Of a stretch of DNA of 64,000 nt, positions 1-64,000 are shown piece after piece. The notes below the pieces were generated by a model. The model was given only the letters and a program-made list of their open reading frames with translations. It ran no database searches and was not told the DNA's origin. A program made the position numbers and the translations under genes. Source of the stretch: Minisyncoccota bacterium (GTDB taxonomy: Bacteria; Patescibacteriota; Minisyncoccia; Phycocordibacterales; PALSA-1337). Each line of letters begins with the position of its first letter. Positions within the stretch are counted from its first letter, which is position 1. Where the stretch lies: contig JBAYFZ010000001.1 in assembly GCA_041666915.1 (NCBI GenBank), positions 73,086 through 137,085 of the forward strand, read 5' to 3'.

Positions 1-152
1 AGACTTTGAAAGAAGTTGGACCAGATCATGATAAAAAATTCACTCTCGGTGTTTTCCTCGGTGATGTTCAAGTTGCTAGTGGTTCCGGACCTTCCAAACA
101 AGAAGCCGAACAAAAAGCTGCTGAGAAGGCCCTAGCTATCAAAGGCTGGTAA
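1..152 (+). CDS. rnc: ribonuclease III, C-terminal dsRNA-binding domain fragment (5' end lies outside the window)
   Basis: Frame-3 translation ...KKFTLGVFLGDVQVASGSGPSKQEAEQKAAEKALAIKGW* matches the conserved dsRBD tail of bacterial RNase III; stop TAA at 150-152. Confidence 0.6.
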   Translation, partial: TLKEVGPDHDKKFTLGVFLGDVQVASGSGPSKQEAEQKAAEKALAIKGW

Positions 153-179
153 TACTCTTATATTTGTTGTATTGTCTCT

Positions 180-443
180 GTGAAGGAGGACATTTACATT
201 ATGAAAAGTAATCGTAAAAAGATTAGCTTTTTTAGTCGTTCTAGGAAGAAGCTCAAGATTGACGTGACAAAGTTAATGCAGGCTTGTGGGCATTGTGGAG
301 AGAAAATGCCCATAATAAGTTGGCCTGAGCACATTAAAAGTTGTCCCAAGAGGAACGCTAATCCAATTGCACCTTTTGGTTCAAAACGTCATAGGAATAT
401 TCGTACGAGATTGAGGATTTTGGAGAGTATGGATTTGGTGTAA
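180..443 (+). CDS. hypothetical small basic protein with CGHCGE and CP motifs
   Basis: 87-aa ORF, lysine/arginine-rich, CxxC motif; followed by a hairpin plus T-run. No family recognised. Confidence 0.3.
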   Translation: MKEDIYIMKSNRKKISFFSRSRKKLKIDVTKLMQACGHCGEKMPIISWPEHIKSCPKRNANPIAPFGSKRHRNIRTRLRILESMDLV

Positions 444-465
444 CTCTTCGGAGTAACACTCGCAA

Positions 466-497
466 TCCCCGTAGCTGTAATAGCTGTGGGGATTTTT
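466..497 (+). terminator. rho-independent terminator (CCCCGTAGCTG...AGCTGTGGGG + TTTTTT)
   Basis: GC-rich inverted repeat followed by a T-run, directly downstream of the 180-443 ORF. Confidence 0.5.
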
Positions 498-539
498 TCA
501 TATAAAGAAAAATAAGGTAGAATATAAGCTAATACTCCG

Positions 540-2813
540 ATGTATCTAAAATCACTGGAACTTTCCGGATTCAAGTCATTCGCCAAAAAAGCGACGCTTA
601 GCTTCACGTCTCCGATAACAGGTATTGTTGGGCCGAATGGTTCGGGTAAATCCAACATGGCTGAGGCATTTCGTTTCGTTCTCGGTGAACAATCCATCAA
701 ATCTTTGAGAGGTAAGAAAGGTGAAGATATGATCTGGAATGGTGGTGGAGAAGTGGGAACAAATACAAATAGAGCCAATCGAGCTAGTGTCAAACTCGTC
801 TTTGATAATTCCCGCAGACTTTTTCCTACTATTGATTTCGATGAAGTAAGTTTAGAAAGAGTGGTCAATCGTGATGGGGTCAACGAATATCTTTTGAATG
901 GTAGTCAGGTTAGGTTGAAGGATATCGTAGAACTTTTGGCTGGGGCACATATCGGTGCTACCGGACACCATATCATTTCTCAAGGTGAAGCAGACAGGAT
1001 CCTTGGTGCATCTATACGCGAAAGAAGGGAAATGATAGAAGATGCTCTCGGTCTCAAGATTTATCAATGGAAAAAACAAGAGAGTATTCGCAAGTTAGAA
1101 AGAACCGAGGAAAACATGAAGCAAGTGGAATCTTTGAGAAGAGAGATCGCTCCGCATATCAAATTTTTGAAGAAACAGGTTGAAAAGGTTGAAAAAGCCG
1201 AAGAACTTCGTCGTGAGCTTGTTATTTTGTACAAGGAATATTTTGCTGTAGAAGATTATTATATAAAAACAGAAAAGGAAAAAGTTTTGCAAGAATTGGC
1301 TCCGCCAAAAAAAGAGCTTGTAGAATTGGAACAATCTCTGTTGACAGCAAAGAAGATTTTGACCGACTCCAAAGTGGCTGATAAAAAGAGTGGTGAGATT
1401 ATCGCTTATGAAGAAAAATTGAAAACTGTTCGTGCTGATAAAGACGCTTCGGTCCGTGAGCTTGGTCGTCTAGATGGAGAAATAAATGCTAATAAGAGGG
1501 CTATAGAAAAAGAAGAGAGTAGGAGAAAGAAGGAAGAATTCCAAACTGTTTATCTCAAAGATGTTGAGGAAGTTATTTCAAGAGTTGAACTTTTGAATTC
1601 AATATCCGATGCCAAGCAATTATTTACAGAAGTTATAGGACTTCTAAAAGGTTTTGTGACTGGACATAGAACTGCAACTGACTCTGCTTTTATAGGTGAA
1701 GCTGAGCAGGATATATCTAGACTTTCTGAAGAGAAAAAAGTTCTTGAAGTGAAGATTCAGTCCATTTTGAACGAAGAATCAAGATTGACTAGTGAGTACA
1801 ATAATCTCAGGAATACTATTGAAAAGGAAAAAGATACCGACCGTGAAGCTGAGAAGAACATTTTCAGGATTATTGCTCGTCAAAATGAGATACGAAATGT
1901 TATTTCCATTTTGAGTTCTAGACTTGAAGTTTTGAATAGGGAAGAAGATGCTTTCAAACAAGAGTTGGGGCAAGCGGGTATTGTGGTTGGAAGGGAGGCA
2001 GTGGATTACAAAGGCTTTGTTGCTACTGGGAATGACAGGACAATTCAAGAAGAGAGAAGAAAGAAGATAGAAAGAAGCAAAATTCGTCTAGAAGATGCTG
2101 GTGGTGGAGGCACAGAAGTTTTGAAGGAATATAGAGAGACCGAAGAAAGGGATACTTTCTTACAAAGGGAACTTGCAGACCTTGAAAAAGCTAAAGAAGA
2201 ACTTTTGAAGCTCATAAAGGATCTAGATATTCGCATTGATTATGAATTCAAGAGTGGTATTTTGAAGATTAATGACGAATTCCAGAAATATTTCAATTTG
2301 ATGTTCGGTGGAGGTCGTGCTTCTTTGGAGATCGTCAAAGAAACAAAGAGAAGGAGAAATTCTGATATAGAAGATTTGGGAGAAATACTTTCAGGTTCTA
2401 TTCCTGAAGAAAATTCGGGAGATGGTTCTGCTGTAGCCGACGAAAATCAAAACGCCCTAGAAGGATTAGATGTGAATGTTTCTCTGCCTAGGAAGAAGGT
2501 AAAGGGCCTCATGATGCTTTCTGGTGGCGAAAGGGCCCTGACTTCTATTGCTTTGCTCTTTGCCATCTCTCAAGTCAATCCACCGCCATTCATCATCCTA
2601 GATGAAACTGACGCGGCTTTGGATGAAGCCAATTCCAAAAAATATAGTGACATGATAGAGAATCTTTCCAAACATTCACAGTTGATACTTATCACTCACA
2701 ATCGCGAGACTATGTCACGTGCTGGCGTCATATATGGTGTCACCATGGGAGCCGATGGTGCTTCCAGACTCCTCTCTATTGCTTTTGAGGAGGCGGTCGT
2801 GGTGGCGAAGTAG
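540..2813 (+). CDS. smc: chromosome segregation ATPase, SMC family (short form, 757 aa)
   Basis: N-terminus MYLKSLELSGFKSFAKK...GPNGSGKSN (Walker A). C-terminus LSGGERALTSIALLFAI...ILDETDAALDEAN (ABC signature plus Walker B, D-loop). Long coiled-coil middle region. Confidence 0.8.
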   Translation: MYLKSLELSGFKSFAKKATLSFTSPITGIVGPNGSGKSNMAEAFRFVLGEQSIKSLRGKKGEDMIWNGGGEVGTNTNRANRASVKLVFDNSRRLFPTIDFDEVSLERVVNRDGVNEYLLNGSQVRLKDIVELLAGAHIGATGHHIISQGEADRILGASIRERREMIEDALGLKIYQWKKQESIRKLERTEENMKQVESLRREIAPHIKFLKKQVEKVEKAEELRRELVILYKEYFAVEDYYIKTEKEKVLQELAPPKKELVELEQSLLTAKKILTDSKVADKKSGEIIAYEEKLKTVRADKDASVRELGRLDGEINANKRAIEKEESRRKKEEFQTVYLKDVEEVISRVELLNSISDAKQLFTEVIGLLKGFVTGHRTATDSAFIGEAEQDISRLSEEKKVLEVKIQSILNEESRLTSEYNNLRNTIEKEKDTDREAEKNIFRIIARQNEIRNVISILSSRLEVLNREEDAFKQELGQAGIVVGREAVDYKGFVATGNDRTIQEERRKKIERSKIRLEDAGGGGTEVLKEYRETEERDTFLQRELADLEKAKEELLKLIKDLDIRIDYEFKSGILKINDEFQKYFNLMFGGGRASLEIVKETKRRRNSDIEDLGEILSGSIPEENSGDGSAVADENQNALEGLDVNVSLPRKKVKGLMMLSGGERALTSIALLFAISQVNPPPFIILDETDAALDEANSKKYSDMIENLSKHSQLILITHNRETMSRAGVIYGVTMGADGASRLLSIAFEEAVVVAK

Positions 2814-2933
2814 GATAATTTATCCGCCATTATGGAGAAATTGGAAAAGACATTCGATATGAATATTGCAGTCAATCGCAACCTCAATTCATGGTAAAAT
2901 AGCTCTACATAAACGAAATGGCATATAAATATT

Positions 2934-3998
2934 TTGTATATGAATAAAAAAATAATAAACAACATCAACATTCGTTCATCTGCTGCAGAGTATCTAACCT
3001 TTGTGTCTGCAACAGGAAATCAAGAAAACGCGATTGAAATGCGTTATGAGGACGAAAACATTTGGCTTACGCAAAAACTGATAGCTGAGCTTTATGGTGT
3101 TTCTGTCCAGGCGATAGACCAGCACGTCAAAACACTTATTGAAGTTGGCGAGCTTGATGAGGCAACTATCAAGCAGTACTTGATAGTTCAAAATGAGGGG
3201 AAGCGAGTAGTGCAAAGAAAGGTGGATCACTATAATCTCCAAGCAATTATTTCCGTTGGTTTCAAAATTGAAAATGAGCGAGCTGTGCAGTTTCGTAAAT
3301 GGGCGCGTCAGATCGTAAAAGACTACACTATTCAGGGCTGGACGATGAATGTAGATAGACTCAAACAAGCATATCAATTTGATAAAGAATTCTTCAAACG
3401 TCAATTGCAAAAAATCCGTGAAATTCGTCTCAGTGAACGCATGTTTTATCAAAAAGTTACGGACATTTATGCTACTAGCGTTGATTACGACCCATCTTCC
3501 TCGATAACACTTAACTTCTTCAAGAAAGTGCAAAACAAACTTCATTATGCAGTACACAGACATACTGCCCCAGAACTGATTGTGGAGCGGGCAAATGCTA
3601 CTAAGGATCATATGGGGCTTGAAACTTGGGAAAGTGCACCAAGAGGTAAAATCCAAAAATATGATGTTTCCGTAGCCAAAAATTACCTCACTCCAAAAGA
3701 GATGGAATTTCTTGAAAGACTTGTCTCTATGTATTTAGATTACGCCGAGCTCCAAGCAGATCGTAATATACCAATGACAATGGAAGACTGGGCGAAACGC
3801 TTGGATAAATTTATTGAGTTTAATGGAGCGGAATTATTGGTTAGTGCTGGAAAAATCAGTCATGAAGAAGCCATAATTCATGCTCAAACTCAATTTGAAA
3901 AATATCGCATTGTGCAAGACAAGGTATTTGAAAGCGACTTCGATCATTTTATGCAGTTAGAAAAAGCAGAAAATGAATACAAAAAATATCGCATATAG
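2934..3998 (+). CDS. RhuM-family virulence-associated protein
   Basis: Motifs YNLQAIISVGFKIENERAVQFRKWARQIVKDY typical of the Virulence_RhuM family. Confidence 0.55.
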   Translation: MYMNKKIINNINIRSSAAEYLTFVSATGNQENAIEMRYEDENIWLTQKLIAELYGVSVQAIDQHVKTLIEVGELDEATIKQYLIVQNEGKRVVQRKVDHYNLQAIISVGFKIENERAVQFRKWARQIVKDYTIQGWTMNVDRLKQAYQFDKEFFKRQLQKIREIRLSERMFYQKVTDIYATSVDYDPSSSITLNFFKKVQNKLHYAVHRHTAPELIVERANATKDHMGLETWESAPRGKIQKYDVSVAKNYLTPKEMEFLERLVSMYLDYAELQADRNIPMTMEDWAKRLDKFIEFNGAELLVSAGKISHEEAIIHAQTQFEKYRIVQDKVFESDFDHFMQLEKAENEYKKYRI

Positions 3999-4119
3999 AT
4001 GACTATAACTTAGCAAATTTTGTGCTTGTCGTCAGGCTCGATTGGTTCTTTATTCGTAACAATGATAACGCCTTATTCTGTCAATATCGCTTTTTTTGCT
4101 GATATGATAATGTTGACCT

Positions 4120-5184
4120 ATGAAAGTCAAAGATTTAAAGAATAAATTCCTAACTCGTTTCTCCAATGATGTCGGTATAGATCTCGGTACCGCCAACACT
4201 CTAGTTTACGTACAAGGCAAAGGTATAGTGGTCTCTGAACCTTCTGTGGTCGCTGTCAACGAAAAGACCGGGCAGGTGGTGGCTGTTGGGAAGGCTGCAA
4301 AAGAAATGCTCGGTAGAACCCCTGTGCACATCACTGCTGTACGACCACTCGTAGACGGTGTCATCTCTGACTTTGAAGTTACAGAAGAAATGATTGCTTA
4401 TCTATTGAAGCGTGCTGGAGAATTTATGCCAAAACGATTCCTTGGTCCACGAGTAGTGGTCGGAGTTCCTTCTGGAGTTACCAATGTGGAAGTTCGAGCT
4501 GTACGTGATGCTACGAAAAATGCTGGAGCTAGAGAAGTCTACGTCGTAGAACAACCCATCGCTGGAGCTATTGGTATTCGCTTACCGATCTTTGAACCTA
4601 TCGGAAGTATGATCATAGATATTGGTGGAGGCACCGCTGATATTGCCGTTATTTCACTCGGGGGTATTGTCCAGTCAAAGAGTCTCAAAGTTGCTGGTGA
4701 TAAATTGAATAGTGATATCATTTCTTATATTCGTAACGAATTCAAAATTCTCATTGGTGAGACTACAGCTGAACAAGTCAAAATATCTGTAGGAGCCGTT
4801 GTACCAGGAGAACCTTTGGAAACAACTATTCGTGGACGCGATCTCATCACAGGTTTGCCACGCGAAGTCGTCATCACTGATTCAGATATTCGTGAAGCTA
4901 TCGGTCAATCTATTGAAGTCATCGTTTCCTCTACTAGAGAAGTCCTTGAAACAACTCCACCAGAGATCCTTTCTGACATTATGCGAAGGGGAGTATTCTT
5001 GGTCGGTGGCGGAGCACTTATAAAAGGTTTGGACAGATTGCTTTCGGAGACTCTCCAATTACCAGTCACTATAGCTGACGATCCTCTCACTGCTATCGCT
5101 CGTGGTGCTGGTATTATTCTAGAAGATTTGGAAACCTATAGTCCTATTTTATTACACAGTGAAGATGACTTACTTAGAACCTAA
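4120..5184 (+). CDS. mreB: rod shape-determining protein MreB
   Basis: DLGTANTLVYV, actin-like ATPase motifs, GGGTADIAV; full length 354 aa. Confidence 0.9.
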   Translation: MKVKDLKNKFLTRFSNDVGIDLGTANTLVYVQGKGIVVSEPSVVAVNEKTGQVVAVGKAAKEMLGRTPVHITAVRPLVDGVISDFEVTEEMIAYLLKRAGEFMPKRFLGPRVVVGVPSGVTNVEVRAVRDATKNAGAREVYVVEQPIAGAIGIRLPIFEPIGSMIIDIGGGTADIAVISLGGIVQSKSLKVAGDKLNSDIISYIRNEFKILIGETTAEQVKISVGAVVPGEPLETTIRGRDLITGLPREVVITDSDIREAIGQSIEVIVSSTREVLETTPPEILSDIMRRGVFLVGGGALIKGLDRLLSETLQLPVTIADDPLTAIARGAGIILEDLETYSPILLHSEDDLLRT

Positions 5185-5950
5185 AAGACGTAGTAATACA
5201 AAAATAATCACGCTTATCACGGTCGTTGTCTTTATTGTATTTATTTTAATTCAAATATTTATACCACATATTTTCTCGGCTATATTCACCAGTATGGTCG
5301 CGCCATTTTGGCGAGCAGAATTTTCTATAGAAAGTGGAAGTCTCTCTTCACCTTCAGCTTTGCTTCGCGAGAATGAAGCTTTGAAACAAGAACTATCTTC
5401 GGTATTGGCTAGGATGAATGTTATTGAGTATATTGATTTTGAGAATTCTGAACTCCGTTCTCAAATGAGTAGAGGTTCGTCTACTACTCCGCATGTTTCA
5501 GTTGTTGTTTTGAAGCGACCACCTTTTTCATCTTATGATGAACTTATCATTGATGCCGGATTAGATCGTAATATTTCAACTACCAGTACCGTCTATGCTA
5601 ACGGAAATATCCCTATTGGTAGAGTCTTTGAAGTTTCGGGGCAGACTTCAAAAGTTATTCTTTTTTCTTCACCCAATCAAAAACAAGAAGTGCTCATTGG
5701 TCCGACTCATATTCCAGCTACAGCTATAGGTCGTGGCGGAGGTCAATATGAGGTAGAATTGCCAAGGGGTTTACAAGTTAATGAAGGTGATTTCGTCATT
5801 CTAGCTTCTTCTGATACTAGGCCAATAGGTAAAGTTGTTTCAATCAGTTCTGATTCAGCCGAACCTTTCCAAAAAATACTTTTTTCTCCACCAATCAATA
5901 TTTATGAATTAAGATGGGTCTCGGTTGATGTTGGTGGCAAGAAAAGATAA
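5159..5950 (+). CDS. mreC: rod shape-determining protein MreC-like
   Basis: N-terminal TM helix, coiled-coil segment and C-terminal beta-rich domain, immediately downstream of and overlapping mreB. Confidence 0.65.
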   Translation: MKMTYLEPKRRSNTKIITLITVVVFIVFILIQIFIPHIFSAIFTSMVAPFWRAEFSIESGSLSSPSALLRENEALKQELSSVLARMNVIEYIDFENSELRSQMSRGSSTTPHVSVVVLKRPPFSSYDELIIDAGLDRNISTTSTVYANGNIPIGRVFEVSGQTSKVILFSSPNQKQEVLIGPTHIPATAIGRGGGQYEVELPRGLQVNEGDFVILASSDTRPIGKVVSISSDSAEPFQKILFSPPINIYELRWVSVDVGGKKR

Positions 5951-5953
5951 TTT

Positions 5954-6338
5954 GTTGTCATTCCCGCGAAGGCGGGAATCCAGGATATTACCAAGACATA
6001 ACGAATAGTATGAATAAGGTATATTATGTTTATATATTAGCGAATGATAAGAATGGTACTTTGTATATAGGTGTTACTAATGATCTTAGAAGAAGGTTAT
6101 ATGAACATAAGAATAACCTAGTAAAAGGATTTACAAAGAAATATAATGTCCATAAACTAGTTTGGTACGAATATACTAATAGTATTGATTCTGCAATACA
6201 AAGAGAGAAACAGCTTAAGAAATGGAACCGTAAGTGGAAGATTAGACTAATTGAAGAAACCAATCCTATTTGGAAAGATTTATCTAATGACGATCTGTAG
6301 TGGTAATATCCTGGATTCCCGCCTTCGCGGGAATGACA
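5954..6338. mobile_element. 385-bp element: GIY-YIG nuclease gene flanked by perfect 37-bp terminal inverted repeats identical to the window's MITE family
   Basis: Left arm TGTCATTCCCGCGAAGGCGGGAATCCAGGATATTACC (5954-5990). Right arm is its exact reverse complement (6302-6338). The mreC stop and the GIY-YIG stop abut the arms. Confidence 0.6.
6010..6300 (+). CDS. GIY-YIG nuclease family protein (UPF0213/YhbQ-like, 96 aa)
   Basis: YYVYILANDKNGTLYIGVTNDLRRRLYEHK motif (GIY-YIG with conserved R and E). Confidence 0.8.
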   Translation: MNKVYYVYILANDKNGTLYIGVTNDLRRRLYEHKNNLVKGFTKKYNVHKLVWYEYTNSIDSAIQREKQLKKWNRKWKIRLIEETNPIWKDLSNDDL

Positions 6339-6344
6339 CAAAAA

Positions 6345-6626
6345 ATGAACAAAAATACAATTAAAAGATTAATATGTGACTTACTGATCTTAATATCAGT
6401 TATGAATGGTTGGTGGCCAATTGCTATAGTTGTTGGCTTATTCGGTAATTGGTTCTTCTTGTATTTTATAGAAATAATAATCGCTGGAGTAATATTTGAT
6501 TCACTTTTTGGTTACAACCAATATCTTGGAGTAGTCGGATATTATGGAACAATAATAACTGTAGTCATTTTCATCATAATTTCCGGATTGAAGAAAGTGT
6601 TAGGAAGAGGAAATAATATGTCATAA
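6345..6626 (+). CDS. small integral membrane protein (3 TM) in the MreD position
   Basis: Hydrophobic 93-aa ORF between mreC and the PBP2 gene. The upstream part of the called ORF is read-through of the repeat arm. MreD identity is positional inference only. Confidence 0.35.
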   Translation: MNKNTIKRLICDLLILISVMNGWWPIAIVVGLFGNWFFLYFIEIIIAGVIFDSLFGYNQYLGVVGYYGTIITVVIFIIISGLKKVLGRGNNMS

Positions 6627-6633
6627 TGCAATC

Positions 6634-8355
6634 ATGGTTATGAATTTTAGAAAAATAATATCTTGGAGACGTACTTCAAAAAGAGGACTAGAAATAGATC
6701 CTGATGAAGTCATGCTTGATTCTAGCAACCTTCCAAATTATGATACTTCTCAATTTGAAGGACGTCTGGAAAAACCAATTTCAAGAGCGATGCTTTATTA
6801 TGTCATCGTCATTTTTGTAATAATCGCATTTATTTTTACTATTCAAGCTTTCAAATTACAGATTATCCATGGATCCGAATATCAAGCCAGAAGTGAGAAC
6901 AATACTTTACGACCAGTTCCTATATTTGCAGGAAGGGGACTCATCTTAGATCGTAATGGAATAATGCTCGCGTGGAATTCTCCGGTTACAGATAAAGATG
7001 ATAAAGATGCTGTGTCAGTCCGTAATTACGCTACGACTACTGGTTTGGCACACGTACTCGGGTATGTTCAGTATCCGTCAAAAGATTCCAAGGGATTTTA
7101 CTATCAAGAAGATTTTAGAGGGGAAGCTGGTGTAGAAAAATATTATGATGAAAAATTATTAGGAACCCCCGGTTCTAGGTTGGTAGAAGTAGATGCTCAT
7201 GGGAAAGTTGTCTCCGAAGATGTGGTTCGTCCGCCCGTCCAAGGGCAAAATCTTGTTTTGTCTATAGATAGTCGTGTTCAATCGGCTGTTTTCAATAATC
7301 TTCGCGACATAGCTACGCGAGTAGGTTTCAGTGGTGGTGCTGGAGTTATCATGGACGTTAAAACAGGAGAAATTCTGACCCTTACCAGTTATCCAGAATA
7401 CAATTCCCAAATTATGTCAGATAAGACCAATTCATCAGCGGTTCGCGCAATGTTAAATGATAAGAGTTTACCTTTTCTTGATAGGGCAGTAGACGGTTTG
7501 TACACTCCGGGTTCTATCGTCAAACCTTTCGTAGCTTTGGGAGTACTTAATGAGAAAGTTATTGATCCAGATAAGATAATAGTAACCACTGGTTCTATTT
7601 CTATTCCAAATCCTTATGATGATACGAAATCTACTATCTTTCGTGATTGGAAAAATCTAGGTCCTGTAGATATGCGACACGCTATCGCTATGTCATCTGA
7701 TGCCTATTTCTATACAGTTGGTGGTGGTTTCAAAGATCAAAAAGGTTTGGGTATTATAAAAATAGATAAATATTTGAAAATGTTTGGCTTCGGTACTACG
7801 ACTTTAGATGGCAGTTCATCTTTTCTTTTGGATAAGGCTGGTACGATACCAACACCAGAATGGAAATTGAAAACATTTAATGAAAGTTGGTTTGTCGGAG
7901 ATACTTATCACACCGCTATCGGCCAATATGGTTTTCAGGTAACTCCAATGCAGATTATCCGTGCTCTCGGTGCTGTTGCCAATGAAGGAACTATTTTGAG
8001 TCCAACTATTCTAAAAGATGACAATGTTCATACAGAATCAAAGATTCCCATTCCAAAAGAGTATTTTGATATTGTTCACGAAGGTATGCGACTTTCAACC
8101 AAGATTGGTACTAGTGTTGCTTTGAACGTGTCTTATGTTGATATTGCTGGTAAATCTGGTACAGCTGAACTTGGAGTTTCAAAGAGCAAGGTCAACTCTT
8201 GGATTACTGGTTTTTGGCCTTATGAGAATCCAAAATATGCTTTTGTCTTGATGTTGGAACAAGGTTCGGTCCACAATCTCATCGGTGCCGCCGCCGCAAT
8301 GCGTCAGACGCTAGATTGGATGAGTGTAAATACTCCGGAATATTTCAACAAATAA
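6634..8355 (+). CDS. mrdA: penicillin-binding protein 2 (class B transpeptidase)
   Basis: N-terminal TM, SIVKP (SxxK), SSD (SxN-like), KSGTA (KTG). Location next to mreBC. Confidence 0.8.
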   Translation: MVMNFRKIISWRRTSKRGLEIDPDEVMLDSSNLPNYDTSQFEGRLEKPISRAMLYYVIVIFVIIAFIFTIQAFKLQIIHGSEYQARSENNTLRPVPIFAGRGLILDRNGIMLAWNSPVTDKDDKDAVSVRNYATTTGLAHVLGYVQYPSKDSKGFYYQEDFRGEAGVEKYYDEKLLGTPGSRLVEVDAHGKVVSEDVVRPPVQGQNLVLSIDSRVQSAVFNNLRDIATRVGFSGGAGVIMDVKTGEILTLTSYPEYNSQIMSDKTNSSAVRAMLNDKSLPFLDRAVDGLYTPGSIVKPFVALGVLNEKVIDPDKIIVTTGSISIPNPYDDTKSTIFRDWKNLGPVDMRHAIAMSSDAYFYTVGGGFKDQKGLGIIKIDKYLKMFGFGTTTLDGSSSFLLDKAGTIPTPEWKLKTFNESWFVGDTYHTAIGQYGFQVTPMQIIRALGAVANEGTILSPTILKDDNVHTESKIPIPKEYFDIVHEGMRLSTKIGTSVALNVSYVDIAGKSGTAELGVSKSKVNSWITGFWPYENPKYAFVLMLEQGSVHNLIGAAAAMRQTLDWMSVNTPEYFNK

Positions 8356-8437
8356 TCGTAAAGTGGATATATGTATTGAATTCCACAACATTTCTTGCTA
8401 GTATATGAATGATTAACCTTAATTTTCAATACTATTT

Positions 8438-8905
8438 ATGTCAACTGATGTTCAGTATCTTACAAGTGAGAAGTTTAGTGAGTTACAAAAGGAGCTAGAT
8501 TTTCTCAAAGTTGAGAGACGCAAGGAGATTGCTGAGCATTTGGAGTATGCCAAGAAGCTCGGTGACTTATCTGAAAATGCAGAATATCATCAAGCTCGTG
8601 AAGACCAAGCTGAGGTAGAAGGTCGTATCGGCAAGATTGAAAGCATATTGAAGAATGCTGTTATGATCGGTGTTGGAGGTACAGAAGTTATCACTATCGG
8701 TTCAACTTTTAGACTCTTGAAAGAAGGAGACAACAAGTCATATCTTTATACTATAGTCGGTTCAGAAGAAGCTGATATGGCTTTGGGTAAAATTTCCAAT
8801 TTATCCCCACTCGGTTCAGCATTGCTTGGTCACAAGAAAGGTGACAAAGTTGCAGTCAATACTCCAAAAGGTAAAATTGTCTATACTATAGATATCATTA
8901 AATAA
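8438..8905 (+). CDS. greA: transcription elongation factor GreA
   Basis: Coiled-coil N-terminus with LSENAEYHQAREDQ and a C-terminal FKBP-like domain; 155 aa. Confidence 0.9.
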   Translation: MSTDVQYLTSEKFSELQKELDFLKVERRKEIAEHLEYAKKLGDLSENAEYHQAREDQAEVEGRIGKIESILKNAVMIGVGGTEVITIGSTFRLLKEGDNKSYLYTIVGSEEADMALGKISNLSPLGSALLGHKKGDKVAVNTPKGKIVYTIDIIK

Positions 8906-8908
8906 AAA

Positions 8909-10366
8909 ATGGCTTCTCTTGCAGAATTAAGGTCCGCACGTCTACATAAGCTTGAACTTTTGAAGCAAGCAGGTATGGCTGTGTATCCAGCCAAAGTTCC
9001 AAGAACATTTTGTCTGTTTGATGCCAAGAATAATTTTGCAGAATACGAAGCTAGTAAAAAAGAGGTTTCTCTTTGCGGTCGTGTCATGGCTATTCGTGGT
9101 CAAGGGGCTATTTTATTTTTCGTCTTGGATGATGGTAAGGCTACTTTTCAAGCGGTTGTGAAAAAAGATGTCTTGAAGCCTGAACTTTTTGACCTCATAA
9201 CTCAAGCAGTTGATATTGGTGACATTATCAGTGTTACTGGAACATTTTTTGTAACTCAAAGAGGGGAGCAGAGTCTACTTGTCACTTCTTGGACAATGGC
9301 CACGAAATCTTTACTTCCTCTTCCAGAAAAATGGCATGGTCTAGCAGATCCAGATGAAAAATTCCGCAAGAGGTATTTGGATTTCATCATGGATCCTGAG
9401 GTTAGAGATATTTTCTATAAAAAATCCAAGTTTTGGAAAGTTACTAGGACATTTTTGGAAGAAGAAGGATTTCTAGAAGTAGAAACTCCTACTTTGGAGA
9501 CAACTACCGGTGGTGCCGAAGCAACTCCTTTCAAAACACATCATAATGATTTTGATCTAGCTGTCTTTTTGCGTATTTCAGTTGGTGAACTTTGGCAAAA
9601 GAGGCTCATGGCTGGTGGTTTCCCAAAAACTTTTGAGATCGGCAGAGTTTATCGCAACGAGGGTTCTAGTCCAGAACATATGCAAGAATTTACCAATATG
9701 GAATTTTACTGGTCATACGCTGATTACAATGATGGCATGGCTTTGGTTACAAAAATGTATCGTAAGATTGCTCTAGAAGTTTTTGGTACTACAAAATTTA
9801 CATACAAAGATCATTCTTTTGATTTGGCAGATGAATGGGTGAAGATTGATTATTCTCTAGAGATCAAAAAACAAACTGGTGTTGATATCGGTACCGCTAG
9901 TGATGGTGATATAAAAAAGAAACTTGGTGAACTCAAAGTTTCTTATGAAGGAGCCAATAGGGAACGTCTCATAGATACTCTTTGGAAATATTGTCGCAAG
10001 AATATTGCTGGTCCAGCCTTTTTGATCAATCATCCAAAATTGATTGCTCCTTTGGCCAAAAGTGTAGAAGGGAAAGATTCAGGTACAGTCCAGATGTTCC
10101 AGCCTATTATTGGCGGTAGTGAAATAGGTCGTGGATACTCTGAGCTCAATGATCCTATTGATCAAGCAGACCGTTTTGTAGAACAAAAGAAGCTTTTGGA
10201 AGGTGGTGATACTGAGGCTATGATGGCAGACGATGAATTCGTAGAAATGCTAGAACATGGCATGCCACCAACTTGTGGTTTCGGATTCGGTGAAAGACTT
10301 TTCGCTGTTCTCTCCAATAGACCTTTGCGTGAGACTCAGATGTTTCCTTTGATGAAACCTAGGTAA
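8909..10366 (+). CDS. lysS: lysine--tRNA ligase (class II)
   Basis: OB-fold N-terminus. Class II motifs RYLDFIMDPEVRD, FLEVETP, GRVYRNEG, GGSEIGRGYSELNDP. Confidence 0.9.
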   Translation: MASLAELRSARLHKLELLKQAGMAVYPAKVPRTFCLFDAKNNFAEYEASKKEVSLCGRVMAIRGQGAILFFVLDDGKATFQAVVKKDVLKPELFDLITQAVDIGDIISVTGTFFVTQRGEQSLLVTSWTMATKSLLPLPEKWHGLADPDEKFRKRYLDFIMDPEVRDIFYKKSKFWKVTRTFLEEEGFLEVETPTLETTTGGAEATPFKTHHNDFDLAVFLRISVGELWQKRLMAGGFPKTFEIGRVYRNEGSSPEHMQEFTNMEFYWSYADYNDGMALVTKMYRKIALEVFGTTKFTYKDHSFDLADEWVKIDYSLEIKKQTGVDIGTASDGDIKKKLGELKVSYEGANRERLIDTLWKYCRKNIAGPAFLINHPKLIAPLAKSVEGKDSGTVQMFQPIIGGSEIGRGYSELNDPIDQADRFVEQKKLLEGGDTEAMMADDEFVEMLEHGMPPTCGFGFGERLFAVLSNRPLRETQMFPLMKPR

Positions 10367-10421
10367 ATATCAAGGTTGCCTTCGCTTTGATAAGCTACGG
10401 CGAACCAAAGGCAATCCTGAT

Positions 10422-10465
10422 AAAAAACACCCCAGAAAGTTGTCTATGCAACTTTCTGGGGTTTG
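10422..10465. terminator. bidirectional rho-independent terminator (A-run, CCCCAGAAAGTTG/CAACTTTCTGGGG, T-run)
   Basis: Perfect 13-bp stem between convergent lysS (+) and the repeat protein (-). Confidence 0.6.
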
Positions 10466-10474
10466 ATATTGATT

Positions 10475-11071
10475 TTATGCTTTTTGCTTCAGCAATTCTG
10501 CAATCTTGCGGATGATAAGTTTCCTTACTTCACTTTCATTGGGGACAAGAGAGTATGCCCCCGTAGCTTCAGCAATAGTGGTGATATTGTTAATTGCTAC
10601 AAGTGACAATTCATTCAACTTTTCTAAAACAAGATATTCGAATGGGCTCCTATCATGAGTAGCGTCGTATACTTCTTTGATTTCATCGATGGTCGTACAG
10701 AAACTAACCCATTTTTCTATAGCAAGCCTTTCGACTTCACCTCTATCAGAAGCAACATCATACACCTCCTGAACTTCAGTAATGGTAGCACAAAGATTGA
10801 TCCATTTTTCTATAGCAAGCCTTTCGAATTCACTTGAAGCAGGAGTAGCATAATATACTTCTTTGATTTCATCGATGGTGGTACATAAACTAATCCATCT
10901 TTCTATAGCAAGTTTTTCGGCCTTGCTTCTACTGGGAGCAAGTGTGTATGCTTCTGCAGCTTTGTCAATGGTCGTAATGTCACCTATAATAATTTCAGAA
11001 TCCAGAGCTTCATTGACAACGCGGATGTCTTCTCCTAAAAGATCAGCTATCTCTCTATTTATATTACTCAT
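10475..11071 (-). CDS. hypothetical protein with three tandem ~25-aa repeats (ERLAIEKW..C.TI.E..EVY)
   Basis: Start chosen at MSNINREIAD, preceded by GGAGAAGG RBS. Internal 75-nt periodic repeats are visible in DNA (about 10640-10900). Confidence 0.5.
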   Translation of the reverse strand: MSNINREIADLLGEDIRVVNEALDSEIIIGDITTIDKAAEAYTLAPSRSKAEKLAIERWISLCTTIDEIKEVYYATPASSEFERLAIEKWINLCATITEVQEVYDVASDRGEVERLAIEKWVSFCTTIDEIKEVYDATHDRSPFEYLVLEKLNELSLVAINNITTIAEATGAYSLVPNESEVRKLIIRKIAELLKQKA

Positions 11072-11253
11072 ACCTTCTCCTATTCTATTGTTTTGCTGAT
11101 ATTTCAACCAGCTTGTACTTAAAACTATAATGTACAATATCGTAATAATATATACGTGTCAATGATTGACCAAAATCTATATACGTGCTATATTGCCGTA
11201 GTACTGCTCTTTTTTATGTTTGAAGGGCTCGTTTCAAAAAAGCAAAATAACTT

Positions 11254-11628
11254 ATGGAAAGGAGTTTGTTAGTAATGGAGATAAAAGCAAAGAAAATAGA
11301 AGCGCGAGTGTGGTCAGTTCCTGCCGGTCAAACGGAGGAGGATCTACAGAAAATTCATTGGGCGATTGTTCGGGCGGTTACTGGAATTCCAGAATTGGGC
11401 ATAAAAGACCACGACAGGGTGGTTTGTATGTTCCCAGATAATCTTCGTGAACATAGTTCAAAATCTGTCATCATAGAGGTTAAGAAACTGATGAAACTTA
11501 ATCGTGCTGGCAGGGTTCACCACGAAATCGTTCAGAAGATTAAACGGGGATTCAAGGAAGCTGCTCGTGAGTTGGGTCTGGGTATTATGGCAAAATGTCC
11601 AGTCAAAATCTTTAGTGGCGCAGAGTAA
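11254..11628 (+). CDS. hypothetical protein
   Basis: 124-aa ORF followed by a strong terminator; no recognisable family. Confidence 0.4.
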   Translation: MERSLLVMEIKAKKIEARVWSVPAGQTEEDLQKIHWAIVRAVTGIPELGIKDHDRVVCMFPDNLREHSSKSVIIEVKKLMKLNRAGRVHHEIVQKIKRGFKEAARELGLGIMAKCPVKIFSGAE

Positions 11629-11680
11629 AGTCTGTTCCACCAAAAGCACTTCAAAAATTTAATCCTGCACTGTTGCTCAA

Positions 11681-11720
11681 GAGCCGTTCGGTATTCATTT
11701 ACCGGGCGGCTCCTTTTTTT
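11681..11720 (+). terminator. rho-independent terminator (GAGCCGTTCGG...CCGGGCGGCTC + TTTTTTT)
   Basis: GC stem followed by a 7-T run downstream of the 11254-11628 ORF. Confidence 0.6.
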
Positions 11721-11922
11721 CCGGAAGCGAGGCTTCCGTACGGAGGCTTCACCTCCGTAAATTTCGTTATCCACAACTTATCCACCGTTTTTGTATTGCA
11801 AAGTGTTAGGAAAAAGGAGCAAAGTGGTATAAAATATCCATCAAGTGGGAAGAAGTGGTAAACAATGAATCTCATAATTTTAATTTTGAAGGATCATATA
11901 AAACCACTAATCCTACAACAAT

Positions 11923-12363
11923 ATGATCATCGGGCAATTCAATCACACTATCGATGACAAAAACCGCCTTTCTCTTCCTGCCAAATTCAGACAGGAAATG
12001 GGAAAGAAAGTGGTTATTACGCCCGGCCTCGATTCTTGTTTATTCATCTTCACGATGAAGGAATGGGAAAAGATAGCCGATCGTCTGTCAGTGAAAGAAA
12101 GCTCGATACTCCAGGCGGATAATCGAGGCTTCAATCGCTACCTCTTGGGAGGTGCGGTTGAAGTCGAGATTGATGGAGTAGGTCGTATGCTTCTTCCGGA
12201 ACATTTGCGCGAGCGAGCCAATTTGAAAAGCAAAGTTGTTTTCATTGGTGTCAAAGATCGTGCAGAGTTGTGGGATGAGACGACTTGGAATTCATATAGA
12301 AAAGAGGTCGAGAACAAAGCTGGTGCCTTGGCCGAGAAGCTTGGTCAAGCGGGCATGATTTAA
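11923..12363 (+). CDS. mraZ: transcriptional regulator MraZ
   Basis: MIIGQFNHTIDDKNRLSLPAKFR and a duplicated DxxxR SpoVT/AbrB-like motif (second copy ...VEIDGVGRMLLPEHLRE). Confidence 0.85.
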   Translation: MIIGQFNHTIDDKNRLSLPAKFRQEMGKKVVITPGLDSCLFIFTMKEWEKIADRLSVKESSILQADNRGFNRYLLGGAVEVEIDGVGRMLLPEHLRERANLKSKVVFIGVKDRAELWDETTWNSYRKEVENKAGALAEKLGQAGMI

Positions 12364-12368
12364 AAATC

Positions 12369-13343
12369 ATGCAAAGTGTACATGAACCGGTTCTTTTACA
12401 TGAGATAGTGGCAAACTGTGTCATTTCCGCGAAGGCGGAAATCCAGGATGTCACCGAGAATGTATCTAGTGGTAATACACTGGATTCCCACCTTCGTGGG
12501 AATGACAAGAAGACCCCTTGGTACCTCGACGGTACTCTCGGTGGAGCAGGTCACGCTTTGGCTATAGCAAAAGCATTCGCTGGCAAGTTGAATATTATCG
12601 GCTTGGACAGAGATGCTACGGCTCTAGAGAGAGCAAAAGGGACTTTGGCAGGCAAAGCAGAGAAGGTGATACTGGAATGTGAGAATTTTCGTAATTTAGA
12701 TAAAGTTTTGGAGAAAAATGGTATTGATTCAGTCGCTTTGATTCTAATGGATTTGGGTATTTCATCTGACGAACTAGATAATTCTGGTAGAGGGTTCACT
12801 TTTCAGAAAGACGAACCTTTGCTCATGACTATGGGAGATCCAAAATCTTATCCATTCACAGCAAAAGATATTGTGAACGATTGGGATGAAGAAGTGATCG
12901 CCGATATTATCTACGGTTATGCCGAAGAGAGGTTTGCAAGAAAGATCGCTAAAGCAATAGTCAATTATAGAGAGAAGAAAAGTATAGAAACATCGGGAGA
13001 GTTGGCAGAAATAGTGAAAATGTCAGTACCGGGCTTTTATAAGAGAGGAAAGATTCATCCGGCTACAAGAACATTTCAAGCTTTACGTATTGCAGTCAAT
13101 GATGAGCTTAATTCATTGAAAGAAGGATTGAGAAAAGGTTACGAAAAGTTGGATAAAGGTGGACGAATGGCAATTATTTCATTCCATAGTTTAGAAGATC
13201 GTATCGTCAAAGATTTTTATAAAGAAAAAGCAAAAGAAGGTTCCAAAATTATTACAAAAAAACCGATTACCGCTTCTTTGCAAGAAATTGCAGAGAATCC
13301 AAGGTCAAGAAGTGCAAAATTAAGGATTATTGAAAAAATATGA
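12369..13343 (+). CDS. rsmH: 16S rRNA (cytosine1402-N4)-methyltransferase RsmH, with an in-frame ~29-aa repeat-element insertion near the N-terminus
   Basis: HEPVLLHEIV...YLDGTLGGAGHA and downstream SAM-binding motifs. The segment ISAKAEIQDVTENVSSGNTLDSHLRGNDKK is encoded by a MITE copy. Confidence 0.85.
   Translation: MQSVHEPVLLHEIVANCVISAKAEIQDVTENVSSGNTLDSHLRGNDKKTPWYLDGTLGGAGHALAIAKAFAGKLNIIGLDRDATALERAKGTLAGKAEKVILECENFRNLDKVLEKNGIDSVALILMDLGISSDELDNSGRGFTFQKDEPLLMTMGDPKSYPFTAKDIVNDWDEEVIADIIYGYAEERFARKIAKAIVNYREKKSIETSGELAEIVKMSVPGFYKRGKIHPATRTFQALRIAVNDELNSLKEGLRKGYEKLDKGGRMAIISFHSLEDRIVKDFYKEKAKEGSKIITKKPITASLQEIAENPRSRSAKLRIIEKI
12419..12506. repeat. MITE-family copy inserted in-frame within rsmH
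   Basis: TGTCATTTCCGCGAAGGCGGAAATCCAGGAT...CACTGGATTCCCACCTTCGTGGGAATGACA. Arms are slightly diverged. The internal GTATCTAGTGGTAATACACTGG is shared with the pheT copy. Confidence 0.7.
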
Positions 13344-13696
13344 CAAAAGCAATCGCAAATACATATGATTTAATCGGTGAAAACCTAAAGAGGATAAACC
13401 GCATATTCTTTGGCGCTTGTTTGTTTTTGATTATTTTGTACGCTTTCAATATTTTTTCAGTTATTTCTAGAACCGTAGCTTTACAAAAAGTTGAGGCCCA
13501 AATATCTACACTTGGGAGTAGTGTTAACAATTTTGATTCTGAATACTTACATCTATCTGGCAAAATAACTCCAGATAATTTGACTGCTTACGGTATGAGT
13601 CAGGGGAAAGTCATTGAATATATCACTAGATTGAATAATTCAAACTTGGGTGTTGCTGAAAACTTTAACCATGTAGCTACTGTTCATGAACTCTAG
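13340..13696 (+). CDS. ftsL: cell division protein FtsL-like (single TM)
   Basis: 118-aa protein with one TM helix, sitting between rsmH and ftsI in the dcw cluster. Assignment is mostly positional. Confidence 0.5.
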   Translation: MTKAIANTYDLIGENLKRINRIFFGACLFLIILYAFNIFSVISRTVALQKVEAQISTLGSSVNNFDSEYLHLSGKITPDNLTAYGMSQGKVIEYITRLNNSNLGVAENFNHVATVHEL

Positions 13697-15401
13697 GGTC
13701 AAGCTTAGAGCGAGAATTATTTTGATTGGAATACTATTGGTAGCAATAGTACTTTGTGTATGGCTTTACTCTATTCAAATAGTTCGTGGTGATTCTTATG
13801 CAAAAAAGGCCAATCAGCAATATATAAAACCGGCTACAGCTCTCTTGGATAGAGGATCTATCTTTTTTACTGCTAAAGATGGAACAAAAATTCAGGCCGC
13901 TACTTTGAAAAGTGGTTTTAAAATTTTCATGAATCCTTCTCTGGTATTAGACCCTAAGCCTGCTTATGAAGCCCTTTCGGAATATTTAACTTTGGATAAA
14001 GAGGATTTTATGCGTAAGGTTATAAAGTCAAACGATCATTATGAAGAATTGGCAGATAGGGTAGCAGAATCTACGGCGACATCTATCCGTAATCTTGGTG
14101 TGGCTGGTTTGGGGGTTTCAAAAGAGACTTGGCGTGTATATCCAGGCGGTTCTATGGTTGCTCATGAACTTGGTTTATTAGGAGAAAGTGCTAGCTCAAC
14201 TTCTGTCACTGGTCGTTATGGTTTGGAGAGAAGTTACGAAAATGTTTTGAAGAGATCCGGCACATCTTCCAATGCGAACGCTTTTGCACAACTGTTCATA
14301 TCTATCCGTGACGCTCTTTCTAATGGAAATGAAGAGGAAGGGGATATTGTGACAACTATAGAACCAACTACTCAAAAATATTTGGAGAAAATTTTGGGGG
14401 AAACTTCTTTAGCTTGGCGTCCAGATTCTATCGGGGGTATTGTTATTGATCCAAAAACAGGAGAAGTGGTGGCCATGTCTTCTTTGCCAACTTTTGATCC
14501 AAATGATACAAGTAGTGTCAAAAATGTCAGGGTCTTTTCCAACCCTCTAGTAGAGAATGTTTATGAAATGGGTTCTATTATGAAGCCTTTGACTATGGCT
14601 GTGGCTCTGGATACTGGAGCAGAGACCGTCAATTCAACATATGACGATACTGGAACTATGACTTTGAGTGGTAAAAAGATATCTAACTTTGATGGAAAGG
14701 CTCGCGGAGTGGTCTCTATGCAAGAGATACTCAGTCAATCTTTGAATGTGGGTGTAGCTACGATTGCTCTTAAAGTTGGTAAAGAAGATTTTTCAAAATA
14801 TTTTCTAAATTTTGGTCTGGGTAATAAGACAGGTATAGATTTGCCAAATGAAGCGACTGGTATAGTTGGTAACCTGAAAACTGGTCGCGATGTTGAGATT
14901 GCCACAGCGGCTTATGGACAAGGTTTGGCTATTTCTCCTATAAATATGGTAACGGCTCTTTCGGTACTAGCCAATGGCGGTTATGTCGTCAAACCTCATT
15001 TGGTAAAAGAGATAAGTCACGCTGATGGTACGGTGAAAAAGATTGATGACGTCAGAAAAGGGCCTTTCTTGAAAACGGAGACAACTAATGATGTAACAAA
15101 GATGTTGGTTGAAGTAGTAGATAAATCTTTGCTCAAAGGAGCAATAAAGATTGATCGTTATAGTATTGCTGCCAAGACTGGAACAGCTCAAATACCAGAT
15201 CATGTGAATGGTGGTTATTATACTGATCGTTATTTGCATTCATTCTTCGGATATTTACCAGCTTCCAATCCGAAATATCTAATATTCTTGTATCAAGTCT
15301 ATCCAAAGGGTGCAGAATACGCTTCAGCTACTTTGACCAATCCATTCGACCAAATGGCTAAGTTTCTGATAGACTACTACAATATTGCTCCAGATAGGTA
15401 A
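13686..15401 (+). CDS. ftsI: penicillin-binding protein 3 / FtsI (class B transpeptidase)
   Basis: N-terminal TM, SIMKP (SxxK), SQSLN, KTGTAQ (KTG). Position in the dcw cluster. Confidence 0.8.
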   Translation: MNSRVKLRARIILIGILLVAIVLCVWLYSIQIVRGDSYAKKANQQYIKPATALLDRGSIFFTAKDGTKIQAATLKSGFKIFMNPSLVLDPKPAYEALSEYLTLDKEDFMRKVIKSNDHYEELADRVAESTATSIRNLGVAGLGVSKETWRVYPGGSMVAHELGLLGESASSTSVTGRYGLERSYENVLKRSGTSSNANAFAQLFISIRDALSNGNEEEGDIVTTIEPTTQKYLEKILGETSLAWRPDSIGGIVIDPKTGEVVAMSSLPTFDPNDTSSVKNVRVFSNPLVENVYEMGSIMKPLTMAVALDTGAETVNSTYDDTGTMTLSGKKISNFDGKARGVVSMQEILSQSLNVGVATIALKVGKEDFSKYFLNFGLGNKTGIDLPNEATGIVGNLKTGRDVEIATAAYGQGLAISPINMVTALSVLANGGYVVKPHLVKEISHADGTVKKIDDVRKGPFLKTETTNDVTKMLVEVVDKSLLKGAIKIDRYSIAAKTGTAQIPDHVNGGYYTDRYLHSFFGYLPASNPKYLIFLYQVYPKGAEYASATLTNPFDQMAKFLIDYYNIAPDR

Positions 15402-15409
15402 AACTACTG

Positions 15410-15512
15410 TGTCATTCCCGCGAAGGCGGGAATCCAGGATATTACCATTGAAGATATTATAATAGTTGTTTGTTCGTAATAATCCTGGATCCCCGCCTTC
15501 GCGGGGATGACA
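15410..15512. repeat. MITE-family copy (intergenic ftsI-murF), 103 bp
   Basis: TGTCATTCCCGCGAAGGCGGGAATCCAGGATATTACC...AATCCTGGATCCCCGCCTTCGCGGGGATGACA. The left arm is identical to the arms of the GIY-YIG element. Confidence 0.75.
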
Positions 15513-15531
15513 CAATAAGAAGTATAATTTT

Positions 15532-16854
15532 ATGCAGCTCTTAAAGAAATTACTAATAGAAATACTAACCCTTGAATCGCGTCTCATTCTTGCAAAATAC
15601 AAGCCTTTTATCGTGGCTGTAACTGGTAGTGTAGGCAAGACTTCTACAAAAGATGCTATATATGCGGTTCTCAAAGATCAAAGTAGTTTTGTACGTAAAA
15701 GTGAGAAAAGTATGAATAGTGAAATAGGTTTACCACTGACTATCATCGGTGCACCAAATGCTTGGCATAGTATAGGGGGTTGGGTAAAGAATATTTGGAA
15801 AGGGTTGGGTATTATTTTTTGGAAAAATTCATATCCGGATTGTCTCATCCTAGAGATTGGCGCAGATCACCCAGGAGATATAAAGAAGGTTACAAAATGG
15901 TTACATCCAGATATTGCAGTGATCACCAAGGTCAGCAAGACGCCTGTGCATGTAGAATTTTTCAAATCACCAGAAGAAGTCTTTGAAGAAAAAGCTTCTC
16001 TTGCAAAAGCGGTCAAGGCTGACGGTACTTTGATTTTATTTGGAGATGATGAAAAAGTTATGACTATGACTGATATGGTTAAAGGTTCGACAAGCTCACC
16101 TCAAGGAAAAAGTGTAAAAGTTATTACTTATGGAACAGGCTCTAATTCAACAGTTAGAGGGTTAGATGATAAGGTTTTGTATGATAATAATTCTCCAGTC
16201 GGATTAACTTTCAATTTGAATCTTGATGGCAGCACTTTACCGATTACTCTTAGAAATGTAATTGGTAACGTGTATATGTATCCACTACTTGCAGCTGCTT
16301 CTGTCGGTAAAGCTCGTGGTATGAGATCGGAGGTAATTGCAAATTCATTAGCTGATTATGAAGCTCCAAAAGGTAGAATGAATCTCATCTCTGGAATTAA
16401 TGGTTCAACGATCATAGATGACACTTACAATTCATCGCCTGACGCAGTTTTTTCAGCTCTACAGACTTTGAAAGGTCTGGAAACAACCGGTGCAAAAATC
16501 GTTGTCCTAGGAGATATGATGGAATTGGGAAATTATTCTGCAGAAGAACATCGCCATGTTGGTAAAGAAGTTATTGGTTCAGCCTCAATGTTGGTTACAG
16601 TCGGTCTACGATCGCGCCAGACTGCTGAAGAAGCTGTGAAGGACGGTTTTTCAAAAGAAATGATCCATAGTTTTGAGACTTCAATTGAAGCGTCTGAGTA
16701 TTTAGCTAAAGAAATTAAGACTGGAGATATTATCCTAGTTAAAGGTTCTCAATCAATGCGTATGGAGAGGGTAGTAAAAGCGCTCCTGAAAGAACCATCA
16801 AAAGCTGACAGTTTGCTCGTTAGGCAAGAAAAAGAGTGGTTGGAGAAGAAGTAA
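15532..16854 (+). CDS. murF: Mur ligase, most likely UDP-MurNAc-pentapeptide synthetase MurF
   Basis: VAVTGSVGKTSTKD P-loop and C-terminal DDTYNSSPDA (MurF DDxYNANP-like). Position in the dcw cluster. Confidence 0.65.
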   Translation: MQLLKKLLIEILTLESRLILAKYKPFIVAVTGSVGKTSTKDAIYAVLKDQSSFVRKSEKSMNSEIGLPLTIIGAPNAWHSIGGWVKNIWKGLGIIFWKNSYPDCLILEIGADHPGDIKKVTKWLHPDIAVITKVSKTPVHVEFFKSPEEVFEEKASLAKAVKADGTLILFGDDEKVMTMTDMVKGSTSSPQGKSVKVITYGTGSNSTVRGLDDKVLYDNNSPVGLTFNLNLDGSTLPITLRNVIGNVYMYPLLAAASVGKARGMRSEVIANSLADYEAPKGRMNLISGINGSTIIDDTYNSSPDAVFSALQTLKGLETTGAKIVVLGDMMELGNYSAEEHRHVGKEVIGSASMLVTVGLRSRQTAEEAVKDGFSKEMIHSFETSIEASEYLAKEIKTGDIILVKGSQSMRMERVVKALLKEPSKADSLLVRQEKEWLEKK

Positions 16855-16856
16855 TT

Positions 16857-17750
16857 TTATTCTCCTACTGTTATAACAAAACGTCCGTCATCTCTTTGAA
16901 TAGCGGTTAGTGACTTTTCAACATCTGTTCTTTGTTTATTTCCTTCAAAATCAACTAATTCTTCTAGTCTGTAATTACGTTGACCAGGGTATCCTGGAAT
17001 CTTGAACGTGTTTGGACTTATTAAGACTCTGGCCCTTCCTCTTTCTTGACCGCCAGGATCAATTACTATGACCTCAGCCCTTTTCCAATTCTCATTTGTT
17101 TCTTTGTTATCGGCCTCTAGTCTTTCCCATGATTGTTCTTCCGTCTCCTTTTCAATATTAGAATTTTCAATTGGTGATTGTTCAGAAGGTTGCTCTGCTA
17201 CTGCCTCAACAGGAGGGCTTTCAGTGTCGGGTTTTTCTAATATCACAGTCTCATCCTCAGAAATATCTTTTGGGACATCGGCTTTATTTATTATTACCGT
17301 CTCTGCTTCTGATGGATCAACTTCTGTAAGATTATCGGAAGTCTCTCCATTTTCCATCATAGAGATTGATGCTTGTTCATTGGTAATATCAATTTTAGGA
17401 CTCCTAAAAGCTGTGTTAGTAATGTTTCTTTCTTGTCCTTTTTTATCAAACCATTTCAATAATCTATAATTGCGCACCTTATTATCTGGATTACCACTGG
17501 GACAGAATGTATTTGGGCTCATCAGGACTTCTGCTGCCCCAGTCTTAACATTATAAGAATTGACTACATCAATAATTTCTGTTTTCCAACCTTCTGTATT
17601 TTTGTCATCAGCCCTCAATTTATCGTATTCTGCCAAACGATCAATAGACTTTGTTTTTCCTTCAGTTTCAGTTTTGTTTTCAGGAACTTCTGCCGGTACC
17701 TCTGCTGGTGTTGGTTCTACTGGTTCTGCAAATGGATTTTCGAAACTCAT
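16857..17750 (-). CDS. hypothetical acidic protein with an internal domain duplication
   Basis: Two copies of ~55-aa module (NWK..V.VI....G...VL.SPNTF..PG.P...RNYRL) separated by a D/E/S/T-rich linker. Confidence 0.5.
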   Translation of the reverse strand: MSFENPFAEPVEPTPAEVPAEVPENKTETEGKTKSIDRLAEYDKLRADDKNTEGWKTEIIDVVNSYNVKTGAAEVLMSPNTFCPSGNPDNKVRNYRLLKWFDKKGQERNITNTAFRSPKIDITNEQASISMMENGETSDNLTEVDPSEAETVIINKADVPKDISEDETVILEKPDTESPPVEAVAEQPSEQSPIENSNIEKETEEQSWERLEADNKETNENWKRAEVIVIDPGGQERGRARVLISPNTFKIPGYPGQRNYRLEELVDFEGNKQRTDVEKSLTAIQRDDGRFVITVGE

Positions 17751-17880
17751 GTTTTTGTTTGGTTAATTGAAAGGATTTTGAACTTATAACCCTATAATAC
17801 GATAATTGTAACAAATTGAGGCAATGTAAACCACTTGTTAGTGAATTCGCACAATACACAAGTAGTGTTATAATTTCCTC

Positions 17881-20634
17881 ATGAATCCTACATTTGAAGG
17901 AACAAAGATTACTAATCCACAAGAAGAATTGGCGCGTCTTCGTGAAGTAGCCGTTCAACATGCAGAGCGGGCAAAAGAAAGTGGTATAGAATTAGCTCCA
18001 CATCAAGCTGTCAACGAGACCATCAAGCAGTATGCAGAGACCAAACCAAAAGAGGTTTTACATCCAGAGTTTGCTCTAAAGTCTCATGAGACAGAAGCTA
18101 TAACTCTCCAACTCCGACCAGAGCTTCATGATCAGCAGATTGAACAACTCATAGGTGTTCTTCAAGAAAAGGGTATTCGTAACGCTATGTCAGTTTTGGA
18201 AAGAATGAATAATCCACACTTAATGGATGATTTTCATCGTTTCCTCATTCAATTTATTGCTTCTGGATATCCGATCCTTGACCTTAAGGAAAAAGATGAA
18301 CTCTGGAAACCTTTGCATATGACTCTTTTTGAAGTTAGTTTGCCAGAAGTTTTAGAAGAAAATAAGAACAAGCAGTTAAAAGAACTTATCTCTGGAATGG
18401 AACAGTTTTATTCCGCCATGCTTTCTATTTCCGATGACAAAAAGAATCCTGCTTGGTTTACTGTTGAAGTAGCCAACGCCAATGGTAGTGAAGAATTTAT
18501 TTTCTACGTTTCTGTACCGACTTCTCGCAAGGAATTATTTGAAAAGCAGATTCAGGCCATCTTTGCTGGCGCTCATGTTCATGAACATAGAGATGATTAC
18601 AATATTTTCAATGAGAAAGGCATTTCAGTTGCTTCATATGCCAGTCTGTACAAGCACTTTTTGTACCCATTGAAGTCTTACGAAAGTTTTGATGTAGATC
18701 CTCTTGGTTCTATCTTGAACAGTTTCTCTAAAATAAATCGTGAAGGAGAGGGTGCTGCTATACAGTTTGTTATTGGATCAAGAAATGATGAACTTATGAG
18801 AAGTTCAGAAAAGTCATTAGAAAAGATAAAAAAGGGAGAAAAAATAGGGGACGCTTTGAAAGAGATAGATCAGTCTGTAAGTGGCGCTATAGTCAAAGAT
18901 GTCTTCAGTATGTTCAAAAGTAAAGAAAAGATAGATAAAGAGAAAGAAGAAAAAATCAAAAGAGCTGATGCTATAGACCAGACTTCTTTGGATCAGTTTA
19001 CTCGCAAATTAAAGAGTCCTTTTGTTTCGGTCAACATCCGAATTGTAGCCTCAGCTGGTACAGAATCTGAAGCCGAAGGTATTCTCCATGATCTGGAGTC
19101 TAGTTTCAACCAATTTGAAAATGGTCATGGCAATCGTATTGCGTGGAATAAGGTTGAAAAAAGTAAGTTGGAAGATTTGTTGGAAAGATTTTCTCTTCGT
19201 ACTTTCAATGAAAAAGAACAGATTGTTTTGAATCTTGAAGAAATAACGACTTGTTTACATTTCCCAGCTACTCATGTCGGACATGTTGCGCCACAGCTCA
19301 AACAATCCAAAGCTGGTACTTCACCAGCTCCATTGGATGTTCCTAAAGAAGGAACTCTCATTGGTACAAATTTACATCGTGGAGAAGAAAACAAAGTCTT
19401 TATAGCCCCAGAAGACCGCATGCGACATTTTTATGTTATCGGTCAAACTGGTACTGGTAAGACCACTCTTTTGAAGAATATGATCATTCAAGACATCAAT
19501 GATGGACACGGTGTCTGTTTCGTAGATCCACACGGTTCTGATGTTGTAGATATTTTGGCCAATATTCCAGCCAATCGTTATCAAGATGTTGTCTATTTTG
19601 ATCCAGCTTCTACCGACAGACCGATGGCTTTGAATATGCTTGAATACGACCGACGTTTTCCTGAACAAAAAACATTCGTAATAAACGAAATGTTCAATAT
19701 TTTCCAAAAGTTATATGGTGGTACCCCAGAGTCTATGGGTCCAATCTTTGAACAATATTTCCGTAATGCTACGGGACTAGTCGTAGAAGATCCAGATTCA
19801 GGTTGTACTCTTTTGGATGTTTCGCGAGTAATGTCCAACAAAGCTTTTCGTGATTTGAAAATATCAAAATGTAAAAATCCCATCATCGTCCAGTTTTGGA
19901 AAGAGATCGCCGAGAAAGCTGGTGGGGAAGCGTCACTTGCAAACGTTGTACCGTATATCACTTCCAAGTTTGATGTATTTTTGGCAAATGAAATAATGCG
20001 ACCGATCATTGCTCAAGAAAAATCTTCATTCAATATGCGTGAAGTCATGGATAATAAAAAGATTTTGTTAGTAAATCTTTCCAAGGGAAGGTTGGGCGAC
20101 ATCAACTCTCATCTAATCGGACTTATTCTCGTAGGAAAAATACTTATGGCAGCACTCTCTCGTGTGGATTCATTTGGTAAACCTATGAATGATTTCTTCC
20201 TTTATTTGGATGAATTCCAAAATGTAACCACGGATTCTATCGCTACTATTCTTTCTGAAGCACGCAAATATCGTCTTGGACTCACCGTTGCTCATCAGTT
20301 CATAGCTCAGCTTGATGATAAGATCAAGAATGCTGTTTTTGGTAACGTTGGTTCAATGGTAGTATTCCGTGTTGGTACCGAAGATGCTGAATTTTTGGAA
20401 AAACAATTCGTGCCAACCTTCACTCATACCGATATTACAAATCTGGATAACTTCAATGCTTATGTGAAGTTGTTAGCCGGAGGTCGTCCTGTCAAACCGT
20501 TTAATGTCGTCATTGCACGTCCAGAAAAAGGTAATGCTGAACAAGTAGATAAACTCAAAGAGTTGTCGTCATTATCATTTGGTAGACCTGGGGCAGAGGT
20601 GGAGGAAGAAGTGATGAGGAAATATCAGAAATAG
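17881..20634 (+). CDS. soluble TraG/VirD4 (type IV coupling protein)-like P-loop ATPase with a ~470-aa N-terminal domain of unknown function
   Basis: RHFYVIGQTGTGKTTLL (Walker A), FVDPHGS. The C-terminal LYLDEFQNV...ARKYRLGLTVAHQFIAQL...VGTEDAEFL resembles the TraG/TraD C-terminal region. No TM helices. Confidence 0.6.
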   Translation: MNPTFEGTKITNPQEELARLREVAVQHAERAKESGIELAPHQAVNETIKQYAETKPKEVLHPEFALKSHETEAITLQLRPELHDQQIEQLIGVLQEKGIRNAMSVLERMNNPHLMDDFHRFLIQFIASGYPILDLKEKDELWKPLHMTLFEVSLPEVLEENKNKQLKELISGMEQFYSAMLSISDDKKNPAWFTVEVANANGSEEFIFYVSVPTSRKELFEKQIQAIFAGAHVHEHRDDYNIFNEKGISVASYASLYKHFLYPLKSYESFDVDPLGSILNSFSKINREGEGAAIQFVIGSRNDELMRSSEKSLEKIKKGEKIGDALKEIDQSVSGAIVKDVFSMFKSKEKIDKEKEEKIKRADAIDQTSLDQFTRKLKSPFVSVNIRIVASAGTESEAEGILHDLESSFNQFENGHGNRIAWNKVEKSKLEDLLERFSLRTFNEKEQIVLNLEEITTCLHFPATHVGHVAPQLKQSKAGTSPAPLDVPKEGTLIGTNLHRGEENKVFIAPEDRMRHFYVIGQTGTGKTTLLKNMIIQDINDGHGVCFVDPHGSDVVDILANIPANRYQDVVYFDPASTDRPMALNMLEYDRRFPEQKTFVINEMFNIFQKLYGGTPESMGPIFEQYFRNATGLVVEDPDSGCTLLDVSRVMSNKAFRDLKISKCKNPIIVQFWKEIAEKAGGEASLANVVPYITSKFDVFLANEIMRPIIAQEKSSFNMREVMDNKKILLVNLSKGRLGDINSHLIGLILVGKILMAALSRVDSFGKPMNDFFLYLDEFQNVTTDSIATILSEARKYRLGLTVAHQFIAQLDDKIKNAVFGNVGSMVVFRVGTEDAEFLEKQFVPTFTHTDITNLDNFNAYVKLLAGGRPVKPFNVVIARPEKGNAEQVDKLKELSSLSFGRPGAEVEEEVMRKYQK

Positions 20635-20711
20635 GGCGGATTTACACAGTCCTTCCTAGAAGGAACATGATAATTTGCGACCACTAGACAAAATTAACCA
20701 TTCATGTTAGT

Positions 20712-20906
20712 ATGTTAAACGGCATGAAAACAAGTAGTACAAATAAAACAGATGCCATTCTCGCTCGCTTGAAAAAACAAAGGGCGCGGGGACGGATAGA
20801 ACAGATCAACACCGATGCTCATCTTATTAGGCTCAAAGAAAAAGGCGACATTACGCAAGCTCAGTTTGATGATGTGACAGGTCGGCAAAAGGAGAAAAGT
20901 GATTAA
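20712..20906 (+). CDS. hypothetical small protein
   Basis: 64-aa ORF upstream of a bidirectional terminator; unsupported otherwise. Confidence 0.25.
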   Translation: MLNGMKTSSTNKTDAILARLKKQRARGRIEQINTDAHLIRLKEKGDITQAQFDDVTGRQKEKSD

Positions 20907-20937
20907 TATGTAAATAAAAAAATAACATAAATCAAAT

Positions 20938-20971
20938 TAAAAGGTCCCTCACAAGCTCGGGACCTTTTTTC
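20938..20971. terminator. bidirectional rho-independent terminator (AGGTCCC...GGGACCT + TTTTTT)
   Basis: 7-bp GC stem flanked by an A-run and a T-run, between convergent genes. Confidence 0.6.
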
Positions 20972-20992
20972 TTGGATTATTTACAGCAATTA

Positions 20993-21943
20993 TTATGGTT
21001 TACGATCCAGATCAATAGGAGTAAAAGATAGAAGGGAAAGGTCTTTACTCATTTGCATAGCGAAAGCGTCACCTCGGATATGTTGTTGTATTGTCTTTAT
21101 ATCCGCTCCAGCTTCTTCTGCTAATTTTTGAATGACTGCCAGAGTGTTTTTGTGCACTTCAAGAGAAGTTGTCGCGCGTTCCATGATCTCTTGCTTGTTT
21201 TGTTTATTGGCTTCAACTATGACCTTTTCCAATCTATTTATAAATACTGACAATTGAGCTTGTATTTCTCCGAAAAGGACGAAACGAAAAGGGTCTTCTT
21301 TTATCTCATTTCTAACCGATTCTGTTATGGCAGAACCGTTCATGATTTCAAAACTGTATGATACTAGACGCTCTAGAGACTCGTGTCCAGCTCCTACTAC
21401 AATTCTTGGTAATTTAAAATTCTTAACTTGACCTGTCTTTTCTGATTCAAAATATTTGACTGCTGGTGTATAGCCAAGGTCAATGTCATCAAATGTTCGG
21501 CGTAACTTTTCTCCGATATCATTTGTGCCCGTGGCAAAATCTATGGCGAAACCGAGATGCTCTGAATGCTTGGGATCAATCTCAATCTGAGCGACAGAAT
21601 CTATACCTCTAACAAAGTCATCGTATTGTGAAGTTACGATCATTTTGACTTTTTCAGCAAGCCAACCATAATTTTCCATTACATTACGAAATGCGAATTC
21701 TGCCGCTAAACCTCTTTCAGATTGCTCACGTCGTTCTTCGTTTTGAGAATTCCTCCTATTTTCAAATTTATGTTTAAGAACGTCACAAGTTTTGATATCT
21801 TTATCAATCTCTTGTTCACTAAAATGTTTATGACCTCGGAAACTTTCTAGTTTGATACGTTTCTCGTCTATTTCTTCGTTTACTTTCTCAATGTCCAACA
21901 ATTCCTTGACACCAGCCTCTTCTGTAGATTTGAATGATTCCAT
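20993..21943 (-). CDS. hypothetical protein (316 aa)
   Basis: Long ORF with consistent codon usage, 12 nt downstream of the 21956-22300 ORF (likely an operon). No family recognised. Confidence 0.5.
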   Translation of the reverse strand: MESFKSTEEAGVKELLDIEKVNEEIDEKRIKLESFRGHKHFSEQEIDKDIKTCDVLKHKFENRRNSQNEERREQSERGLAAEFAFRNVMENYGWLAEKVKMIVTSQYDDFVRGIDSVAQIEIDPKHSEHLGFAIDFATGTNDIGEKLRRTFDDIDLGYTPAVKYFESEKTGQVKNFKLPRIVVGAGHESLERLVSYSFEIMNGSAITESVRNEIKEDPFRFVLFGEIQAQLSVFINRLEKVIVEANKQNKQEIMERATTSLEVHKNTLAVIQKLAEEAGADIKTIQQHIRGDAFAMQMSKDLSLLSFTPIDLDRKP

Positions 21944-21955
21944 ATTATTATATTA

Positions 21956-22300
21956 TTATAAAGGCATTTCTCCAGTTTCTATTTGGTGATGTACGTCTTC
22001 AAGTGTAATGTTCTTTATATTACCTTGAAATCTTGGGTGTGTTTGAAATGCGGGGTTATGGACGATATCACTAAAAGCTTTTGACCATTTTGAATTGTTT
22101 GCCCATTCAAATGTAATACTTTCCAATCGGTCATGATCTAGTGTTTCTTCTGGATGTTCTGTTACGAATTTTTCTACCGCCAGTTGCATCTGACGAAGGT
22201 TATAATTGCTCGATGGGGGACCGTCTAGAAGTTTATTAATTTCAGCACCAACATCTTTTGCTTTAGGTGTTTCTGCTGGTGATGATTCTGTGTAGTTCAT
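21956..22300 (-). CDS. hypothetical protein (114 aa)
   Basis: ORF upstream of, and co-oriented with, the 316-aa ORF. No family recognised. Confidence 0.45.
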   Translation of the reverse strand: MNYTESSPAETPKAKDVGAEINKLLDGPPSSNYNLRQMQLAVEKFVTEHPEETLDHDRLESITFEWANNSKWSKAFSDIVHNPAFQTHPRFQGNIKNITLEDVHHQIETGEMPL

Positions 22301-22406
22301 GGCTCAATAATACACCTGATTGGAGTTGTTGTTAAATGTATGTGTATGAAAGTAAAAAAATTAGGCCGCCATTCAGTTAAGAATGACGACCTAGTGAGGC
22401 GGGAGA

Positions 22407-22814
22407 TTACCTGTGGTAACCGTACACGCCAGAATGTTGTTGTCGTGGTGCCGGCGCCTGTCGTTCGGTCTTGAGACCGTACGTGTGCGCCGTCCTCTCC
22501 ATAAAGTACCGTTGAGAATTCATTGGTACCGTTATGATCGGGTACCCGGAGTGAGTGGGTACAAATCGAGGAGACGGTTGACATGGCGCCGGTGCCACAT
22601 AGACTCGTTGCACTGGAGCGTAACTATAGACTGGTTGATGAACTACAACAGGTCGCGCTGGGACATATACGACTGGCGGAGGAGTCCGACAGAACGAAGA
22701 TCCGTTCCCGCTACCAATCCGGACACTAACCCCGAAGCTCAATTGGGCTTGGGTAGTATTGGCCATAGCCAATAGAACAACCGCAAAGCAAGCAGATTTA
22801 ATCAAAGTTTTCAT
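22407..22814 (-). CDS. secreted proline-rich protein (signal peptide), encoded in a GC-rich island
   Basis: MKTLIKSACFAVVLLAMANTTQA signal-like N-terminus followed by a PV-rich sequence. Local GC is well above the surrounding ~35%. The opposite-strand ORF at 22413-22775 is probably an artefact of the GC richness. Confidence 0.45.
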   Translation of the reverse strand: MKTLIKSACFAVVLLAMANTTQAQLSFGVSVRIGSGNGSSFCRTPPPVVYVPARPVVVHQPVYSYAPVQRVYVAPAPCQPSPRFVPTHSGYPIITVPMNSQRYFMERTAHTYGLKTERQAPAPRQQHSGVYGYHR

Positions 22815-23045
22815 TGTACAATCTTTCTCTTTTATCCCAAGGTTATCTTGAGATTTCTGTTACCATTATAGCATGTTTAATACCCAAAAGTCAAGCTCAT
22901 TTTTGACCCTACTTGAAAGAACTGTGGAAAACCTATACACTGCTTGGGTAGTAGAAAGTAGGGTTTTGTAGGGGCCTGCCCTGCGAAGCTCTGACTGTAA
23001 AGAAGAGCGAAGCCCTCCTTCGTTAAAACTACGAAGGGTAAACAG

Positions 23046-23117
23046 GGCCTTATCGTCTAATGGTTAGGACACGGCCTTCTCAAGGCTGTAATCCGGGTTC
23101 GACTCCCGGTAAGGTCA
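23046..23117 (+). tRNA. tRNA-Glu (anticodon CUC)
   Basis: Cloverleaf with acceptor GGCCTTA/TAAGGTC (one G-U) and D-arm GTCT/GGAC. Anticodon stem CGGCC/GGCTG with loop TTCTCAA. T-arm CCGGG-TTCGACT-CCCGG. No encoded CCA. Confidence 0.8.
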
Positions 23118-23212
23118 CAAATTTTTTAGAGCTAAGTAGAGCCAAATATTTTTTATACTAAAGAACTTATACACTGTTCAGGTCTATTTTTGTATTGTAA
23201 AGTTACGGTAAT

Positions 23213-24622
23213 ATGAAAAATTTACAGAAAGGTTTTGTTGTTCAAAGTATAATTGGATTATTAACTCTACTCCTTATTGCTGGTGGGGCATATTATGCAG
23301 GGACGTTAAAAAAATTGACTTCTATAATTGATAAAGATTTCGTTGAAGATAGTAATATGGATAGTTTAGTACAAGAGAAGGGAGATATCCTTATTAGACA
23401 ATTACCTATATCAACATCTACACTAAATTTAGTAAACGTCGAATTGCTCCCAACTCCTCATAGGGGAGCAAATATAACTGAGTTTTCTTTAGGACAAGTT
23501 TTTGAGATATCTACGATTTTTAATATGAGCAATAGTTTGTCAGAAATTGATCTAAAAAATATTAATATTGAAGTATCGGTACCTGACGGTCGTGTCGTAG
23601 CTGTTATTGAACTTGAATGTGAGAAAACTCAAAATATTTTCTATTGTGCAAATAATGTGTGGAATACGAGTAATTTACAAAGCGGGCAGAAGCAGTATAA
23701 ATTTAGTGTAAGTGGCACAGATTCACTTAAGAAGAAAGTCCTAGGTTCTATTGTCCGCGAATTTACATTTAAGGATGTATCAAAAAATTTATGTAAAGCA
23801 GTGTACTCTCAAAACAATATTGATAATGTTAATGAAAACAAATTTAATTTAGTTTTTGTTGGAAGTGGATACTCTAATGTAATTGGAGAATCATTTTCAG
23901 AAGTTTTCACAAAAGTTTCATCTAAATTAATAGATCTCAATGCTATTGGCCATGGACTTTTTTCCATTGATCCTTTCAGAGGTAATAAAGATCTTTTTAA
24001 TTTTTGGTATATAGATAAATCATATCCTCTTGAACAATGTACGCTTATAAATAATTCTTGTCCAAGAGAAGACATTTTAAAATTAGCTGAGAATTGTCAA
24101 TACCCAAATTCTTATGTTGTGGAGGTTCATGATAGAAATGCATACGATCAAGAGGTTGGGGCTTCAGCCAGAAGTATTGTGGTTGCAATGCCGTACTTCA
24201 AGTTTTCAGATCCTACACAATTCGCAGATATTGACTCTCTCCAAAGAACATTTGTTCATGAATTTGGGCATACTTTTTCGGATCTTGGTGATGAATATGT
24301 GCTTTTTCCTGAACAAAAATCGACTCCTGTCCAGATAAATATTCAGAAACTGAAGTCGATTTTTCAAGCCCAGAAAAATATTTTTTATGGTACTTTAAAT
24401 GAATGTCAAAAAGAAGCCCCTTGGCGTAACATTGCCGGCACAGGATGCTTTGAAGGGGCTGGGAAAATTGGTTTTAATGCTTTTAGACCGACAGAGAATT
24501 CCCTGATGCGTGATCAATTTCTTGATCCGTTTACTTTTGGGGCATACAACTCTTCTCTTATTATTAAGACATTTGATCATTTCCTAATTAAATCAAAAAT
24601 AATAAATAGTGAGAATTTGTAG
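23213..24622 (+). CDS. secreted/membrane-anchored zinc metallopeptidase, M64 (IgA-peptidase-like) family candidate
   Basis: N-terminal hydrophobic anchor. HEFGHTFSDLGDEY (HExxH...DEY signature typical of M64). Confidence 0.55.
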   Translation: MKNLQKGFVVQSIIGLLTLLLIAGGAYYAGTLKKLTSIIDKDFVEDSNMDSLVQEKGDILIRQLPISTSTLNLVNVELLPTPHRGANITEFSLGQVFEISTIFNMSNSLSEIDLKNINIEVSVPDGRVVAVIELECEKTQNIFYCANNVWNTSNLQSGQKQYKFSVSGTDSLKKKVLGSIVREFTFKDVSKNLCKAVYSQNNIDNVNENKFNLVFVGSGYSNVIGESFSEVFTKVSSKLIDLNAIGHGLFSIDPFRGNKDLFNFWYIDKSYPLEQCTLINNSCPREDILKLAENCQYPNSYVVEVHDRNAYDQEVGASARSIVVAMPYFKFSDPTQFADIDSLQRTFVHEFGHTFSDLGDEYVLFPEQKSTPVQINIQKLKSIFQAQKNIFYGTLNECQKEAPWRNIAGTGCFEGAGKIGFNAFRPTENSLMRDQFLDPFTFGAYNSSLIIKTFDHFLIKSKIINSENL

Positions 24623-24692
24623 TCCTGAAAGCTACGCAATAGGGTCACAGAATTATGTTATAATTGGTCTTATTAGAAAAACATAAAAAATC

Positions 24693-24962
24693 ATGAGTTC
24701 ATCTTTTAAGGGTATTATAAGTGTTATTATTTCTGCTATTTTCTTTTTCCCTTGGGTGTGGATGGGTATTTTCCATATTAAGTTGCCTGCTCTTGTGGCA
24801 TTGATGATTGGATTGGTTGCGGCAATTATCGCCGTTATGTTTGGATCTCAGGCCAGAAAGGGAGGTTCTAGAATATGGGGAACAGCAGGTCTGACATTGG
24901 GGATAATTTCTACGGTCTTGAATGTGGTCAATATAATTGCAGTTGCTTTAAGCCGTGCGTAA
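24693..24962 (+). CDS. small membrane protein (2 TM)
   Basis: 89-aa hydrophobic ORF. Confidence 0.4.
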   Translation: MSSSFKGIISVIISAIFFFPWVWMGIFHIKLPALVALMIGLVAAIIAVMFGSQARKGGSRIWGTAGLTLGIISTVLNVVNIIAVALSRA

Positions 24963-25156
24963 AAAACTTATTGTTATCGCAATAGTTAGTTAAAGTAGCG
25001 TATACTCCTCATAATATTTATGGTTTATATGCGCTGATATATTTTGTGTCATTTTTTATACTTTTCTATCTTTATATTTTTTTAACAAAATAAAGGTCAA
25101 TAATACCTTCTATATTTATGGTATGATTTAATTTATGTAATGGTAAGAGATAAGAC

Positions 25157-26368
25157 ATGAGTAAAATTAACATCACCAAACCACATAAAATCATTTTAAC
25201 ATCTTGTTTTGTTGTTATAGTACTTGGTGTTGTGGCGTATCTTTTCTCAAGAAATGTAAGCTCACCTGTCTCAGAATTTGTTTCAACTGATACGGTTGTT
25301 GTGGCAACTACATCGGATTCATTGATGGTATCTTTGGTGAACATGACGACAACTGTTGTTGATACAACAGATTGGACTAGTGGCTCTGATTCCAATTTTG
25401 ATATTTCATTTAAATATCCTACGAACTGGGTTATATCAACGACTAGTGATAAAAGAGGTATCTACTCCTTAACTGTTACTGATTCTTCGTGGGGTAGTGA
25501 TTTTAAAAATCAGGTTAAGATATCATTTACGAGTCATCAGAATTGCAGCGGAAATGGGTATGATCAACCTGAAATTTTGGGCTTAAAAGTAAGCGATGGT
25601 AAGTGGAGTTACAACAAAACATCTATAGGTAGGACACTTTGTTTCCCAGATAAACAATTTTATATAAGAATGACGGCTGTTTCGGCTCAAGCAAAAAATA
25701 TAGCCGAGCAGATACTTTCGACTATAAAATTCAATCCGGTAGCTGAAAATTCATGGAAGAAATTCTTCGATAGGACTTTGGGGTTGGAGTTTGAATATCC
25801 TGCTTATTTGGGACATGTTATCGTCGAAAAAGCAAATTCAATGAGTTGTCCAGAGATGAAGACGTACGCTCGGAATGGGCAATTGGAAGCAGAGGATTAT
25901 CTTATCTGGTTTTCAAACCTTCAGCATATCGGTACAAGTACGTCTTATGTGGAATACTATATTCCTCTCATAAAAACCGAAAACAGTACGATGGTATGCG
26001 GAATTGATTTGGTTGAGCTTCGTAAGAATTTAGCTTCGAATCCTCAGTATCAATCATCAGCATTTCCACAATTGTATGCCACGGATGCTTATGTTTCGAC
26101 TATAGGTACTACCATTGGGACGTCTGCTAATCAGTTTTATACTTTATATTTTATAAAGCGTAATTCTATGGTAGTTATTCAGCCAGATATCAGGTTTATG
26201 CCGGTTGCGAATTCGAATGAGGAAAATGAGATAGTACAGAAGGAAACTACGAAGGATATGTATTCTTCAATCATTAATTATGTACTTAAGAGTGATAGTG
26301 CTAAGCCGATAAGGAATTACATGGATGATTTTAAAAAGGTTGTAGCTAGTATGAAAATCGTTGATTAA
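25157..26368 (+). CDS. hypothetical membrane-anchored/secreted protein (403 aa)
   Basis: N-terminal TM helix then a T/S/V-rich region and a large extracytoplasmic domain. No family recognised. Confidence 0.5.
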   Translation: MSKINITKPHKIILTSCFVVIVLGVVAYLFSRNVSSPVSEFVSTDTVVVATTSDSLMVSLVNMTTTVVDTTDWTSGSDSNFDISFKYPTNWVISTTSDKRGIYSLTVTDSSWGSDFKNQVKISFTSHQNCSGNGYDQPEILGLKVSDGKWSYNKTSIGRTLCFPDKQFYIRMTAVSAQAKNIAEQILSTIKFNPVAENSWKKFFDRTLGLEFEYPAYLGHVIVEKANSMSCPEMKTYARNGQLEAEDYLIWFSNLQHIGTSTSYVEYYIPLIKTENSTMVCGIDLVELRKNLASNPQYQSSAFPQLYATDAYVSTIGTTIGTSANQFYTLYFIKRNSMVVIQPDIRFMPVANSNEENEIVQKETTKDMYSSIINYVLKSDSAKPIRNYMDDFKKVVASMKIVD

Positions 26369-26413
26369 AATATAATCCACATAAATTTTTAAAGATGTGG
26401 TAAAATTTAGTCC

Positions 26414-26791
26414 ATGTCAAGTTTAAAAGAAAAATCATATTATCTAATAGCGAACATTTGGATTATGGTCGTAATTGGATTTGGTGTGCTTTTGTATGGA
26501 AAAGCTTTTAATTTTATTACAGGCCCAATAGCTGAAACTTTTGATAATATTTCTTTGTATATTATCTCTGCACTTTTCATATTTATCATGGTTGGGCACG
26601 TAATCCTTGCTAAGAGAAATGGCAAAATTTCTGAAATTTTTATTGAAGGAGGTTATAGTGGGTACTCTTGTTCGTGGACAATAGATGAGAATAAGGATTT
26701 TGAAGTATTTTGGGGCACAATAAAAACCTGGCTTTTTATGATTGCTTTGTATGTTATCGGTATAATTTTTCTTTTCTTCTTAGGTAAATGA
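26414..26791 (+). CDS. small membrane protein (3-4 TM)
   Basis: 125-aa hydrophobic ORF. Confidence 0.4.
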   Translation: MSSLKEKSYYLIANIWIMVVIGFGVLLYGKAFNFITGPIAETFDNISLYIISALFIFIMVGHVILAKRNGKISEIFIEGGYSGYSCSWTIDENKDFEVFWGTIKTWLFMIALYVIGIIFLFFLGK

Positions 26792-26927
26792 TTCAAGCGA
26801 TATCTTTATTTTTTTATGTAATTTCTATCAGTCATCAATTTTGAAAGCCAACCTAATGGTTCACACTCTCAAAATAAAAAGCAAAGAGTATTTCATCTTT
26901 GCTTTCGTGTGAATTGATCTAGTTTTT

Positions 26928-27212
26928 TTAGATTGCTTCAATGGTACTTCCGTAGACATCAAAGCCTTTGCCTATTGTCAGAACCCCACTATTTCTTGTT
27001 TCGATCTTGAGCTCCCCATGATCGAGAATCAGGGTACCTGTAAGGTCTCCGGTCCAGTCGCCCTCATTTTCTACATGGAACGAGACTCTTTTTCCAATAA
27101 GCGATCTGTCTGTAAACCTAAAGATGCGCTTGGTCATCGGTTTGGCCACCGGTATTCTACGTTTTTTAGTTTTCATACATTTCTTAAGTCTGATTGCATT
27201 ATGTACATTCAC
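26928..27212 (-). CDS. hypothetical protein
   Basis: 94-aa ORF with a basic N-terminus; weak support. Confidence 0.3.
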   Translation of the reverse strand: MNVHNAIRLKKCMKTKKRRIPVAKPMTKRIFRFTDRSLIGKRVSFHVENEGDWTGDLTGTLILDHGELKIETRNSGVLTIGKGFDVYGSTIEAI

Positions 27213-27261
27213 TACGACTAAGTCAATGGTAAGAGTTTTTTGATATCTTCTCTGCTATACT

Positions 27262-27717
27262 TTGATTATGATAGACATCCGTAAAAGAGTCATTGAAGTC
27301 CTGAGCAACACTCATCTTATGAGTTTAGGCACATCAGATAAAAATGGTGTTTGGGTTGCGGATGTCATCTTTGTATACGATGACGATTTGAATATTTATT
27401 GGTTATCAAGTCCAGATTGCAGACATTCAAAAGCTATAATGGAAAATGATAAAGTTTCTGGAACTATTACTCTCAGCACTAATAAAAAAGAGCCAAATCT
27501 CGGTATTCAATTTGAAGGAAAGGCAGAAAGATTGGAAGGTGTTAGAATTGATCTGATTGCTAAGCATTGGACAAAGAGAAGTCATAGAATTCCTGACATT
27601 TGCAAAGCTTTAGAAGTTTTAGATGGTGATTGTTGGTACAAATTGACGCCAACAATGATTGGGCTTATTGATGAAAAAAATTTTGGTTTTGATAGACAAG
27701 AGTTGAAAATAGTCTAA
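27262..27717 (+). CDS. pyridoxamine 5'-phosphate oxidase-like FMN-binding split-barrel protein
   Basis: HLMSLGTSDKNGVWVADVIFVYDDDLNIYWLS pattern typical of the PNPOx/general stress protein 26 family. Confidence 0.55.
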   Translation: MIMIDIRKRVIEVLSNTHLMSLGTSDKNGVWVADVIFVYDDDLNIYWLSSPDCRHSKAIMENDKVSGTITLSTNKKEPNLGIQFEGKAERLEGVRIDLIAKHWTKRSHRIPDICKALEVLDGDCWYKLTPTMIGLIDEKNFGFDRQELKIV

Positions 27718-27726
27718 AAAATAACC

Positions 27727-28170
27727 ATGAACATAACAATAATCTCCCCGGGAAAACCAAAAAATTATCTAGGTGAAGATGTTGTTTTGGAGTATACGTC
27801 ACGCATTGCTCATTATTCTCCAATTGAATGGAAATTTATATCGCCATCGGATATGAAGGAAGAAGGTGAGAAAATGATGAAAATTATTCCTGACAATTCC
27901 TACGTAGTTTTACTTGATGAAAAAGGGAAGTCACTTGATTCTATAGGTTTCTCTGAATTTATAGGTAAGCGTCTGAATGAAAGTGTAAAAAACTTAGTTT
28001 TTATAATTGGTGGTGCCTACGGCATTGATGATAAGGTCAAAGAAAAAGCCAATTTTTCCATATCACTTTCGGCACTCGTTTTTCCACATGAACTTGCAAG
28101 GAGTATTTTATCGGAGCAGATATATAGAGGTTTTACGATACTCAAAGGTGAGAAATATCACCATAAGTAG
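27727..28170 (+). CDS. rlmH: 23S rRNA (pseudouridine1915-N3)-methyltransferase RlmH (SPOUT)
   Basis: LVFIIGGAYGIDDKVKEKANFSISLSALVFPHELARSILSEQIYRGFTILKGEKYHH matches the RlmH C-terminal knot region. Confidence 0.85.
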   Translation: MNITIISPGKPKNYLGEDVVLEYTSRIAHYSPIEWKFISPSDMKEEGEKMMKIIPDNSYVVLLDEKGKSLDSIGFSEFIGKRLNESVKNLVFIIGGAYGIDDKVKEKANFSISLSALVFPHELARSILSEQIYRGFTILKGEKYHHK

Positions 28171-28218
28171 GCGAGTAGCAATATTGAACTAACCCTTTTC
28201 TGTAAATTCAAACTTCAT

Positions 28219-28247
28219 AAAATGTGACGGATTTTCCGTCACATTTT
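28219..28247. terminator. bidirectional terminator-like palindrome AAAATGTGACGGATTTTCCGTCACATTTT
   Basis: Perfect 11-bp stem with an A-tract before and a T-tract after. A near-identical sequence recurs at 42129-42158. Confidence 0.5.
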
Positions 28248-28343
28248 CATAAGTTGTTTAAGTAGAAAAGTGCTCTGGTTTAGGCTCGGGTTTTTCTTTT
28301 TGAAACATGATATTATTTAATAAAGTTTTAAATTTCTATTTAA

Positions 28344-29009
28344 ATGAAGACAAATGATTTTAGTCCAATTCCTCGTGATTTCTCAGAGATTTTCTTGATT
28401 GTTGTTAACCTGTTACCTTTGTTTGGTGTATGGTTTTTGGGTTGGAATTTACCAGATGTATTTATTTTGTATTGGGCTGAGAGTGCTATTATAGGTTTCT
28501 TTTGGTTTTTTAAATTAATTTGTGCATTTATTTTAGATAAGACTAAGTTTAAACGGTTTCCTAAGTTATTTTTGTTTTTCTTATTTCTCTTAATACATTT
28601 TGGCGGTTTTATGTTCGGCCATTTGATTGCTATACTTTCCGGTTTGATATTTAAAGGCAAAGGAGTTGAACTTAGTGTGATGTTTATTTATTTTAAAGAC
28701 ACTATAATAACACTCTTAATACCGCTTGCACTTCTTTTTATAAGTCATGGAGTATCCTTTGTGCAAAATTTTATCTTGAGTCAAGAATATAAGGTGTGGA
28801 TAGAAAGACAAGATAAAATTAAATCGATTCCTCCGTATGGCAGAATCATAATAATGCACATATCGGTATTTTTGATCGCGTTTTTAATGAACGCAGGTGA
28901 AGTATGGTTACCACTTTCATCGTTATTAATAATTTTTACAAAGATTTTTACGGATTTGAGAGCGCATAGAAAAGAACATCAAAAAGTAATACGACAAGGA
29001 ACAATTTAA
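28344..29009 (+). CDS. polytopic membrane protein (about 6 TM), unknown function
   Basis: 221-aa highly hydrophobic ORF. Confidence 0.5.
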   Translation: MKTNDFSPIPRDFSEIFLIVVNLLPLFGVWFLGWNLPDVFILYWAESAIIGFFWFFKLICAFILDKTKFKRFPKLFLFFLFLLIHFGGFMFGHLIAILSGLIFKGKGVELSVMFIYFKDTIITLLIPLALLFISHGVSFVQNFILSQEYKVWIERQDKIKSIPPYGRIIIMHISVFLIAFLMNAGEVWLPLSSLLIIFTKIFTDLRAHRKEHQKVIRQGTI

Positions 29010-29479
29010 TACAAAAAAAGACCGACCTGTAAGGATCGGTCAATTCGGAGCAGGGGGATCTAGTTTAGGCTTATCACAAACGTCCTGTTTCTGGGAATAT
29101 TTGAGACGGATTTGTGCAGTATGACTCCGGCCGGAAGACATAATACACTTGGGATAATCGGGCCACTTAACTCGGAATTGACCAGCCTTCTGGTCAACTG
29201 TTTGATTTATATCAGAATATTTCTATCCTGACATCATCCTATTCTTCGCAAAACAATAGTCCCGCCTCGCTTTAGCGAAATCGGAATAACTGTAGAATAG
29301 AATTAAGCGGTCATTTCACCTGATGTTGGAGATTTCCCACGACACCTCTTTTGCACGTTTTGCATTCGCACAGGTAAGGGGTTTAGCCTGTTCTCTTTTT
29401 AAAGGAGAATCGAATAATCTTTGTTCAAAGAACCATCCTGCCAATGGTTAGTATATCTACGACTTATTTTTTGTCAATA

Positions 29480-29884
29480 TTACCTCCAAGCTCCAATAAT
29501 AGCCCCGCCAATAGTGAGAACCACCAAGTTGTTGATGGCATCTATGAGAACTAGAGTGAATGATTCTCTTTTCCAAAGAAGTCCAGAAAGTAAAGATGGA
29601 ATGACAAAACCTAGCCAGACCAATAATCCCAAGAAGGCACCATCGGTGGAACTTCTAACACTGGCCATACTGATAAGAAAAGCCAAGACCGAGAAAGTGA
29701 TGAGGGTAATGAAGAATTGAGCGATGTATGATTTCCAAACAGTTTTTGGATTTATAGTTTTCATATCGGTACCGGATAGGGCAACCCATTCTTTACCGAA
29801 TAGTATAGGGGAGTACCAGAGTGAGCTTATGGCGAAACTTGCTAGAGAAGCGACTAATATTGGCAGATAATTTATAGGGTTCAT
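29480..29884 (-). CDS. membrane protein (4 TM), unknown function
   Basis: 134-aa hydrophobic ORF. The overlapping + strand ORF 29421-29720 is rejected. Confidence 0.5.
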   Translation of the reverse strand: MNPINYLPILVASLASFAISSLWYSPILFGKEWVALSGTDMKTINPKTVWKSYIAQFFITLITFSVLAFLISMASVRSSTDGAFLGLLVWLGFVIPSLLSGLLWKRESFTLVLIDAINNLVVLTIGGAIIGAWR

Positions 29885-29943
29885 GTTGGCTAATTTGCTA
29901 TATTATTTAGTATGTTAGAATGGTAGCATAACTTTTTATAAAA

Positions 29944-30447
29944 ATGAAAACAAATAAGGGTTCATCATCAGCTTTTATATTTATCATTGTAGGTATTATT
30001 GGCCTAGTCATTTTGACATATTACCTAGTATCAACAAAATCAGTACCAAGTTTTGATGATTATGTACAGCAAAATTCTAGTAAGCTCAGTACTATTTCAG
30101 TGGGAGCTCCAAATGGAACCATCAATACCTTTGTCGCTACAAGTTCAGATGATCAAGAACTGGGCTTAGGTGGACGCGATTCAATATCAAAACAAGAAGG
30201 TATGATTTTTGCATTTCCTGATTCTGCAAGTAGGGGATTTTGGATGCAAGATATGCTATTTCCGATTGATATAGTCTGGATTCGTGAAGACAAAACTGTC
30301 GCTAGTGTAACTTCCGGTATCGCAACTAGTACTTACCCAGATATTTTCTTTCCTACTGAACCAGTTATGTACGTACTAGAACTTAATGCTGGTTCTGCAA
30401 AAGATTTTGGTATCGCTACTGGAACTCCTCTTCAATTTGTGATCTAA
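29944..30447 (+). CDS. DUF192 (COG1430) domain protein with N-terminal TM
   Basis: GMIFAFPDSASRGFWMQDMLFPIDIVWIRED...YVLELNAGSAKDFGIATG matches the DUF192 pattern. Confidence 0.6.
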   Translation: MKTNKGSSSAFIFIIVGIIGLVILTYYLVSTKSVPSFDDYVQQNSSKLSTISVGAPNGTINTFVATSSDDQELGLGGRDSISKQEGMIFAFPDSASRGFWMQDMLFPIDIVWIREDKTVASVTSGIATSTYPDIFFPTEPVMYVLELNAGSAKDFGIATGTPLQFVI

Positions 30448-30668
30448 CTCACTATCCACAGTTTTTTTAAGTGAGACTTGGATGTACAATGATCTCAAGA
30501 ATCAAAAAATAATTTCTTCGGTCGATACGAAAAAATTATTGTTAGTTGTCAAAAAAATTATTAGCAGAGGAAAAGGTTAATCCTTTTCTTTCGTCGTCCC
30601 CGGAAGATTGTGTAAATAACAAAATTCTAGGTCGCCGGAATAAGTACGCAGCCGCCTGCGCACCAATT

Positions 30669-32993
30669 ATGCCCAAAAAGAAAAAAACAACCGCCAAAGG
30701 AGCGGTCAAGGCTCCTTCTGTCCCCACAATTATTAAAAGAGATGGTCGAATAGTGCCTTTTGATCTAGAAAAGATAGTTACTGCTACTTGGAAAGGTATG
30801 AATGCAGTCAATGAAGGTTCTTTGGAAGAAGCCAGAGTTGTCGCAAACCAAGTTTATGCTGAACTTATCCGCATCAAGAGGAAATTTAATAATTTCATTC
30901 CAACAGTTGAAGGTTGTCAGGATATAGTTGAGCAAGAACTCATGCGTGCTGACTATGTGAAGGCTGCAAAACATTACGTTTTGTATCGTGAAGAACGTGC
31001 AAGACTTCGTGCTGTAGGTTTTGAAGTTCCAGAACATGTTCGCAAGCTTGCTACCGATTCTCAAAAATATTTCCGTAATGCTTTGGGCGAATTTGTATAC
31101 TATCGTTCGTATTCAAGATGGATTGAAGCTGAAAATCGCCGTGAGACTTGGATAGAAACAGTCAATCGTTACGTTGAATTTATGAAAGTCAATCTAGGTG
31201 ACAAGCTCAAGGAAAGTGAATACAAAGAAGTTCGCGAGTCCATCCTCAATCAGCAAGCTATGCCATCAATGCGTTTACTTCAGTTCGCTGGTAAACCTGC
31301 TGCAACCACAAATGTCTGTGCTTACAACTGTTCTTTTATTGCTCCAGAATCATTCCAAGATTTGGCGGAGATTATGTACATTTCTATGTGTGGTACAGGA
31401 GCAGGTTGGTCAGTAGAGAGTACAAATGTAGAACGTTTTCCTCAGATTATGATGCAGACTGGAGAAAAATTACCTACACACGTTATTCCAGATAGTAAAG
31501 AAGGTTGGGCAGATTCTCTTGCTTTGGGTATGAAGACTTGGGCGTCTGGAAAAGATATAGAATTTGATTTTACACAACTACGACCAGAAGGTGCACGTCT
31601 CAAGACTATGGGTGGCAAATCATCTGGTCCGGCTCCTCTCATGAGACTTTTGGCTTTCTCACGTCAGATTATGTTTGCTCGTCAGGGACGCCGTCTACGC
31701 AACATAGACCTTCACGATATTATTTGTATGATCGGAGATTGCGTCGTTTCTGGAGGTGTACGAAGAAGTGCCATGATCTCTTTGTCAGATCTTGGTGATG
31801 AGCAGATTCGCGATGCAAAGAAAGGTGCTTTCTACATGACTCATCCTCATCGTATGCTCGCAAACAATTCTGCTGTTTATATGATCAAGCCAACCAACGA
31901 AGAATTTCTCAAAGAATGGATGGCACTTGTTGAGAGTCGTTCTGGAGAGCGTGGAATATTCAATCGTGGTTCATTGGCAAAGACTTTACCAGAACGTCGT
32001 ATCAAAGTTCTCAAAGAATACAAAGGGTATTTTGATCAAACAGGTAATCACATCATCGGTCCTATCGGTACAAACCCTTGCGGAGAGATCATTCTACAAT
32101 CAAAACAATTTTGTAATCTATCAGAGATTGTCGCTCGTGCCGAAGATACCGAAGCAACCCTCATAAAGAAAATGCGTATTGCAACGATTCTCGGTACTTA
32201 CCAAGCATCTCTCACAAATTTCCAATATCTTTCAAAAGAATGGAAAGAACATTGTGAAAAAGAGCGTCTTTTGGGAGTCTCTATCACTGGTCAATGGGAT
32301 TGTCCCGTTGTTCGCAAACCAGAAGTTATGCGCAAACTCAAGGCGGAGGCTATCAAGATTAACAAAGAATATTCAAAGCGTTTTGGTATCAACGAATCAA
32401 CCGCTATTACTTGCGTTAAACCTTCAGGTACTTTGTCTCAGACCGTAGATTGTTCATCAGGTATGCACCCAAGACATTCAAAGTATTACATTCGCCGTAT
32501 TCGTATTTCTGCCACTGACGCTCTATTCAAAATGCTTAGGGATCAGGGTGTACCACATTTTCCAGAAGTAGGACAATCTCCAGAGACAGCTACGACCTAC
32601 GTATTAGAATTCCCAGTCAAAGCTCCAAGTGGTTCTATATTCCGCGACGATCAGTCAGGTATAGAGCAGTTGGAATATTGGAAGATGGTCAAGGAAAATT
32701 ATACCGAACACAATCCTTCAGTTACTATTTCTGTTGGTAATGATGAATGGATCGCAGTTGCAAACTGGGTTTATGAAAATTGGGATATTTGCGGAGGTCT
32801 TTCATTCTTGCCTCGCGAAGATGCTGTTTACAAGCTTGCACCATATGAGTCTATTGATGAGAAGACTTACAAGGAATTGGCAAAGCGTATGGAACATGTG
32901 GATTATTCAAAGATCATTACTTATGAGAAGCAGAATGAGACGGATCTTAAAAAAGAACTAGCTTGCGCGTCGGGAGTTTGCGAAATTGTTTAA
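30669..32993 (+). CDS. nrdJ: adenosylcobalamin-dependent ribonucleotide reductase (class II, NrdJ)
   Basis: N-terminal IKRDGRIVPFDLEKI, catalytic TNPCGEI, C-terminal CASGVCEIV redox tail. ATG start at 30669 is preferred over the TTG-extended ORF from 30546. Confidence 0.8.
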   Translation: MPKKKKTTAKGAVKAPSVPTIIKRDGRIVPFDLEKIVTATWKGMNAVNEGSLEEARVVANQVYAELIRIKRKFNNFIPTVEGCQDIVEQELMRADYVKAAKHYVLYREERARLRAVGFEVPEHVRKLATDSQKYFRNALGEFVYYRSYSRWIEAENRRETWIETVNRYVEFMKVNLGDKLKESEYKEVRESILNQQAMPSMRLLQFAGKPAATTNVCAYNCSFIAPESFQDLAEIMYISMCGTGAGWSVESTNVERFPQIMMQTGEKLPTHVIPDSKEGWADSLALGMKTWASGKDIEFDFTQLRPEGARLKTMGGKSSGPAPLMRLLAFSRQIMFARQGRRLRNIDLHDIICMIGDCVVSGGVRRSAMISLSDLGDEQIRDAKKGAFYMTHPHRMLANNSAVYMIKPTNEEFLKEWMALVESRSGERGIFNRGSLAKTLPERRIKVLKEYKGYFDQTGNHIIGPIGTNPCGEIILQSKQFCNLSEIVARAEDTEATLIKKMRIATILGTYQASLTNFQYLSKEWKEHCEKERLLGVSITGQWDCPVVRKPEVMRKLKAEAIKINKEYSKRFGINESTAITCVKPSGTLSQTVDCSSGMHPRHSKYYIRRIRISATDALFKMLRDQGVPHFPEVGQSPETATTYVLEFPVKAPSGSIFRDDQSGIEQLEYWKMVKENYTEHNPSVTISVGNDEWIAVANWVYENWDICGGLSFLPREDAVYKLAPYESIDEKTYKELAKRMEHVDYSKIITYEKQNETDLKKELACASGVCEIV

Positions 32994-33009
32994 AACTTCC
33001 AAATTTGGC

Positions 33010-33145
33010 ACATTTTGTCGTCGCTTCGTTCGTCTTAAAATTTCTAATTTTTAATTACTAATTTCTAAGAAATGTTTAAATGTCTTGGAATTAGTAATTG
33101 GAATTTGGTCATTATTTAGAAATTAAAAATTAGTAATTAGAAATT
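33010..33145. promoter_or_regulatory. AT-rich intergenic region with three copies of an AATTAGTAATT motif (one inverted) and nested inverted repeats
   Basis: taattactaatttctaa ... ggaattagtaattggaatttgg ... aaattagtaattagaaattgg, immediately upstream of the 33165 gene. Confidence 0.4.
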
Positions 33146-33164
33146 GGTCAACTTCACTGCTTCT

Positions 33165-33644
33165 ATGAAAAAGAAGACATTAAAAAGTAAAAAATCTAAT
33201 AAGAAGAACAAGGAGATTGTCGTCGCTGTCAGTGGTGGTTTTGACCCTGTACACATAGGACATGTTCGTATGTTCAATGAAGCCAAGAAGTTGGGACATA
33301 GACTTGTGGTCATTCTCAACAATGACAATTGGTTGAAGGCCAAGAAAGGTTATGCCTTCATGAGTCAACATGAGAGAAAAGAGATAATTGAAGCTTTTGA
33401 ATCTGTTGATGAAGTAGTTATAACTTCGCACCCAGAAGATCCTGCTGACATGAGTGTTTGTGATGAACTTATAAACATCAAACCACACATTTTTGCCAAT
33501 GGTGGTGACCGAACAAATAAGAATGTTCCAGAAATTCCTGTCTGCGAAGAAATCGGTTGTGATATGATCTATAACATCGGTGAAGGTGGCAAAGTCCAAT
33601 CAAGTTCTTGGTTGGTAGGGAAGGTGAAGGGGAAGAAAAAGTAA
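33165..33644 (+). CDS. HIGH-motif nucleotidyltransferase (cytidylyl/adenylyltransferase-like) family protein
   Basis: VAVSGGFDPVHIGHVRMF (HxGH nucleotidyltransferase motif) in a 160-aa Rossmann-like protein. Start taken at MKKKT. Confidence 0.55.
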   Translation: MKKKTLKSKKSNKKNKEIVVAVSGGFDPVHIGHVRMFNEAKKLGHRLVVILNNDNWLKAKKGYAFMSQHERKEIIEAFESVDEVVITSHPEDPADMSVCDELINIKPHIFANGGDRTNKNVPEIPVCEEIGCDMIYNIGEGGKVQSSSWLVGKVKGKKK

Positions 33645-33726
33645 AATTTTGTAAAAAAAGTAGTTCCGACATAAAATTTTTCTGTTGAATAGTTCCCAAA
33701 ATATTTTTTTGGAGTAAAATTACGGG

Positions 33727-34350
33727 GTGAATAATATTGAATCAGTTAAAAAAGAGATTACTCTTCAAGCAATAGCAAATTCACTGGAGTTGATCACAAA
33801 GACTCTAGGTAATTTTGCTACCAAAAAGGATCTTACTGATTCTCAAGCGAATTTCATTACAAAGAAAGACCTGACTGATTCTCAGGTAAATTTCGCTACC
33901 AAGAAGGATCTTGAGGCTTTTGCTACAAAGAAAGACCTCGAAAGGTTTGCTACCAAGAAAGATCTTGAAACTTTCGCTACAAAGAAAGATCTTGAGAATT
34001 TTCCCACCAAGAAGGATTTGGCTGATTCTCTTGCAAATTTCGCTACCAAGAAAGATCTTGAAAGATTTGCTACAAAGAGTGATCTTGAAAGTCTTGCCGT
34101 CAAAACAGAAGCATCCTTTGCTCGTTTAGAGGATTTGATTGACGGTCTCGCTATCATGACAAAGACCGAACTTTTCAAAGTAGAACATAGGCTTTCTGAT
34201 AGGATTGATGAATTGGATAAAAAAGTTGATCGCAACCATACGTATTCGGTCAATCAGTTAGATTATATAATGACGCATTACGCTAGGAGACAAGAGTATG
34301 TACATTTTGATGGTCGTCTGAAGAAGATTGAAAGAAAGGTCTTTGCATGA
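33727..34350 (+). CDS. hypothetical protein with about ten tandem 11-residue repeats (FATKKDLExFxx)
   Basis: 33-nt periodic DNA repeat about 33820-34090. GTG start. C-terminal unique domain. Confidence 0.5.
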   Translation: MNNIESVKKEITLQAIANSLELITKTLGNFATKKDLTDSQANFITKKDLTDSQVNFATKKDLEAFATKKDLERFATKKDLETFATKKDLENFPTKKDLADSLANFATKKDLERFATKSDLESLAVKTEASFARLEDLIDGLAIMTKTELFKVEHRLSDRIDELDKKVDRNHTYSVNQLDYIMTHYARRQEYVHFDGRLKKIERKVFA

Positions 34351-34503
34351 TGGGGATATAATATTACTTACCCAGTTGTGTTGTATTGACAGATTGCACC
34401 ATTAACTGTATATTATTATGGTAGCCCTTTGATATTGATAGATGAACTATAAAACAAAATAAACTCGTGTCCGAAAGGATACTAATAAAGAAAGGTAGCA
34501 ACG

Positions 34504-35226
34504 ATGAAAAAACCATCGGTTGTATCAGTTGGTGAAAATCAGATTATTGAGGCATGTGTGACTTTGGTTACTAAAGCTACTCGTAAAGCGACCAGAGTAG
34601 CGATTCGTGGACTTATTGAGAGAGGCGTTCTTAACCGACAGAACATTGAGTATGTCCGAGCGCGTGGTAACGAGGTGGTCGCCAGGATCACTGTTCTCGT
34701 GAAAGAAAGGTTTGCCGAAATCGCTGAGGATACCGTCGTCACAATCCAAAGTTGCCTCAAACGCATCTTTGAAGGAAAAAAGATTGTCATCGCCAAAACG
34801 AGCGGGAAGGAAAATCTCGCTAACGCCAAGGATGTCTTCACAGGTTGGGTTGATCCAAACTTCGTGAACTACGGTTGTGACGTGGAAGATAAACCGACCG
34901 TTGAGACACCGGTAGAAGTGTTTGAGATGGTGGAGGATGGCGACTTCGCACGAATATTTGGTGGTTTTAACGTCAACCTCGATCAGTTGTGTTTATCACA
35001 ACACCAGATCAAGGAGTTTGTGAAGAATCACCGCGATAAACTCCGTACGGATGGTTATGCAACGTTCTTCCTGTTCAAAGTCGGCAAAAAGTTCTTCGTC
35101 GCGAACGTGTACTTCGATGACGCGGGGCGTCTCAAGGTCCGCGTGCACCGCTTCTCGCACGACTACGGCTGGGATGCCGCGAACCGTCATCGCGTCGTAG
35201 TCCCGCAACAGAAACTTGTAAGTTAG
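34504..35226 (+). CDS. hypothetical protein encoded by a GC-rich (roughly 50%) segment
   Basis: 240-aa ORF. Composition is clearly distinct from its neighbours. Followed by hairpins plus a T-run. Confidence 0.5.
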   Translation: MKKPSVVSVGENQIIEACVTLVTKATRKATRVAIRGLIERGVLNRQNIEYVRARGNEVVARITVLVKERFAEIAEDTVVTIQSCLKRIFEGKKIVIAKTSGKENLANAKDVFTGWVDPNFVNYGCDVEDKPTVETPVEVFEMVEDGDFARIFGGFNVNLDQLCLSQHQIKEFVKNHRDKLRTDGYATFFLFKVGKKFFVANVYFDDAGRLKVRVHRFSHDYGWDAANRHRVVVPQQKLVS

Positions 35227-35397
35227 TTTTGAACCTTTGTCCGCCAGCTGGCGGACTCAGTCCCTCTGACTCTTGTCATTTATTTTGGCAAATCAGAGGG
35301 ATTTTTTGTTGTTGGGATTACTCGTTGTCGGAATTGTATTTTAATTAGACCTATCAAATACTCATCTTGTCAAGCCTTTTGAGATATGCTAAACTAT

Positions 35398-35772
35398 CTT
35401 TAGTTGTACCAGACAACCGCGTTTTGCTTGGCGAAAGCTAGGTAGGATGAGGAAAGTCCGAACACTGGTCTAGAGAAATCTAGACAGCAAGTAGCGGGTA
35501 ATACCCGTCGGGTTAATAACCAGAGGTGCGAACAGAAACGCTGGATCCGAAAGGTGAAAGCTCCATCGCAAGGTGGATGAAGTTCATGGCAACATGAATA
35601 TGCAACGGCTAAATCCTTACTTCAGTGCAAGGTCGTGTTTCTTGGCTAACTTGCGAAAGCGAGTAAGTTGAGGAAAGAACCGCTTGATCCCGCACGTAAG
35701 TGCGAGACTAGATAAATGGTTGTCACTGATATGTTTACATATCAGAACAGAATTCGGCTTATGGTATGACCA
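35398..35772 (+). ncRNA. rnpB: RNase P RNA (bacterial type)
   Basis: P4 strands GAGGAAAGTCCGAACAC (35449-35465) and ACAGAATTCGGCTTAT (about 35745-35760), with co-variation relative to the E. coli GUCCGGG/CCCGGCU. GTACCAGACAAC-like P1/P2 start. AGGTGAAAGCTCC...GGTGGA region. Followed by a strong terminator. Confidence 0.75.
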
Positions 35773-35777
35773 AAATG

Positions 35778-35810
35778 AAAAACTCGCCCTTACCGGGCGA
35801 GTTTTTCTTT
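35778..35810 (+). terminator. rho-independent terminator (AAAAACTCGCCC..GGGCGAGTTTTT)
   Basis: Perfect GC stem with flanking A and T tracts. Confidence 0.7.
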
Positions 35811-35921
35811 GCAGAACATTGAAACTAGACATTGAAAAGTGGATTATCTGTGGATTAGTTGGTTTTATTTTTTATATTTCTGTTATAATGACAAGGTTAT
35901 AAATAATGCATTACACATCTT

Positions 35922-38303
35922 ATGAATAATGAAGCAGTTCCTCAACCTTCCAATCGATTGGAATCAATCGGTTTTTGGGTTTTCTTAGCAACTATAGTCT
36001 TGGCACCACTTGCTTTTTGGCCTAGCCCTTACATCTCGCTTGATTTGGTAAAGACTTTTGTCATAGCTTTTGGGACAATAATCTCTGCTATACTTTTTAT
36101 CTTTATAGCTATAAAAGAGAGAAAATTGGTTTTACCACCAAAGAGTCTTACGCGAACAAGTGTTCTCGTTGTGGTGTCATTGATAGTATCTTCATTACTT
36201 AGTATTCAAGTAGCAAAGTCCTTATTTGGACAAGGTTTTGAAATTGGTAACGCTAGCTTCATTATACTTATGTTCTTGGCAGGTCTAACCGCTTTTACCA
36301 TAATCTCACGTCAAAAAGATCGTGCCATAGTTCTTTATGTAGGAATAGTCGCTTCTTATATTGTTGTCTTTATATTCCAATTACTCCGAGCTATATTCGG
36401 TCCACAGTTTATGACTTTTGGAATTTTTAGTTCAGCTACCTCATCTATGGTAGGTACTTGGTATAACTTGGGTACGTTCTCTATGCTCGTAGTTATTCTC
36501 TCATTGTTAGCTTTGTCATTGTTAAAACTCTCTTTTAAGATGAAAGTAGTTTATTGGGTATTGTTGGTACTTTCAGCGTTTGGAACTTTGGTCAGTGCTG
36601 GTTTCAAGACATGGCAGATGATCGCCACGATCATCTTACTTGGGCTTTCAGTATTTCTTTCTTTTGAGAAGTGGAAATCGGTTAGGAAATCAACCGTTGA
36701 GAGTAAAACCAAATCATTTTTCAAATCTCTAGCATGGATACCTGTCGTTTTGTTTATCATATCTGCAATATTCACATGGCAGATCCCAGGGATAATACAA
36801 CCAGCTGTTGCAAAATTAAGTGCAGGATATTCAGAATTAGTCCTACCATGGCAAATGACTCTTGATGTTAGTGCTTCTGCTATCCAAAATTATCCTCTAT
36901 TCGGTGTCGGTCCAAATCACTTCAATCAAGCTTTCTTGGCTTACAAACCGACTCAGATCAATACCACCAATTTTTGGGGAGCCGAATTCCAAAACGGTTT
37001 TGGTTTGATACCTACATTTGTCGCTACTCAGGGTTTGGTCGGAACAATCCTATGGATACTCTTGTTTGTCTTCTTTGGGATCTTATCGGTACGTATATTG
37101 AAGAAATTACCAGAAGAATCAGATGAGCGTTTTATGGTACTTTCTTCGTTCACTATGTCAGTTTTCTTGTGGTTGATCGCTATTGTATCGGTACCATCAC
37201 ATACTATTCTCTTCTTTGCTTTTGCTTTGACAGGTATATTCTTTGCTGTGTCGGCAACTGCAGGATCTAAGTCTTATTTACCGGTGGTTGGTTCAAAGAT
37301 GTACAAGATTTTCCCTTCAATCATGGCTGTCGTCGTACTTGTCTTGGTAGTCTGGGGTATTGTATATATGAAGAAAACTATTGCACTATCATATTTTGGT
37401 AGTGGAGTAAAAGAACTAACTGTGAGCGGTAACGCAGAAAAAGCCAATGCTTATTTTACAAAAGCAATAAAGTTTGATGAATCAGATATATATTGGAGAG
37501 CAAAAGTTGAGACAGCTTTAGCTTCTGCTCAAAAGTTGGCCGCTACGGTAAATTCAACGACTCCAGCTTCAACTACTCAGGCAGTGGTAGTACAGATAGG
37601 CAATGTTTTAAATCAAGGCTTGATTGATGCTAGAAAAGCTATAGCTTTTGATTCTACAAATTATTACAACTATCTATCCGAGGCTCGTATTTCTGAGGCC
37701 ACTGCAGATATTCAAATAAAAAGTGGATATGAGAATGCTATCAAAGCCTACAATTCTGCTATAAATATGAATCCGTTCAACCCTTCTATTTATCTTTCTT
37801 TGGCAAGTTTTGAAGCAAGACAAAAGAAGTATGATGATTCTATTAGAGATTTGGGCAAAGCTCTTCAAGTAAAAAATAATTATCTGGATGCAATATTCTT
37901 GCTTTCACAGGTCTATGCCGCCAAGGGTGATATTGTCAACGCCGTTACAGCTGCCAAAGTTGCTGTTGAACTCAATCCTCAAAGCCCTCAACTTTTGTTC
38001 CAGCTCGGAATTTTGGATTACAATATCAAGGATTATGCTGGAGCGGTACAAGCACTTGATGGGGCAGTCAAAATTCAGAAAGATTATGCCAATGCCAAAT
38101 ATTTCCTAGGTTTATCTTATGCACGCTTAAACAATATTGTCGGCGCTGTCTCACAGTTTGAAGATCTAGCAAGAACAAATCCAGAAAATCAAGAAGTTGC
38201 TCTTATATTGGCCAATCTGAAAAATGGCAAGTCTATCTTTGCTGATGCAAAAGCTTCTGCTCCAGAAAAGAGAGCAAGCCTACCTATCAAAGAGAAGAGA
38301 TAG
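35922..38303 (+). CDS. O-antigen ligase (Wzy_C/WaaL-like) polytopic membrane domain fused to a C-terminal TPR-repeat domain
   Basis: More than 10 TM helices. NYPLFGVGPNHFNQAF motif of O-antigen ligase-like proteins. C-terminal repeated TPR-like units (YLDAIFLLSQVYAAKGD..., YANAKYFLGLSYARLNN...). Confidence 0.6.
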   Translation: MNNEAVPQPSNRLESIGFWVFLATIVLAPLAFWPSPYISLDLVKTFVIAFGTIISAILFIFIAIKERKLVLPPKSLTRTSVLVVVSLIVSSLLSIQVAKSLFGQGFEIGNASFIILMFLAGLTAFTIISRQKDRAIVLYVGIVASYIVVFIFQLLRAIFGPQFMTFGIFSSATSSMVGTWYNLGTFSMLVVILSLLALSLLKLSFKMKVVYWVLLVLSAFGTLVSAGFKTWQMIATIILLGLSVFLSFEKWKSVRKSTVESKTKSFFKSLAWIPVVLFIISAIFTWQIPGIIQPAVAKLSAGYSELVLPWQMTLDVSASAIQNYPLFGVGPNHFNQAFLAYKPTQINTTNFWGAEFQNGFGLIPTFVATQGLVGTILWILLFVFFGILSVRILKKLPEESDERFMVLSSFTMSVFLWLIAIVSVPSHTILFFAFALTGIFFAVSATAGSKSYLPVVGSKMYKIFPSIMAVVVLVLVVWGIVYMKKTIALSYFGSGVKELTVSGNAEKANAYFTKAIKFDESDIYWRAKVETALASAQKLAATVNSTTPASTTQAVVVQIGNVLNQGLIDARKAIAFDSTNYYNYLSEARISEATADIQIKSGYENAIKAYNSAINMNPFNPSIYLSLASFEARQKKYDDSIRDLGKALQVKNNYLDAIFLLSQVYAAKGDIVNAVTAAKVAVELNPQSPQLLFQLGILDYNIKDYAGAVQALDGAVKIQKDYANAKYFLGLSYARLNNIVGAVSQFEDLARTNPENQEVALILANLKNGKSIFADAKASAPEKRASLPIKEKR

Positions 38304-38331
38304 TAATAAAGTGTGTTAGAATGGTTCTACT

Positions 38332-40011
38332 ATGGTAAAGCGTTGGTTTTCTTTTATAGGACAAGAAATACGCGGCCTGCATGAGGCCGCTTATCTCTTG
38401 GCTATATTTGCAATGCTTTCACTTGTCCTCGCTCTTGTTCGTGACAAACTTTTGGCTTTCACTTTTGGTGCAGGACATTCTCTAGATGTATACTATGCCG
38501 CTTTTCGTATTCCAGATCTTATCTTTGCTACCATCGGTTCTCTGGTCTCAGCTTCAATACTCCTACCGTATTTTATAGATAGATTTGAATCATCAAAAGA
38601 AAAAGGTAAATCATTTTCAGATGGTATCTTCACCGTATTTTTTGGTGGAATGATAATTACTAGTGCGGTTATATTTTTTATAGCACCTTGGATTATTCCG
38701 AAAGTCCTACCTGGTTTTGCTAATGATCCATCTCTGCCAGACCTGATAGTTTCTATGAGAATAATGCTTTTGTCGCCTTTCTTCCTTGGTCTATCAAATC
38801 TGTTTTCTAGTCTTACTCAAATGCGTTATCGTTTTCTGGTTTATGCTTTGAGTCCAGTTGTCTACAATGCAGGTATTATCGTTGGCGTTATGTTTGGTTA
38901 TCCTGTATTTGGTATTTCCGGTTTGGCAGTAGGTGTAGCTATAGGAGCATTTTTACACATGGGTATACAGGTTCCATTTATGATTCATGAGAGGTTGTTA
39001 CCAGTATTTACTTTTAAAATCAATTGGTTGGATATAAAGAAAATAGTTACTACATCTCTACCAAGAACTATTACTTTATCAGCCAATCAGTTGGCATCGT
39101 TTATTTTAGTTTCTCTGGCATCTCTGATGGCTACTGGGTCTATATCAATATTTAGTTTTGCTTTCAATCTTCAATCAGTTCCACTGACTTTGATTGGTGC
39201 TAGTTATTCTTCAGCAGTTTTTCCTACACTTTCACGTTTGATTTTCAAGGGTAATATTGTTGAATTTAGATCAAAGATGATTGCTGCGGCGCAACATATT
39301 ATTTTCTGGTCTATGCCGTTAACAGTTTTGTTCATAGTTCTACGTGCGCAGATAGTGAGAACAATATTAGGTGCAGGAAAGTTTGATTGGGCCGATACTA
39401 GGATGACAGCAGCAATGTTGGCAATATTTACATTTTCTACGATTGGTCAAAGCCTCGTAATTCTTTTTGTTCGTGCTTTTTATGCAGAAGGAAAGACTGC
39501 CAAACCACTTCTCATAAATATCGTCTCTGCTTCATTCATGGTCTTTTCTGGTTTTGTCTTGTATCGTCTTTATGATATTTTCCCAATCTTTAGATTCTTC
39601 ATTGAAGATTTGCTCAAAGTCGGTGGTCAGACAGGTACAAGTGTTCTAGTCCTAGCTATAGCATTTAGTCTTGGTACTGTTTTGAATACCATTCTCCATT
39701 GGTGGACTTACGAACGCACTCACCCTGGTTTTACTAGACCAGTCTTCGCCACTTTGTTCCATAGTTTTGCCGCGTCAGTTATCATGGGTTATGTAGCTTT
39801 CCTTAGTCTGCGTCTCTTTGCTCTAGTATTTCCGTTGACAAAAGTTTGGGGACTATTTTTACAAGGATTCTGTGCCGGCATAATGGGGCTTATTGTCTTG
39901 GTACTTGTACTCAAAATCCTAAAGAATAAAGAGTTGGAAGACGTTATAACGACTCTTCATCGTAAGATTTGGAAGACTAATGTTCCTCCTGCAGAAGTGG
40001 AGCATATATAG
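38332..40011 (+). CDS. murJ: lipid II flippase MurJ (MviN family)
   Basis: 14-TM MOP-superfamily topology. N-terminal FGAGHSLDVYYAAFRIPDL motif typical of MurJ. Confidence 0.7.
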   Translation: MVKRWFSFIGQEIRGLHEAAYLLAIFAMLSLVLALVRDKLLAFTFGAGHSLDVYYAAFRIPDLIFATIGSLVSASILLPYFIDRFESSKEKGKSFSDGIFTVFFGGMIITSAVIFFIAPWIIPKVLPGFANDPSLPDLIVSMRIMLLSPFFLGLSNLFSSLTQMRYRFLVYALSPVVYNAGIIVGVMFGYPVFGISGLAVGVAIGAFLHMGIQVPFMIHERLLPVFTFKINWLDIKKIVTTSLPRTITLSANQLASFILVSLASLMATGSISIFSFAFNLQSVPLTLIGASYSSAVFPTLSRLIFKGNIVEFRSKMIAAAQHIIFWSMPLTVLFIVLRAQIVRTILGAGKFDWADTRMTAAMLAIFTFSTIGQSLVILFVRAFYAEGKTAKPLLINIVSASFMVFSGFVLYRLYDIFPIFRFFIEDLLKVGGQTGTSVLVLAIAFSLGTVLNTILHWWTYERTHPGFTRPVFATLFHSFAASVIMGYVAFLSLRLFALVFPLTKVWGLFLQGFCAGIMGLIVLVLVLKILKNKELEDVITTLHRKIWKTNVPPAEVEHI

Positions 40012-40052
40012 TGTTAATATCTTTTATATAATATTTTTGCTATATTCAAAGA

Positions 40053-41882
40053 ATGAATCAGACCTTTATACGCAATTTCTCCATAATAGCGCACATTGAT
40101 CACGGTAAATCAACCTTGGCTGATAGAATGCTGGAAGTAACTGGTACTATTGAAAAGCGTAAAATGCAGGATCAGGTTCTGGATTCTATGGAATTGGAAA
40201 GGGAAAGAGGGATCACTATCAAGATGCAACCAGTTCGTATGAAATGGAAAGTTGATGGTCAGGAATATATCATGAACCTTATTGATACTCCTGGACATAT
40301 AGATTTCTCTTATGAAGTGTCACGTTCTCTGAAGGCTGTAGAAGGCTCTATTCTCCTCGTTGACGCTACTCAAGGTGTTCAAGCACAGACATTAACCACT
40401 TTGAATATGGCTAGGGAAGCTGGGCTAAAGATTATCCCTGTTGTAAGTAAGATTGATTCACAATTGGCAAGGACAGACGAAGTTGTTACAGAGGTCTGTC
40501 AGCTTCTTGGTTGTGAAGTAAGTGAAGTCATAAAAGTCTCTGGTAGGACCGGTGAGAATGTTCCACATCTTTTGGATGAAGTCGTAAAGAGAGTTTCTCC
40601 ACCAGGAGGTAATACTGGACATAATTCAGGTGAACATAGTGAATCTGTTCAATCTAATGTTTTTTGTTCTCTAGTTTTTGATTTTCAATATTCCAATCAT
40701 ACGGGTGTTATAGTTTTCGTCCGTGTTATCAGTGGTTCAGTTAGTAGACGTGAACGCTTGGTTTTCAAAGTCGCTGGAAGGGAATTTGACGCTATAGAAG
40801 TTGGTATTTTTGCCCCAGCTAATACTCCTACGGAGACTTTGGGGGCTGGAGAGATAGGTTATATCGTCACTGGCATCAAAGAGCCCGGTATCGCTTCTGT
40901 TGGAGATACTGTCGCTTCTGTCCGCGATACCTTGCCACCTTTGTCTGGTTATCAGAGTCCTCATCCAGTAGTTTGGGCTTCTCTGTATCCAGAAAGTCAG
41001 GACGATCTTTCTTTGCTACGTCAGGCTCTCGGTCGTCTACAATTGTCTGATTCGGCTTTTACGTATGAAGAAGAGGTTTCTGGAACTTTGGGCAAAGGCT
41101 ATCGTTGTGGTTTCCTAGGAATGTTGCATTTGGAAATAGTAACCGAACGTTTGCGCCGTGAATTTAAATTGGAACTGGTCGTCACTCAACCAAGTATTAC
41201 TTATAATATTGAACTTAAAAATGGTAAAAAGTTAACCGTGTATTCACCAGCTCTTTTTCCAGAAGATCATGAAGTTAAAGAGATTTCAGAACCTATTGTG
41301 ACAATGAAGATTATCACACCTCCTCTGTACTTGAATGGTTTGATGAAATCTTTGTACGATCATGAAGCCGAAGTTATCTCTACGGAAAATTTTGGAGATA
41401 ATAGGACGATGGTTATTTTGGAAATGCCACTTCGAGAACTCATGCGCAATTTCTTTGATGAGATCAAGAGTATTTCTTCCGGTTACGCTTCTATTTCTTA
41501 TGATATAACTGCCGAACGTTCGGCTGATGTTGTACGTCTGGATGTTTTGGTTGCTGATGAGCCAGTCATCGCTTTCACTAGAGTAGTCTCACGTCGTCGT
41601 GCAGAGATGGAAGCTATAACGATGGTTGATAAGTTGAAAGAGATTATGCCAAGAGAATTGTTTACTTACAAGATCCAAGCCAAAGCACTTGGTCGCATCA
41701 TTTCTTCATGTTCTGTCTCCGGTAAGAAAAAAGATGCTGCGGGCACGCTCTCTGGTGGAGATATAACGAGAAAGATGAAGCTTCGTGAGAAACAAAAAGA
41801 AGGACGTAAGCGCCTCAAGGAACATGGTTCCGTCATCATTCCTCAAGAAGTTTTTGTGAAGATAATGAGGAGTGGGGAGTAA
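40053..41882 (+). CDS. lepA: translation elongation factor 4 (LepA)
   Basis: NFSIIAHIDHGKSTLADR G1, DTPGHIDF, SKID, and the LepA-specific C-terminal domain. Confidence 0.9.
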   Translation: MNQTFIRNFSIIAHIDHGKSTLADRMLEVTGTIEKRKMQDQVLDSMELERERGITIKMQPVRMKWKVDGQEYIMNLIDTPGHIDFSYEVSRSLKAVEGSILLVDATQGVQAQTLTTLNMAREAGLKIIPVVSKIDSQLARTDEVVTEVCQLLGCEVSEVIKVSGRTGENVPHLLDEVVKRVSPPGGNTGHNSGEHSESVQSNVFCSLVFDFQYSNHTGVIVFVRVISGSVSRRERLVFKVAGREFDAIEVGIFAPANTPTETLGAGEIGYIVTGIKEPGIASVGDTVASVRDTLPPLSGYQSPHPVVWASLYPESQDDLSLLRQALGRLQLSDSAFTYEEEVSGTLGKGYRCGFLGMLHLEIVTERLRREFKLELVVTQPSITYNIELKNGKKLTVYSPALFPEDHEVKEISEPIVTMKIITPPLYLNGLMKSLYDHEAEVISTENFGDNRTMVILEMPLRELMRNFFDEIKSISSGYASISYDITAERSADVVRLDVLVADEPVIAFTRVVSRRRAEMEAITMVDKLKEIMPRELFTYKIQAKALGRIISSCSVSGKKKDAAGTLSGGDITRKMKLREKQKEGRKRLKEHGSVIIPQEVFVKIMRSGE

Positions 41883-42345
41883 TGGGGGTGGTGGTGGATG
41901 AGGTTTTTGAAGATTGGTGGATGGTGGAGATTTTATAATTTCTCATAAGTTAAGGGTTGATTATGGTTTAGGTGAGTTTTTTCGTCTTGTGGCGTTTTAC
42001 GGAGACGGAGAAGGTTGCGACATTTGTTTCTGTTGTCGGTCTAATTGGCGAATTCATTGATTTTGCAGATGTTGTGGACGTAGGACATGCTCACACACCT
42101 CTTTTTTGTTACATTAAAAATGTGACGGATTTTTCGTCACTTTTCTGATGTTTAAAATTTGTGCGCAGGCGTGGCAGTGTCATTTTTATTACATCAGAAA
42201 AACGTCGAACTTTTCGACGTTTTTGATGAAGTTGTGATTTGTGAAGGTATCGGATGTTTAAGTGTTCTTGTTTTGATTGTGACCCTCCCCCCTAGGGGGG
42301 AGGGGGGACTGTGTTCGTACTTATCTAATCAATACCCCGGGGTAT
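41883..42345. repeat. GT-skewed repeat element, copy 1, ending in palindromes CCCTCCCCCCTAGGGGGGAGGG and ATACCCCGGGGTAT
   Basis: Extreme G+T bias on the + strand with almost no C. Perfect 10-bp-arm palindrome 42283-42307 and palindrome 42332-42345. Contains two A/T-flanked hairpins (42129-42158, 42215-42241). Confidence 0.55.
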
Positions 42346-42559
42346 CAAAATGAAATTCAATATTCAACAATAGAAAAGGCCCATCATTAAAAGTGAATTT
42401 TTACACTTAAATAAATATAGTAAATACTTATCTCCAAACTGGGAAATAGAGTAGGATCATACTCACAATAACGAGAGCTCCCACTACCATAAAGCCAACA
42501 CTTACGGCCTTTTTTGTTTTTTCATGAAATAAAAGCATGAATCTAGTATACTGTGAGAT

Positions 42560-42964
42560 ATGAAATACGGCAACCAATCAATCTGGAAGAAGCTCATATC
42601 GTCCCCGATAACCCTCCTCGGTTTCCTTATCCTATTTTTCTTCTTATTCAGAGCTGCTTGGAGTGTCCACGAGAAAGCCGTCTTGAGTGAACTTAAACTT
42701 AAAACTGCTCAGATAGAATTAAATAAACTAGAGGCACATCAGAGAGACTTATCAAACCAGATTGGTTATCTTTCTACTGAGCAGGGTATTGAAGCAGAGT
42801 TGCGCACAAAGTATAGGGCAGTCAAAGAAGGTGAGTTGGTCGCTGTTATCGTTGATAACAATCAAAACGTTGCAAACATTTCTGCTGTGACAGCGACAAC
42901 AACTGCAACTACTACCGAATCCAATGGTTGGGGTAGGAGATTATTGCGAATGTTTGGTCTTTGA
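42560..42964 (+). CDS. FtsB/DivIC-like septum-formation protein candidate (TM plus coiled coil)
   Basis: N-terminal TM, heptad coiled coil LKLKTAQIELNKLEAHQRDLSNQI, then a T/A-rich tail. Confidence 0.4.
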   Translation: MKYGNQSIWKKLISSPITLLGFLILFFFLFRAAWSVHEKAVLSELKLKTAQIELNKLEAHQRDLSNQIGYLSTEQGIEAELRTKYRAVKEGELVAVIVDNNQNVANISAVTATTTATTTESNGWGRRLLRMFGL

Positions 42965-42970
42965 GAATAA

Positions 42971-43041
42971 GCGGGTATGGTTTAGTGGTAGAATGCGACC
43001 TTCCCAAGGTTGAGACGCGAGTTCGATTCTCGCTACCCGCA
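42971..43041 (+). tRNA. tRNA-Gly (anticodon CCC)
   Basis: Acceptor GCGGGTA/TACCCGC, anticodon stem CGACC/GGTTG with loop TTCCCAA, T-arm GCGAG-TTCGATT-CTCGC. Confidence 0.8.
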
Positions 43042-43106
43042 CAACGACACGTTTTTTATTTTCATGACATATTGAAATATTTTTTGTAGGTGAGAAAATA
43101 TCATCT

Positions 43107-43502
43107 ATGAAAAATGATTTTAATAAATGGAATGAAATAAAAAAACAGATAGAAACTGACACGTGTAAATCAGAGTATTTTCCGCAGGTTGGCGAAGTAT
43201 GGATGTCTACAGTTGGTAGGAATATTGGCTATGAGCAAAATGGCAGCGGCGAGAACTTCTCTCGTCCGGTACTTGTTGTTAAGAAATTCAACAATAAGAT
43301 GTTTTGGTCAGTACCACTCTCTACGAAACAGAAAAGTTTAGATTTCTATTACAATTTTGTCGATCCACAAAGTAATAAGGTTTCTGCAATCTTAGCTCAG
43401 ATGAGGCTTGTGAGCGTGAAAAGATTAAACAGAAAGTTATATGACATGTCACCTATAGGTCTACAAAAAGTGAAAGCAGGATTGCGGGATTTTCTGGTAT
43501 AA
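43107..43502 (+). CDS. MazF/PemK-family toxin-like protein (no adjacent antitoxin ORF seen)
   Basis: VGEVWMSTVGRNIGYEQNGSGENFSRPVLVVKK...WSVPLSTKQ...VSAILAQMRLVSVKRL fits the PemK/MazF pattern. A terminator follows. Confidence 0.5.
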   Translation: MKNDFNKWNEIKKQIETDTCKSEYFPQVGEVWMSTVGRNIGYEQNGSGENFSRPVLVVKKFNNKMFWSVPLSTKQKSLDFYYNFVDPQSNKVSAILAQMRLVSVKRLNRKLYDMSPIGLQKVKAGLRDFLV

Positions 43503-43651
43503 ATCGAAACCCCGCCGTTAAGCGGGGTTTCTCGGAGCCTTTCGGCACTTTGTACAATACAGTATACAGGTATTTAGCTTAGAGTCAATTTACAGGATAG
43601 TTGCTCAACAGAGTCATAATACGACATATATTTGACGAAATAGTCAAAGTG

Positions 43652-43680
43652 TTGACAAATACACTGCACTATGTTATACT
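43652..43680 (+). promoter_or_regulatory. near-consensus sigma70 promoter TTGACA-17-TATACT, with an upstream palindrome TTGACGAAATAGTCAA (43632-43647)
   Basis: Exact -35 TTGACA, 17-nt spacer, -10 TATACT, about 100 nt upstream of the 43785 ORF. Confidence 0.55.
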
Positions 43681-43784
43681 TGTATCAGAAGGTTAAGAAC
43701 ATTGAGAACGGCTAAGTCTAGCTCCAAAAAGGTAAAAATTTGCCTTTTAAGAGCTAGATTTAACCAACAACAAACAACGAAAGG

Positions 43785-44009
43785 TTGAGTATGAATAAAA
43801 CTGAACTGTTTAATGTAGCAATGGTTGTAGCGGCACAAGCGACCAAGGCAGATCCATCACTTCAGTTCTATGTGGAGTCCCCGGATGGTGGATTCCTTCT
43901 CGTTAGCTCGAATGGGTGTTGCGGCCCTTTTAAGGACGCTCAGGATGATGAGACACGGAAGTTCTATCTCCTGGAAATCAAAGGTCTATCCAATCCCAGG
44001 AAGGTATAG
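43785..44009 (+). CDS. hypothetical protein (74 aa)
   Basis: ORF downstream of the consensus promoter, followed by a terminator hairpin (CCCCGCGGTC...GATCGCGGG + T-run). Confidence 0.4.
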   Translation: MSMNKTELFNVAMVVAAQATKADPSLQFYVESPDGGFLLVSSNGCCGPFKDAQDDETRKFYLLEIKGLSNPRKV

Positions 44010-44186
44010 TGGTCTGTCCACTCGGTCGAAAGCAACCGGAGCATAGGCTCGAAACTTTCATGGATTTTCCCCGCGGTCAGCAATGATCGCGGGTTTCTGT
44101 TTTATTAACCAAACTAAACCAAAACAACCCCTTTCGGGATTGTTTTGACAGAAAAGGGCCTCTGTGAGGTCCATTATATTTTCTTA

Positions 44187-44423
44187 CTATTTTGACTTCA
44201 AGATTTCCTTGATCCTAGACTCATCGAACCCTACGACTACTTCTCCTCCGATATCAATGACTGGTACGCCCATTTGTCCGGTTTTGTCGATCATTTCCTT
44301 GCGCTTGGCAAGATCTGTTGCGACGTTATGTTCGGTAAAAGGCATAGAGTTGGCTGAGAAAAAATTCTTGGCCAATCCGCAATACACGCAAGTTGGTGTT
44401 GAATATATTGTTATGTTCTTCAT
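44187..44423 (-). CDS. glutaredoxin-family redoxin (NrdH/Grx-like, CVYC active site)
   Basis: ITIYSTPTCVYCGLAKNFF...GVPVIDIGGEVVVGFD thioredoxin-fold signature; 78 aa. Confidence 0.75.
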   Translation of the reverse strand: MKNITIYSTPTCVYCGLAKNFFSANSMPFTEHNVATDLAKRKEMIDKTGQMGVPVIDIGGEVVVGFDESRIKEILKSK

Positions 44424-44532
44424 TTTATTTTTTAATAGGTGCTTATAAATTATGCGTTTCGCTGGAACGCATAGGCGTTTGTTATTTTGTCATTAATATA
44501 ATAGCATAACGTGTTATAATCTAGCAACATAT

Positions 44533-45801
44533 ATGCCATATGCACATGTATTTTCGGCTTTCGTTGGTCATATAGAGACCTTTATTTCGCAAGGTGGATA
44601 TTTTTTCCTTTTCATTTTTACTATATTGGAAGGTATTCCACTGTTTGGTATGGTTATTCCTGGTCATATTGCCATCATCGCTTCAGGTTTCTTGGCAAAA
44701 ATCGGCACCTTGGATTTGTTATGGGTTCTAGTTATTTCTGGAGCGGGAGCAATCATCGGTGATTATATAGGATTTTATTTTGGTAGGAAGTATGGTATGG
44801 CTTTTATAGAAAAATTTCGTCCGTATTTTTTTATTACAGATGCGCATATAGAAAAAGCTCAAACTCTTTTGAATAAACATACCGGTAAAGCTTTGATTAT
44901 GGGTAGATTTACACCAGCTACTCGTTCACTCATGCCATTTTTGGTTGGTGCTTCCCATACTCCGGCTGGACGTTTTTGGTTTTTCAATATTATCGGTGGG
45001 ATAACATGGGTTACTACCTCTGTAATGCTTGGATATGTATTCGGTACCGCTTATCATGCTGTTGCAGGGTATATGGGCAAAGTTTTGGTCGTTGCTATAT
45101 TAGTTTCTCTCATAACTATTTGGGGTTATAGATTTGTAAATTCTCGTTTTCATATTTTTAGACGTTATGAATTGTTTACTCTTATTTTGAATGTCTTGTC
45201 GTTGGGATCTCTGGCTATTATCATAGATAAGTTGTCTGATGAGACATTTAAATTAAATTTTGATGTTTGGATAAGTGTTTTTATGGATAAATTCAATCAT
45301 CTTCATCCTTACTTTACAACTTTGGCTGATTGGATTTCTAATATAGGTAGTACGGCTGTGACGGCTGGTTTGGGGATTATTATCGGGGTGTACTTCCTCT
45401 TCAAAAAGAAATGGCGTTCTGGAACTATTATGCTTTTAGCTGTAGGATCTACGGGAATAGTCACCGGTCTCATGAAAGAATTTTTCCTGAGTGAAAGACC
45501 TGTGAATGCTCTCCATGCCATAGTCAATGATCCGAGTTTCCCTAGTGGTCACTCTTCTCTGGCAGCGGCTTTCTTTGTAATTTTGGCATATCTCTTGGCA
45601 CCAAAGATAGAATCTTGGATTAAAAGGGAATTTATGATAGTTGTTTGTGTTCTGGCAGTTATTTTGATAGGTGTTAGTCGTCTAGTCTTGAATGTTCACT
45701 GGTTTTCTGACGTTGTTGCTGGTTGGTCTTTGGGAATATTTATGGCAACAGCCTCAATACTTTTTGTTAGATATGTAGGAGCGCTTGTTATAAAGAAATA
45801 A
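44533..45801 (+). CDS. DedA (VTT-domain) membrane protein fused to a PAP2 phosphatase domain (undecaprenyl-pyrophosphate phosphatase-like)
   Basis: N-terminal DedA motifs (EGIPLFGMVIPGH..., GDYIGFYFGRKYG). C-terminal PAP2 motifs KEFFLSERP, PSGHS, SRLVLNVHWFSDV. Confidence 0.65.
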   Translation: MPYAHVFSAFVGHIETFISQGGYFFLFIFTILEGIPLFGMVIPGHIAIIASGFLAKIGTLDLLWVLVISGAGAIIGDYIGFYFGRKYGMAFIEKFRPYFFITDAHIEKAQTLLNKHTGKALIMGRFTPATRSLMPFLVGASHTPAGRFWFFNIIGGITWVTTSVMLGYVFGTAYHAVAGYMGKVLVVAILVSLITIWGYRFVNSRFHIFRRYELFTLILNVLSLGSLAIIIDKLSDETFKLNFDVWISVFMDKFNHLHPYFTTLADWISNIGSTAVTAGLGIIIGVYFLFKKKWRSGTIMLLAVGSTGIVTGLMKEFFLSERPVNALHAIVNDPSFPSGHSSLAAAFFVILAYLLAPKIESWIKREFMIVVCVLAVILIGVSRLVLNVHWFSDVVAGWSLGIFMATASILFVRYVGALVIKK

Positions 45802-45812
45802 TTAATCATGTG

Positions 45813-45934
45813 TGTCATTCCCGCGAAGGCGATTTAGCAAAATCGTGTCGAATGGACCGGGAATCCATGGTTACCACAAGATATAGACTGTTGATTCGTA
45901 ATAATCCTGGATTCCCGCCTTCGCGGGAATGACA
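45813..45934. repeat. MITE-family copy (subfamily with a 27-bp insertion in the left arm), intergenic
   Basis: TGTCATTCCCGCGAAGGCG[ATTTAGCAAAATCGTGTCGAATGGACC]GGGAATCCA...TTCGTAATAATCCTGGATTCCCGCCTTCGCGGGAATGACA. Confidence 0.75.
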
Positions 45935-45968
45935 AAAATGCAGGAATAATAGAAATCATGTAAAATAA

Positions 45969-46727
45969 ATGCCTATGAATAAATATAAATTAGTTTTAGT
46001 TAGACACGGCGAAAGCCAATGGAATAAAGAGAATAGGTTTGCGGGTTGGGTTGATGTGGATTTGAGTGAGAAGGGTGTAGGTGAAGCCCATTCTGCTGGT
46101 AAAGCCCTGAAAGAAGCCGGTTTCACTTTTGATTTGTCGTTTACTTCATTTTTGAAAAGAGCCAATAGGACTTTGGATATTATTCTCGGGGAAATGGGTG
46201 AGAGTAATATTGAAATCCGTAAATCTTGGAAATTGAATGAGCGTCATTACGGTTCTCTTCAGGGTTTGAATAAGTCTGAGATGGCTACAAAATATGGTGA
46301 AGCCCAAGTTAAACTTTGGCGAAGAGGTTATGATACGGTTATTCCACCTTTGACCAAGGATAGTGAAATGTACCCAGGTAGAGACCCTCTTTACAAAGAT
46401 CTCAAAGAATCAGAGATCCCTTTGTCAGAAAATTTGAAGATGGTTGTAGAGAGGGTTGTGCCATATTGGCAAGAATCCATAGTTCCTGAGATAAAGGGTG
46501 GTCACAAGATTATCATTGCCGCTTCTGGTAATAGTTTACGTGCGCTTATGAAGCATATAGAAGGTATTTCTGATGAGGAGATTACTGGTATTGATGTGCC
46601 AACGGGTATCCCTTTGGTCTATGAATTGGATGAAAATTTGAAGGTCATTAGCAAGAAGTATTTGGCTGATGAGGAGAAGCTCAAAGTTGCCATAGAAGCA
46701 GTTGCAAATCAAGGTAAGGCAAAATAG
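45969..46727 (+). CDS. gpmA: 2,3-bisphosphoglycerate-dependent phosphoglycerate mutase
   Basis: LVLVRHGESQWNKENRFAGWVDVDLSEKG, RHYG, and a C-terminal histidine phosphatase fold. Confidence 0.85.
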   Translation: MPMNKYKLVLVRHGESQWNKENRFAGWVDVDLSEKGVGEAHSAGKALKEAGFTFDLSFTSFLKRANRTLDIILGEMGESNIEIRKSWKLNERHYGSLQGLNKSEMATKYGEAQVKLWRRGYDTVIPPLTKDSEMYPGRDPLYKDLKESEIPLSENLKMVVERVVPYWQESIVPEIKGGHKIIIAASGNSLRALMKHIEGISDEEITGIDVPTGIPLVYELDENLKVISKKYLADEEKLKVAIEAVANQGKAK

Positions 46728-47284
46728 TGGAATTAAATTCTTTTTTGTGTCCTAATTTTTAACCAAATTACATCACACCATAAAAGTACGGTTTTACGGC
46801 ATTATTGCGATATAGGTTTTGACGAGTAGTCAACTTGGTGAGGGAAAGTAGTTTGCCCTTGAAGTGGTATTAAAATTCTTTCTGCGGGAGTTAACCAACC
46901 TGCATTAATAACATGGCAAAGCCAGTTCCTCCTCAGGTTCCACCACAGGTGCCTCCTCAGGCATAATGTGTAGTGAAATCCCCGTAACGGGGATTTTTCT
47001 ATAATGGATATTTCCTTTGTTATTCATGCGAGCATTCTCATATGTAAAACACTGTAAAACACCTTTCCATACGCACAAAAGCCCGCCTGAGCGGGCTCCT
47101 GTGCCATAATGTTCACATGGTTAGAAGAAAGATTCCGAAAGTATAAAGGTGGGATCCTGACCGGCGGGGAGCCAGTGTTGTGCGGATTCCTTGTTGATTA
47201 GTTAAGGATCTTCTTCATAACGTGAACTGCATACATTGTCTTATTAAATTTAGATTAAATCAAGAGGTATCGGTGCAGAAAAAA

Positions 47285-47550
47285 GTTGATAACGTGGGGA
47301 CAGTGAGTATTTTTCTGGGGATAGTGAATCAGGTGATGGATTTTTAATTGTAGGAAGGGTAAGTGGTGACATTTTTCTTTTTAAGATAAGTTAATTTTTT
47401 GTTATGAGTCGTGAATTTTTGGTTTGGTACGGGCTTTGATGTTTTGATGTAGACGCGGGCCGTCGTATGATCTGTCTTGATTTGAAAATACCCCCCTCCC
47501 CGGGGAGGGGGGTGGTGTCGTCGTTTGTAGATCTGATACCCCGGGGTATC
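47285..47550. repeat. GT-skewed repeat element, copy 2, ending in palindromes CCCCCCCTCCCCGGGGAGGGGGG and ATACCCCGGGGTAT
   Basis: Same architecture and composition as 41883-42345. The sub-terminal CTTGATTTGAAAATA resembles CTTGTTTTGATTGTGA in copy 1. Confidence 0.55.
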
Positions 47551-47699
47551 AAGAAGAAGATTAGGATTACTACCAGAGTACGAACCTCTAAAAAGGTGTT
47601 GCAATTAGCCTGCAAACTTTGTTACGTTTAGAACGAGAATTCACCGCGGAGTATTTGACAGATATAATAAGTCATGCTATTCTGTAGTAAGAGTACACG

Positions 47700-48122
47700 T
47701 TGATTGAAACATCAGCATCAATAATTAAATACGATAGATTCTATATGCTAAACGCTAATGAAATCACAGAGCTCTTTAAGAGGTTAGAAAGAAAACATGG
47801 TGTCTATGATCCAGAATTCGATAAGAAAATTGAAGACGGTATATTAACAGGCGACATCCTTGGTCCTGAACAGCTTCGTAATTTTTCGGACGAATTTGAT
47901 ATTCCAGTTGATATAATCCGAACATTCTCTTTAGAACAGTTTGGGCTACTGATGGCGGAATCTTGTGATGGTGTTCAGCTTTCATTCGAAGCCGAACAAG
48001 AAATCCTCGATCAATTGGTTGAAGTAGAAAAAGCAGGTGGATTAGCTGCTTATTTAAAACAAAAGACAAAGAAGAAACAATGTCCAAGCCAGCAGCTTCT
48101 TCCCAGTACAAGACGTCGTTAG
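47700..48122 (+). CDS. hypothetical protein (140 aa)
   Basis: ORF followed by a bidirectional terminator (AAAACGCACA...TGTGCGTTTT). Confidence 0.4.
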   Translation: MIETSASIIKYDRFYMLNANEITELFKRLERKHGVYDPEFDKKIEDGILTGDILGPEQLRNFSDEFDIPVDIIRTFSLEQFGLLMAESCDGVQLSFEAEQEILDQLVEVEKAGGLAAYLKQKTKKKQCPSQQLLPSTRRR

Positions 48123-48198
48123 ACTGTTTAATTCAAAAAACGCACAACCTTTGGGTATGTGCGTTTTCCTTTTTTTGATTTGATAATCCCGCCACCCT

Positions 48199-49542
<1,344 letters not shown>

Positions 49543-49563
49543 TTATGTCATCTGCACTCGCGT

Positions 49564-49689
49564 TGTCATTCCCACGAAGGCGATTTAGCAAAATCGTGTC
49601 GAATGGACCGGGAATCCAGTGTGTTACCACTTAGTATGCTGACTTTTAGTTCGTAATAATCCTGGATTCCCGCCTTCGCGGGAATGACA
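49564..49689. repeat. MITE-family copy (same subfamily as 45813-45934), intergenic eno/MFS
   Basis: TGTCATTCCCACGAAGGCG[ATTTAGCAAAATCGTGTCGAATGGACC]GGGAATCCA...CCTGGATTCCCGCCTTCGCGGGAATGACA, plus a partial extra GGAATGACAAAAA at 49697-49709. Confidence 0.75.
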
Positions 49690-49708
49690 ACAACAGGAAT
49701 GACAAAAA

Positions 49709-50878
49709 TTATTTTGTATCCTTAATAGTCAGCACCGGATATAGTGCCACAAGTGATATTATTCCTATAACAATGAACATATATTGAGTATCCAAGAATG
49801 TAAGACCTATTATCATGATGAGTGGAGCAAGAAAATATGAGAGTGGGCGAGTGATACGGAATGAGCCCAAGACGGCAGTATCTCTAACAGAAACTGTTTT
49901 GAAGAAATAAGTTTCCATCATAATTTCAGCAGCGGCAGCTCCTATACGAGTAACCAATAGTAATATAGACCAAATCAAAACACTTTTGATTGTAAAAAAC
50001 GATAGACATATTGTTGATATTCCCATTATTGCAAAACCAATAGCCATTATCTCTTTTTCACCATATTTTTTGTCAGCCAATTTTCCTAGAGGATATTGGA
50101 TAAGAGGGAATGGTATGAGCATTATGACTAAAATTATCCCTATCTCTTCCCAATTGAAACCAATATTTTTGTTTAGATAAATAGTACTGTAAACGACCAT
50201 CCAAGAATAGAATGTCTGAAGGATAATGTTGGCGTAGAACAATTTCATCCAGTTCTTATTTGAAGATATGTGTTTAACCAATTGCCAAGGCGAAAGATGC
50301 ATGTAATTTGGATCATGGAAACGTGGAAAATTGCGGTATATGAGATAGAGAAGAGGGAAAAGCATTGCCAGAGCAGCTACGTAAGTATTGCGATAGTTAT
50401 TTGTACCATTGATGAGCATACTACCTATGAGTGGACCTATAACCCAAGAAGCGTTGAGAGTAGCAGAGTATAATCCTCTGACTGTGCCGACCGATGAACC
50501 GTCAGTATAAACTTCTAAGAATATATCCAGACAAAGACCAATTAGAGAAGAGATCGCCATTTGAATGACGAATAGAATTATCAAAGTCTGCGTTGATGTA
50601 GTTGAGATGAGTCCGTAAAACAATCCTATTTGTATGCAAACCAATAGCATAGTTGTCGTATAATTTCCTAGACGACGGATGATATGCGGAGCCAATAGGA
50701 AACCGAGAATAGAAACCGCAGAACCTATCATGTAGATGAGGCTTACTAGTTGTCCATCGGCAAATACACTCAAGAAACTTGAGTTTGAATACATGGGTAT
50801 GACCATGTGCAGAGTGAAGATGAAGCCGATGACAGCGACCGTGTAGATTATATGAGAACGAGGTCTATGGATTGTCAT
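49709..50878 (-). CDS. MFS transporter (12 TM)
   Basis: 389-aa polytopic protein with 6+6 TM organisation and MFS-like loop motifs. Confidence 0.65.
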   Translation of the reverse strand: MTIHRPRSHIIYTVAVIGFIFTLHMVIPMYSNSSFLSVFADGQLVSLIYMIGSAVSILGFLLAPHIIRRLGNYTTTMLLVCIQIGLFYGLISTTSTQTLIILFVIQMAISSLIGLCLDIFLEVYTDGSSVGTVRGLYSATLNASWVIGPLIGSMLINGTNNYRNTYVAALAMLFPLLYLIYRNFPRFHDPNYMHLSPWQLVKHISSNKNWMKLFYANIILQTFYSWMVVYSTIYLNKNIGFNWEEIGIILVIMLIPFPLIQYPLGKLADKKYGEKEIMAIGFAIMGISTICLSFFTIKSVLIWSILLLVTRIGAAAAEIMMETYFFKTVSVRDTAVLGSFRITRPLSYFLAPLIMIIGLTFLDTQYMFIVIGIISLVALYPVLTIKDTK

Positions 50879-50961
50879 GTGTTTCTAATATTATAACAGG
50901 AGTAAGTTAAATTTGGTACGATATTGCACCAATTTAATAATAATGTTAGATTACATGAACT

Positions 50962-51225
50962 ATGAAGAAAGATATACATCCAAAGAACTACCGCCAAGTT
51001 ATTTTCGCCGACAATTCAAGTGGCGCTAAATTCCTCGTATCTTCTACTATTGAAACAAAAGAAACCCAAAAGTGGACAGATGGTAAAGATTACCCAGTTC
51101 ATTTCGTTGAAATTTCTAGTGCTTCACATCCTTTCTATACCAAAGAAGAGAAGATTATTGATACCGCTGGTCGTGTTGAGAAATTCAAGACTCGCCAATC
51201 CAAAGCCAGTTCAAAGAAAGCTTAG
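50962..51225 (+). CDS. rpmE: 50S ribosomal protein L31 (type B, non-zinc form)
   Basis: [13 protein letters not shown]...[27 protein letters not shown]. Confidence 0.85.
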
Positions 51226-51267
51226 GCTCACACCGCACTTCAAAGTGCGGTTTTGCGTTATTCCACT

Positions 51268-52245
51268 ATGAATATTGAACAATATAAAACCAATCCTAAA
51301 ACGGCCTTTCTAGCAGGTCAGTATGAAAAATTATTGAAAGATGAAAAGGAGATGCAGACTATGGCAGAAAAGGATCCTTCTCTGAAAGAATTGGCCGAAG
51401 GCGATCTCGCTTCTATTCGTGAACAAAAGAAAAATCTTGAAGAACAGATGACTGCTATTTTGGAAGGTGACAAAGAAGAAGATGAAAAGCCAAATGAAGT
51501 CATTCTAGAAGTCCGTGCTGGTGCTGGTGGTGACGAAGCGGCTCTCTTTGCTGCTGAACTTTTGAATATGTACAAAAGATATGCTGAGACAAAAGGTTGG
51601 TCTGCAAAATTAACTGAAAAATCAGAGAATGATGTTGGTGGTTACAAGGATGCTTGTCTTGAGATAAAAGGCAAAGGTGTTTATGAAGATTTACGTTGGG
51701 AGACCGGTGTTCACCGTGTTCAGCGTGTTCCAGAAACAGAAAAGATGGGACGTATTCACACATCTACGGCATCAGTTGCTATTATGCCTATTCGTAAAAA
51801 ATTCAAATATCAGCTAAATATGGCTGATGTTGAAATGGAATTCTCTCGTGCTGGTGGTAAAGGTGGTCAAAATGTTAATAAGGTTGAATCAGCTGTGAGA
51901 GTTATTCACAGACCGACTGGTATTGATGTACGTTCTACTGTCGAGCGTAGTCAAGGTGCAAATAGGGAAAAAGCTTTACAATTACTTACGTCAAAACTTG
52001 AAGCTTTGAAAGAAGAAGAAGAGGCCAAGAAATTTTCGGCACATCGTAAGGGTCAGATCGGTACAGGTGATCGCTCCGAAAAGATTCGTACTTACAATTA
52101 TCCTCAAGATCGTGTGACTGATCATCGTATCAAACAGTCATGGCACAATCTCCCACTTATTTTGTTAGGTAAATTTGGTCCCATCACCGAAGCCTTGAAA
52201 GAATTTGAGAAGACAGGGAAGGTGGGGAATGAGGATGAGGAATAA
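51268..52245 (+). CDS. prfA: peptide chain release factor 1
   Basis: GGQ motif (RAGGKGGQNVNKVES) and a PET tripeptide (RF1-type PxT) in VHRVQRVPETEKMGRIHTS. Start taken at MNIEQYK. Confidence 0.85.
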   Translation: MNIEQYKTNPKTAFLAGQYEKLLKDEKEMQTMAEKDPSLKELAEGDLASIREQKKNLEEQMTAILEGDKEEDEKPNEVILEVRAGAGGDEAALFAAELLNMYKRYAETKGWSAKLTEKSENDVGGYKDACLEIKGKGVYEDLRWETGVHRVQRVPETEKMGRIHTSTASVAIMPIRKKFKYQLNMADVEMEFSRAGGKGGQNVNKVESAVRVIHRPTGIDVRSTVERSQGANREKALQLLTSKLEALKEEEEAKKFSAHRKGQIGTGDRSEKIRTYNYPQDRVTDHRIKQSWHNLPLILLGKFGPITEALKEFEKTGKVGNEDEE

Positions 52246-52347
52246 TTGGGTTGGGATGATGTAAAAGAAAAACCGTTGGCAGAAGTCAACGGTTTTTTGT
52301 GAGTTGTAGATTTAACAGGGTATTGGATCTTGTTCTAACGGTCTCGA

Positions 52348-52806
52348 TTAATCCAATTTGAATTCACCGGAGATGTCGAGTGTGACCGCCTCACCTTCGC
52401 CGAATTGGTCCCAAAGATGTCGGTTAGCGATATGGGTCACGATAGAAGCGACTTCGTTGAATTCAAGCGGAGTCTTTTCAACGATGCTGTAAACTTCATT
52501 TCGAAGATCGTGGAGATCCCAGAAGAATCCCATTTTGAGCATACGAAAAGCAATCTTAGCTTCACGTTCGTTTGGTTCAGAATCGTAATGATGACCTCTG
52601 AGTTCACAGCTATGGAGGATTTCTGGGATAAGGAACCTGTTGAAGAATCCCAATAATTCCTCGCGTGGACAGCCGATACGCTGTGCATTCTTGGTTATAC
52701 GTTGAGCAAACTCGCTCGGTCGGAGGTCGATACCTTGACGGCCGATTTTGAACTTCAGGATAATGAGGGCTTTCTTGCCGACTTCATGTGCACTGAGTTT
52801 TATCAT
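52348..52806 (-). CDS. HD-superfamily phosphohydrolase-like protein (weak)
   Basis: H...HD spacing (ILHSCEL ... WDLHDLRNE) then HIANRH and D. The opposite-strand ORFs are rejected. Confidence 0.35.
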   Translation of the reverse strand: MIKLSAHEVGKKALIILKFKIGRQGIDLRPSEFAQRITKNAQRIGCPREELLGFFNRFLIPEILHSCELRGHHYDSEPNEREAKIAFRMLKMGFFWDLHDLRNEVYSIVEKTPLEFNEVASIVTHIANRHLWDQFGEGEAVTLDISGEFKLD

Positions 52807-53039
52807 ACTAACCTTTCTTTTTGTTTGTTTTGTGCTGATGCTCTAGGAATCATCCTAGAACCAATACCGGCGACGCACTTATGCCGGTACAAGTAATTTA
52901 TCATATTACACAATAGAAGTCAATATGTTGTCCAATTGTAGTAAACGTCAACCCCGCCATTAAGGCGGGGTTAGTGGGAAATCCCAAATTATGCTAAAAG
53001 TTTACCAAATCTGACTTCGAAGTCAAATTTTATCATTGG

Positions 53040-53111
53040 TGCCCCCGGCAGGAATTGAACCTACATCAAACGCTTAGGACGCGTCTATTCTATCCGTTGA
53101 ACTACGAGGGC
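53040..53111 (-). tRNA. tRNA-Arg (anticodon CCU)
   Basis: Reverse complement folds as acceptor GCCCTCG/CGGGGGC, anticodon stem GACGC/GCGTT with loop GTCCTAA, T-arm GTAGG-TTCAATT-CCTGC. Confidence 0.75.
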
Positions 53112-53738
53112 ATTGAATTTTTTCTTTATCTCATTTATGAGACTTATAAGTAGTTTAAAGTATTGCGCACCTTTTGCAACTCTAATACGGCACATGCCAA
53201 ATTTGAGTTTACCTATTTTTTGTCCATGGACAATTTCAATTTTTCCTATTCGTTCTGGTTTTATATCTAAAATGTTTGACCAAAACAAGATTGCTTCTCT
53301 TTTACTGATTCCATTATAGAGTCTCAAGTTGATCTTTAATTGTTCTTTTGCAATACCTATATCTTGTAAACAAGAGACGAAGACTTTGATAAGTTGCGGA
53401 TCAGAATTAATTAGATTTAACTCTTTTTTCGTTCCTTCACCCCAGTAAATACCTATAAGAAGACAAAGTCTTTGTTCAAGAGATAACGGATTACCAATTA
53501 ATTCTTGTGCTTTAGCATCAGCTTCATCCCAAGCTTTTTTAGCTCGTTTTTTACTTCCACCTTGTTTGGTCTTTAATATTGATATGTATTTTGAAGGAAT
53601 AGGGACATTTTTGATATATTTAAATACAGTACTGGAGCCTCTCTTTGTAATCCGTCTTATTTCAGGAAGACTGTGTCCCGTTTTACGTAACGAAATAATT
53701 GAATCTATTTCTGATTGTGTAATCGGTATTCCATTCAT
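53085..53738 (-). CDS. HTH DNA-binding protein with a LAGLIDADG-like motif (possible homing-endonuclease-like protein); 3' end overlaps tRNA-Arg
   Basis: N-terminal resolvase/IS-type HTH (GHSLPEIRRITKRGSSTVFKYIK). LLIGIYWGEGTK resembles the LAGLIDADG dodecapeptide. The last 27 nt overlap the tRNA. Confidence 0.35.
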   Translation of the reverse strand: MNGIPITQSEIDSIISLRKTGHSLPEIRRITKRGSSTVFKYIKNVPIPSKYISILKTKQGGSKKRAKKAWDEADAKAQELIGNPLSLEQRLCLLIGIYWGEGTKKELNLINSDPQLIKVFVSCLQDIGIAKEQLKINLRLYNGISKREAILFWSNILDIKPERIGKIEIVHGQKIGKLKFGMCRIRVAKGAQYFKLLISLINEIKKKFNALVVQRIE

Positions 53739-53809
53739 TGGTTTATGATATTAAATTATATTAATGACGTACACTTCCGTCGGGAAAATAAATCTGTTAT
53801 AGTGTTCCC

Positions 53810-54103
53810 ATGACCCCAGAAGAGAAGTCATTATTGGAGCGCACATACAAAATGGCCGAGGAGAACAATCACATTCTCCGCGGTATTCGTAGATCCAATC
53901 GCTATGGTATAGCGGCAAAGATTTTCTATTGGGTAGTCATTATAGGTATTACTTTCGGTGCATTCTATTATTTACAACCGTATTTAAATTCAATGGTTAA
54001 TCTCATTGAACAAGCACAGAAGGCAGTACAAAGTGTAAATGGTACAGTTAGTCAGGCACAGAATATTTTTGGTTCTGTAACTGGTTCAACAACGAAGAAA
54101 TAG
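53810..54103 (+). CDS. small membrane protein (1 TM)
   Basis: 97-aa ORF with a central hydrophobic helix. Confidence 0.4.
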   Translation: MTPEEKSLLERTYKMAEENNHILRGIRRSNRYGIAAKIFYWVVIIGITFGAFYYLQPYLNSMVNLIEQAQKAVQSVNGTVSQAQNIFGSVTGSTTKK

Positions 54104-54137
54104 GATCTTTTAGAGGAGATACAGTAAAAATACCAAC

Positions 54138-54210
54138 GCCAAGGTAGCTCAGTTGGTAGAGCATTCCCCTGAAGAGGGAAGGGTCACCAGTTCGATCCTG
54201 GTCCTTGGCA
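54138..54210 (+). tRNA. tRNA-Phe (anticodon GAA)
   Basis: GCCAAGG acceptor, TAGCTCAGTTGGTAGAGC D-arm, anticodon stem TTCCC/GGGAA with loop CTGAAGA, T-arm ACCAG-TTCGATC-CTGGT. Confidence 0.85.
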
Positions 54211-54344
54211 CTACTTCATAGCATTGGCTTGACTGATAGTCATCCATGTGCTATACTATTACTAGTCAATTGAGTCTACGAAAATTATGTCGTAGGTTCA
54301 TAGAGTTAGTTCTTCGTAATATAACCCATTCAGAAAGACAGATT

Positions 54345-54533
54345 ATGACTAAAATTGTGAAAGGTAAGAAACGGAAAGCTCCACGTCGCAAACACGTTGG
54401 TTACGTGGAAAGTCCTCTCGATCGAAAAGTTGAAGATGGTGTGGCGGAGCGTATGCTTGGAAGTCTTGGAGGTATAAAATGGCTAATCTATAGAGACGGC
54501 GTGGTGGACTGGGAACAGTCTGGGTACGCATAG
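54345..54533 (+). CDS. small basic protein (hypothetical)
   Basis: 62-aa K/R-rich ORF followed by a bidirectional terminator. Confidence 0.3.
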   Translation: MTKIVKGKKRKAPRRKHVGYVESPLDRKVEDGVAERMLGSLGGIKWLIYRDGVVDWEQSGYA

Positions 54534-54614
54534 GTAAAGAAGTGGTTACCTAAAAACACCACTCAAAATTTCCCCGCGATCTGAAATATGGTCGCGGTTT
54601 TTTTACTCTCCAAA

Positions 54615-54830
54615 TTAAAGTCCCAAACTTGAACCATCCAAAAGTCCTGAGTAGGTACTCATGAAGTAAGGTGCGATCATGACAACAGCAATAAGCGGTA
54701 AGACAAAGACTATAATAGTTCCTATCATTGACCAGAGAAAATATTTTCTAGTTTTTTCTGCTGAAATATAGATTTGTTCCAGAAGATTGCGTTGCTCACG
54801 AAGCTCTTTTGTTAGTTCTTCATTATTCAT
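54615..54830 (-). CDS. small membrane protein (hypothetical)
   Basis: Start taken at MNNEELTKEL; coiled-coil N-terminus plus one TM. Confidence 0.35.
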   Translation of the reverse strand: MNNEELTKELREQRNLLEQIYISAEKTRKYFLWSMIGTIIVFVLPLIAVVMIAPYFMSTYSGLLDGSSLGL

Positions 54831-55087
54831 GCAAGAATTATAGCATATCCGTATACAGCTTCGCCGTTCGGTTATGCTGACCAAACGGCGAATATTTAGC
54901 GTGCCTGCCTAAAGGTGCTAATTTTAAGCTGTAGGGAAGATACTTCTGGATTATATGGTCATGATTTTGTAAGTTGTTAAGTTATGTCGACACATAACTA
55001 CAACTAGGTTATCAAACCGAGTTAAAATCCTGATTAAGAAAGGTTAAAGAAATGATTAAGAAATTTTGCTTACCCTTAGAGTGTGAC

Positions 55088-55777
55088 TTATAGCAATTTC
55101 AGATTTTCTGGAGTATCCATGATATAACCTCTTCCAGCAATGTTTGCTATGAGATTTGGCTTGTTACCTGTATTTATTTTCTTACGGAGATTGGTTATAT
55201 GAGCCTCTACTGTATTTGAAAAAGGGTTATTATCGGCTGTCCAGACATGTTCCATAAGCATGGCTCTAGATAAGACAATACCGATATTTTTCATGAAATA
55301 TTCCAATAGACCAAATTCTTTACGAGTTGGATGTATTCTCCTATTTCCTCGCCTTACAATATTTTTTTCAGAGTCTAATTCTAAATCGTGAACACGGAGT
55401 ATATGATTCTTTACTATGACAGGACGGCGGGATAGGGCTTTTAGTCGTGCAGATAATTCTTGTAGTGAAAAAGGCTTTTGTAAATAATCGTCAGCACCAC
55501 TTTCAAAAGCCATCATTTTTGTTTCAATACCTCCGTCTATTGTCAAAAACAGGATAGGCGTTGTCTTTCCAGCACTTCTGATCTCTCTACATATAGTGAG
55601 TCCGTCTTTCTTTGGTAAAGAATTGTCCAAAATTATAGCATCGTATTCAAAACTTCTAGCCAAGAATGAACCGTCGGCACCGTTATCTGTTAATTCAACA
55701 GTATTATTTTGGGCCATTAAATCGTTTTTGACGGTCTTGGCTAACTGCTGATCATCTTCAACAATGAGTAGCTTCAT
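55088..55777 (-). CDS. two-component response regulator, OmpR/PhoB family (orphan; no adjacent histidine kinase)
   Basis: MKLLIVEDD receiver domain with conserved D/K residues and a C-terminal winged-helix (RVHDLELD...LTRKEFGLLEY...NTVEAHITNLRKK). The upstream extension of the ORF is read-through of a MITE. Confidence 0.8.
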   Translation of the reverse strand: MKLLIVEDDQQLAKTVKNDLMAQNNTVELTDNGADGSFLARSFEYDAIILDNSLPKKDGLTICREIRSAGKTTPILFLTIDGGIETKMMAFESGADDYLQKPFSLQELSARLKALSRRPVIVKNHILRVHDLELDSEKNIVRRGNRRIHPTRKEFGLLEYFMKNIGIVLSRAMLMEHVWTADNNPFSNTVEAHITNLRKKINTGNKPNLIANIAGRGYIMDTPENLKLL

Positions 55778-55824
55778 GTTGGCGTAAGTATGCGGAATCT
55801 TTGGTAAATATGCAAGTCCCGTTA

Positions 55825-55914
55825 TGTCATTCCCGCGAAGGCGGGAATCCATGTCAGACCACAAATAAACTTTTCTTGGTAATATCCTGGATTCCCGCCT
55901 TCGCGGGAATGACA
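55825..55914. repeat. MITE-family copy in the response-regulator promoter region
   Basis: TGTCATTCCCGCGAAGGCGGGAATCCATGTCAGACCACAAATAAACTTTTCTTGGTAATATCCTGGATTCCCGCCTTCGCGGGAATGACA. Confidence 0.75.
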
Positions 55915-55970
55915 CAAGAGGACCAACGGATTTGACTTAACCCCGCGATTTTGTTACCTTATGTCTACAT

Positions 55971-56663
55971 ATGGATATCAAAAAAAGCATCGAATCAATG
56001 TTTGCCTCTGGGGCGCATTTTGGTCTAGGTAAATCAAGGAGACACCCAACTCTTTCGTCATATATTTTCGGTACAAAAAATGGCACAGATATCTTTGATT
56101 TAGAAAAGACTCAGGTTTTTGTGGGAAAGGCTAAGGATTTCGTGGCTACATTGGCCAAAGAAGGCAAGACTATCTTGTACGTCGGAGGCAAGAAAGAAGC
56201 TTCTGCTAGTATCAGGATTGCTGCCGGTCTACAAAACATGCCTTACGTAGATGGAAGATGGATTGGTGGTACTATCAGCAATTTTCCTCAGATCAGAAAG
56301 CGTATAGATCGTTATGAGAGACTTATCAGTGACCGTGAGAAAGGTGAACTTGCAAAATACACAAAGCGTGAGCGTATGCTCATAGACAAAGAGATCGCTT
56401 CTTTGGAAAAGATGTTCCTAGGCATTGTCTCTTTGAAGAAGATCCCTGATGCTCTGTTCGTCATTGATCCACGTCACGAAAAGAATGCCGTCAAAGAAGC
56501 TGCCGATTTCAATATTCCAGTTATCGCTCTTTGTGGTTCAGATTGTGATATTTCCAAGATTAACTATCCTATGATTGGAAACGATGGTTCAAAGGTTAGT
56601 ATCCAACATTTTGTAGACGAGATTTCAAAGGCATACCAAGCTGGCAAAGTAGCAAAAGTTTAA
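55971..56663 (+). CDS. rpsB: 30S ribosomal protein S2
   Basis: MLEAGAHFG-like N-terminus (ASGAHFGLGKSRRHP) and conserved S2 core; 230 aa. Confidence 0.9.
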   Translation: MDIKKSIESMFASGAHFGLGKSRRHPTLSSYIFGTKNGTDIFDLEKTQVFVGKAKDFVATLAKEGKTILYVGGKKEASASIRIAAGLQNMPYVDGRWIGGTISNFPQIRKRIDRYERLISDREKGELAKYTKRERMLIDKEIASLEKMFLGIVSLKKIPDALFVIDPRHEKNAVKEAADFNIPVIALCGSDCDISKINYPMIGNDGSKVSIQHFVDEISKAYQAGKVAKV

Positions 56664-56834
56664 GCTAGGCGTCTATTTTCTGTCCGAATATAAAACGATT
56701 ATATGATAAGTCCATTTTTCCTATTCTGGAAACAAGATGAAAAGTCAGATTCCGGCGGTAAATCGGAAAGTTTTGAACCAAAAGTTATCAAGCAACAGAG
56801 TTTACCAATAGAAGAGATTAAAACAAAAAAGACC

Positions 56835-57434
56835 ATGGCTACAAAGACAATTACAGTTGAAACTATCAAAGAGCTTCGTGATCAGACAGGTATTTCTATC
56901 ATGCAGTGTAAAAAAGCTCTAGAAGAGGCTGGTGGCGATTCTGCCAAGGCTTTGGTTATTTTGCGTAATAAGAGTGGTGAATTGGCCGCAAAGAAAAGTG
57001 ATCGTATTTTCCATTCAGGAACAATCCAAGCTTACATCCATTCCAATGGCATGGTTGGTACTATTGTAGAGTTGCTTTGTGAATCCGATTTCGTTTCCAA
57101 TACAAATGAATTCAAAGCTCTAGCACGCGATATTGCTATGCATGTAACTGCTACAAACCCTCGTTTTCTCTCAAAGGATGATATTACCGAAGCTGACAAG
57201 CAAACCGCTATGTCCGTATTTGAAAAGGAAGTCGCTGGCAAGCCAGAAGCTGTCAAAGCCAAGATTCTAGAAGGAAAGATGAATTCATATTTTTCAGAAA
57301 TGGTTCTTATGGATCAACCTTTCATCAAGAATCCCGAGCTGACTGTTCAAGGATTGGTCAACAATGCTGTCCAAAAGTTCGGTGAGAAGATGGCAGTAGG
57401 TAAGTTCAAGAGGTTCAAGGTTCTAGAGGGTTAA
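56835..57434 (+). CDS. tsf: translation elongation factor Ts (short form)
   Basis: IKELRDQTGISIMQCKKALEEAGGD UBA-like N-terminus directly after rpsB. Start taken at MATKT; the upstream extension of the ORF is non-conserved. Confidence 0.85.
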   Translation: MATKTITVETIKELRDQTGISIMQCKKALEEAGGDSAKALVILRNKSGELAAKKSDRIFHSGTIQAYIHSNGMVGTIVELLCESDFVSNTNEFKALARDIAMHVTATNPRFLSKDDITEADKQTAMSVFEKEVAGKPEAVKAKILEGKMNSYFSEMVLMDQPFIKNPELTVQGLVNNAVQKFGEKMAVGKFKRFKVLEG

Positions 57435-57456
57435 AGTTCTAGAGAGCCAAAAACTC

Positions 57457-57831
57457 ATGTATACATTGATAATAATATTTTATATATCATTCATAGGTAT
57501 CATAACGATGGTTCTACTCAAACGTTATGAAATGAAGACCGGCAAACCTACGGTTGTCTCCAACTTGGGTCGTTCAATAGATCACATATTGTCCTCTATT
57601 TTTGCTGAGATTAAAAAGTTTGTTTCGTACCTCAATAGGAAGACGATGATTGCAATATTTCATCTTGTGGCTTATCATATTCTACTCAGGATTAGGAAGA
57701 TCTATGTTGAGATCAAACATCAGACTCTTTTGAATCCTCATGGCAAGAAATTGATAGATGCTGTAAGAGGACGTGGGGAAGTCAAGAATCATGGTGCATC
57801 GTTTTATTTGAGAAGGATTTCGGATAAGTAA
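57457..57831 (+). CDS. small membrane protein (hypothetical)
   Basis: 124-aa ORF with an N-terminal TM. Confidence 0.35.
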   Translation: MYTLIIIFYISFIGIITMVLLKRYEMKTGKPTVVSNLGRSIDHILSSIFAEIKKFVSYLNRKTMIAIFHLVAYHILLRIRKIYVEIKHQTLLNPHGKKLIDAVRGRGEVKNHGASFYLRRISDK

Positions 57832-57857
57832 AAGTCGGTTTTATATTTTAAATTTCG

Positions 57858-58005
57858 TTTAAATTCGCCATCTTAGCTGTTTTGGTAGGTATGAGCGGGT
57901 GGGTCGTAAGGAGTAAGTGTCCAAAGAAAATTAAATTCGCCATCTTAGCTGTTTTGGTAGGTATGAACGGGTGGATCATGAGAAGTTAGTGTTCAAAGAA
58001 AATTA
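57858..58005 (+). repeat. two tandem ~72-bp repeats, each beginning with a degenerate copy of the tRNA-Thr 5' end
   Basis: TTAAATTCGCCATCTTAGCTGTTTTGGTAGGTATGARCGGGTGG... occurs twice, then a third time as the authentic tRNA (GCCATCTTAGCTCAGTTGGTAGAGC). Confidence 0.65.
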
Positions 58006-58010
58006 AATTC

Positions 58011-58083
58011 GCCATCTTAGCTCAGTTGGTAGAGCAACACTTTTGTAAAGTGAAGGTCCTCGGTTCGAATCCGAGAGATGGCT
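58011..58083 (+). tRNA. tRNA-Thr (anticodon UGU)
   Basis: Acceptor GCCATCT/AGATGGC, canonical D-arm, anticodon loop TTTGTAA, T-arm CTCGG-TTCGAAT-CCGAG. Confidence 0.8.
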
Positions 58084-58114
58084 CCTTAGGAATACTCAGA
58101 GATAGTGATTATTA

Positions 58115-58567
58115 GTGTTAAGTATAATTTTTATGATTAGAAAATGCACAGGTTGTGGTGTTGTTTTGTCGCAGAGATATAAAATAAAATATTGTTCGAA
58201 TAAATGCCAAGCTGATTTTCAATACAAACTTTTCATTAATAATTGGAAGGATGGTCTTGAAGATGGTGTTATTGGCAAGGACGTTAAATCATTATCAAGA
58301 CATCTGCGTCGTTATTTAGCAGATAAAAACGGGGAGAGGTGCTTTTATTGTGGGTGGAATGAAAAACATCCAATAACTGGTAAGGTCACTTTAGAAATTG
58401 ATCATATTGATGGTAATGCTGAAAACAATGAAGAAGGTAATTTACGTTTGTTGTGTCCAAATTGTCATTCATTAACACCTTATTTTAGGAATCTTAATAG
58501 AGGTAATGGGAGGAAGTGGAGAATGGATAAGTATAAAAAACAAGTAGCAACCCAGCCCATTTTCTGA
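58115..58567 (+). CDS. HNH endonuclease
   Basis: CFYCGW...EIDHIDGNAENNEEGNLRLLCPNCH (HNH with Cys4 zinc ligands), immediately downstream of tRNA-Thr. Confidence 0.7.
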   Translation: MLSIIFMIRKCTGCGVVLSQRYKIKYCSNKCQADFQYKLFINNWKDGLEDGVIGKDVKSLSRHLRRYLADKNGERCFYCGWNEKHPITGKVTLEIDHIDGNAENNEEGNLRLLCPNCHSLTPYFRNLNRGNGRKWRMDKYKKQVATQPIF

Positions 58568-58582
58568 TAAAGTTATCCTTAT

Positions 58583-59290
58583 ATGGAAAACGATAAAAAG
58601 GGTCACCTACATCCCATAACTCAAATAGTTCGTGAGATTTTTTCAATATTTAGAGATTTAGGTTTTGAAATAGCAGACGGACCAGAATTGGAAGATGAAT
58701 TCCATAACTTTGATGCTTTGAATGTTCCGAAAGATCACCCGGCTCGAGATATGCAAGATACGTTTTGGATCAAGGATGCTCCAGATGCAGACAAAAAGAG
58801 AGTTCTACGTACTCACACCTCTTCGGTTCAGATTAGGTACATGGAGAAACATAAACCACCAGTACGTATTATTATCCCTGGTAAAGTTTTTCGTAATGAA
58901 GCTACCGATGCTACGCACGAAGCTCAATTTTTCCAGATAGAAGCTCTCTATGTAGACAAAAATGTTTCCATGGCGCATTTGAAAGGAACTTTGGAAAATA
59001 TGTTCAAGAAATTATTTGGCGATGACGTAGAGATACGATTCCGTCCAAGTTTCTTTCCATTTACCGAACCTAGTGTTGAAGTAGATATGAAATGGAAAGG
59101 TAAATGGTTGGAAATGGGTGGTGCAGGTCTCGTACAAAAGAATGTTTTTGAAGCTGTTGGTGTAGATCCAAATGAATGGCAAGGATTTGCTTTTGGTTTT
59201 GGTTTGGACCGTCTTGTTATGCTCAAGTTTGGTATTGATGATGTCCGTTTTCTTTATAATGGAGATCTAAGATTGGTAAATCAATTTTAA
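58583..59290 (+). CDS. pheS: phenylalanine--tRNA ligase alpha subunit (catalytic core only, 235 aa)
   Basis: FDALNVPKDHPARDMQDTFWI, RTHTS, FFQIEALY, and class II motif 3 GFAFGFGLDRLVML. Confidence 0.85.
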   Translation: MENDKKGHLHPITQIVREIFSIFRDLGFEIADGPELEDEFHNFDALNVPKDHPARDMQDTFWIKDAPDADKKRVLRTHTSSVQIRYMEKHKPPVRIIIPGKVFRNEATDATHEAQFFQIEALYVDKNVSMAHLKGTLENMFKKLFGDDVEIRFRPSFFPFTEPSVEVDMKWKGKWLEMGGAGLVQKNVFEAVGVDPNEWQGFAFGFGLDRLVMLKFGIDDVRFLYNGDLRLVNQF

Positions 59291-59294
59291 TTTT

Positions 59295-59507
59295 ATGAAA
59301 CTCGGGACATATCAACATTCAAAAACTGGCAATCTCTACAAGGTTCATTTTGTAGCCAAACATTCTGAAACTTTGGAAGATATGGTTTGTTACGAAGCAC
59401 TTTATGAAAATGATAAGTCCAAGTTTTGGGTAAGACCGATAGAGACGTTCAATGGCGAAGTAGAAATAAAAGGCGAGAAAGTTCCTAGATTTAAATTTAT
59501 AAAATAA
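59295..59507 (+). CDS. DUF1653-family small protein
   Basis: LGTYQHSKTGNLYKVHFVAKHSETLEDMVCYEALYENDKSKFWVRPIETF...VPRFKFI fits the DUF1653 pattern. Inserted between pheS and pheT. Confidence 0.65.
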   Translation: MKLGTYQHSKTGNLYKVHFVAKHSETLEDMVCYEALYENDKSKFWVRPIETFNGEVEIKGEKVPRFKFIK

Positions 59508-59508
59508 T

Positions 59509-61611
59509 ATGAAAGTCTCACGAAATTGGTTACAAACATATTTTGATAAAGAAATTCCAACAGCAGAGAAGTTGGATGAGCTTTTTACTTTCCATGCTTT
59601 TGAAGTTGAAGGAGTAGAGACTTTGACTGGGCCTGGTATCGCTAAACCCGATTCTATTCTTGACGTGAAGATTCTTCCAGACCGTGCTCATTATGATCTT
59701 TGTCACAATGGTATCGCTAGAGAAATTTCAGTCCTGACCGGTTTACCTATGAAAAATCGCTTTGCTGAAGAGCTCAAAGTTACTAGCAAAGAGAAGCCTT
59801 CCGTAAAAATCATTTCCGGAGGTGAAGCCTTCGGAAGCCTCGCTTCCGGAAAGCAGTTTTGTCGTCGTTATACGGCTAGAACTATTGAATTGGGTAGTTC
59901 AAAAGCGGTAGGAACATCCCCTGTATGGCTCAAAAATGCTCTAGAATCAATAGGACAACGCTCTATCAACTCTATCGTGGATATTACAAATTACGTCATG
60001 TATGACATTGGTCAACCATTGCATGCTTTTGATGCCGATAAGGTCAAAGGTGGTATTACTATTCGTCCAGCCAAAGATAGTGAAAAAATAACTTTGCTTG
60101 ATGGTAGAGAGATCATTTTGACTTCTGTTGATAATGTTATCGCCGATGAAGAAGGTCCTCTTGTCATCGCTGGCGCAAAAGGTGGTAGACGCGCAGAAAT
60201 CGGTGAGTCAACAAAAAAGATAATTATAGAATCTGCCAATTTTGATCCAACTATGGTTCGTCGCACTGCTACGAAATATGATATTCGTAGCGATTCTTCA
60301 AAGAGATTTGAAAATGAAATAACTGCTGAGCTCGCTATGAATGGTATGAATAATGTTTCAGCTCTTATTTTAGAAATGATTCCTGATGCAAAATTCGGTC
60401 CTGTTGTTGATGGATATCCAGTAGAACAAACACCGACTGTTATAGATTTTGATCCAGCTTATTTGAAAGAACGTCTAGGAGTAGATGTTCCATTGGATGA
60501 AGCAAAAAGTATTTTGGAAAGAATGGGGATCGTGGTTTCTGTCATTCCCGCGAAGGCGGGAATCCAGGATATGACCAAGGAATCTGTATCTAGTGGTAAT
60601 ACACTGGATTCCCGCCGAAGTTTATCCTCGGAGAGGACGGTAAATGACACAGAACAATGGATTCTTACCATTCCTTTTGAACGCCTAGACCTTATCATTA
60701 AAGAAGATATTGTAGAAGAGGTAGGACGTGTCTACGGTTATGATAAGGTCAAAGGAATACTTCCACCTTTACAAAAAGATGAATCAAATAAAAAGGTCTC
60801 AGAAATTTTGCCGTTATTCTATGTTTCAGAGAAAATAAAGAGTACCTTGGTTGAACTAGGTTTCTCTGAAGTTAGCCTTTACGCTTTGGTTGAAAAAGGT
60901 GATATAGAAATCGCTAAACCTTTGGCCAAAGATAAAGGTTTTGCTCGCAACAATCTTTCAGGTGGAATGATGGCTTGTGTAGAAAAAAATGCTCTCAATG
61001 CAGACCTCCTCGGCCTTGAAGTTGTGAAAGTCTTTGAGGTTGGACATGTTTTCACAGACAAATCAGAACAAGTTCATTTATCTATTGGTGTTGCACAAAT
61101 AAAAAAGGTAAAAGGTTTGAAAGCAGAAAATATTATTACGGAAGCGATCAAAAAGATTGAAGAAAAATTGATGGTCAGTATAAGTGGTAAGACGGTGAAT
61201 GGTAAAACTGGTAACTACAGTGTTTTTGAAATTGATCTAGAATCTATCGTCAAATCTTTCCAATCACCTATTTTATTTGAAGCTTTGAATTTCACCCCAG
61301 CTTCTACAAATCGTTACAAGAAATTCTCGTTATATCCATTCATCGTTCGCGATGTTGCGGTCTTCGTACCAGAATCGGTTGAAAGTGAAAAAGTTTGGAA
61401 TGTTATAGAAAAGGGTATTGCAGAAGCTGGTGCCAATGATCTGCTCGCACGTCATTCTTTGTTTGATACATTCAAAAAAGAAGGAAAAGTCTCTTACGCT
61501 TTCCGTATGATTTTCCAATCTAAAGAGAGGACTCTTACCGATGAAGAAGTAAATAAGACTATGGAGGTTATTTATTCTGGCTTGAAAGGGGAAGGTTGGG
61601 AGGTTAGGTAA
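59509..61611 (+). CDS. pheT: phenylalanine--tRNA ligase beta subunit, with an in-frame repeat-element insertion of about 36 aa
   Basis: MKVSRNWLQTYF N-terminus, B3/4 and B5 regions, C-terminal FDVA-like domain. The segment VIPAKAGIQDMTKESVSSGNTLDSRRSLSSERTVND is encoded by a MITE copy. Confidence 0.85.
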   Translation: MKVSRNWLQTYFDKEIPTAEKLDELFTFHAFEVEGVETLTGPGIAKPDSILDVKILPDRAHYDLCHNGIAREISVLTGLPMKNRFAEELKVTSKEKPSVKIISGGEAFGSLASGKQFCRRYTARTIELGSSKAVGTSPVWLKNALESIGQRSINSIVDITNYVMYDIGQPLHAFDADKVKGGITIRPAKDSEKITLLDGREIILTSVDNVIADEEGPLVIAGAKGGRRAEIGESTKKIIIESANFDPTMVRRTATKYDIRSDSSKRFENEITAELAMNGMNNVSALILEMIPDAKFGPVVDGYPVEQTPTVIDFDPAYLKERLGVDVPLDEAKSILERMGIVVSVIPAKAGIQDMTKESVSSGNTLDSRRSLSSERTVNDTEQWILTIPFERLDLIIKEDIVEEVGRVYGYDKVKGILPPLQKDESNKKVSEILPLFYVSEKIKSTLVELGFSEVSLYALVEKGDIEIAKPLAKDKGFARNNLSGGMMACVEKNALNADLLGLEVVKVFEVGHVFTDKSEQVHLSIGVAQIKKVKGLKAENIITEAIKKIEEKLMVSISGKTVNGKTGNYSVFEIDLESIVKSFQSPILFEALNFTPASTNRYKKFSLYPFIVRDVAVFVPESVESEKVWNVIEKGIAEAGANDLLARHSLFDTFKKEGKVSYAFRMIFQSKERTLTDEEVNKTMEVIYSGLKGEGWEVR
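60540..60648. repeat. MITE-family copy inserted in-frame within pheT (right arm degenerate)
   Basis: TGTCATTCCCGCGAAGGCGGGAATCCAGGATATGACC...GTATCTAGTGGTAATACACTGGATTCCCGCC|GAAG... Internal sequence is shared with the rsmH copy. Confidence 0.7.
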
Positions 61612-61795
61612 GCTCTATTTTGGTATGTGATGAAAATGGTCTATTTTAGGCCCATTTGGGGTTGTTTTTAGGGTATTTGACATTTACAATATAGATGTGA
61701 TATAATACACAAGTAACAAGATATTCAGCTGTACCTTTGGTCAGATATGAAGATTTCTTGTAAGAGTAGAAAAGCACAAATGGAGGACATTTAAA

Positions 61796-62377
61796 ATGAA
61801 AAACACGAATAATGTATCTGTTTTATTGAAACAGATACGGGTGGTTGAAGGGTATGTCGATTATTTCGGAAGCTACAAGGGCGATTTGGCAGATGGTTAT
61901 ATTGTAATAGCTGTTGCCAATACCGAAGCTGGGGACTTGGCAGATAAGCAGGTCAGCAGTTTCAATGAGGTCTGCGGTCCGTGTAAAATCGAAGATATTG
62001 ATGGATACCCATCGTTCGCCATGGAACTTGTTAATCAAAAAGCTCTTATCTCAGACGAAGTCGTCGCCGGTATCGAATTTGTTGAAGGTACTTGGAAGAT
62101 AATAGCTTGGTGCTTCAAGAAAGACTGGGATCGAGTCAGTAACGAGATTCGTAACAAGTCTCAATCTATGAGGAAGGCTATTGAGAGTCATAATGCCGCT
62201 GTCAGTCACCCAACAAACGGTAATGGCAACGGAAAACATCCTCAAAGCAATCAACAACCAAGGCCGCTTGTGATGCCTAAAAAGCACAAGGAGGAACGCC
62301 CACCAAAACTCAGTAGTTTTGCTAGCTTGGACCGTCAGCTATTTCCAGAGAGCACGGTCAATAGTTCTGGGAACTAA
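61796..62377 (+). CDS. hypothetical protein (193 aa) with a low-complexity N/G/Q/P C-terminus
   Basis: ORF followed by a strong terminator (AAGCCCCGT...ACGGGGCTT + TTTTTT). Confidence 0.45.
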   Translation: MKNTNNVSVLLKQIRVVEGYVDYFGSYKGDLADGYIVIAVANTEAGDLADKQVSSFNEVCGPCKIEDIDGYPSFAMELVNQKALISDEVVAGIEFVEGTWKIIAWCFKKDWDRVSNEIRNKSQSMRKAIESHNAAVSHPTNGNGNGKHPQSNQQPRPLVMPKKHKEERPPKLSSFASLDRQLFPESTVNSSGN

Positions 62378-62469
62378 CAAAAAATCCCTAATCAAGCCCC
62401 GTAGGTATGGAGTATCACGGGGCTTTTTTGTTGGAAGAAAATGATAAAATAAGTAACAATATTAATTTT

Positions 62470-62712
62470 ATGCCCACCACCTACATTCTTCTCTGTTCCG
62501 ATTCAACTTTTTATATTGGAAGTACCAACGATCTAGAAAAACGTTTACATCAGCATAACCACGCAAAATCTGGCGCTCATTACACCAAGATTCGTAGACC
62601 AGTAAGACTTGTTTGGAGTGAGGAACATCCGACTTTGGCAGAAGCTCGAGCTAGAGAGGTGGTGTTGAAAAGACTGACGAGAAAGGAGAAGGAGGAATTA
62701 ATTAAGAGTTAG
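62470..62712 (+). CDS. GIY-YIG nuclease family protein (UPF0213/YhbQ-like), second paralogue
   Basis: TYILLCSDSTFYIGSTNDLEKRLHQHN...RRPVRLVWSEEHPTLAEARAREVVLKRLTRKEK. Not flanked by the MITE arms. Confidence 0.75.
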   Translation: MPTTYILLCSDSTFYIGSTNDLEKRLHQHNHAKSGAHYTKIRRPVRLVWSEEHPTLAEARAREVVLKRLTRKEKEELIKS

Positions 62713-63236
62713 AAAAATATTCTGACACAAAAATCTATTCATGAGAACTTGTGCGATTAAATATTTTTGATAAAATTGTAGCAACAGACGGTAAGTTTTT
62801 CTCGGATTACAAGACTTTTTCTACAACTAAATAGTCGCGACGTCATCTAGTCGTCGTTATGTTCGCTGATTCGTTCAGGAAGTGGCTGAATAATTCCTTG
62901 GACAAGGAATAAAGCATACCCGAAAAGCGATGGGGCATAATAGGGTAGTATTGAGGCTTAAAATTACAGAGGTATTGTCCACAAGCGGGTGTAAATAAAC
63001 TGAAACACCCCATATCTATAAACCGGAGAGCGCTAACTCTCGAGGCTAGTTTTTTCCGAGGATATGTAGAGCAAGTGGCGTTGGTTGGTCGCCAGCTCAC
63101 GCGTATTTATCTGGATAGGACCAGATAGCGTCAAAAATAAAAGCTGAAGCAACCCCTCAATGTGCGAGTGAACCCGAATCTCGCCTTCCTGAATGAGTCA
63201 GAGAACTATAGTCTTATTAGATTTAAATCTCTATAA

Positions 63237-63767
63237 ATGATATCTTCAAAACAATCAGAAATTATTCCTTTAGAAGTTATAGGTCAACGAATTTTAATTA
63301 TTCGTGGCGTTAAAGTTATGCTAGATGCTGATCTTGCGGAATTGTATCAAGTAAGCACTAAACGCCTAAATGAACAAGTTAAAAGAAACAGTAGTAGATT
63401 TCCAGAAGATTTTATGTTTCAGCTTACAGAATTAGAAAGAAATGAGGTGGTCGCAAATTGCGACCACCTCACAAAGCTTAAATTTTCATATCAACTTCCC
63501 TATGCTTTTACTGAACATGGTGTCGTGATGCTTTCGGCAGTACTTAATAGTGGACGTGCTGTTGAAGTGAGTATATTTATTGCTCGTGCTTTTATTAAGA
63601 TTCGCGAGATGTTAGCTATAAATAAGGAATTTGCTCATAAAGTTGAGGAATTAGAGAGGGAGCAATATAAACAAGGCGGATATATAGTTGAAATACAAGA
63701 TATTTTGAGACTTCTAATTGAAGAACCTGTTAAACCTAAAGATCCTATAGGTTTTAAGATTGTTTAA
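63237..63767 (+). CDS. ORF6N/KilA-N-like DNA-binding (antirepressor-type) protein
   Basis: ILIIRGVKVMLDADLAELYQVSTKRLNEQVKRNSSRFPEDFMFQLT matches the ORF6N domain pattern. Confidence 0.6.
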   Translation: MISSKQSEIIPLEVIGQRILIIRGVKVMLDADLAELYQVSTKRLNEQVKRNSSRFPEDFMFQLTELERNEVVANCDHLTKLKFSYQLPYAFTEHGVVMLSAVLNSGRAVEVSIFIARAFIKIREMLAINKEFAHKVEELEREQYKQGGYIVEIQDILRLLIEEPVKPKDPIGFKIV

Positions 63768-63778
63768 TTGTATAAAAT

Positions 63779-63850
63779 AGGTGGTCGCAAATTGCGACTA
63801 CCTTGTGAGTAGTTTAAGTGTTTTTAACCGGTCGCAAATTGCGACCGGTT
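63779..63850. promoter_or_regulatory. two copies of the palindrome GGTCGCAAATTGCGACC downstream of the ORF6N gene (a third copy lies inside the CDS at 63444-63470)
   Basis: AGGTGGTCGCAAATTGCGACTACCT (63779-63805) and AACCGGTCGCAAATTGCGACCGGTT (63826-63850). Intragenic copy GAGGTGGTCGCAAATTGCGACCACCTC. Confidence 0.45.
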
Positions 63851-64000
63851 CCAGCATCAAATCGTCCTTTGCTTATCACGTATTTTCCACTATTTTACAC
63901 GTGCATATTGCTTATTTTTCTGCTATACTTTGGGGGTAAAAGCTTGAAGCTTTTTTGTTTTAATAATCTATTACTTAGACGATAAATGGCCGAAAATACC

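Follow-up and report, generated by a model that had tools for sequence, protein, structure and literature searches.

The window, by which we mean the whole 64-kb stretch of DNA analysed in this study, contains the operon mreB-mreC-(small membrane gene)-PBP2, in which a compact cassette occupies the spacer between mreC and the mreD-like small membrane gene. On one side, 5 nt separate the cassette from the stop codon of mreC (5948-5950), and on the other, 6 nt lie between it and the membrane gene, whose true ATG is at 6345; an earlier note on this DNA had correctly placed the element between these two genes. It consists of a single gene and two inverted arms:

5956 to 6338, no strand assigned: SRM-ssn-SRM cassette, 383 bp, in the mreC / mreD-like spacer
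5956 to 5992, plus strand: left arm, the exact 37-mer TGTCATTCCCGCGAAGGCGGGAATCCAGGATATTACC
6010 to 6300, plus strand: ssn, encoding a 96-aa single-domain GIY-YIG nuclease of the Ssn family
6302 to 6338, minus strand: right arm, the exact reverse complement of the left arm

The ORF follows the left arm after a leader of 17 nt, and its stop codon abuts the right arm. The arms are a perfect 37-bp inverted pair, as had been claimed, with the correction that the left arm lies at 5956-5992 and not at 5954-5990. The left arm carries an SRM/NTS-like hairpin motif at 5956-5983 (TGTCAT, a stem and CCAG), in which an 8-bp stem (ATTCCCGC/GCGGGAAT) encloses the loop GAAG, and a 9-nt inner extension, GATATTACC, follows directly after the motif. 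Fold prediction gave -8.9 kcal/mol (z=-3.3) for the arm hairpin as ssDNA, and no T-run was present after the arm hairpins in the cassette sequence. The 37-mer has five matches in the window at no more than 3 mismatches, compared with none in 100 shuffles, while the 22-nt hairpin core occurs 11 times in the 64 kb where 0 occurrences are expected. As a side observation, the arms cause spurious annotation in the form of false N-terminal extensions and peptides such as 'VIPAKAGIQ...LRGNDK' and 'IPAFAGMT'.

The 96-aa ORF had already been recognised as a GIY-YIG gene, and Pfam confirmed this with a match of PF01541 to residues 5-78 (E=1e-18) and no further domain. The predicted catalytic residues are Y8, Y19, R29, H33, E66, and N73, among which Y8, Y19, and E66 are invariant in 28 homologues. 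Comparison of ssn with a 91%-identical copy (L001) yielded a dN/dS of 0.08 at a dS of 0.5, showing that the function of the gene has been retained under strong purifying selection, and the arm nucleotides of the two cassettes are 100% identical (74/74). Pfam, NCBIfam, and PDB place the product at the superfamily level only, and the NCBIfam and PDB searches returned no Ssn-specific model or structure. The intron-endonuclease model TIGR01453 reached 27.1 bits against a cut-off of 56, over residues 7-42 only; with this score, a length of 96 aa and a chromosomal position within an operon spacer, the protein was not assigned to the homing endonucleases. Nor was it assigned to UPF0213/YhbQ, as the UPF0213 structure 1zg2 matched only at E=5e-4.

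The family of the protein was revealed by BLASTP against the 94-aa N. gonorrhoeae SsnA orthologue (the single match in the 2.17-Mb record NZ_CP119140.1), which gave a gapless alignment of 61% identity over 88 aa (E=6e-41). Y8, Y19, and E66 align with Y6, Y17, and E64 of N. meningitidis SsnA, at which mutations abolish cleavage (PMC11893778). The Ssn proteins are a family of site-specific ssDNA nucleases whose prototype is N. meningitidis SsnA (Chenal et al., Nat Commun 2025, PMC11893778), and the window protein lies far within the homology threshold used in that work, E<1e-10 to Neisseria SsnA (PMC11893778). The CDD subfamily to which Ssn proteins are assigned there is cd10448 (GIY-YIG_unchar_3). 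It also has the single-domain GIY-YIG organisation of about 94 aa, lacking an extra DNA-binding domain, and its gene is flanked on both sides by SRM hairpins. The cassette arms agree with the Neisseria NTS consensus at 27 of 28 positions, and the published SRM regular expression, HGTCWYN(0-2)YYVSBRHN(0-5)WNVSBRGN(0-2)RNCYNB, matches both of them, at 5956-5983 (+) and 6311-6338 (-). SRM repeats are over-represented within the 64-kb window, with 9 matches to the expression against a shuffle mean of 0.16. Based on the arm match, the protein identity and the catalytic alignment, we therefore assign the cassette to the Ssn family, as a member from the Patescibacteria.

It follows that the element is not undescribed for bacteria, as the earlier note had supposed, since the NTS-ssnA-NTS type of unit was described in 2025 as part of the Ssn/SRM system (PMC11893778); its IS-like layout and the parallel with RAYT/REP were also remarked by Chenal et al. 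(PMC11893778). The characterised Ssn enzymes act on ssDNA only, cutting one strand of the hairpin, with no cleavage of dsDNA, and SsnA does not bind RNA (PMC11893778). SsnA reduces the transformation of N. meningitidis with NTS-bearing DNA about 5-fold, and this is the sole demonstrated biological role, a host-level control rather than transposition (PMC11893778). Our literature searches on GIY-YIG with MITE or with REPIN found nothing relevant, and no follow-up demonstrating Ssn transposition was found. In Rfam, no family matched the arms at the gathering threshold, with a sub-threshold match to the sRNA family FtrB only.

A second GIY-YIG ORF is present at 62470-62712 and lacks arms, as the earlier note had stated; its description as a paralogue has to be amended, because the product matched the PDB structures 1ywl (E=2e-15) and 1zg2 (E=8e-12), by which the gene is of the UPF0213/YhbQ type, a GIY-YIG family other than that of ssn.

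Beyond the cassette, the window contains six gene-less doublets of the arms, and every arm detected in the window sits in an inward-facing pair:

12419 to 12507, no strand assigned: doublet in frame in rsmH, adding about 30 aa
15410 to 15512, no strand assigned: intergenic doublet whose left arm equals the cassette arm over all 37 nt
45813 to 45934, no strand assigned: intergenic doublet with a 27-nt insert in the left hairpin loop
49564 to 49689, no strand assigned: intergenic doublet carrying the same 27-nt loop insert as 45813 to 45934
55825 to 55914, no strand assigned: doublet between a response-regulator gene and rpsB, whose right arm equals the cassette arm (37/37 nt)
60540 to 60650, no strand assigned: doublet in frame in pheT, adding 37 aa within the B5 domain

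The full 37-bp arm, which is longer than the conserved 28-nt motif, is common to these doublets. The copy at 15410-15512 had been described as having the same arms as the cassette, which is true of its left arm only, as the right arm differs by two compensatory hairpin changes and a different inner segment; as ssDNA, the whole doublet is predicted to form a single long hairpin (-37.9 kcal/mol, z=-11.9). Compensatory substitutions are present in both hairpins of the 12419 doublet, the 60540 doublet has a loop insert in the right hairpin, and the terminal 10-mer of the 49564 doublet recurs 5 nt downstream. Both the 12419 and the 60540 doublets retain '..TCTAG TGGTAATA', resembling the stop-codon end of the ORF.

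In-frame doublets were found in rsmH, pheT, secA, and an M50 protease gene. The rsmH insertion is missing from the 87%-identical RsmH of P0121/L122 and from the majority of 120 homologues in the alignment, the B5 domain of the pheT product spans 100 aa on a 67-position profile, and secA of L001 holds the same variant half-element as the 60540 doublet. By comparison, only 2% of the NTS of N. meningitidis lie inside genes (PMC11893778).

The earlier note had suggested checking whether GIY-YIG ORFs recur between inverted arm pairs, and the survey of homologous loci showed that they do. More than 8000 Ssn homologues at 60-91% identity were found in Patescibacteria, Zixibacteria, Chloroflexi, Proteobacteria, Bacteroidota, Cyanobacteria, and others. 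Among 80 homologous loci, drawn from many phyla, 59 had inward-facing hairpin arms on both sides of the gene, compared with 10 of 202 control windows (5%). This count used a rule of GTCRT plus hairpin, looser than the published expression, which is usable beside the gene and too permissive genome-wide; the flank counts of solo arms and doublets in the 80 loci were therefore discarded. Under the stricter published expression, 18 of the 80 loci were two-sided, 17 of them inward-facing, and this expression is too strict for distant arms. On these data, the arms belong together with the GIY-YIG gene as a single recurring unit.

The hairpin stem covaries among the arms compared, with 7 of 8 pairs changed on both sides and 99.7% of cells paired, a result matched by none of 500 shuffles. 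As the arms in this comparison were partly picked by a hairpin filter, the unbiased support comes from the three variant arms of the window, which were found by sequence alone and each of which is off by exactly one compensatory pair. No G-T wobble intermediates were seen in 384 stem cells. In the coding copy of L002, the inner arm segments are unlike those of the window, yet they are mutually complementary, and a resident doublet of L002 has the inner arm type of the window rather than that of the L002 coding copy. Because of this mismatch, a simple parent-to-offspring relation is not general, and the earlier idea of the cassette as a simple MITE parent is not supported in that form.

Concerning mobility, an empty site was found in the syntenic relatives L123 and L124, in which the mreC TAA is followed by TGCC and the ATG of the membrane gene 4 nt later, with no cassette, in agreement with the expectation of the earlier note. 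No family copy lies within 35 kb in these relatives. The MreC of the closest, which came from a large protein database, is 61% identical, so that the empty site dates the insertion only loosely, given the distance of the closest available relatives; the metagenome MreC scan returned relatives of 23-39% identity only and hence no precise empty site. The ssn gene was absent from all 33 of the more distant mreB-mreC loci. At L001, on a different contig from the same sample, the 91%-identical cassette is flanked by murB and secA. Across the loci, the neighbours were homologous in only 13 of 11,026 flank pairs. The deltaproteobacterial L008, L023, and L025 share both flanks, which indicates stable vertical inheritance in at least that lineage. 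Two coding copies were present in 3 genomes, and 5 of 80 copies were pseudogenes. One genome contains both L007 and L025, which differ in their stems and are 64% identical. The identity of Ssn across phyla is 60-72%, compared with 61% for MreC even to the syntenic relative.

Target-site duplications, which had been proposed as a further check, stayed at chance level in 66 elements examined at offsets 0-5 and lengths 2-5. No insertion polymorphism was seen among near-identical strains, in which the cassette (L088, 99.9% identical) and the 55825 doublet (L125, a strain from another sample, with the doublet unchanged) are fixed. In the 87%-identical RsmH homologue, the empty-site junction is not clean, and the element ends are consequently not fixed to the base. 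Overall, the evidence is consistent with mobility of the cassette and the doublets, with transposition as a candidate means of their spread.

We regard it as probable, at roughly 85%, that the locus is an SRM-ssn-SRM cassette carrying an ssDNA-nuclease gene, accompanied by REPIN/NIME-like doublets, which spread without target-site duplication. This reading is carried by the observed identity of protein and arms and by their recurrent architecture, together with the stem covariation, the selective constraint on the gene, the empty mreC site and the doublets lodged in frame in coding genes. For homologues, cleavage has been demonstrated to be specific to ssDNA, and transformation to be reduced when the DNA bears NTS (PMC11893778). 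We infer that this Ssn cuts these arms, and that the cutting drives dispersal. By analogy with the Neisseria and Wolbachia enzymes, Ssn would bind the arm only as ssDNA with the 8-bp hairpin formed, such ssDNA arising at replication forks, during repair or from incoming transforming DNA. Recognition would involve the conserved flanks YGTCAT and ATCCAG, with the nick placed a few nt to the 5' side of YGTCAT. As the forward (cleavable) strand of the motif is the plus strand in the left arm and the minus strand in the right arm, the predicted nicks, extrapolated from the Neisseria enzyme, would fall a few nt 5' of 5956 and, on the bottom strand, just past 6338, that is, one per arm at its outer edge and on opposite strands. 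The coding copy would act in trans on the gene-less doublets. GIY-YIG enzymes catalyse hydrolysis only, with no strand transfer, and do not rejoin DNA, and we know of no joining activity for Ssn-type enzymes; any joining step must therefore be supplied by host replication, repair or recombination. Under this scheme, the cassette and doublets are or were insertions that would have spread within and between genomes without target-site duplication, in a relation probably closer to that of RAYT and REPIN than to that of a DDE transposon and its MITEs.

A stronger form of this reading, that the cassettes are genuine and still active transposable elements, mobilised by a GIY-YIG ssDNA nuclease via a single-stranded hairpin intermediate, without target duplications, and themselves driving REPIN-like doublets able to land in frame in essential genes, is tentative, and we would not call it probable. 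To our knowledge, no IS family uses a GIY-YIG ssDNA nuclease as its mobilising enzyme. If this were true, it would provide a mechanistic link of the Neisseria NIMEs, the Rickettsia RPE-like insertions and the CPR repeats described here.

The same observations can be read as those of a purely domesticated system, in which ssn is a host gene for the restriction or processing of ssDNA such as incoming transforming DNA, the arms are its recognition or autoregulatory sites, and the repeats spread independently of Ssn through recombination or slippage. Patescibacteria are thought to depend on incoming transforming DNA. The strong purifying selection (dN/dS=0.08), the fixation of the cassette and one doublet in near-identical strains, and the common flanks of L008, L023, and L025 fit such a gene, as does the roughly 5-fold lower transformation of N. 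meningitidis by NTS-bearing DNA, the only role demonstrated for SsnA (PMC11893778). However, unrelated flanking genes at nearly all loci, the empty site of the syntenic relative, two coding copies in some genomes with some pseudogenes, a cross-phylum Ssn identity of 60-72% against 61% for MreC, and doublets landed in essential genes are not expected of a stationary host gene. Domestication as the whole account is therefore rather unlikely, and domestication and past mobility can coexist.

The earlier note had proposed a GIY-YIG-driven cut-and-paste or homing-like element as autonomous parent of the MITEs. In its cut-and-paste form, this would be an autonomous transposon acting on dsDNA, with the GIY-YIG protein as transposase and the MITEs as its deletion derivatives. 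The perfect terminal inverted repeats, the same 37-bp arms in the doublets, the ORF-like end kept at 12419 and 60540, and insertion sites that vary between genomes would suit it, but the 66 elements gave no target-site duplication, the characterised Ssn enzymes leave dsDNA alone and cut one hairpin strand, hydrolytic GIY-YIG chemistry provides no strand-transfer step, and the inner arms of the L002 doublet differ in type from those of the coding copy there. Classical cut-and-paste is thus very improbable, given homologues that spare dsDNA and an enzyme class confined to hydrolysis. Homing-type invasion, in which ssn was inserted at the centre of an older doublet and spread by break-induced repair at other doublets, would account for an ORF that fills the inter-arm space almost exactly and for the excess of doublets over coding copies in the window (6 to 1), and GIY-YIG nucleases are classic homing enzymes. 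It is nevertheless improbable, as the predicted cut lies outside the arms rather than at the doublet centre, the protein has no DNA-binding domain and reaches only 27 of the 56 bits of the intron-endonuclease model, and no intermediate doublets with partial ORFs were seen. Finally, the YhbQ/UPF0213-type gene at 62470 and the weak FtrB match might suggest that two MITE copies came by chance to bracket a housekeeping YhbQ-like gene, or that the arms serve simply as terminators or as an sRNA. The two-sided arms in 59 of 80 loci against a 5% background refute the chance insertions; moreover, the window gene is of the SsnA type (UPF0213 match in PDB at E=5e-4, against 2e-15 for 62470) and absent from the mre operon of relatives, the hairpins have no T-run or G-T wobble (384 stem cells) and SsnA has no RNA binding, leaving this explanation a negligible probability.

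Turning from these alternatives to the preferred reading of an Ssn cassette with dispersed doublets, the closest known system is Ssn/SRM itself, which shares the single-domain GIY-YIG protein of about 94-96 aa with the same catalytic Y/Y/E, and the same over-represented repeat, YGTCATTCCCGCG-loop-CGCGGGAATCCAG, on both sides of the gene. The differences are that the host is a Paceibacterota (Patescibacteria) MAG, that the inward-facing arms form a perfect inverted pair of 37 bp immediately beside the ORF, and that all window copies are paired doublets, several within coding genes. The gonococcal ssnA, in contrast, lies amid dense NTS arrays, in which its nearest NTS copies face outward and belong to long alternating arrays.

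In RAYT/REPIN and REP/BIME systems, likewise, each genome carries one coding copy or a few, with hairpin repeats in inverted orientation on either side, and many gene-less inverted doublets are dispersed in it; in RAYT/REPIN, too, target-site duplications are lacking and recognition of ssDNA hairpins is central. The RAYT enzymes, however, are HUH/Y1 transposases that form a covalent intermediate and can religate, whereas Ssn is a GIY-YIG hydrolase that is not homologous to them; no HUH (Y1) transposase was found in the ssn product, for which Pfam gives GIY-YIG only. Neither is a DDE or serine transposase encoded, as the sole ORF of the cassette is the GIY-YIG nuclease. The 'peel-and-paste' elements of IS200/IS605 are similar in that subterminal hairpins are recognised as ssDNA and cut a few nt away, with no DDE chemistry bound to inverted repeats and no duplications. 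Those elements are cut at both sites on one and the same strand, their ends do not form inverted repeats, and TnpA both cuts and rejoins, whereas the cleavable strands of the cassette are opposite and no joining activity is encoded; with opposite cleavable strands in an inverted pair, the single-strand excision scheme of IS200/IS605 is not directly transferable. The resemblance to RAYT/REPIN and IS200/IS605 is thus architectural and not one of homology. With the GIY-YIG homing endonucleases (I-TevI, Seg) and the UPF0213/YhbQ/SLX1-like proteins, Ssn has the GIY-YIG catalytic fold in common; the homing enzymes differ by a separate DNA-binding domain and by cutting dsDNA.

Among repeats, NIME units resemble the doublets in being short stretches with inverted dRS3 at their ends, and differ from the dispersed single doublets found here in forming intergenic arrays. 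Rickettsia palindromic elements (RPE) lie in frame in essential protein genes that are not destroyed by them, and four doublets here are likewise in frame in essential protein genes. The neisserial dRS3 core, ATTCCC-N8-GGGAAT (PMC11893778), equals the stem of the window arms, and Rickettsia is among the SRM-rich genera (PMC11893778).

Our data provide comparative evidence on the question left by the discoverers of the system, whether NTS-ssnA-NTS is mobile or domesticated. Beyond the Neisseria locus, they add a compact 383-bp cassette with perfect 37-bp arms, an empty site in a syntenic relative and a second copy at an unrelated position, as well as always-paired doublets, free of target duplications, which sit within rsmH, pheT, secA, and a protease gene without loss of frame. 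Ssn-dependent transposition, if demonstrated, would constitute a new enzymatic class among prokaryotic transposons.

The GIY-YIG gene lying downstream of mreC, together with the repeats on its two sides, is a new member of the Ssn/SRM system in a Patescibacteria genome, and we put the probability that the unit is an Ssn-SRM cassette at about 0.85. The earlier note had reported a GIY-YIG gene between perfect inverted 37-bp arms, and this observation was confirmed by the exact 37-mer and the Pfam match, although its coordinates for the left arm were 2 bp too low. The features are as follows:

5956-5992, + strand: left arm, exact match to the 37-mer TGTCATTCCCGCGAAGGCGGGAATCCAGGATATTACC
6010-6300: GIY-YIG ORF of 96 aa, the sole ORF between the arms (Pfam GIY-YIG, E=1e-18)
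6302-6338, - strand: right arm, exact match to the 37-mer TGTCATTCCCGCGAAGGCGGGAATCCAGGATATTACC
62470-62712: UPF0213/YhbQ-type GIY-YIG ORF without arms (PDB 1ywl, E=2e-15)

The cassette starts 5 nt past the stop codon of mreC; its other end lies 6 nt upstream of a small membrane-protein gene (ATG at 6345), which is followed by a PBP2 gene. No match to the 37-mer was expected by chance, and the 22-nt hairpin core was found 11 times in the window versus 0 expected. All core copies in the window fall into seven inward-facing pairs, namely one coding unit and six gene-less doublets of 89-126 bp. The three variant arms, picked by sequence similarity alone, each carry exactly two substitutions versus the consensus that restore the base pair, an outcome roughly estimated at ~1 in 100 per arm under random substitution. 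Each arm has a predicted folding energy of -8.9 kcal/mol as ssDNA (z about -3.3), and a whole doublet forms a single long hairpin (-37.9 kcal/mol, z=-11.9).

Several other details of the window were observed. A loop-insert arm variant carries the 27-nt ATTTAGCAAAATCGTGTCGAATGGACC within the hairpin loop (45813-45864 and 49564-49615), and another, gaagtttatcctcggagaggac, occurs at 60590-60649 and in the contig L001 (4979-5038); long-loop arms with a nested hairpin are also present in other phyla, e.g., at the ssn loci L018, L023, L029 and L047. The terminal 10-mer GGAATGACAA of the doublet at 49564-49689 recurs 5 nt downstream (GGAATGACAACAACAGGAATGACAA; region 49680-49705) and may be what is left of a second end. 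Where ORF calls run through the arms, they typically produce spurious peptides such as 'IPAFAGMT' and 'CHSREGGNP': the membrane gene was annotated as starting at GTG 6300 ('MVISWIPAFAGMTQK...'; 6300-6344), its true start being 6345 according to the orthologue, and a response-regulator ORF was prolonged to 55915 through an arm (55778-55915). A RhuM-family (virulence-protein-like) ORF just upstream of mreB (2934-3998) is unrelated to the cassette.

Members of the Ssn family (CDD cd10448) are GIY-YIG proteins with a single domain and ~94 aa; they bind a hairpin repeat solely as ssDNA and cut a few nt upstream of it, with no action on dsDNA, RNA or the reverse strand; the repeat is named NTS in Neisseria (CGTCATTCCCGCGMAVGCGGGAATCYRG) and SRM in its general form, and the ssn gene typically lies between repeats on both sides (Chenal et al. 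2025, Nat Commun 16:2388, PMC11893778). In N. meningitidis, the enzyme reduces transformation by NTS-bearing DNA, and the same authors likened NTS-ssnA-NTS to an insertion sequence and to RAYT/REP, leaving mobility as a hypothesis (PMC11893778). The published SRM pattern matched the window 9 times versus 0.16 in shuffles, and the window arms are identical to the Neisseria NTS at 27 of 28 positions. The Neisseria orthologue was taken from PLSDB, in which two 2.17-Mb gonococcal chromosomes are labelled as plasmids; it has 94 aa, with Y6, Y17 and E64 as in PMC11893778, and its locus lies amid dense NTS arrays. An ungapped alignment of 88 residues gives 61% identity between this orthologue and the cassette protein (E=6e-41), and Y8, Y19 and E66 of the latter align with these three catalytic residues. 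At the gonococcal locus (NZ_CP119140.1 1880787-1884041), the NTS around ssnA form alternating NIME-like arrays. The arms also matched the Rfam family FtrB (Francisella sRNA B, RF02748) below threshold (27.7 versus 66 bits; 5944-6029 + and 6275-6352 -); since the FtrB consensus contains guCauuCcCGCGuAGGCGgGaauC, an SRM/NTS motif, this sRNA family may be built on an Ssn-related repeat.

The second GIY-YIG gene, at 62470, does lack arms as the earlier note stated, because it is of the UPF0213/YhbQ type. Its product and SsnA share 40% identity in a gapped alignment. The match of the cassette protein to the UPF0213 structure 1zg2 reached just E=5e-4, and the two GIY-YIG genes belong to different clades.

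Database relatives of the cassette protein number >8000, with 68-91% identity among the matches listed, many of them on very short contigs. A scan at one genome per species returned at least 591 ssn loci, the best 80 of which, from Patescibacteria, Delta-, Gamma- and Alphaproteobacteria, Bacteroidota, Chloroflexi, Cyanobacteria, Spirochaetes, Planctomycetes and others, were analysed. Using the published regex, two-sided arms were found at 18 loci, inward in 17; an inverted-repeat search revealed the form TGTCATTCC-stem-loop-stem-GGAATCCAG at most of the 80. With a structure-aware rule, 59 loci were two-sided, 18 one-sided and 3 armless, versus 10 of 202 control windows, so GIY-YIG ORFs do recur between inverted arms. 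Around gonococcal ssnA, in contrast, the nearest NTS copies are outward-facing. Both sides of the stem had changed in 7 of 8 pairs, with 99.7% of cells paired and no G-T intermediates, a level reached in 0 of 500 shuffles, the arms from outside the window having been pre-selected by a hairpin filter. Internal stop codons occur in 5 of the 80 ssn copies, and three genomes hold two coding copies (L007/L025, L018/L043 and L012/L073). As the proteins of L007 and L025, on one 1.3-Mb contig (CAWETF010000001.1), are 64% identical and their stems differ (TTGCCCGG... vs TTCCCGCG...), separate nuclease/arm specificity pairs in one cell are suggested.

An empty site of the kind that the earlier note asked about exists in a syntenic relative with 61% identical MreC and the same gene order from mreB-PBP2-greA-lysS to mraZ-rsmH (contigs L123/L124), where only TGCC separates the mreC TAA from the ATG of the orthologous membrane gene. 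The repeat family has three copies in the corresponding 12 kb of the window, and none was found in the 35 kb searched in the relative; in 33 more distant mreB-mreC loci, ssn never follows mreC. Another contig of the same sample (L001) has a second cassette between murB and secA, whose arms are identical and whose protein is 91% identical, and a 78% identical cassette (L002) lies between aminoacyl-tRNA synthetase and M50 protease genes, its inner 7 arm nt changed on both sides with complementarity kept. Homologous neighbours were found in only 13 of 11,026 flank pairs, 6 of which belong to one deltaproteobacterial trio (L008, L023, L025) sharing both flanks. Between the window and L001, ssn shows dN/dS 0.08 at dS 0.5 and 74/74 arm nt are identical, so protein and arms are both constrained. 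A 99.9%-identical strain from a different sample carries the cassette and one of the doublets without any change, which argues against recent activity.

Doublets also reside in frame within genes, adding peptides of 30-37 residues of the VIPAKAGIQ...SGNTLDSRLRGNDK type and leaving the host ORFs intact. In rsmH (12419-12507), the 30 additional residues are missing from an 87%-identical homologue (L122) and most others; in pheT (60540-60650), 37 residues are added within the B5 domain (100 aa on a 67-position profile). A half element lies in frame in secA (L001, about 4975-5040) and a doublet in the M50 protease gene (L002, 3107-3193). The 'empty' rsmH linker of L122 (about 250-290) reads TGGTTATT-GGT-AATAACCA, an 8-bp palindrome similar to joined element tips (TGTCATT...AATGACA), which may mark an excision, represent a decayed copy or have arisen by chance.

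The earlier note had proposed a candidate autonomous element, parent of MITEs and undescribed for bacteria. This interpretation is partly supported: arms and gene do form a unit, one that was probably inserted, but the label of a classical transposon with MITEs does not apply, and the kind of system, the repeat, the enzyme activity and the insertion-sequence-like appearance are already published (PMC11893778). Strictly paired REPIN-like doublets, in-frame residence in essential genes, the lack of duplications and an explicit empty site, as seen here, were not found in that paper. In 66 elements, no tested combination of offset and length showed a target-site duplication. T directly precedes GTCAT in 106 of 130 arms, and the 5' flank farther out is pyrimidine-rich without conservation. 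The forward motif lies on the + strand for the left arm and on the - strand for the right; if the enzyme behaves like Neisseria SsnA, each arm would be nicked at its outer edge, on opposite strands and only in single-stranded DNA. GIY-YIG hydrolases are unable to rejoin DNA. The nuclease would act on its own hairpins in ssDNA, and we give roughly even odds that the cassette and doublets dispersed by insertion, their ends being joined by the replication or repair machinery of the host; alongside this spread, the system may also serve the host in dealing with incoming ssDNA.

This scheme differs from DDE cut-and-paste transposition and from IS200/IS605, whose enzyme makes both cuts on the same strand and rejoins the DNA. 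The in-frame insertions in essential genes resemble Rickettsia palindromic elements, and RAYT/REPIN is the nearest analogy to the cassette and its doublets.

Follow-up and report, generated by a model that had tools for sequence, protein, structure and literature searches.

Two palindromic repeats that lie in frame inside rsmH and pheT of a member of the Patescibacteria are, judged by their sequence, copies of the known CGTC-1 REP/NTS hairpin, an Ssn-related motif, and not a new kind of element. The analysed stretch of DNA, a 64-kb window of a metagenome-assembled contig, holds one full hairpin-ssn-hairpin unit and six gene-less head-to-head hairpin dimers of 89 to 126 bp, two of them being the intragenic copies (Table 1). 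It is likely that these two dimers occupy permissive protein loops, are translated, and are nearly neutral, with their open reading frame reflecting survivorship and not adaptation of the element. In-frame CGTC dimers were already known in 2013 and the link between Ssn proteins and the hairpin in 2025, and the case described here extends that documented phenomenon; what is new is the phylum, the host genes, the repeated insertions in the same two loops of other lineages, the instances in SecA, PolA, and a tRNA synthetase, and signs that the dimers may stem from the ssn unit.

Table 1. Repeat elements and associated genes in the 64-kb window (positions are those of the window).
Feature	Coordinates	Strand	Details
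NTS-ssn-NTS unit	5956..6338	+	383 bp; left hairpin end from 5956, right hairpin end closing at 6338
ssn-type GIY-YIG ORF (predicted), 96 aa	6010-6300	+ (unit strand)	PF01541, E=1e-18; between the two hairpins
rsmH, 16S rRNA m4C1402 methyltransferase, 324 aa	12369..13343	+	PF01795 full length, E=1e-96; host of c2
c2, 89-bp head-to-head dimer inside rsmH	12419..12507	.	translated VISAKAEIQDVTENVSSGNTLDSHLRGND; both hairpins with compensatory stem changes
c3, 103-bp dimer, intergenic	15410..15512	.	between a PBP transpeptidase gene and a Mur ligase gene; ssDNA fold -37.9 kcal/mol
c4, 122-bp dimer, intergenic	45813..45934	.	26-nt insertion interrupts left hairpin
c5, 126-bp dimer, intergenic	49564..49689	.	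left hairpin with the same 26-nt insertion as c4
c6, 90-bp dimer	55825..55914	.	upstream of an OmpR-type response-regulator gene; ssDNA fold -37.1 kcal/mol
pheT, phenylalanyl-tRNA synthetase beta subunit, 700 aa	59509..61611	+	Pfam B3_4, B5, tRNA_synthFbeta (CLM), FDX-ACB; host of c7
c7, 109-bp dimer inside pheT	60540..60648	.	translated VIPAKAGIQDMTKESVSSGNTLDSRRSLSSERTVND; right hairpin degenerate or interrupted

The hairpin end in the window has the form TGTC-ATTCCCGC-GAAG-GCGGGAAT-CCA, with a tag, an 8-bp stem, the 4-nt loop GAAG, and a tail, and TGTC begins every intact element end. With up to 4 mismatches allowed, the 31-nt end TGTCATTCCCGCGAAGGCGGGAATCCAGGAT, counted together with its reverse complement, is found 11 times in the 64 kb, the inverted repeats at the element termini are 31 to 41 nt long, and the published SRM pattern, applied as a regular expression, has 9 matches in the window against 0.11 expected. 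The NTS, CGTCATTCCCGCGMAVGCGGGAATCYRG, agrees with the window hairpin at 27 of 28 positions; the strict NTS fails solely at its first base, where C is replaced by T, and minus that base it has 7 exact matches in the window. Across 132 distinct hairpins the stems covary, compensatory double changes outnumbering non-pairing ones by 82 to 2, and among 116 metagenomic dimers 73% have C at position -1 and 18% have T. CGTC-1 REPs are defined by a CGTC (often TGTC) tag, an 8-bp stem beginning AT, a 4-nt loop, and a CCA tail (PMC3733652), and the window hairpin has the (C/T)GTC tag, the 8-bp stem starting with A-T pairs, the 4-nt loop, and the CCA tail. The 2013 classification equates CGTC-1 with Neisseria dRS3 and with Rickettsia conorii RPE-6 (PMC3733652), and because it puts the window hairpin and RPE-6 both in CGTC-1, the two are probably homologous, beyond mere analogy. 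The comparison with Rickettsia palindromic elements that an earlier, sequence-only reading of this DNA had drawn is thus stronger than it was put there. The strings VIPAKAGIQ, LDSRLRGND, IPAFAGMT, and SFPRRRES in the window are explained by CGTC-1 repeats.

That reading counted eight copies. The repeat family is real and has seven elements in the window, the supposed copies at 5954 and 6302 being the two ends of the single 383-bp unit at 5956-6338; the GIY-YIG gene that lies between them, key to identifying the family, was absent from it. An extra GGAATGACA is present 6 nt downstream of c5. Dimer c6 was considered as a third intragenic copy and rejected: it lies outside the protein, because response-regulator homology begins only at residue 46-47 of the mechanical ORF, downstream of the element. 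Gene callers make false N-terminal extensions into these repeats.

The 96-aa product of the gene-bearing unit is a single-domain GIY-YIG protein and a predicted nuclease of the Ssn type. Residues Y8, Y19, and E66, together with R29, are invariant in 77 sequences, and the spacing of the catalytic residues is identical to that of Y6/Y17/E64, the catalytic residues of N. meningitidis SsnA (PMC11893778). In the PDB the UPF0213 protein 1zg2 comes closest (E=5e-4), and an NCBIfam search with the protein gave a sub-threshold match to a group-I-intron endonuclease and no specific model. It has at least 580 relatives, the best 80 of which are 61 to 76% identical and come from more than 10 phyla. A hairpin is found near the ssn gene in 54 of these 80, and the same hairpin-gene-hairpin layout recurs across many phyla, one hairpin typically ending ∼15 nt before the start codon and the next beginning ∼7 nt past the stop; hairpins are recognisable on both sides (within 150 nt, at most 6 mismatches) in only 20 of 76 relatives. 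SsnA cleaves single-stranded DNA site-specifically beside its hairpin and cuts neither double-stranded DNA nor RNA (PMC11893778; Chenal et al. 2025, Nat Commun 16:2388), and its demonstrated biology is the modulation of natural transformation in Neisseria; the 2025 work deals with ssDNA binding, cleavage, and the effect on transformation only (PMC11893778). Ssn proteins are not known to carry out transposition. A candidate ssDNA substrate of the window Ssn carries TGTCATTCCCGCGAAGGCGGGAATCCAG.

The ssn unit and the short dimers have a 41-nt extended inverted repeat in common. The exact 22-mer GTATCTAGTGGTAATACACTGG is confined in the window to the intragenic copies c2 and c7 (0 expected by chance), in keeping with the intragenic core described earlier, but that core is not wholly absent elsewhere, as had been claimed. 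Of the 17 bases of TAGTGGTAATAnnCTGG, 15 recur where the GIY-YIG unit ends on its right, the TAG there being the ssn stop codon. Intergenic c6 contains TGGTAATATCCTGG as well, since this sequence forms the inner portion of the extended inverted repeat. Moreover, c2, c7, and the right end of the ssn unit all contain TAGTGGTAATA..CTGG, with the ssn stop codon included. These shared sequences hint at a descent of the dimers from the ssn unit; the argument for derivation by ORF deletion draws on a 3-nt signature and the common inverted repeats, and the dimers may have arisen from the unit via loss of the ORF.

The sequence-only reading termed these elements MITEs, and one classical MITE trait is present, namely the terminal inverted repeats. 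A gene-bearing unit has the ends of the dimers, but its gene encodes a putative GIY-YIG ssDNA nuclease and not a known transposase. Target-site duplications are lacking: among 116 dimers, direct repeats of at least 3 bp do not exceed background whatever the offset, and the 7 window copies have none. The term is therefore not supported in its strict sense. The flanks of the 116 dimers contain no conserved target beyond 2 nt. If the dimers are or were mobilized, Ssn would presumably have acted on them in trans, by a route that uses single strands, depends on the hairpins, and duplicates no target.

The rsmH and pheT ORFs both run uninterrupted through their elements (89 and 109 bp, respectively) with no stop or frameshift, and both hold the peptides quoted in the earlier reading, whose description of palindromic repeats in frame in these genes stands. 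The rsmH copy does begin at 12419, but it is 89 bp long (12419-12507) and not 88; the gain in residues is also real, although the net figures are ∼24 for RsmH, relative to its closest relative, and ∼35 for PheT, relative to minimal orthologues, and not 29 and 36. The label of two essential genes in that reading is not supported, for pheT is essential whereas model bacteria can do without rsmH. As that reading had expected of an orthologue alignment, the inserts are lineage-specific: the closest RsmH relative (P0001, 87% identical) has none, and in most PheT orthologues a tight turn takes the place of the insert. No clean empty rsmH site with an exact breakpoint was recovered in the closest rsmH (L003), because its linker has itself diverged.

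AlphaFold models place both inserts in predicted surface loops of low pLDDT, again as anticipated. The RsmH insert is in the alpha1-beta1 linker directly before the SAM-binding GxGGH loop, a linker that varies from ∼11 to more than 60 residues across CPR, and in the AlphaFold model (core pLDDT 90.2) only the insert falls below 50, as a loop on an otherwise confident fold. In PheT the insert is inside the B5 domain, at a beta-hairpin turn, and residues 353-379 have pLDDT below 50 (core 86.7) between strands 342-346 and 383-388. All 61 family-invariant columns are kept in RsmH, as are 73 in PheT. For rsmH, dN/dS is 0.03-0.06 at a dS of 0.53 relative to the insert-free relative, an average over two lineages from which the insertion date is not derivable, and this signal indicates that the host gene is under strong purifying selection.

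Pseudogenes, or a read-through that is an artefact of assembly or consensus, might be suspected, as the source contig is metagenome assembled and palindromic repeats are prone to mis-assembly. The identical 324-aa RsmH protein is, however, encoded in two independent assemblies (ENA ERZ27249449, a 450,810-bp contig, and Logan SRR6484324), so that a sequencing artefact is hard to credit, and the low dN/dS, the retained invariant residues, and an insert-bearing PheT (P0122) found on 11 contigs from several samples all oppose this explanation, which is largely refuted and extremely improbable; the stop or frameshift that the sequence-only reading had named as grounds for dismissal is not seen. Removal of the insert before the mature protein forms, as an intron-like RNA or intein-like segment that leaves the enzymes unaltered, deserves next to no credence. 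Although the element can fold into a very stable single-stranded hairpin, an Rfam search at and near the inserts found no family at threshold (the best scored 22 bits where the gathering score is 66), the ∼30-aa insert is far below intein size and has no intein motifs or Pfam domain, and Rickettsia proteins bearing RPE-1 reportedly retain the insert when expressed (work cited in PMC3733652). Translation of the inserts is suggested by their open frame together with the selection signal, and the mature RsmH and PheT proteins presumably contain them. One tryptic peptide expected from a translated insert is AEIQDVTENVSSGNTLDSHLR.

The same two loops are occupied in other lineages. Inserts in the same loop and the same frame are present in one further RsmH (P0065; two lineages in all) and in three further PheT proteins (P0122, P0135, and P0151; four lineages in all), and nowhere else in RsmH or PheT among 240 orthologues. 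The PheT junction codons differ, with left junctions after MGIVVS, after MGIGVTEGSVP, and after MGVL. Both loops also house unrelated long inserts in other lineages, which indicates structural tolerance.

This recurrence could be read as site-directed homing, in which the GIY-YIG nuclease targets conserved rsmH and pheT sequences as intron and intein homing endonucleases do; classical homing endonucleases are found among the GIY-YIG enzymes, and both sites adjoin very conserved motifs (WYLDGTLGG and LTIPxERLD). We consider homing quite improbable, however, as the junction codons vary between lineages, the dimer flanks carry no target beyond the 2 nt noted above, most copies are intergenic, the same loops accept unrelated inserts, and published SsnA does not cleave dsDNA (PMC11893778). 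Exaptation is more doubtful still. Under it the loops would have gained a function, for instance as interaction surfaces, and their recurrence would reflect positive selection; recurrent retention at the same loops suits this, as does the partial loss of whole-element palindromy in the intragenic copies, which keep their local hairpins. Yet the inserts are predicted to be disordered, the closest relative does without one, and the insert sequence varies between lineages mainly with the DNA repeat, with no conservation beyond that which the repeat imposes.

A DNA scan of metagenome contigs yielded at least 120 further perfect dimers of 70 to 99 bp. At least 50 open codons extend on both sides in 23 of 122 dimers, mostly on contigs of 57-70% GC, and a Pfam scan of the ten largest read-through ORFs shows the insert splitting or separating domains in three, SecA, PolA, and a class-I aaRS. 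HrpB, hydrolase, and pectate-lyase-like read-through ORFs were rejected as host proteins, the element lying upstream of the first domain, and four of the ten have no Pfam domain; in all, ∼3 of 122 perfect dimers are verified inside real proteins. A search with the tandem 61-aa element peptide against 5.8 billion proteins returned 5 small hypothetical matches only and was uninformative on host families, because a 30-aa match cannot reach significance.

These data bear on the claim that the intragenic copies form a subfamily shaped by selection to stay open inside genes. The shared 22-mer, the common element frame in which c2 and c7 are read, and the agreement of all low-GC in-frame cases (RsmH P0065, PheT P0122 and P0135, SecA L131, and PolA L178) on the frame VIPAKAGIQ...LDSRLRGND are in its favor. 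Stop-freedom, though, follows from composition alone: in the GC-rich hairpin ends 5 of the 6 end frames lack stops, which arise only in the AT-rich spacers, and c2, a short copy, has 4 open frames out of 6. The conserved internal peptide IQD.T...GN.LDS is simply what the 41-nt extended inverted repeat encodes, and intergenic c1, c3, and c6 contain that repeat too; the supposed core consists of the repeat and a leftover of the GIY-YIG unit's right end. Furthermore, the high-GC in-frame case L118 uses another frame (RHSREGGNP...), and the low number of dimers verified in proteins fits rare survivors. Such selection is therefore unlikely, and the claim is not supported.

The survivorship explanation that we favor can be laid out as follows. 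The hairpin would be bound by small Ssn-family GIY-YIG ssDNA nucleases that cut beside it, and two dimers would have landed in structurally permissive loops of RsmH and PheT, both by chance stop-free and of a net length that preserves the host frame. Copies c2 and c7 would then be transcribed and translated as floppy loops of ∼30 residues on intact, selectively maintained enzymes, and near-neutrality would account for the persistence of the inserts in rsmH and pheT. That both are open and in frame would reflect a survivorship filter, such that only stop-free in-frame insertions in tolerant loops remain.

A broader proposal goes further, and we put it forward tentatively, as possible but short of probable: the hairpin-ssn-hairpin unit may be an autonomous mobile element of an unrecognised mechanistic class, with a GIY-YIG ssDNA nuclease acting on hairpin ends and no target duplication, and the gene-less CGTC-1 dimers, including those of RPE-6 type, may be its non-autonomous derivatives, active in CPR and repeatedly writing loops of ∼30 residues into RsmH, PheT, SecA, PolA, and aaRS. 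If true, this would put a name to the "transposase" that CGTC REPs and RPEs have lacked, and would identify a general protein-loop generator in reduced genomes. One 64-kb window sets an Ssn unit, gene-less dimers, and putatively translated copies in core enzymes side by side, and provides concrete testable substrates for whether Ssn proteins mobilize CGTC-1 repeats. It also connects two literatures that make no reference to each other on this matter, the 2013 CGTC-REP and RPE work, which found no mobilizing enzyme, and the 2025 Ssn work, which has no coding insertions or dimers; the latter makes no mention of gene-less dimers as mobile derivatives, coding insertions, RPEs, or Patescibacteria (PMC11893778).

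Among known systems, the REP/BIME repeats with RAYT, an IS200/IS605-like Y1 transposase, form "REPtrons" in which hairpin repeats likewise flank one gene, with single-strand hairpin recognition and no TSD; they differ from the window elements in their GTAG tag and in using an HUH tyrosine transposase instead of a GIY-YIG nuclease, so that the likeness is analogy only. Neisseria dRS3/NIME has the same core palindrome, ATTCCC-N8-GGGAAT (PMC1797815), but forms long intergenic arrays with RS spacers and serves as phage integration sites, whereas the window has isolated dimers, two of them coding. The Rickettsia RPEs (Ogata et al. 2000 Science 290:347; 2002 Genome Res), especially RPE-6 and RPE-4, are also palindromic repeats that keep the frame of conserved housekeeping genes and occupy positions compatible with the protein surface, in a small-genome host-dependent bacterium; the classical RPE-1 is longer than the window element (∼150 bp, ∼45 aa) and is not stated to be of CGTC type, the equivalence of RPE-6 being that of the 2013 classification. 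CGTC-1 REPs occur mostly as head-to-head dimers with 20- to 100-bp spacers and are found in frame in genes, where they add 20-30 residues to proteins including DNA polymerase I and tRNA synthetases, with different CGTC elements at about the same site in orthologous genes (PMC3733652; Di Nocera, De Gregorio and Rocco 2013, BMC Genomics 14:522); the window likewise has the tag, stem, loop, CCA tail, head-to-head dimers, and in-frame insertions. The NTS/SsnA system (PMC11893778) differs in the first hairpin base, which is C in NTS and T here, and has the same NTS-ssn-NTS layout, a single-domain GIY-YIG protein of ∼96 aa, the same Tyr/Tyr/Glu spacing, and a wide phylum distribution.

The window contains a repeat family far beyond chance: the 31-nt element end TGTCATTCCCGCGAAGGCGGGAATCCAGGAT is found 11 times, in either orientation, with up to 4 mismatches, and for the 22-mer common to the two intragenic copies 0 matches are expected. 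The copy list of the sequence-only reading described a real family, although its entries at 5954 and at 6302 (a "right arm") are the two ends of one element, c1, and the count is therefore seven. Every element end forms its own small hairpin, composed of TGTC, then ATTCCCGC-GAAG-GCGGGAAT, and then CCA. The inverted repeat in this genome reaches 41 nt, and an extended inverted repeat is common to the gene-less head-to-head dimers (c2 to c7) and to c1, a unit with a nuclease gene (ssn) between two hairpin repeats.

Repeat elements of the window and the genes associated with them
Feature	Window position	Length	Location or content
c1	5956-6338	383 bp	holds GIY-YIG gene
GIY-YIG ORF	6010-6300	96 aa	between the ends of c1
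c2	12419-12507	89 bp	within rsmH
rsmH ORF	12369-13343	324 aa	
c3	15410-15512	103 bp	intergenic
c4	45813-45934	122 bp	intergenic
c5	49564-49689	126 bp	intergenic
c6	55825-55914	90 bp	5' of response regulator gene
c7	60540-60648	109 bp	within pheT
pheT ORF	59509-61611	700 aa	

Elements c2 and c7 also share TAGTGGTAATA..CTGG with the right end of the ssn unit, where the TAG is the ssn stop codon, whereas c6 has a mirror of the left arm, TCTTGGTAATA. The whole-element folds of the intragenic copies (-23 and -27 kcal/mol) are much less stable than those of intergenic copies (-37 and -38 kcal/mol), and both local hairpins of c2 are kept through compensatory changes (ATTTCCGC/GCGGAAAT and ATTCCCAC/GTGGGAAT); a weak whole fold with preserved local hairpins could be a matter of age, of selection acting against long hairpins in mRNA or DNA, or of quasi-palindrome correction directed by a template.

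Several copies have individual features. In c4 and c5 the same 26-nt insertion, ATTTAGCAAAATCGTGTCGAATGGAC, lies in the 3' half of the left hairpin stem (45832-45857 and 49583-49608), with 98% identity over 55 nt and different spacers, and this disrupted-hairpin variant has thus been duplicated. The right hairpin of c7 (60617-60642) is interrupted or replaced by ∼24 nt (GAAGTTTATCCTCGGAGAGGACGG) able to fold into a small stem of their own, and this end no longer matches the published repeat (SRM) pattern. An extra element tip, GGAATGACA, lies 6 nt past the right end of c5 (49696-49704), and in the pheT copy of a related contig (L004, ∼5430-5470, encoding P0122) GGGAATGACA and GCGAATGACA are repeated, the protein reading ..GNDKRDADGNDMEANDNK..; such extra tips beyond right ends may be traces of repeated insertion or excision, or of slippage. 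A different short palindrome, AGGTGGTCGCAAATTGCGACCACCT, has three occurrences, counting variants, within 400 bp at the window end (63440-63469, 63774-63803, and 63821-63850); these may belong to a second family of hairpin repeats or act as terminators. A 72-nt sequence is present in two tandem copies of 90% identity (57859-58002) directly 5' of tRNA-Thr (58011-58085), and tandem repeats in ORFs 33727-34350 (∼39-nt units, ATFATKKDL-like, at 33803-34109) and 10475-11137 (reverse strand; 93-nt units at 10615-10941) belong to repetitive proteins unrelated to the hairpin elements.

The ORF in c1, missed by the sequence-only reading, codes for a GIY-YIG nuclease domain (PF01541, E = 1e-18), and species-representative genomes contain at least 580 relatives. 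The top 80 of these are 61 to 76% identical to the window protein and come from Gamma-, Delta-, and Alphaproteobacteria, Omnitrophota, Dehalococcoidales, Saccharibacteria, Zixibacteria, Bacteroidota, Brocadia, Cloacimonadota, Nitrospirales, Spirochaetes, and Patescibacteria. Of these 80 loci, 54 have the hairpin too, typically ending ∼15 nt 5' of the start codon and beginning again ∼7 nt 3' of the stop. Residues Y8, Y19, and E66 do not vary and are spaced exactly like the SsnA catalytic residues Y6, Y17, and E64. Two gene starts are affected by elements: a 108-aa ORF after mreC (6300-6626, forward strand) takes its start codon, a GTG, from the right hairpin of the ssn unit, a false N-terminal extension found both in the mechanical ORF and in the public gene call, and an OmpR-type response regulator ORF (55088-55915, reverse strand) has 45 spurious N-terminal residues that include c6.

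Both host genes are alive. The ORFs run through the repeat copies without a stop or frameshift, exactly with the peptides first quoted for them, and code for a full-length RsmH/MraW methyltransferase (PF01795, E = 1e-96) and for a PheT with B3_4, B5, CLM, and FDX-ACB domains. Two independent assemblies encode an identical RsmH, the insert-bearing PheT P0122 is present on 11 contigs, and all family-invariant columns (61 in RsmH and 73 in PheT) are kept. Compared with the insert-free rsmH of contig L003, dN/dS is 0.058 overall and 0.032 from residue 50 on, at a dS of ∼0.53 (Nei-Gojobori). No Rfam family matches at threshold over either insert, thus giving no sign of an intron, and translation of the inserts is what we infer as the best reading. 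A sub-threshold match, at 22 bits versus a gathering score of 66, is seen between c2 (12400-12479) and Francisella sRNA B (FtrB), and the strings GGGAATGAC and CGCGGGAAT occur in a Francisella sRNA paper (PMC3091763); FtrB itself may be transcribed from an NTS-type repeat. In the interval 58583-59508, PheS is just 235 aa, spanned entirely by the Pfam class-II core, and the pheS-pheT gap is 218 bp, with a DUF1653 gene between the two on L004.

The extra residues are insertions, as had been proposed, and not ancestral. Among 120 RsmH homologues, all of Patescibacteria type, the closest (P0001, encoded on L003; 87% identical, 300 aa) lacks the insert; the linker from HEPVLLHE.. to WYLDGTLGG varies from ∼11 to over 60 residues, and the distant P0065 (66% identical) has a bona fide copy of the element there, whose DNA keeps both hairpins intact. 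In place of the 36 extra residues of the window protein, most of 120 PheT orthologues make a tight turn (..GILIKES-GSIWNLTIP..), and P0122, P0135, and P0151 (a half copy) have the element at the same beta-hairpin; in none of the 120 is it elsewhere in the protein. The left junctions differ, following MGIVVS in the window, MGIGVTEGSVP in P0122, and MGVL in P0135, and from these alignments we read the PheT copies as probable independent insertions into one permissive loop; an ancient insertion at this hairpin followed by many losses is a conceivable alternative. Both loops hold long unrelated inserts in other lineages, which argues for structural tolerance rather than sequence targeting.

Such non-NTS inserts are seen in other CPR lineages in RsmH (P0073, P0119, P0007, and P0092) and PheT (P0160, P0161, P0165, P0167, P0187, P0143, and P0149); examples are ..TSAEVAPHSQSSALLPKVAS.. 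in several PheT proteins and ..RRTCSSEKLAGGILHNKVILQNRAHDF.. in RsmH, and some inserts recur and may come from other, translated repeat families. The "empty" site of L003 (255-285, set against window 12415-12515) reads GTTAT/TGGTAATAAC (protein ..LVI-GNN..) and resembles joined element tips, GTCAT...TGGGAATGAC (..VI...GND..), at 12 of 15 positions. An ancestral copy, nearly fully deleted, could have left this sequence as a footprint, or it could be a tip-like target; no insert-free orthologue other than P0001 has a tip-like sequence there.

AlphaFold2 models built with family alignments have core mean pLDDT values of 90.2 (RsmH) and 86.7 (PheT), and predicted confidence collapses over the inserts only. 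The RsmH insert (65, 48, and 62 for the 10-residue blocks of residues 21 to 50) is predicted to follow helix 10-17 and to precede strand 51-54, from which the chain enters the GxGGH SAM loop, and sequence matches with solved RsmH structures start at query residues 38 to 52, within or just past the insert. PheT residues 353 to 379 fall below 50, between B5-domain strands 342-346 and 383-388.

Metagenome contigs scanned for perfect dimers (25-nt end, 20 to 50 nt, 25-nt end) contain at least 122 elements of 70 to 99 bp at at least 120 loci. Among the matches listed, 23 dimers have one frame with 50 or more open codons on each side, most on GC-rich contigs, and three clear in-frame hosts are confirmed by Pfam: SecA (L131), with the DEAD domain split; DNA polymerase I (L178), with the dimer between the 5'-3' exonuclease and polymerase domains; and a class-I aminoacyl-tRNA synthetase (L118), with the catalytic domain split. 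The two low-GC hosts among these three have a peptide almost the same as that of the window copies (VIPAKAGIQD.T...GN.LDSRLRGND). The proposal of a subfamily selected to keep the frame open is not supported: composition leaves hairpin ends free of stops in five of six end frames, c2 has four of six frames open and the longer intergenic copies 0 to 3, and a survivorship filter is sufficient to explain the open frames. The frame in use is the same one (VIPAKAGIQ...LDSRLRGND) in all eight low-GC in-frame cases, with the SFPRRRES...WIPAFAGMT frame equally open, and this single-frame use may come from tolerance of a loop that is hydrophilic and rich in Gly and Pro. The sequence-only observation is confirmed, and its interpretation is partly right.

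The feature is of an already known kind, CGTC-1 REP/NTS dimers related to RPE-6 and associated with an Ssn GIY-YIG nuclease. Ssn proteins (cd10448) are small single-domain GIY-YIG site-specific single-strand DNA nucleases that bind a hairpin repeat and cut beside it; the Neisseria repeat, NTS (CGTCATTCCCGCGMAVGCGGGAATCYRG), contains dRS3 (ATTCCC-N8-GGGAAT), and the ssn gene typically lies between two repeats in an architecture "identical to" an IS (Chenal et al. 2025, PMC11893778). The window element end matches NTS at 27 of 28 positions, the degenerate SRM pattern of that study has 9 matches in the window versus 0.11 expected, and among 132 distinct hairpins the 8-bp stem has 82 compensatory double changes versus 2 non-pairing doubles. 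The same hairpin was classed earlier as the CGTC-1 REP family, defined by a (C/T)GTC tag, an 8-bp stem beginning AT, a 4-nt loop, and a CCA tail, equated with Neisseria dRS3 and R. conorii RPE-6, encoding 20 to 30 residues within genes such as those for DNA polymerase I and tRNA synthetases, and "apparently lack[ing] a dedicated transposase" (Di Nocera et al. 2013, PMC3733652). The short window elements agree with this description point by point, and the suggested likeness to Rickettsia palindromic elements is upheld and is probably homology, since the window elements fit CGTC-1 and CGTC-1 is equated with RPE-6 (PMC3733652). What is new is incremental, namely the phylum, the host genes, the recurrence at two specific loops, and more in-frame hosts. 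A link of repeat dimers or coding insertions to the Ssn nuclease is found in the open-access full text of neither PMC3733652 nor PMC11893778, and the window physically joins the "orphan" repeat dimers and coding insertions of 2013 with the nuclease of 2025.

Neither the window copies nor 116 dimers among the matches listed have a target-site duplication of at least 3 bp, and sequence conservation ends 2 nt outside GTCATT. The dimers may be gene-less derivatives of the ssn unit, or the ssn unit may be a dimer invaded by a nuclease gene. Mobility would proceed via single-stranded hairpins nicked on opposite strands at the two ends by Ssn, in a putative transposition role; Ssn proteins are not known to have transposition activity. 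The logic of such a route would be comparable to that of REP/RAYT and IS200/IS605 elements, which also leave no duplication.

What the first reader, a model, noticed from the sequence alone, without database searches (positions are those of the whole stretch)
17881..22300. Soluble TraG/VirD4-like ATPase with a novel 470-aa N-terminal domain, convergent with a two-gene operon of unknowns
The 917-aa protein carries a coupling-protein-type P-loop (VIGQTGTGKTTLL, FVDPHGS). Its C-terminal region resembles the TraG/TraD C-terminal domain (LDEFQNV...ARKYRLGLTVAHQFIAQL). It has no transmembrane anchor, and its large N-terminal domain matches nothing I recognise. No other conjugation or T4SS genes are nearby. 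Instead, the adjacent minus-strand genes (21956-22300 and 20993-21943, 12-nt spacing) are unknowns. They are followed by a GC-rich secreted proline-rich gene. An orphan T4CP-like translocase ATPase of this kind could belong to a DNA-uptake or export, defence, or episome-maintenance system not yet described.
Basis: partly seen in the sequence, partly recalled or inferred. Interest (0 to 1): 0.6.

Follow-up and report, generated by a model that had tools for sequence, protein, structure and literature searches.

The report
Orphan coupling-protein-like ATPase of Paceibacteria
The 917-residue protein is a real, catalogued but uncharacterised ATPase related to the "coupling proteins" of conjugation machines; it is conserved across one large group of ultra-small bacteria, and it does not form a three-gene system with its neighbours.

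Summary
The "novel" N-terminal domain is already in Pfam as DUF8128 (PF26449). The C-terminal half passes Pfam thresholds for VirD4/TraG/TrwB-type coupling-protein domains. An AlphaFold model matches R388 VirB4 (TrwK) over its whole length and TrwB over the motor domain.

The family is large: more than 1,956 full-length homologues at 57-84% identity, and hits in 252 species-representative genomes, all labelled as Patescibacteria or unclassified MAGs. It is not mobile. In the more distant relatives the gene sits between map and ndk, just after rplO-secY-adk (31/42 and 28/38 loci). A 2025 paper already reported 5,713 VirD4-type homologues in 2,918 Patescibacteria genomes, mostly far from virB4 and possibly exapted.

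The proposed three-gene unit fails. The 114-aa gene has 4 relatives in the protein search and 3 more by tblastn. The 316-aa gene has 22 and occurred in 1 of 80 ATPase loci. This pair lies beside the ATPase in 6 of about 11 lineages.

Most likely role: a detached coupling or docking ATPase of the Patescibacteria type IV secretion system, or an exapted DNA translocase. This is a new member of a known kind, of moderate to low interest.

The parts
17846..17874 (+). Promoter-like site (TTCGCA-17-TATAAT with an upstream TG). It ends 7 nt before the ATG and no Shine-Dalgarno sequence is visible, so the transcript may be leaderless.
   Evidence: Consensus scan and sequence read. This is a consensus match only, not shown to function.
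17881..20634 (+). 917-aa DUF8128 / coupling-protein-like ATPase (whole ORF).
   Evidence: ORF list. More than 1,956 homologues of 57-84% identity and about the same length. AF2 model with mean pLDDT 78.3.
17881..18270 (+). N-terminal all-helical module (residues 1-130). It carries invariant P80-E81-x-H83-D84 and H113/D117/R120 in an NPHLxDDFHRF motif. In an ~800-aa subfamily a single TM helix takes its place.
   Evidence: Model helices 13-128. Invariant columns. TM-helix-starting relatives. A separate 146-aa ORF in L091 carries the NPHL motif (E 1e-5).
18271..19290 (+). DUF8128 alpha/beta core (about residues 131-470), with a low-confidence Lys/Glu-rich helical linker at about residues 322-376.
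   Evidence: PF26449 is annotated on homologues. The representative search found 962 clusters at 50% identity. Secondary structure from the model. The domain profile has no sequence match in the PDB.
19291..20634 (+). VirD4/TrwB-like ATPase domain (residues 471-917). It includes an all-helical insertion (about residues 596-724) between the Walker motifs and a TraG-D_C-type C-terminal part.
   Evidence: Pfam and NCBIfam hits. Foldseek match to TrwB: E 7e-11, TM (target) 0.61-0.69 over about 440 columns. PDB profile hit to TrwB.
19441..19464 (+). Walker A / P-loop GQTGTGKT (residues 521-528), invariant across the family.
20197..20214 (+). Walker B region FLYLDE (residues 773-778; D777 and E778 invariant). 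It is followed by invariant R795-K796-Y797 and H805-Q806.
   Evidence: Invariant columns. Alignment to the Walker B of TrwB.
20724..20906 (+). It lies tail-to-tail with the 316-aa gene.
   Evidence: Sequence. Homologous ORFs of about 59 aa sit in the same tail-to-tail position in L006, L081, L082, L085, L086, L089 and L092. No Pfam hit.
20939..20971 (.). Bidirectional intrinsic-terminator-like hairpin (AAAAGGTCCC...GGGACCTTTTTT) between the convergent 60-aa and 316-aa genes.
   Evidence: RNA fold -17.4 kcal/mol, z = -4.44, 0 of 200 shuffles as stable.
20993..21943 (-). 316-aa protein of unknown function, with a confident alpha/beta-plus-helical model. Invariant acidic and His residues are E81, D107, D108, D114, H128 and D134, plus K145.
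   Evidence: 22 homologue clusters. Alignment A2. AF2 pLDDT 89.5, pTM 0.88. No significant PDB or BFVD fold match. Genomic contexts.
21956..22300 (-). 114-aa protein of unknown function, 12 nt upstream of the 316-aa gene. Restricted to a few close relatives.
   Evidence: 4 clusters in the 5.8-billion-protein search. tblastn hits only in L004, L009 and L089. No Pfam hit.
22362..22393 (-). Strong terminator-like hairpin (13-bp stem plus T-run). It separates the 135-aa gene from the 114/316 pair.
22407..22814 (-). 135-aa secreted-looking Pro/Val-rich protein, 52% GC. It is a separate transcription unit and not part of the ATPase story.
   Evidence: No homologue in the 80 related loci.

Best explanation
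The 917-aa protein belongs to the DUF8128 / VirD4-like ATPase family. This is a branch of the VirB4/VirD4 (FtsK-HerA superfamily) ring ATPases.

Shown:
- The C-terminal half (residues 471-917) is a TrwB/VirD4-type motor. It has intact Walker A and Walker B motifs and an all-helical insertion between them.
- Instead of the usual two-helix membrane anchor, it has a helical module (residues 1-130) followed by the DUF8128 alpha/beta domain (residues 131-470). This gives an overall two-domain, membrane-anchor-less layout like VirB4.
- The gene is chromosomal, vertically inherited and very strongly conserved in Paceibacteria-type Patescibacteria. In most of the more distant relatives it lies between map and ndk, at the end of the ribosomal-protein/secY/adk cluster. 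In this genome it lies next to the mraZ-mraW-ftsI-murF cluster.
- It is not part of a three-gene operon with its downstream neighbours.

Inferred:
- It forms a hexameric ring that uses ATP to feed a polymer substrate (DNA or unfolded protein) through its central channel.
- It most likely acts as the detached coupling or docking ATPase of the chromosomal, conjugation-derived type IV secretion system that Patescibacteria encode elsewhere. The soluble DUF8128 domain would replace the membrane anchor as the docking surface.

The identity and family assignment is about 0.9 certain. The T4SS-linked mechanism is about 0.45.
For: Family and motor:
- Pfam T4SS-DNA_transf, TrwB_AAD_bind, TraG-D_C and DUF87 all score above their gathering cut-offs.
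- The best NCBIfam hits are TraD/VirD4-type models.
- Walker A, Walker B and the RKY and HQ motifs are invariant in 45 sequences.
- The AF2 model has mean pLDDT 78.
- Foldseek matches TrwK/VirB4 at E 1.8e-14 over 890-940 aligned columns. It matches TrwB at E 7e-11 with TM (target) 0.61-0.69. Cagbeta, DotL and HerA follow.

N-terminal domain:
- DUF8128 is annotated on all listed homologues.
- 962 representative clusters carry the N-domain. In the full-length representatives the domain is at the N-terminus of proteins of about 790-1,120 aa.

Membrane link in relatives:
- The ~800-aa subfamily starts with a TM helix.

T4SS link in relatives:
- In Bacillus phage G the homologue gp156 lies directly after a VirB4-like ATPase (gp155: P-loop_TraG, AAA_10). 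It is also near a TrbL/VirB6-like protein (gp153) and a Replic_Relax protein (gp146).

Core-gene status:
- More than 1,956 homologues and 252 species-representative genomes.
- map lies upstream in 31/42 loci and ndk downstream in 28/38 loci of the clades below 65% identity.

Literature:
- VirB4-type T4SSs occur in 2,417 of 3,035 Patescibacteria assemblies.
- 5,713 VirD4-type homologues occur in 2,918 genomes, only 148 of them near virB4 (PMC12102498).
- The T4SS is essential in the saccharibacterium Southlakia (PMC12857230).
Against: - No T4SS gene lies near the ATPase in the window or in any of the 80 related loci.
- The Microbial Genomics paper notes that the VirD4 homologue of Southlakia was not essential while the T4SS genes were, and that exaptation cannot be excluded. 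Whether that protein is a DUF8128 type was not checked.
- Membrane-anchored relatives sit next to DNA-metabolism genes: dnaX, UDG, exonuclease III-like and xseAB in L090, and rmuC and a Mur ligase in L091. They do not sit next to T4SS genes.
- The similarity of the N-domain to the VirB4 N-domain rests only on the length and E-value of Foldseek alignments (TM 0.29-0.33, rmsd about 14 A). No sequence or profile evidence supports it.
- Scores against curated T4CP equivalog models are far below their cut-offs.
Confidence: 0.5

Rival explanations
1. Exapted housekeeping DNA translocase. The ATPase no longer works with a secretion channel. It acts instead on the cell's own or incoming DNA, for example in chromosome segregation or resolution at division, recombination or repair, or DNA import.
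For: - Sequence conservation is extreme for a Patescibacteria protein: 68% mean column identity, with long invariant stretches.
- The genomic contexts are housekeeping. Examples are rplO-secY-adk-map-[gene]-ndk and the dcw cluster in this window and in L045, L062, L063, L067 and L068.
- Membrane-anchored relatives sit beside dnaX, UDG, xseAB and rmuC.
- The literature explicitly leaves exaptation open and reports the Southlakia VirD4 homologue as non-essential for epibiotic growth.
- There is a weak NCBIfam hit to the archaeal DNA-importing ATPase CedD (E 1e-4, P-loop region only).
Against: - Gene neighbourhood next to ribosomal genes says little about function.
- No DNA-binding domain (such as the FtsK gamma domain) was detected.
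- A comEC deletion did not affect viability in Southlakia, so DNA import is not an essential nucleotide source there.
- In phage G the family member sits in a T4SS-like module.
- Whether these genomes lack FtsK could not be tested (one search was uninformative).
Confidence: 0.3
2. Accessory-module reading, a weakened form of the first reader's idea. The ATPase works alone in most genomes, but in a few lineages it has a functional partner: the 316-aa protein together with the 60-aa protein encoded tail-to-tail with it. The 316-aa protein might be a nuclease-like effector or regulator.
For: - The 316-aa homologue lies within 3 kb of the 3' end of the DUF8128 ATPase in the window, L006, L081, L082, L088 and L092.
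- It does so in both orientations: co-directional with a 10-nt gap in L082 and L092, convergent elsewhere.
- Among the other window genes tested (11.9-33 kb), none is found in L081-L089. The called genes of L092 show no such synteny either.
- The ~59-aa ORF accompanies it in 8 loci.
- Where the ATPase is not adjacent, the neighbour is a PIF1-type helicase in L093 and L094, which also hints at DNA.
- Non-significant fold hits include several PD-(D/E)xK nucleases: NucC, Can2, TnsA, UL24 and phage PD-(D/E)XK proteins.
Against: - The 316-aa family has 22 clusters against more than 1,956 for the ATPase, and was found in 1 of 80 species-representative ATPase loci.
- It is absent from the ATPase flank in L083/L084, L086, L093, L094 and the P0127 locus.
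- Convergent orientation excludes co-transcription in the window.
- The 3' flank of the ATPase is a variable region in this clade, so repeated insertion there is an alternative.
- All fold matches are above E = 0.05.
Confidence: 0.12
3. Anti-phage defence ATPase (HerA- or MADS-like), or a remnant of a conjugative or mobile element.
For: - PADLOC hit to mad8 of the MADS system (E 1.3e-15, residues 513-863) and weak HerA hits.
- PHROG family phrog_5156 matches nearly full length (E 3.5e-86).
- Homologues occur in large Bacillus phages.
- The flanks contain lineage-specific genes and a 52% GC gene.
Against: - No other defence-system or mobile-element genes were found among the four flanking genes scanned (297-, 316-, 114- and 135-aa).
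- The gene is present in at least 252 species representatives with conserved housekeeping synteny. Its GC content equals the genome average (38.5%).
- This pattern is the opposite of the patchy distribution expected for defence or mobile genes.
- No relaxase, integrase or T4SS genes are nearby.
Confidence: 0.04

Closest known systems
VirD4/TrwB/TraG/TraD type IV coupling proteins (T4CP)
   Same: - RecA-like P-loop motor with the same Walker A and B context (GxTGxGKT ... DPxG ... hhhhDE ... RK ... HQ).
- All-helical insertion between the Walker motifs.
- TraG-D_C-type C-terminal part.
- Pfam T4CP domains score above threshold.
- TM (target) 0.61-0.69 to TrwBdeltaN70.
   Different: - No N-terminal transmembrane domain.
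- A 470-aa soluble N-terminal extension instead.
- Not encoded next to a relaxase or T4SS.
- Far below the cut-offs of curated T4CP equivalog models.
- Behaves as a core chromosomal gene rather than a plasmid or ICE gene.
VirB4 (TrwK of R388)
   Same: - Two-domain, anchor-less architecture of about 800-900 aa: an N-terminal alpha/beta domain plus a TrwB-like C-terminal ATPase.
- Best Foldseek E-values (1.8e-14), with alignments spanning about 900 columns.
   Different: - No match to the VirB4 N-terminal Pfam domain in 27 diverse family members.
- TIGR00929 scores only E 0.04.
- The motor is closer in sequence to VirD4-type models.
- Patescibacteria have a separate bona fide VirB4, usually near dnaA.
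Pfam DUF8128 (PF26449) proteins, PHROG phrog_5156, and Bacillus phage G gp156 / SPO1 gp27.4
   Same: - Same family and same architecture (DUF8128 core plus VirD4-like ATPase).
- Function is unknown for all of them.
   Different: - The window protein adds a 130-aa helical N-terminal module.
- Other members start with a TM helix or directly with the DUF8128 core (phage G gp156).
- The phage G copy sits in a T4SS-like module. The window copy does not.
HerA / FtsK translocases
   Same: Same ASCE P-loop superfamily. There is a DUF87 hit at the P-loop and Foldseek hits at E about 1e-10.
   Different: - No HerA_C or FtsK_SpoIIIE match above threshold.
- No NurA-type or Sir2-type partner.
- No FtsK membrane or gamma domains.

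Membership tests
VirD4/TraG-type coupling protein (T4CP) | P-loop motor domain recognised by the T4CP profile models | tested here: met
   Pfam T4SS-DNA_transf scores 34.4 bits (GA 20.1) over residues 514-815. TrwB_AAD_bind scores 24.1 (GA 20.5). TraG-D_C scores 22.9 (GA 22). The curated NCBIfam equivalogs are not reached: the best, TIGR03743, scores 57 bits against a cut-off of 366.
VirD4/TraG-type coupling protein (T4CP) | N-terminal transmembrane anchor | tested here: not met
   There is no hydrophobic 19-residue window in residues 1-500. The only peak is at 741-759, inside the ATPase domain. An ~800-aa subfamily of the same family does begin with a TM helix.
VirD4/TraG-type coupling protein (T4CP) | All-alpha domain inserted between Walker A and Walker B | tested here: met
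   The model shows only helices between residues 596 and 724. The structural match to TrwB covers about 440 columns. This rests on a prediction.
VirD4/TraG-type coupling protein (T4CP) | Encoded with, or functionally tied to, a relaxase or T4SS | tested here: not met
   No T4SS or relaxase gene was found among the window ORFs scanned or as a recurrent neighbour in the 80 related loci. The feature is met only for the distant phage G homologue. A functional tie in trans cannot be tested here.
VirB4 | VirB4 N-terminal domain (CagE_TrbE_VirB) and a VirB4-type profile match | tested here: not met
   No Pfam VirB4 N-domain hit in the window protein or in 26 diverse relatives. TIGR00929 scores E 0.04, 12 bits against a cut-off of 643.
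VirB4 | Two-domain fold superposable on VirB4 | tested here: inconclusive
Pfam DUF8128 (PF26449) | Match to the DUF8128 model in the N-terminal half | tested here: inconclusive
   The model is not in the local Pfam copy, so the window protein could not be scored directly. Homologues of 57-84% identity over the full length all carry the precomputed PF26449 hit. Membership is therefore inferred with high confidence.
HerA / FtsK | HerA_C or FtsK_SpoIIIE domain above threshold, with partner nuclease or membrane and gamma domains | tested here: not met
   HerA_C scores 13 bits (cut-off 22). FtsK_SpoIIIE scores 16.4 (cut-off 24). NF040819 HerA scores 12.8 (cut-off 970). No NurA-type or Sir2-type neighbour was found.
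MADS / HerA-type defence systems | Co-located companion genes of the system and a patchy distribution | tested here: not met
   Only the ATPase hits mad8 (E 1.3e-15). The neighbours have no relevant PADLOC hits. The distribution is broad, with conserved housekeeping synteny.

The most novel reading that the evidence does not exclude
DUF8128 ATPases could be a third, so far unnamed branch beside VirB4 and VirD4. In this reading a VirB4-like soluble N-domain is fused to a VirD4-like motor. In Paceibacteria the protein would have become an indispensable, secretion-independent translocase of DNA or another polymer, tied to growth functions (ribosomal, adk, ndk and dcw contexts). The 316-aa/60-aa tail-to-tail pair would be a nuclease-like accessory module that specifically associates with the ATPase or targets its 3' flank.
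Probability: 0.2. Interest if true: 0.7.

Novelty: new member of a known kind. Interest (0 to 1): 0.35.

Why it matters
Patescibacteria are a very large, mostly uncultured bacterial group with tiny genomes. A 917-residue protein kept at 55-85% identity across many of them is probably important for their biology. Their type IV secretion system has been shown to be essential for epibiotic growth in one saccharibacterium, yet what it transports and how substrates are fed to it are unknown.

Knowing whether this anchor-less VirD4-like ATPase serves that machine, or has been redeployed on the cell's own DNA, would bear directly on that question.

For the scan itself, the result is mainly a correction:
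- The protein family and its orphan location are already recorded.
- The proposed three-gene system does not hold.

Tried and rejected
- A profile of the DUF8128 core (alignment A4) found only chance matches (E >= 0.34) against all PDB sequences.
- hhalign of A4 against the VirB4-like gp155 of phage G gave no signal.
- A Pfam scan of 27 diverse family members gave no VirB4 N-domain hit.
- The literature library holds no paper mentioning PF26449 or DUF8128.
This sample is biased and the result is uninformative.
- The small proteins upstream of the membrane-anchored relatives in L090 and L091 are not homologous to each other. Only the L091 protein resembles part of the window protein's N-terminal module.
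- The 316-aa model has no significant fold match in the PDB or BFVD. The PD-(D/E)xK idea is only a lead.
- The defence and mobile-element readings were considered and rejected on distribution and synteny.
- I considered an HD-phosphohydrolase-like reading of the conserved H/D residues in the N-terminal helical module. There is no profile support for it, so I make no claim.

Full report
**1. Observation**

The window is a 38.5% GC chromosomal segment. It carries SMC, MreB, two PBPs, LysRS, mraZ-mraW-ftsI-murF, a class II ribonucleotide reductase, MurJ, LepA, enolase, RF-1 and PheT. The 316-aa and 114-aa proteins are identical to entries named Candidatus Paceibacterota bacterium on a 450,810-nt contig.

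ORF 17881-20634 (+) encodes 917 aa.

No transmembrane segment is predicted in the N-terminal half. The single hydrophobic peak (residues 741-759) is a predicted helix inside the ATPase domain.

The two minus-strand genes (316 aa and 114 aa, 12 nt apart) are as described. So is the 52% GC, Pro/Val-rich, signal-peptide-bearing 135-aa gene.

A 60-aa ORF lies at 20724-20906 (+). A bidirectional terminator hairpin lies at 20939-20971 (z = -4.4), between the ATPase and the 316-aa gene. A strong terminator at 22393-22362 also separates the 135-aa gene from the 114/316 pair.

**2. What the protein is**

*C-terminal half (residues 471-917).* It passes the Pfam gathering thresholds of T4SS-DNA_transf, TrwB_AAD_bind, TraG-D_C and DUF87. 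Its best NCBIfam matches are TraD/VirD4-type models, although far below their equivalog cut-offs. A profile of 45 homologues finds only TrwB among solved structures.

*N-terminal half.* It has no hit in the local Pfam copy. Every listed homologue, however, carries a precomputed hit to PF26449, which another tool names DUF8128. The domain is therefore catalogued, though of unknown function. No paper in the library mentions it.

*Distribution of the N-domain.* Searched alone, it finds 962 clusters at 50% identity. In the full-length representatives it sits at the N-terminus of proteins of about 790-1,120 aa.

*Variation at the extreme N-terminus.*
- A subfamily of about 800 aa lacks the first ~130 residues of the window protein and begins with one transmembrane helix instead.
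- In one such locus (L091), a separate 146-aa ORF overlaps the ATPase start by 4 nt. It carries the conserved "G..A....NPHL.D..H" motif of window residues 89-124.
- Phage G gp156 begins directly with the DUF8128 core.

The architecture is thus modular: [helical module, TM helix, or nothing] + DUF8128 core + VirD4-like motor.

**3. Structure**

With a 45-sequence alignment, AlphaFold2 gives mean pLDDT 78.3. The model has four parts:
- a helical bundle (residues 13-128);
- an alpha/beta domain (147-458), interrupted by a low-confidence charged linker;
- a beta-hairpin leading into the P-loop;
- a RecA-type core with an all-helical insertion (596-724).

Foldseek against the PDB ranks R388 TrwK/VirB4 first (E 1.8e-14). 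These alignments span 890-940 columns, that is, both domains. TrwB follows (E 7e-11, TM normalised to target 0.61-0.69, about 440 columns), then HerA, Cagbeta and DotL.

The better E-value and double length of the VirB4 alignments suggest that DUF8128 resembles the VirB4 N-domain. The overall TM is low (0.29-0.33), as expected if only one domain superposes. No sequence or profile method supports the link. The libraries needed for a domain-level test were not available. I treat "VirB4-like layout" as suggested, not shown.

**4. Distribution and context**

The word-indexed protein search returned more than 1,956 homologues. The best 120 are 57-84% identical over the full length and nearly all are 912-936 aa. 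The species-representative genome scan confirmed 252 genomes, and 80 loci were fetched.

Conservation is very high: 68% mean column identity, with long invariant blocks in the motor domain.

De novo clustering of neighbouring ORFs shows the following (identities by Pfam; counts):
- In relatives below 65% identity, the gene lies immediately after rplO-secY-adk-map and before ndk, a 143-aa membrane protein and a beta-CASP hydrolase.
- map lies upstream in 31/42 informative loci, and ndk downstream in 28/38.
- In the window's own clade (65% identity or more) this arrangement is lost (0/17 and 0/23), and the flanks are variable.
- The window shares an mraZ-mraW-ftsI upstream context with five distant loci.
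- In close relatives the RNR genes lie 2-4 kb downstream. In the window they are about 10 kb away, so 20.6-29.9 kb is a variable insertion zone that includes tRNA-Glu.

Two membrane-anchored relatives lie beside dnaX, UDG, an exonuclease III-like gene and xseAB (L090), and beside a Mur ligase and rmuC (L091).

None of these loci has T4SS genes next to the ATPase. This is the pattern of a vertically inherited core gene, not of a defence island or mobile element.

**5. The neighbours**

*The three-gene unit fails.* Among the 80 ATPase loci, the 316-aa gene was found once and the 114-aa gene twice. The 316-aa family has 22 clusters in 5.8 billion proteins. The 114-aa family has 4, plus three further tblastn hits in L004, L009 and L089.

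*A narrower association is real.* I looked at the problem from the side of the rare gene. Its homologue lies within 3 kb of the 3' end of a DUF8128 ATPase in the window, L006, L081, L082, L088 and L092. It does not in L083/L084, L086, L093, L094 and the P0127 locus.
- The adjacency occurs in both orientations, with a 10-nt co-directional gap in L082 and L092.
- In L081-L089, no other tested window gene (11.9-33 kb) is found. The called genes of L092 show no such synteny either.
- A homologue of the missed 60-aa ORF lies tail-to-tail with the 316-aa homologue in 8 loci, including loci without the ATPase.
- The conserved unit is therefore the 316-aa/60-aa pair.
- In L093 and L094 the 316-aa gene is divergent from a PIF1-type helicase.

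*The 316-aa protein.* It models confidently (pLDDT 89.5, pTM 0.88) but has no significant fold match. Several PD-(D/E)xK nucleases appear among the non-significant hits, and the invariant residues are E81, D107, D108, D114, H128, D134 and K145. That makes a nuclease-like core a lead, nothing more.

**6. Relatives outside Patescibacteria**

- PHROG phrog_5156 (unknown function) matches residues 163-914 (E 3.5e-86).
- tblastn finds homologues in 40 phage records, 39 of them from phages of Bacillus and related genera (G, SPO1-like and others).
- In phage G, the homologue gp156 directly follows gp155, a VirB4-like ATPase (P-loop_TraG, AAA_10). It lies near gp153 (TrbL_4, VirB6-like) and gp146 (Replic_Relax).

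Here the family occupies the place of a coupling protein in a monoderm-type T4SS-like module. This is the best evidence that its ancestral partner is a T4SS.

PADLOC gives a hit to mad8 of the MADS system (E 1.3e-15), but no companion genes are present.

**7. Comparison with what is known**

Quinonero-Coronel et al. (Microb Genom 2025, PMC12102498) report the following:
- VirB4 in 2,417 of 3,035 Patescibacteria assemblies, often near dnaA.
- 5,713 VirD4-type homologues in 2,918 genomes, only 148 of them near virB4.
- The Southlakia homologue was not essential whereas T4SS genes were, so exaptation "cannot be ruled out".

A 2025 review confirms that the T4SS is essential in Southlakia and that comEC is dispensable there (PMC12857230).

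The orphan VirD4-like ATPases of this phylum are thus already on record. What I did not find there is the DUF8128 architecture, the loss of the anchor, the map-ndk synteny and the phage G module. The library holds no paper naming DUF8128 or PF26449.

**8. Mechanism and verdict**

*Shown:* family, domain layout, intact catalytic motifs, absence of an anchor, core-gene distribution, and non-conservation of the trio.

*Inferred:* a hexameric ATP-driven translocase.

*Most likely role (about 0.45):* the detached coupling or docking ATPase of the chromosomal Patescibacteria T4SS, using DUF8128 in place of a membrane anchor.

*Main rival (about 0.3):* an exapted DNA translocase with a housekeeping role, favoured by the contexts and the Southlakia result.

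*Lesser readings:* a functional link to the 316-aa/60-aa pair in a few lineages (about 0.12), and defence or a mobile remnant (about 0.04).

The finding is a new member of a known, catalogued but uncharacterised kind. Interest 0.35.

Noticed in passing
window 20724-20906 (+); also L006 14174-14329, L081 9024-9200, L082 6223-6402, L085 1119-1241, L086 8971-9129, L089 900-1073, L092 6943-7122: A conserved small ORF of about 59-60 aa (basic N-terminus, with a shared pattern L.RLK...R...L..LK..G.I[ST].[EA]Q[FY]..V.G). It always lies tail-to-tail with the 316-aa gene family, including in loci without the ATPase. It has no Pfam hit. In the window a bidirectional terminator hairpin (20939-20971) sits between the two genes.
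   Followed up: partly
L093 4316-5980 and L094 4274-5947: Where the 316-aa homologue is not next to the DUF8128 ATPase, it is divergently adjacent (20-54 nt) to a PIF1-type helicase with an HTH_40 domain. L081 also has a PIF1 helicase a few genes away. L093 additionally carries four T4SS_pilin/TrbC genes about 4 kb away.
   Followed up: no
L095 (Bacillus phage G, JN638751.1 84946-99063): A T4SS-like module in a 497-kb phage: gp146 Replic_Relax (homologue of SPO1 gp27.3), gp153 TrbL_4 (VirB6-like), gp155 VirB4-like ATPase, and gp156 DUF8128-type ATPase (deposited as 'MsbA-like'). SPO1-like phages carry the homologue as gp27.4.
   Followed up: partly
window 22407-22814 (-): The 135-aa secreted-looking Pro/Val-rich gene is 52% GC in a 38.5% GC window, with long ORFs on the opposite strand as well. 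It has its own strong terminator (22393-22362) and no homologue in 80 related loci. It is probably foreign or fast-evolving DNA.
   Followed up: partly
window 20635-29943: This is a variable zone between the ATPase and the DUF192-RNR genes. It is about 10 kb here against 2-4 kb in the closest relatives. It contains tRNA-Glu (23046-23118), an M64-like peptidase (23213-24622) and several ORFs without homologues in the 80 loci.
   Followed up: partly
window 16857-17750 (-): A 297-aa very acidic protein with an internal duplication (two copies of a motif like '[MI]SPNTF...G.P...RNYRL'). It has no Pfam hit and no homologue in the related loci.
   Followed up: no
L001, L004, L006, L007, L013, L018, L019 (just downstream of the ATPase); L026 (upstream): In the window's clade, a 422-aa helical protein of unknown function often follows the ATPase co-directionally (7 of these loci), followed in L001, L004, L007, L013 and L019 by a 96-aa protein of unknown function. 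In L026 the pair lies between map and the ATPase. Both are absent from the window. Neither has a Pfam hit.
   Followed up: partly
L041 2798-5569 and 9598-11670: Two DUF8128 ATPase paralogues (56% and 53% identical to the window protein) lie 4 kb apart in one genome. L016 and L018 show the gene split by a frameshift.
   Followed up: no
window 2934-3998 (+): A RhuM-family protein (Pfam Virulence_RhuM, E 4.6e-104), a family often found on prophage or island DNA. It sits between SMC and MreB.
   Followed up: no
window 17846-17881: A good -10 box (TATAAT with an upstream TG) ends 7 nt before the ATG of the ATPase gene, with no Shine-Dalgarno sequence. The mRNA may be leaderless.
   Followed up: no
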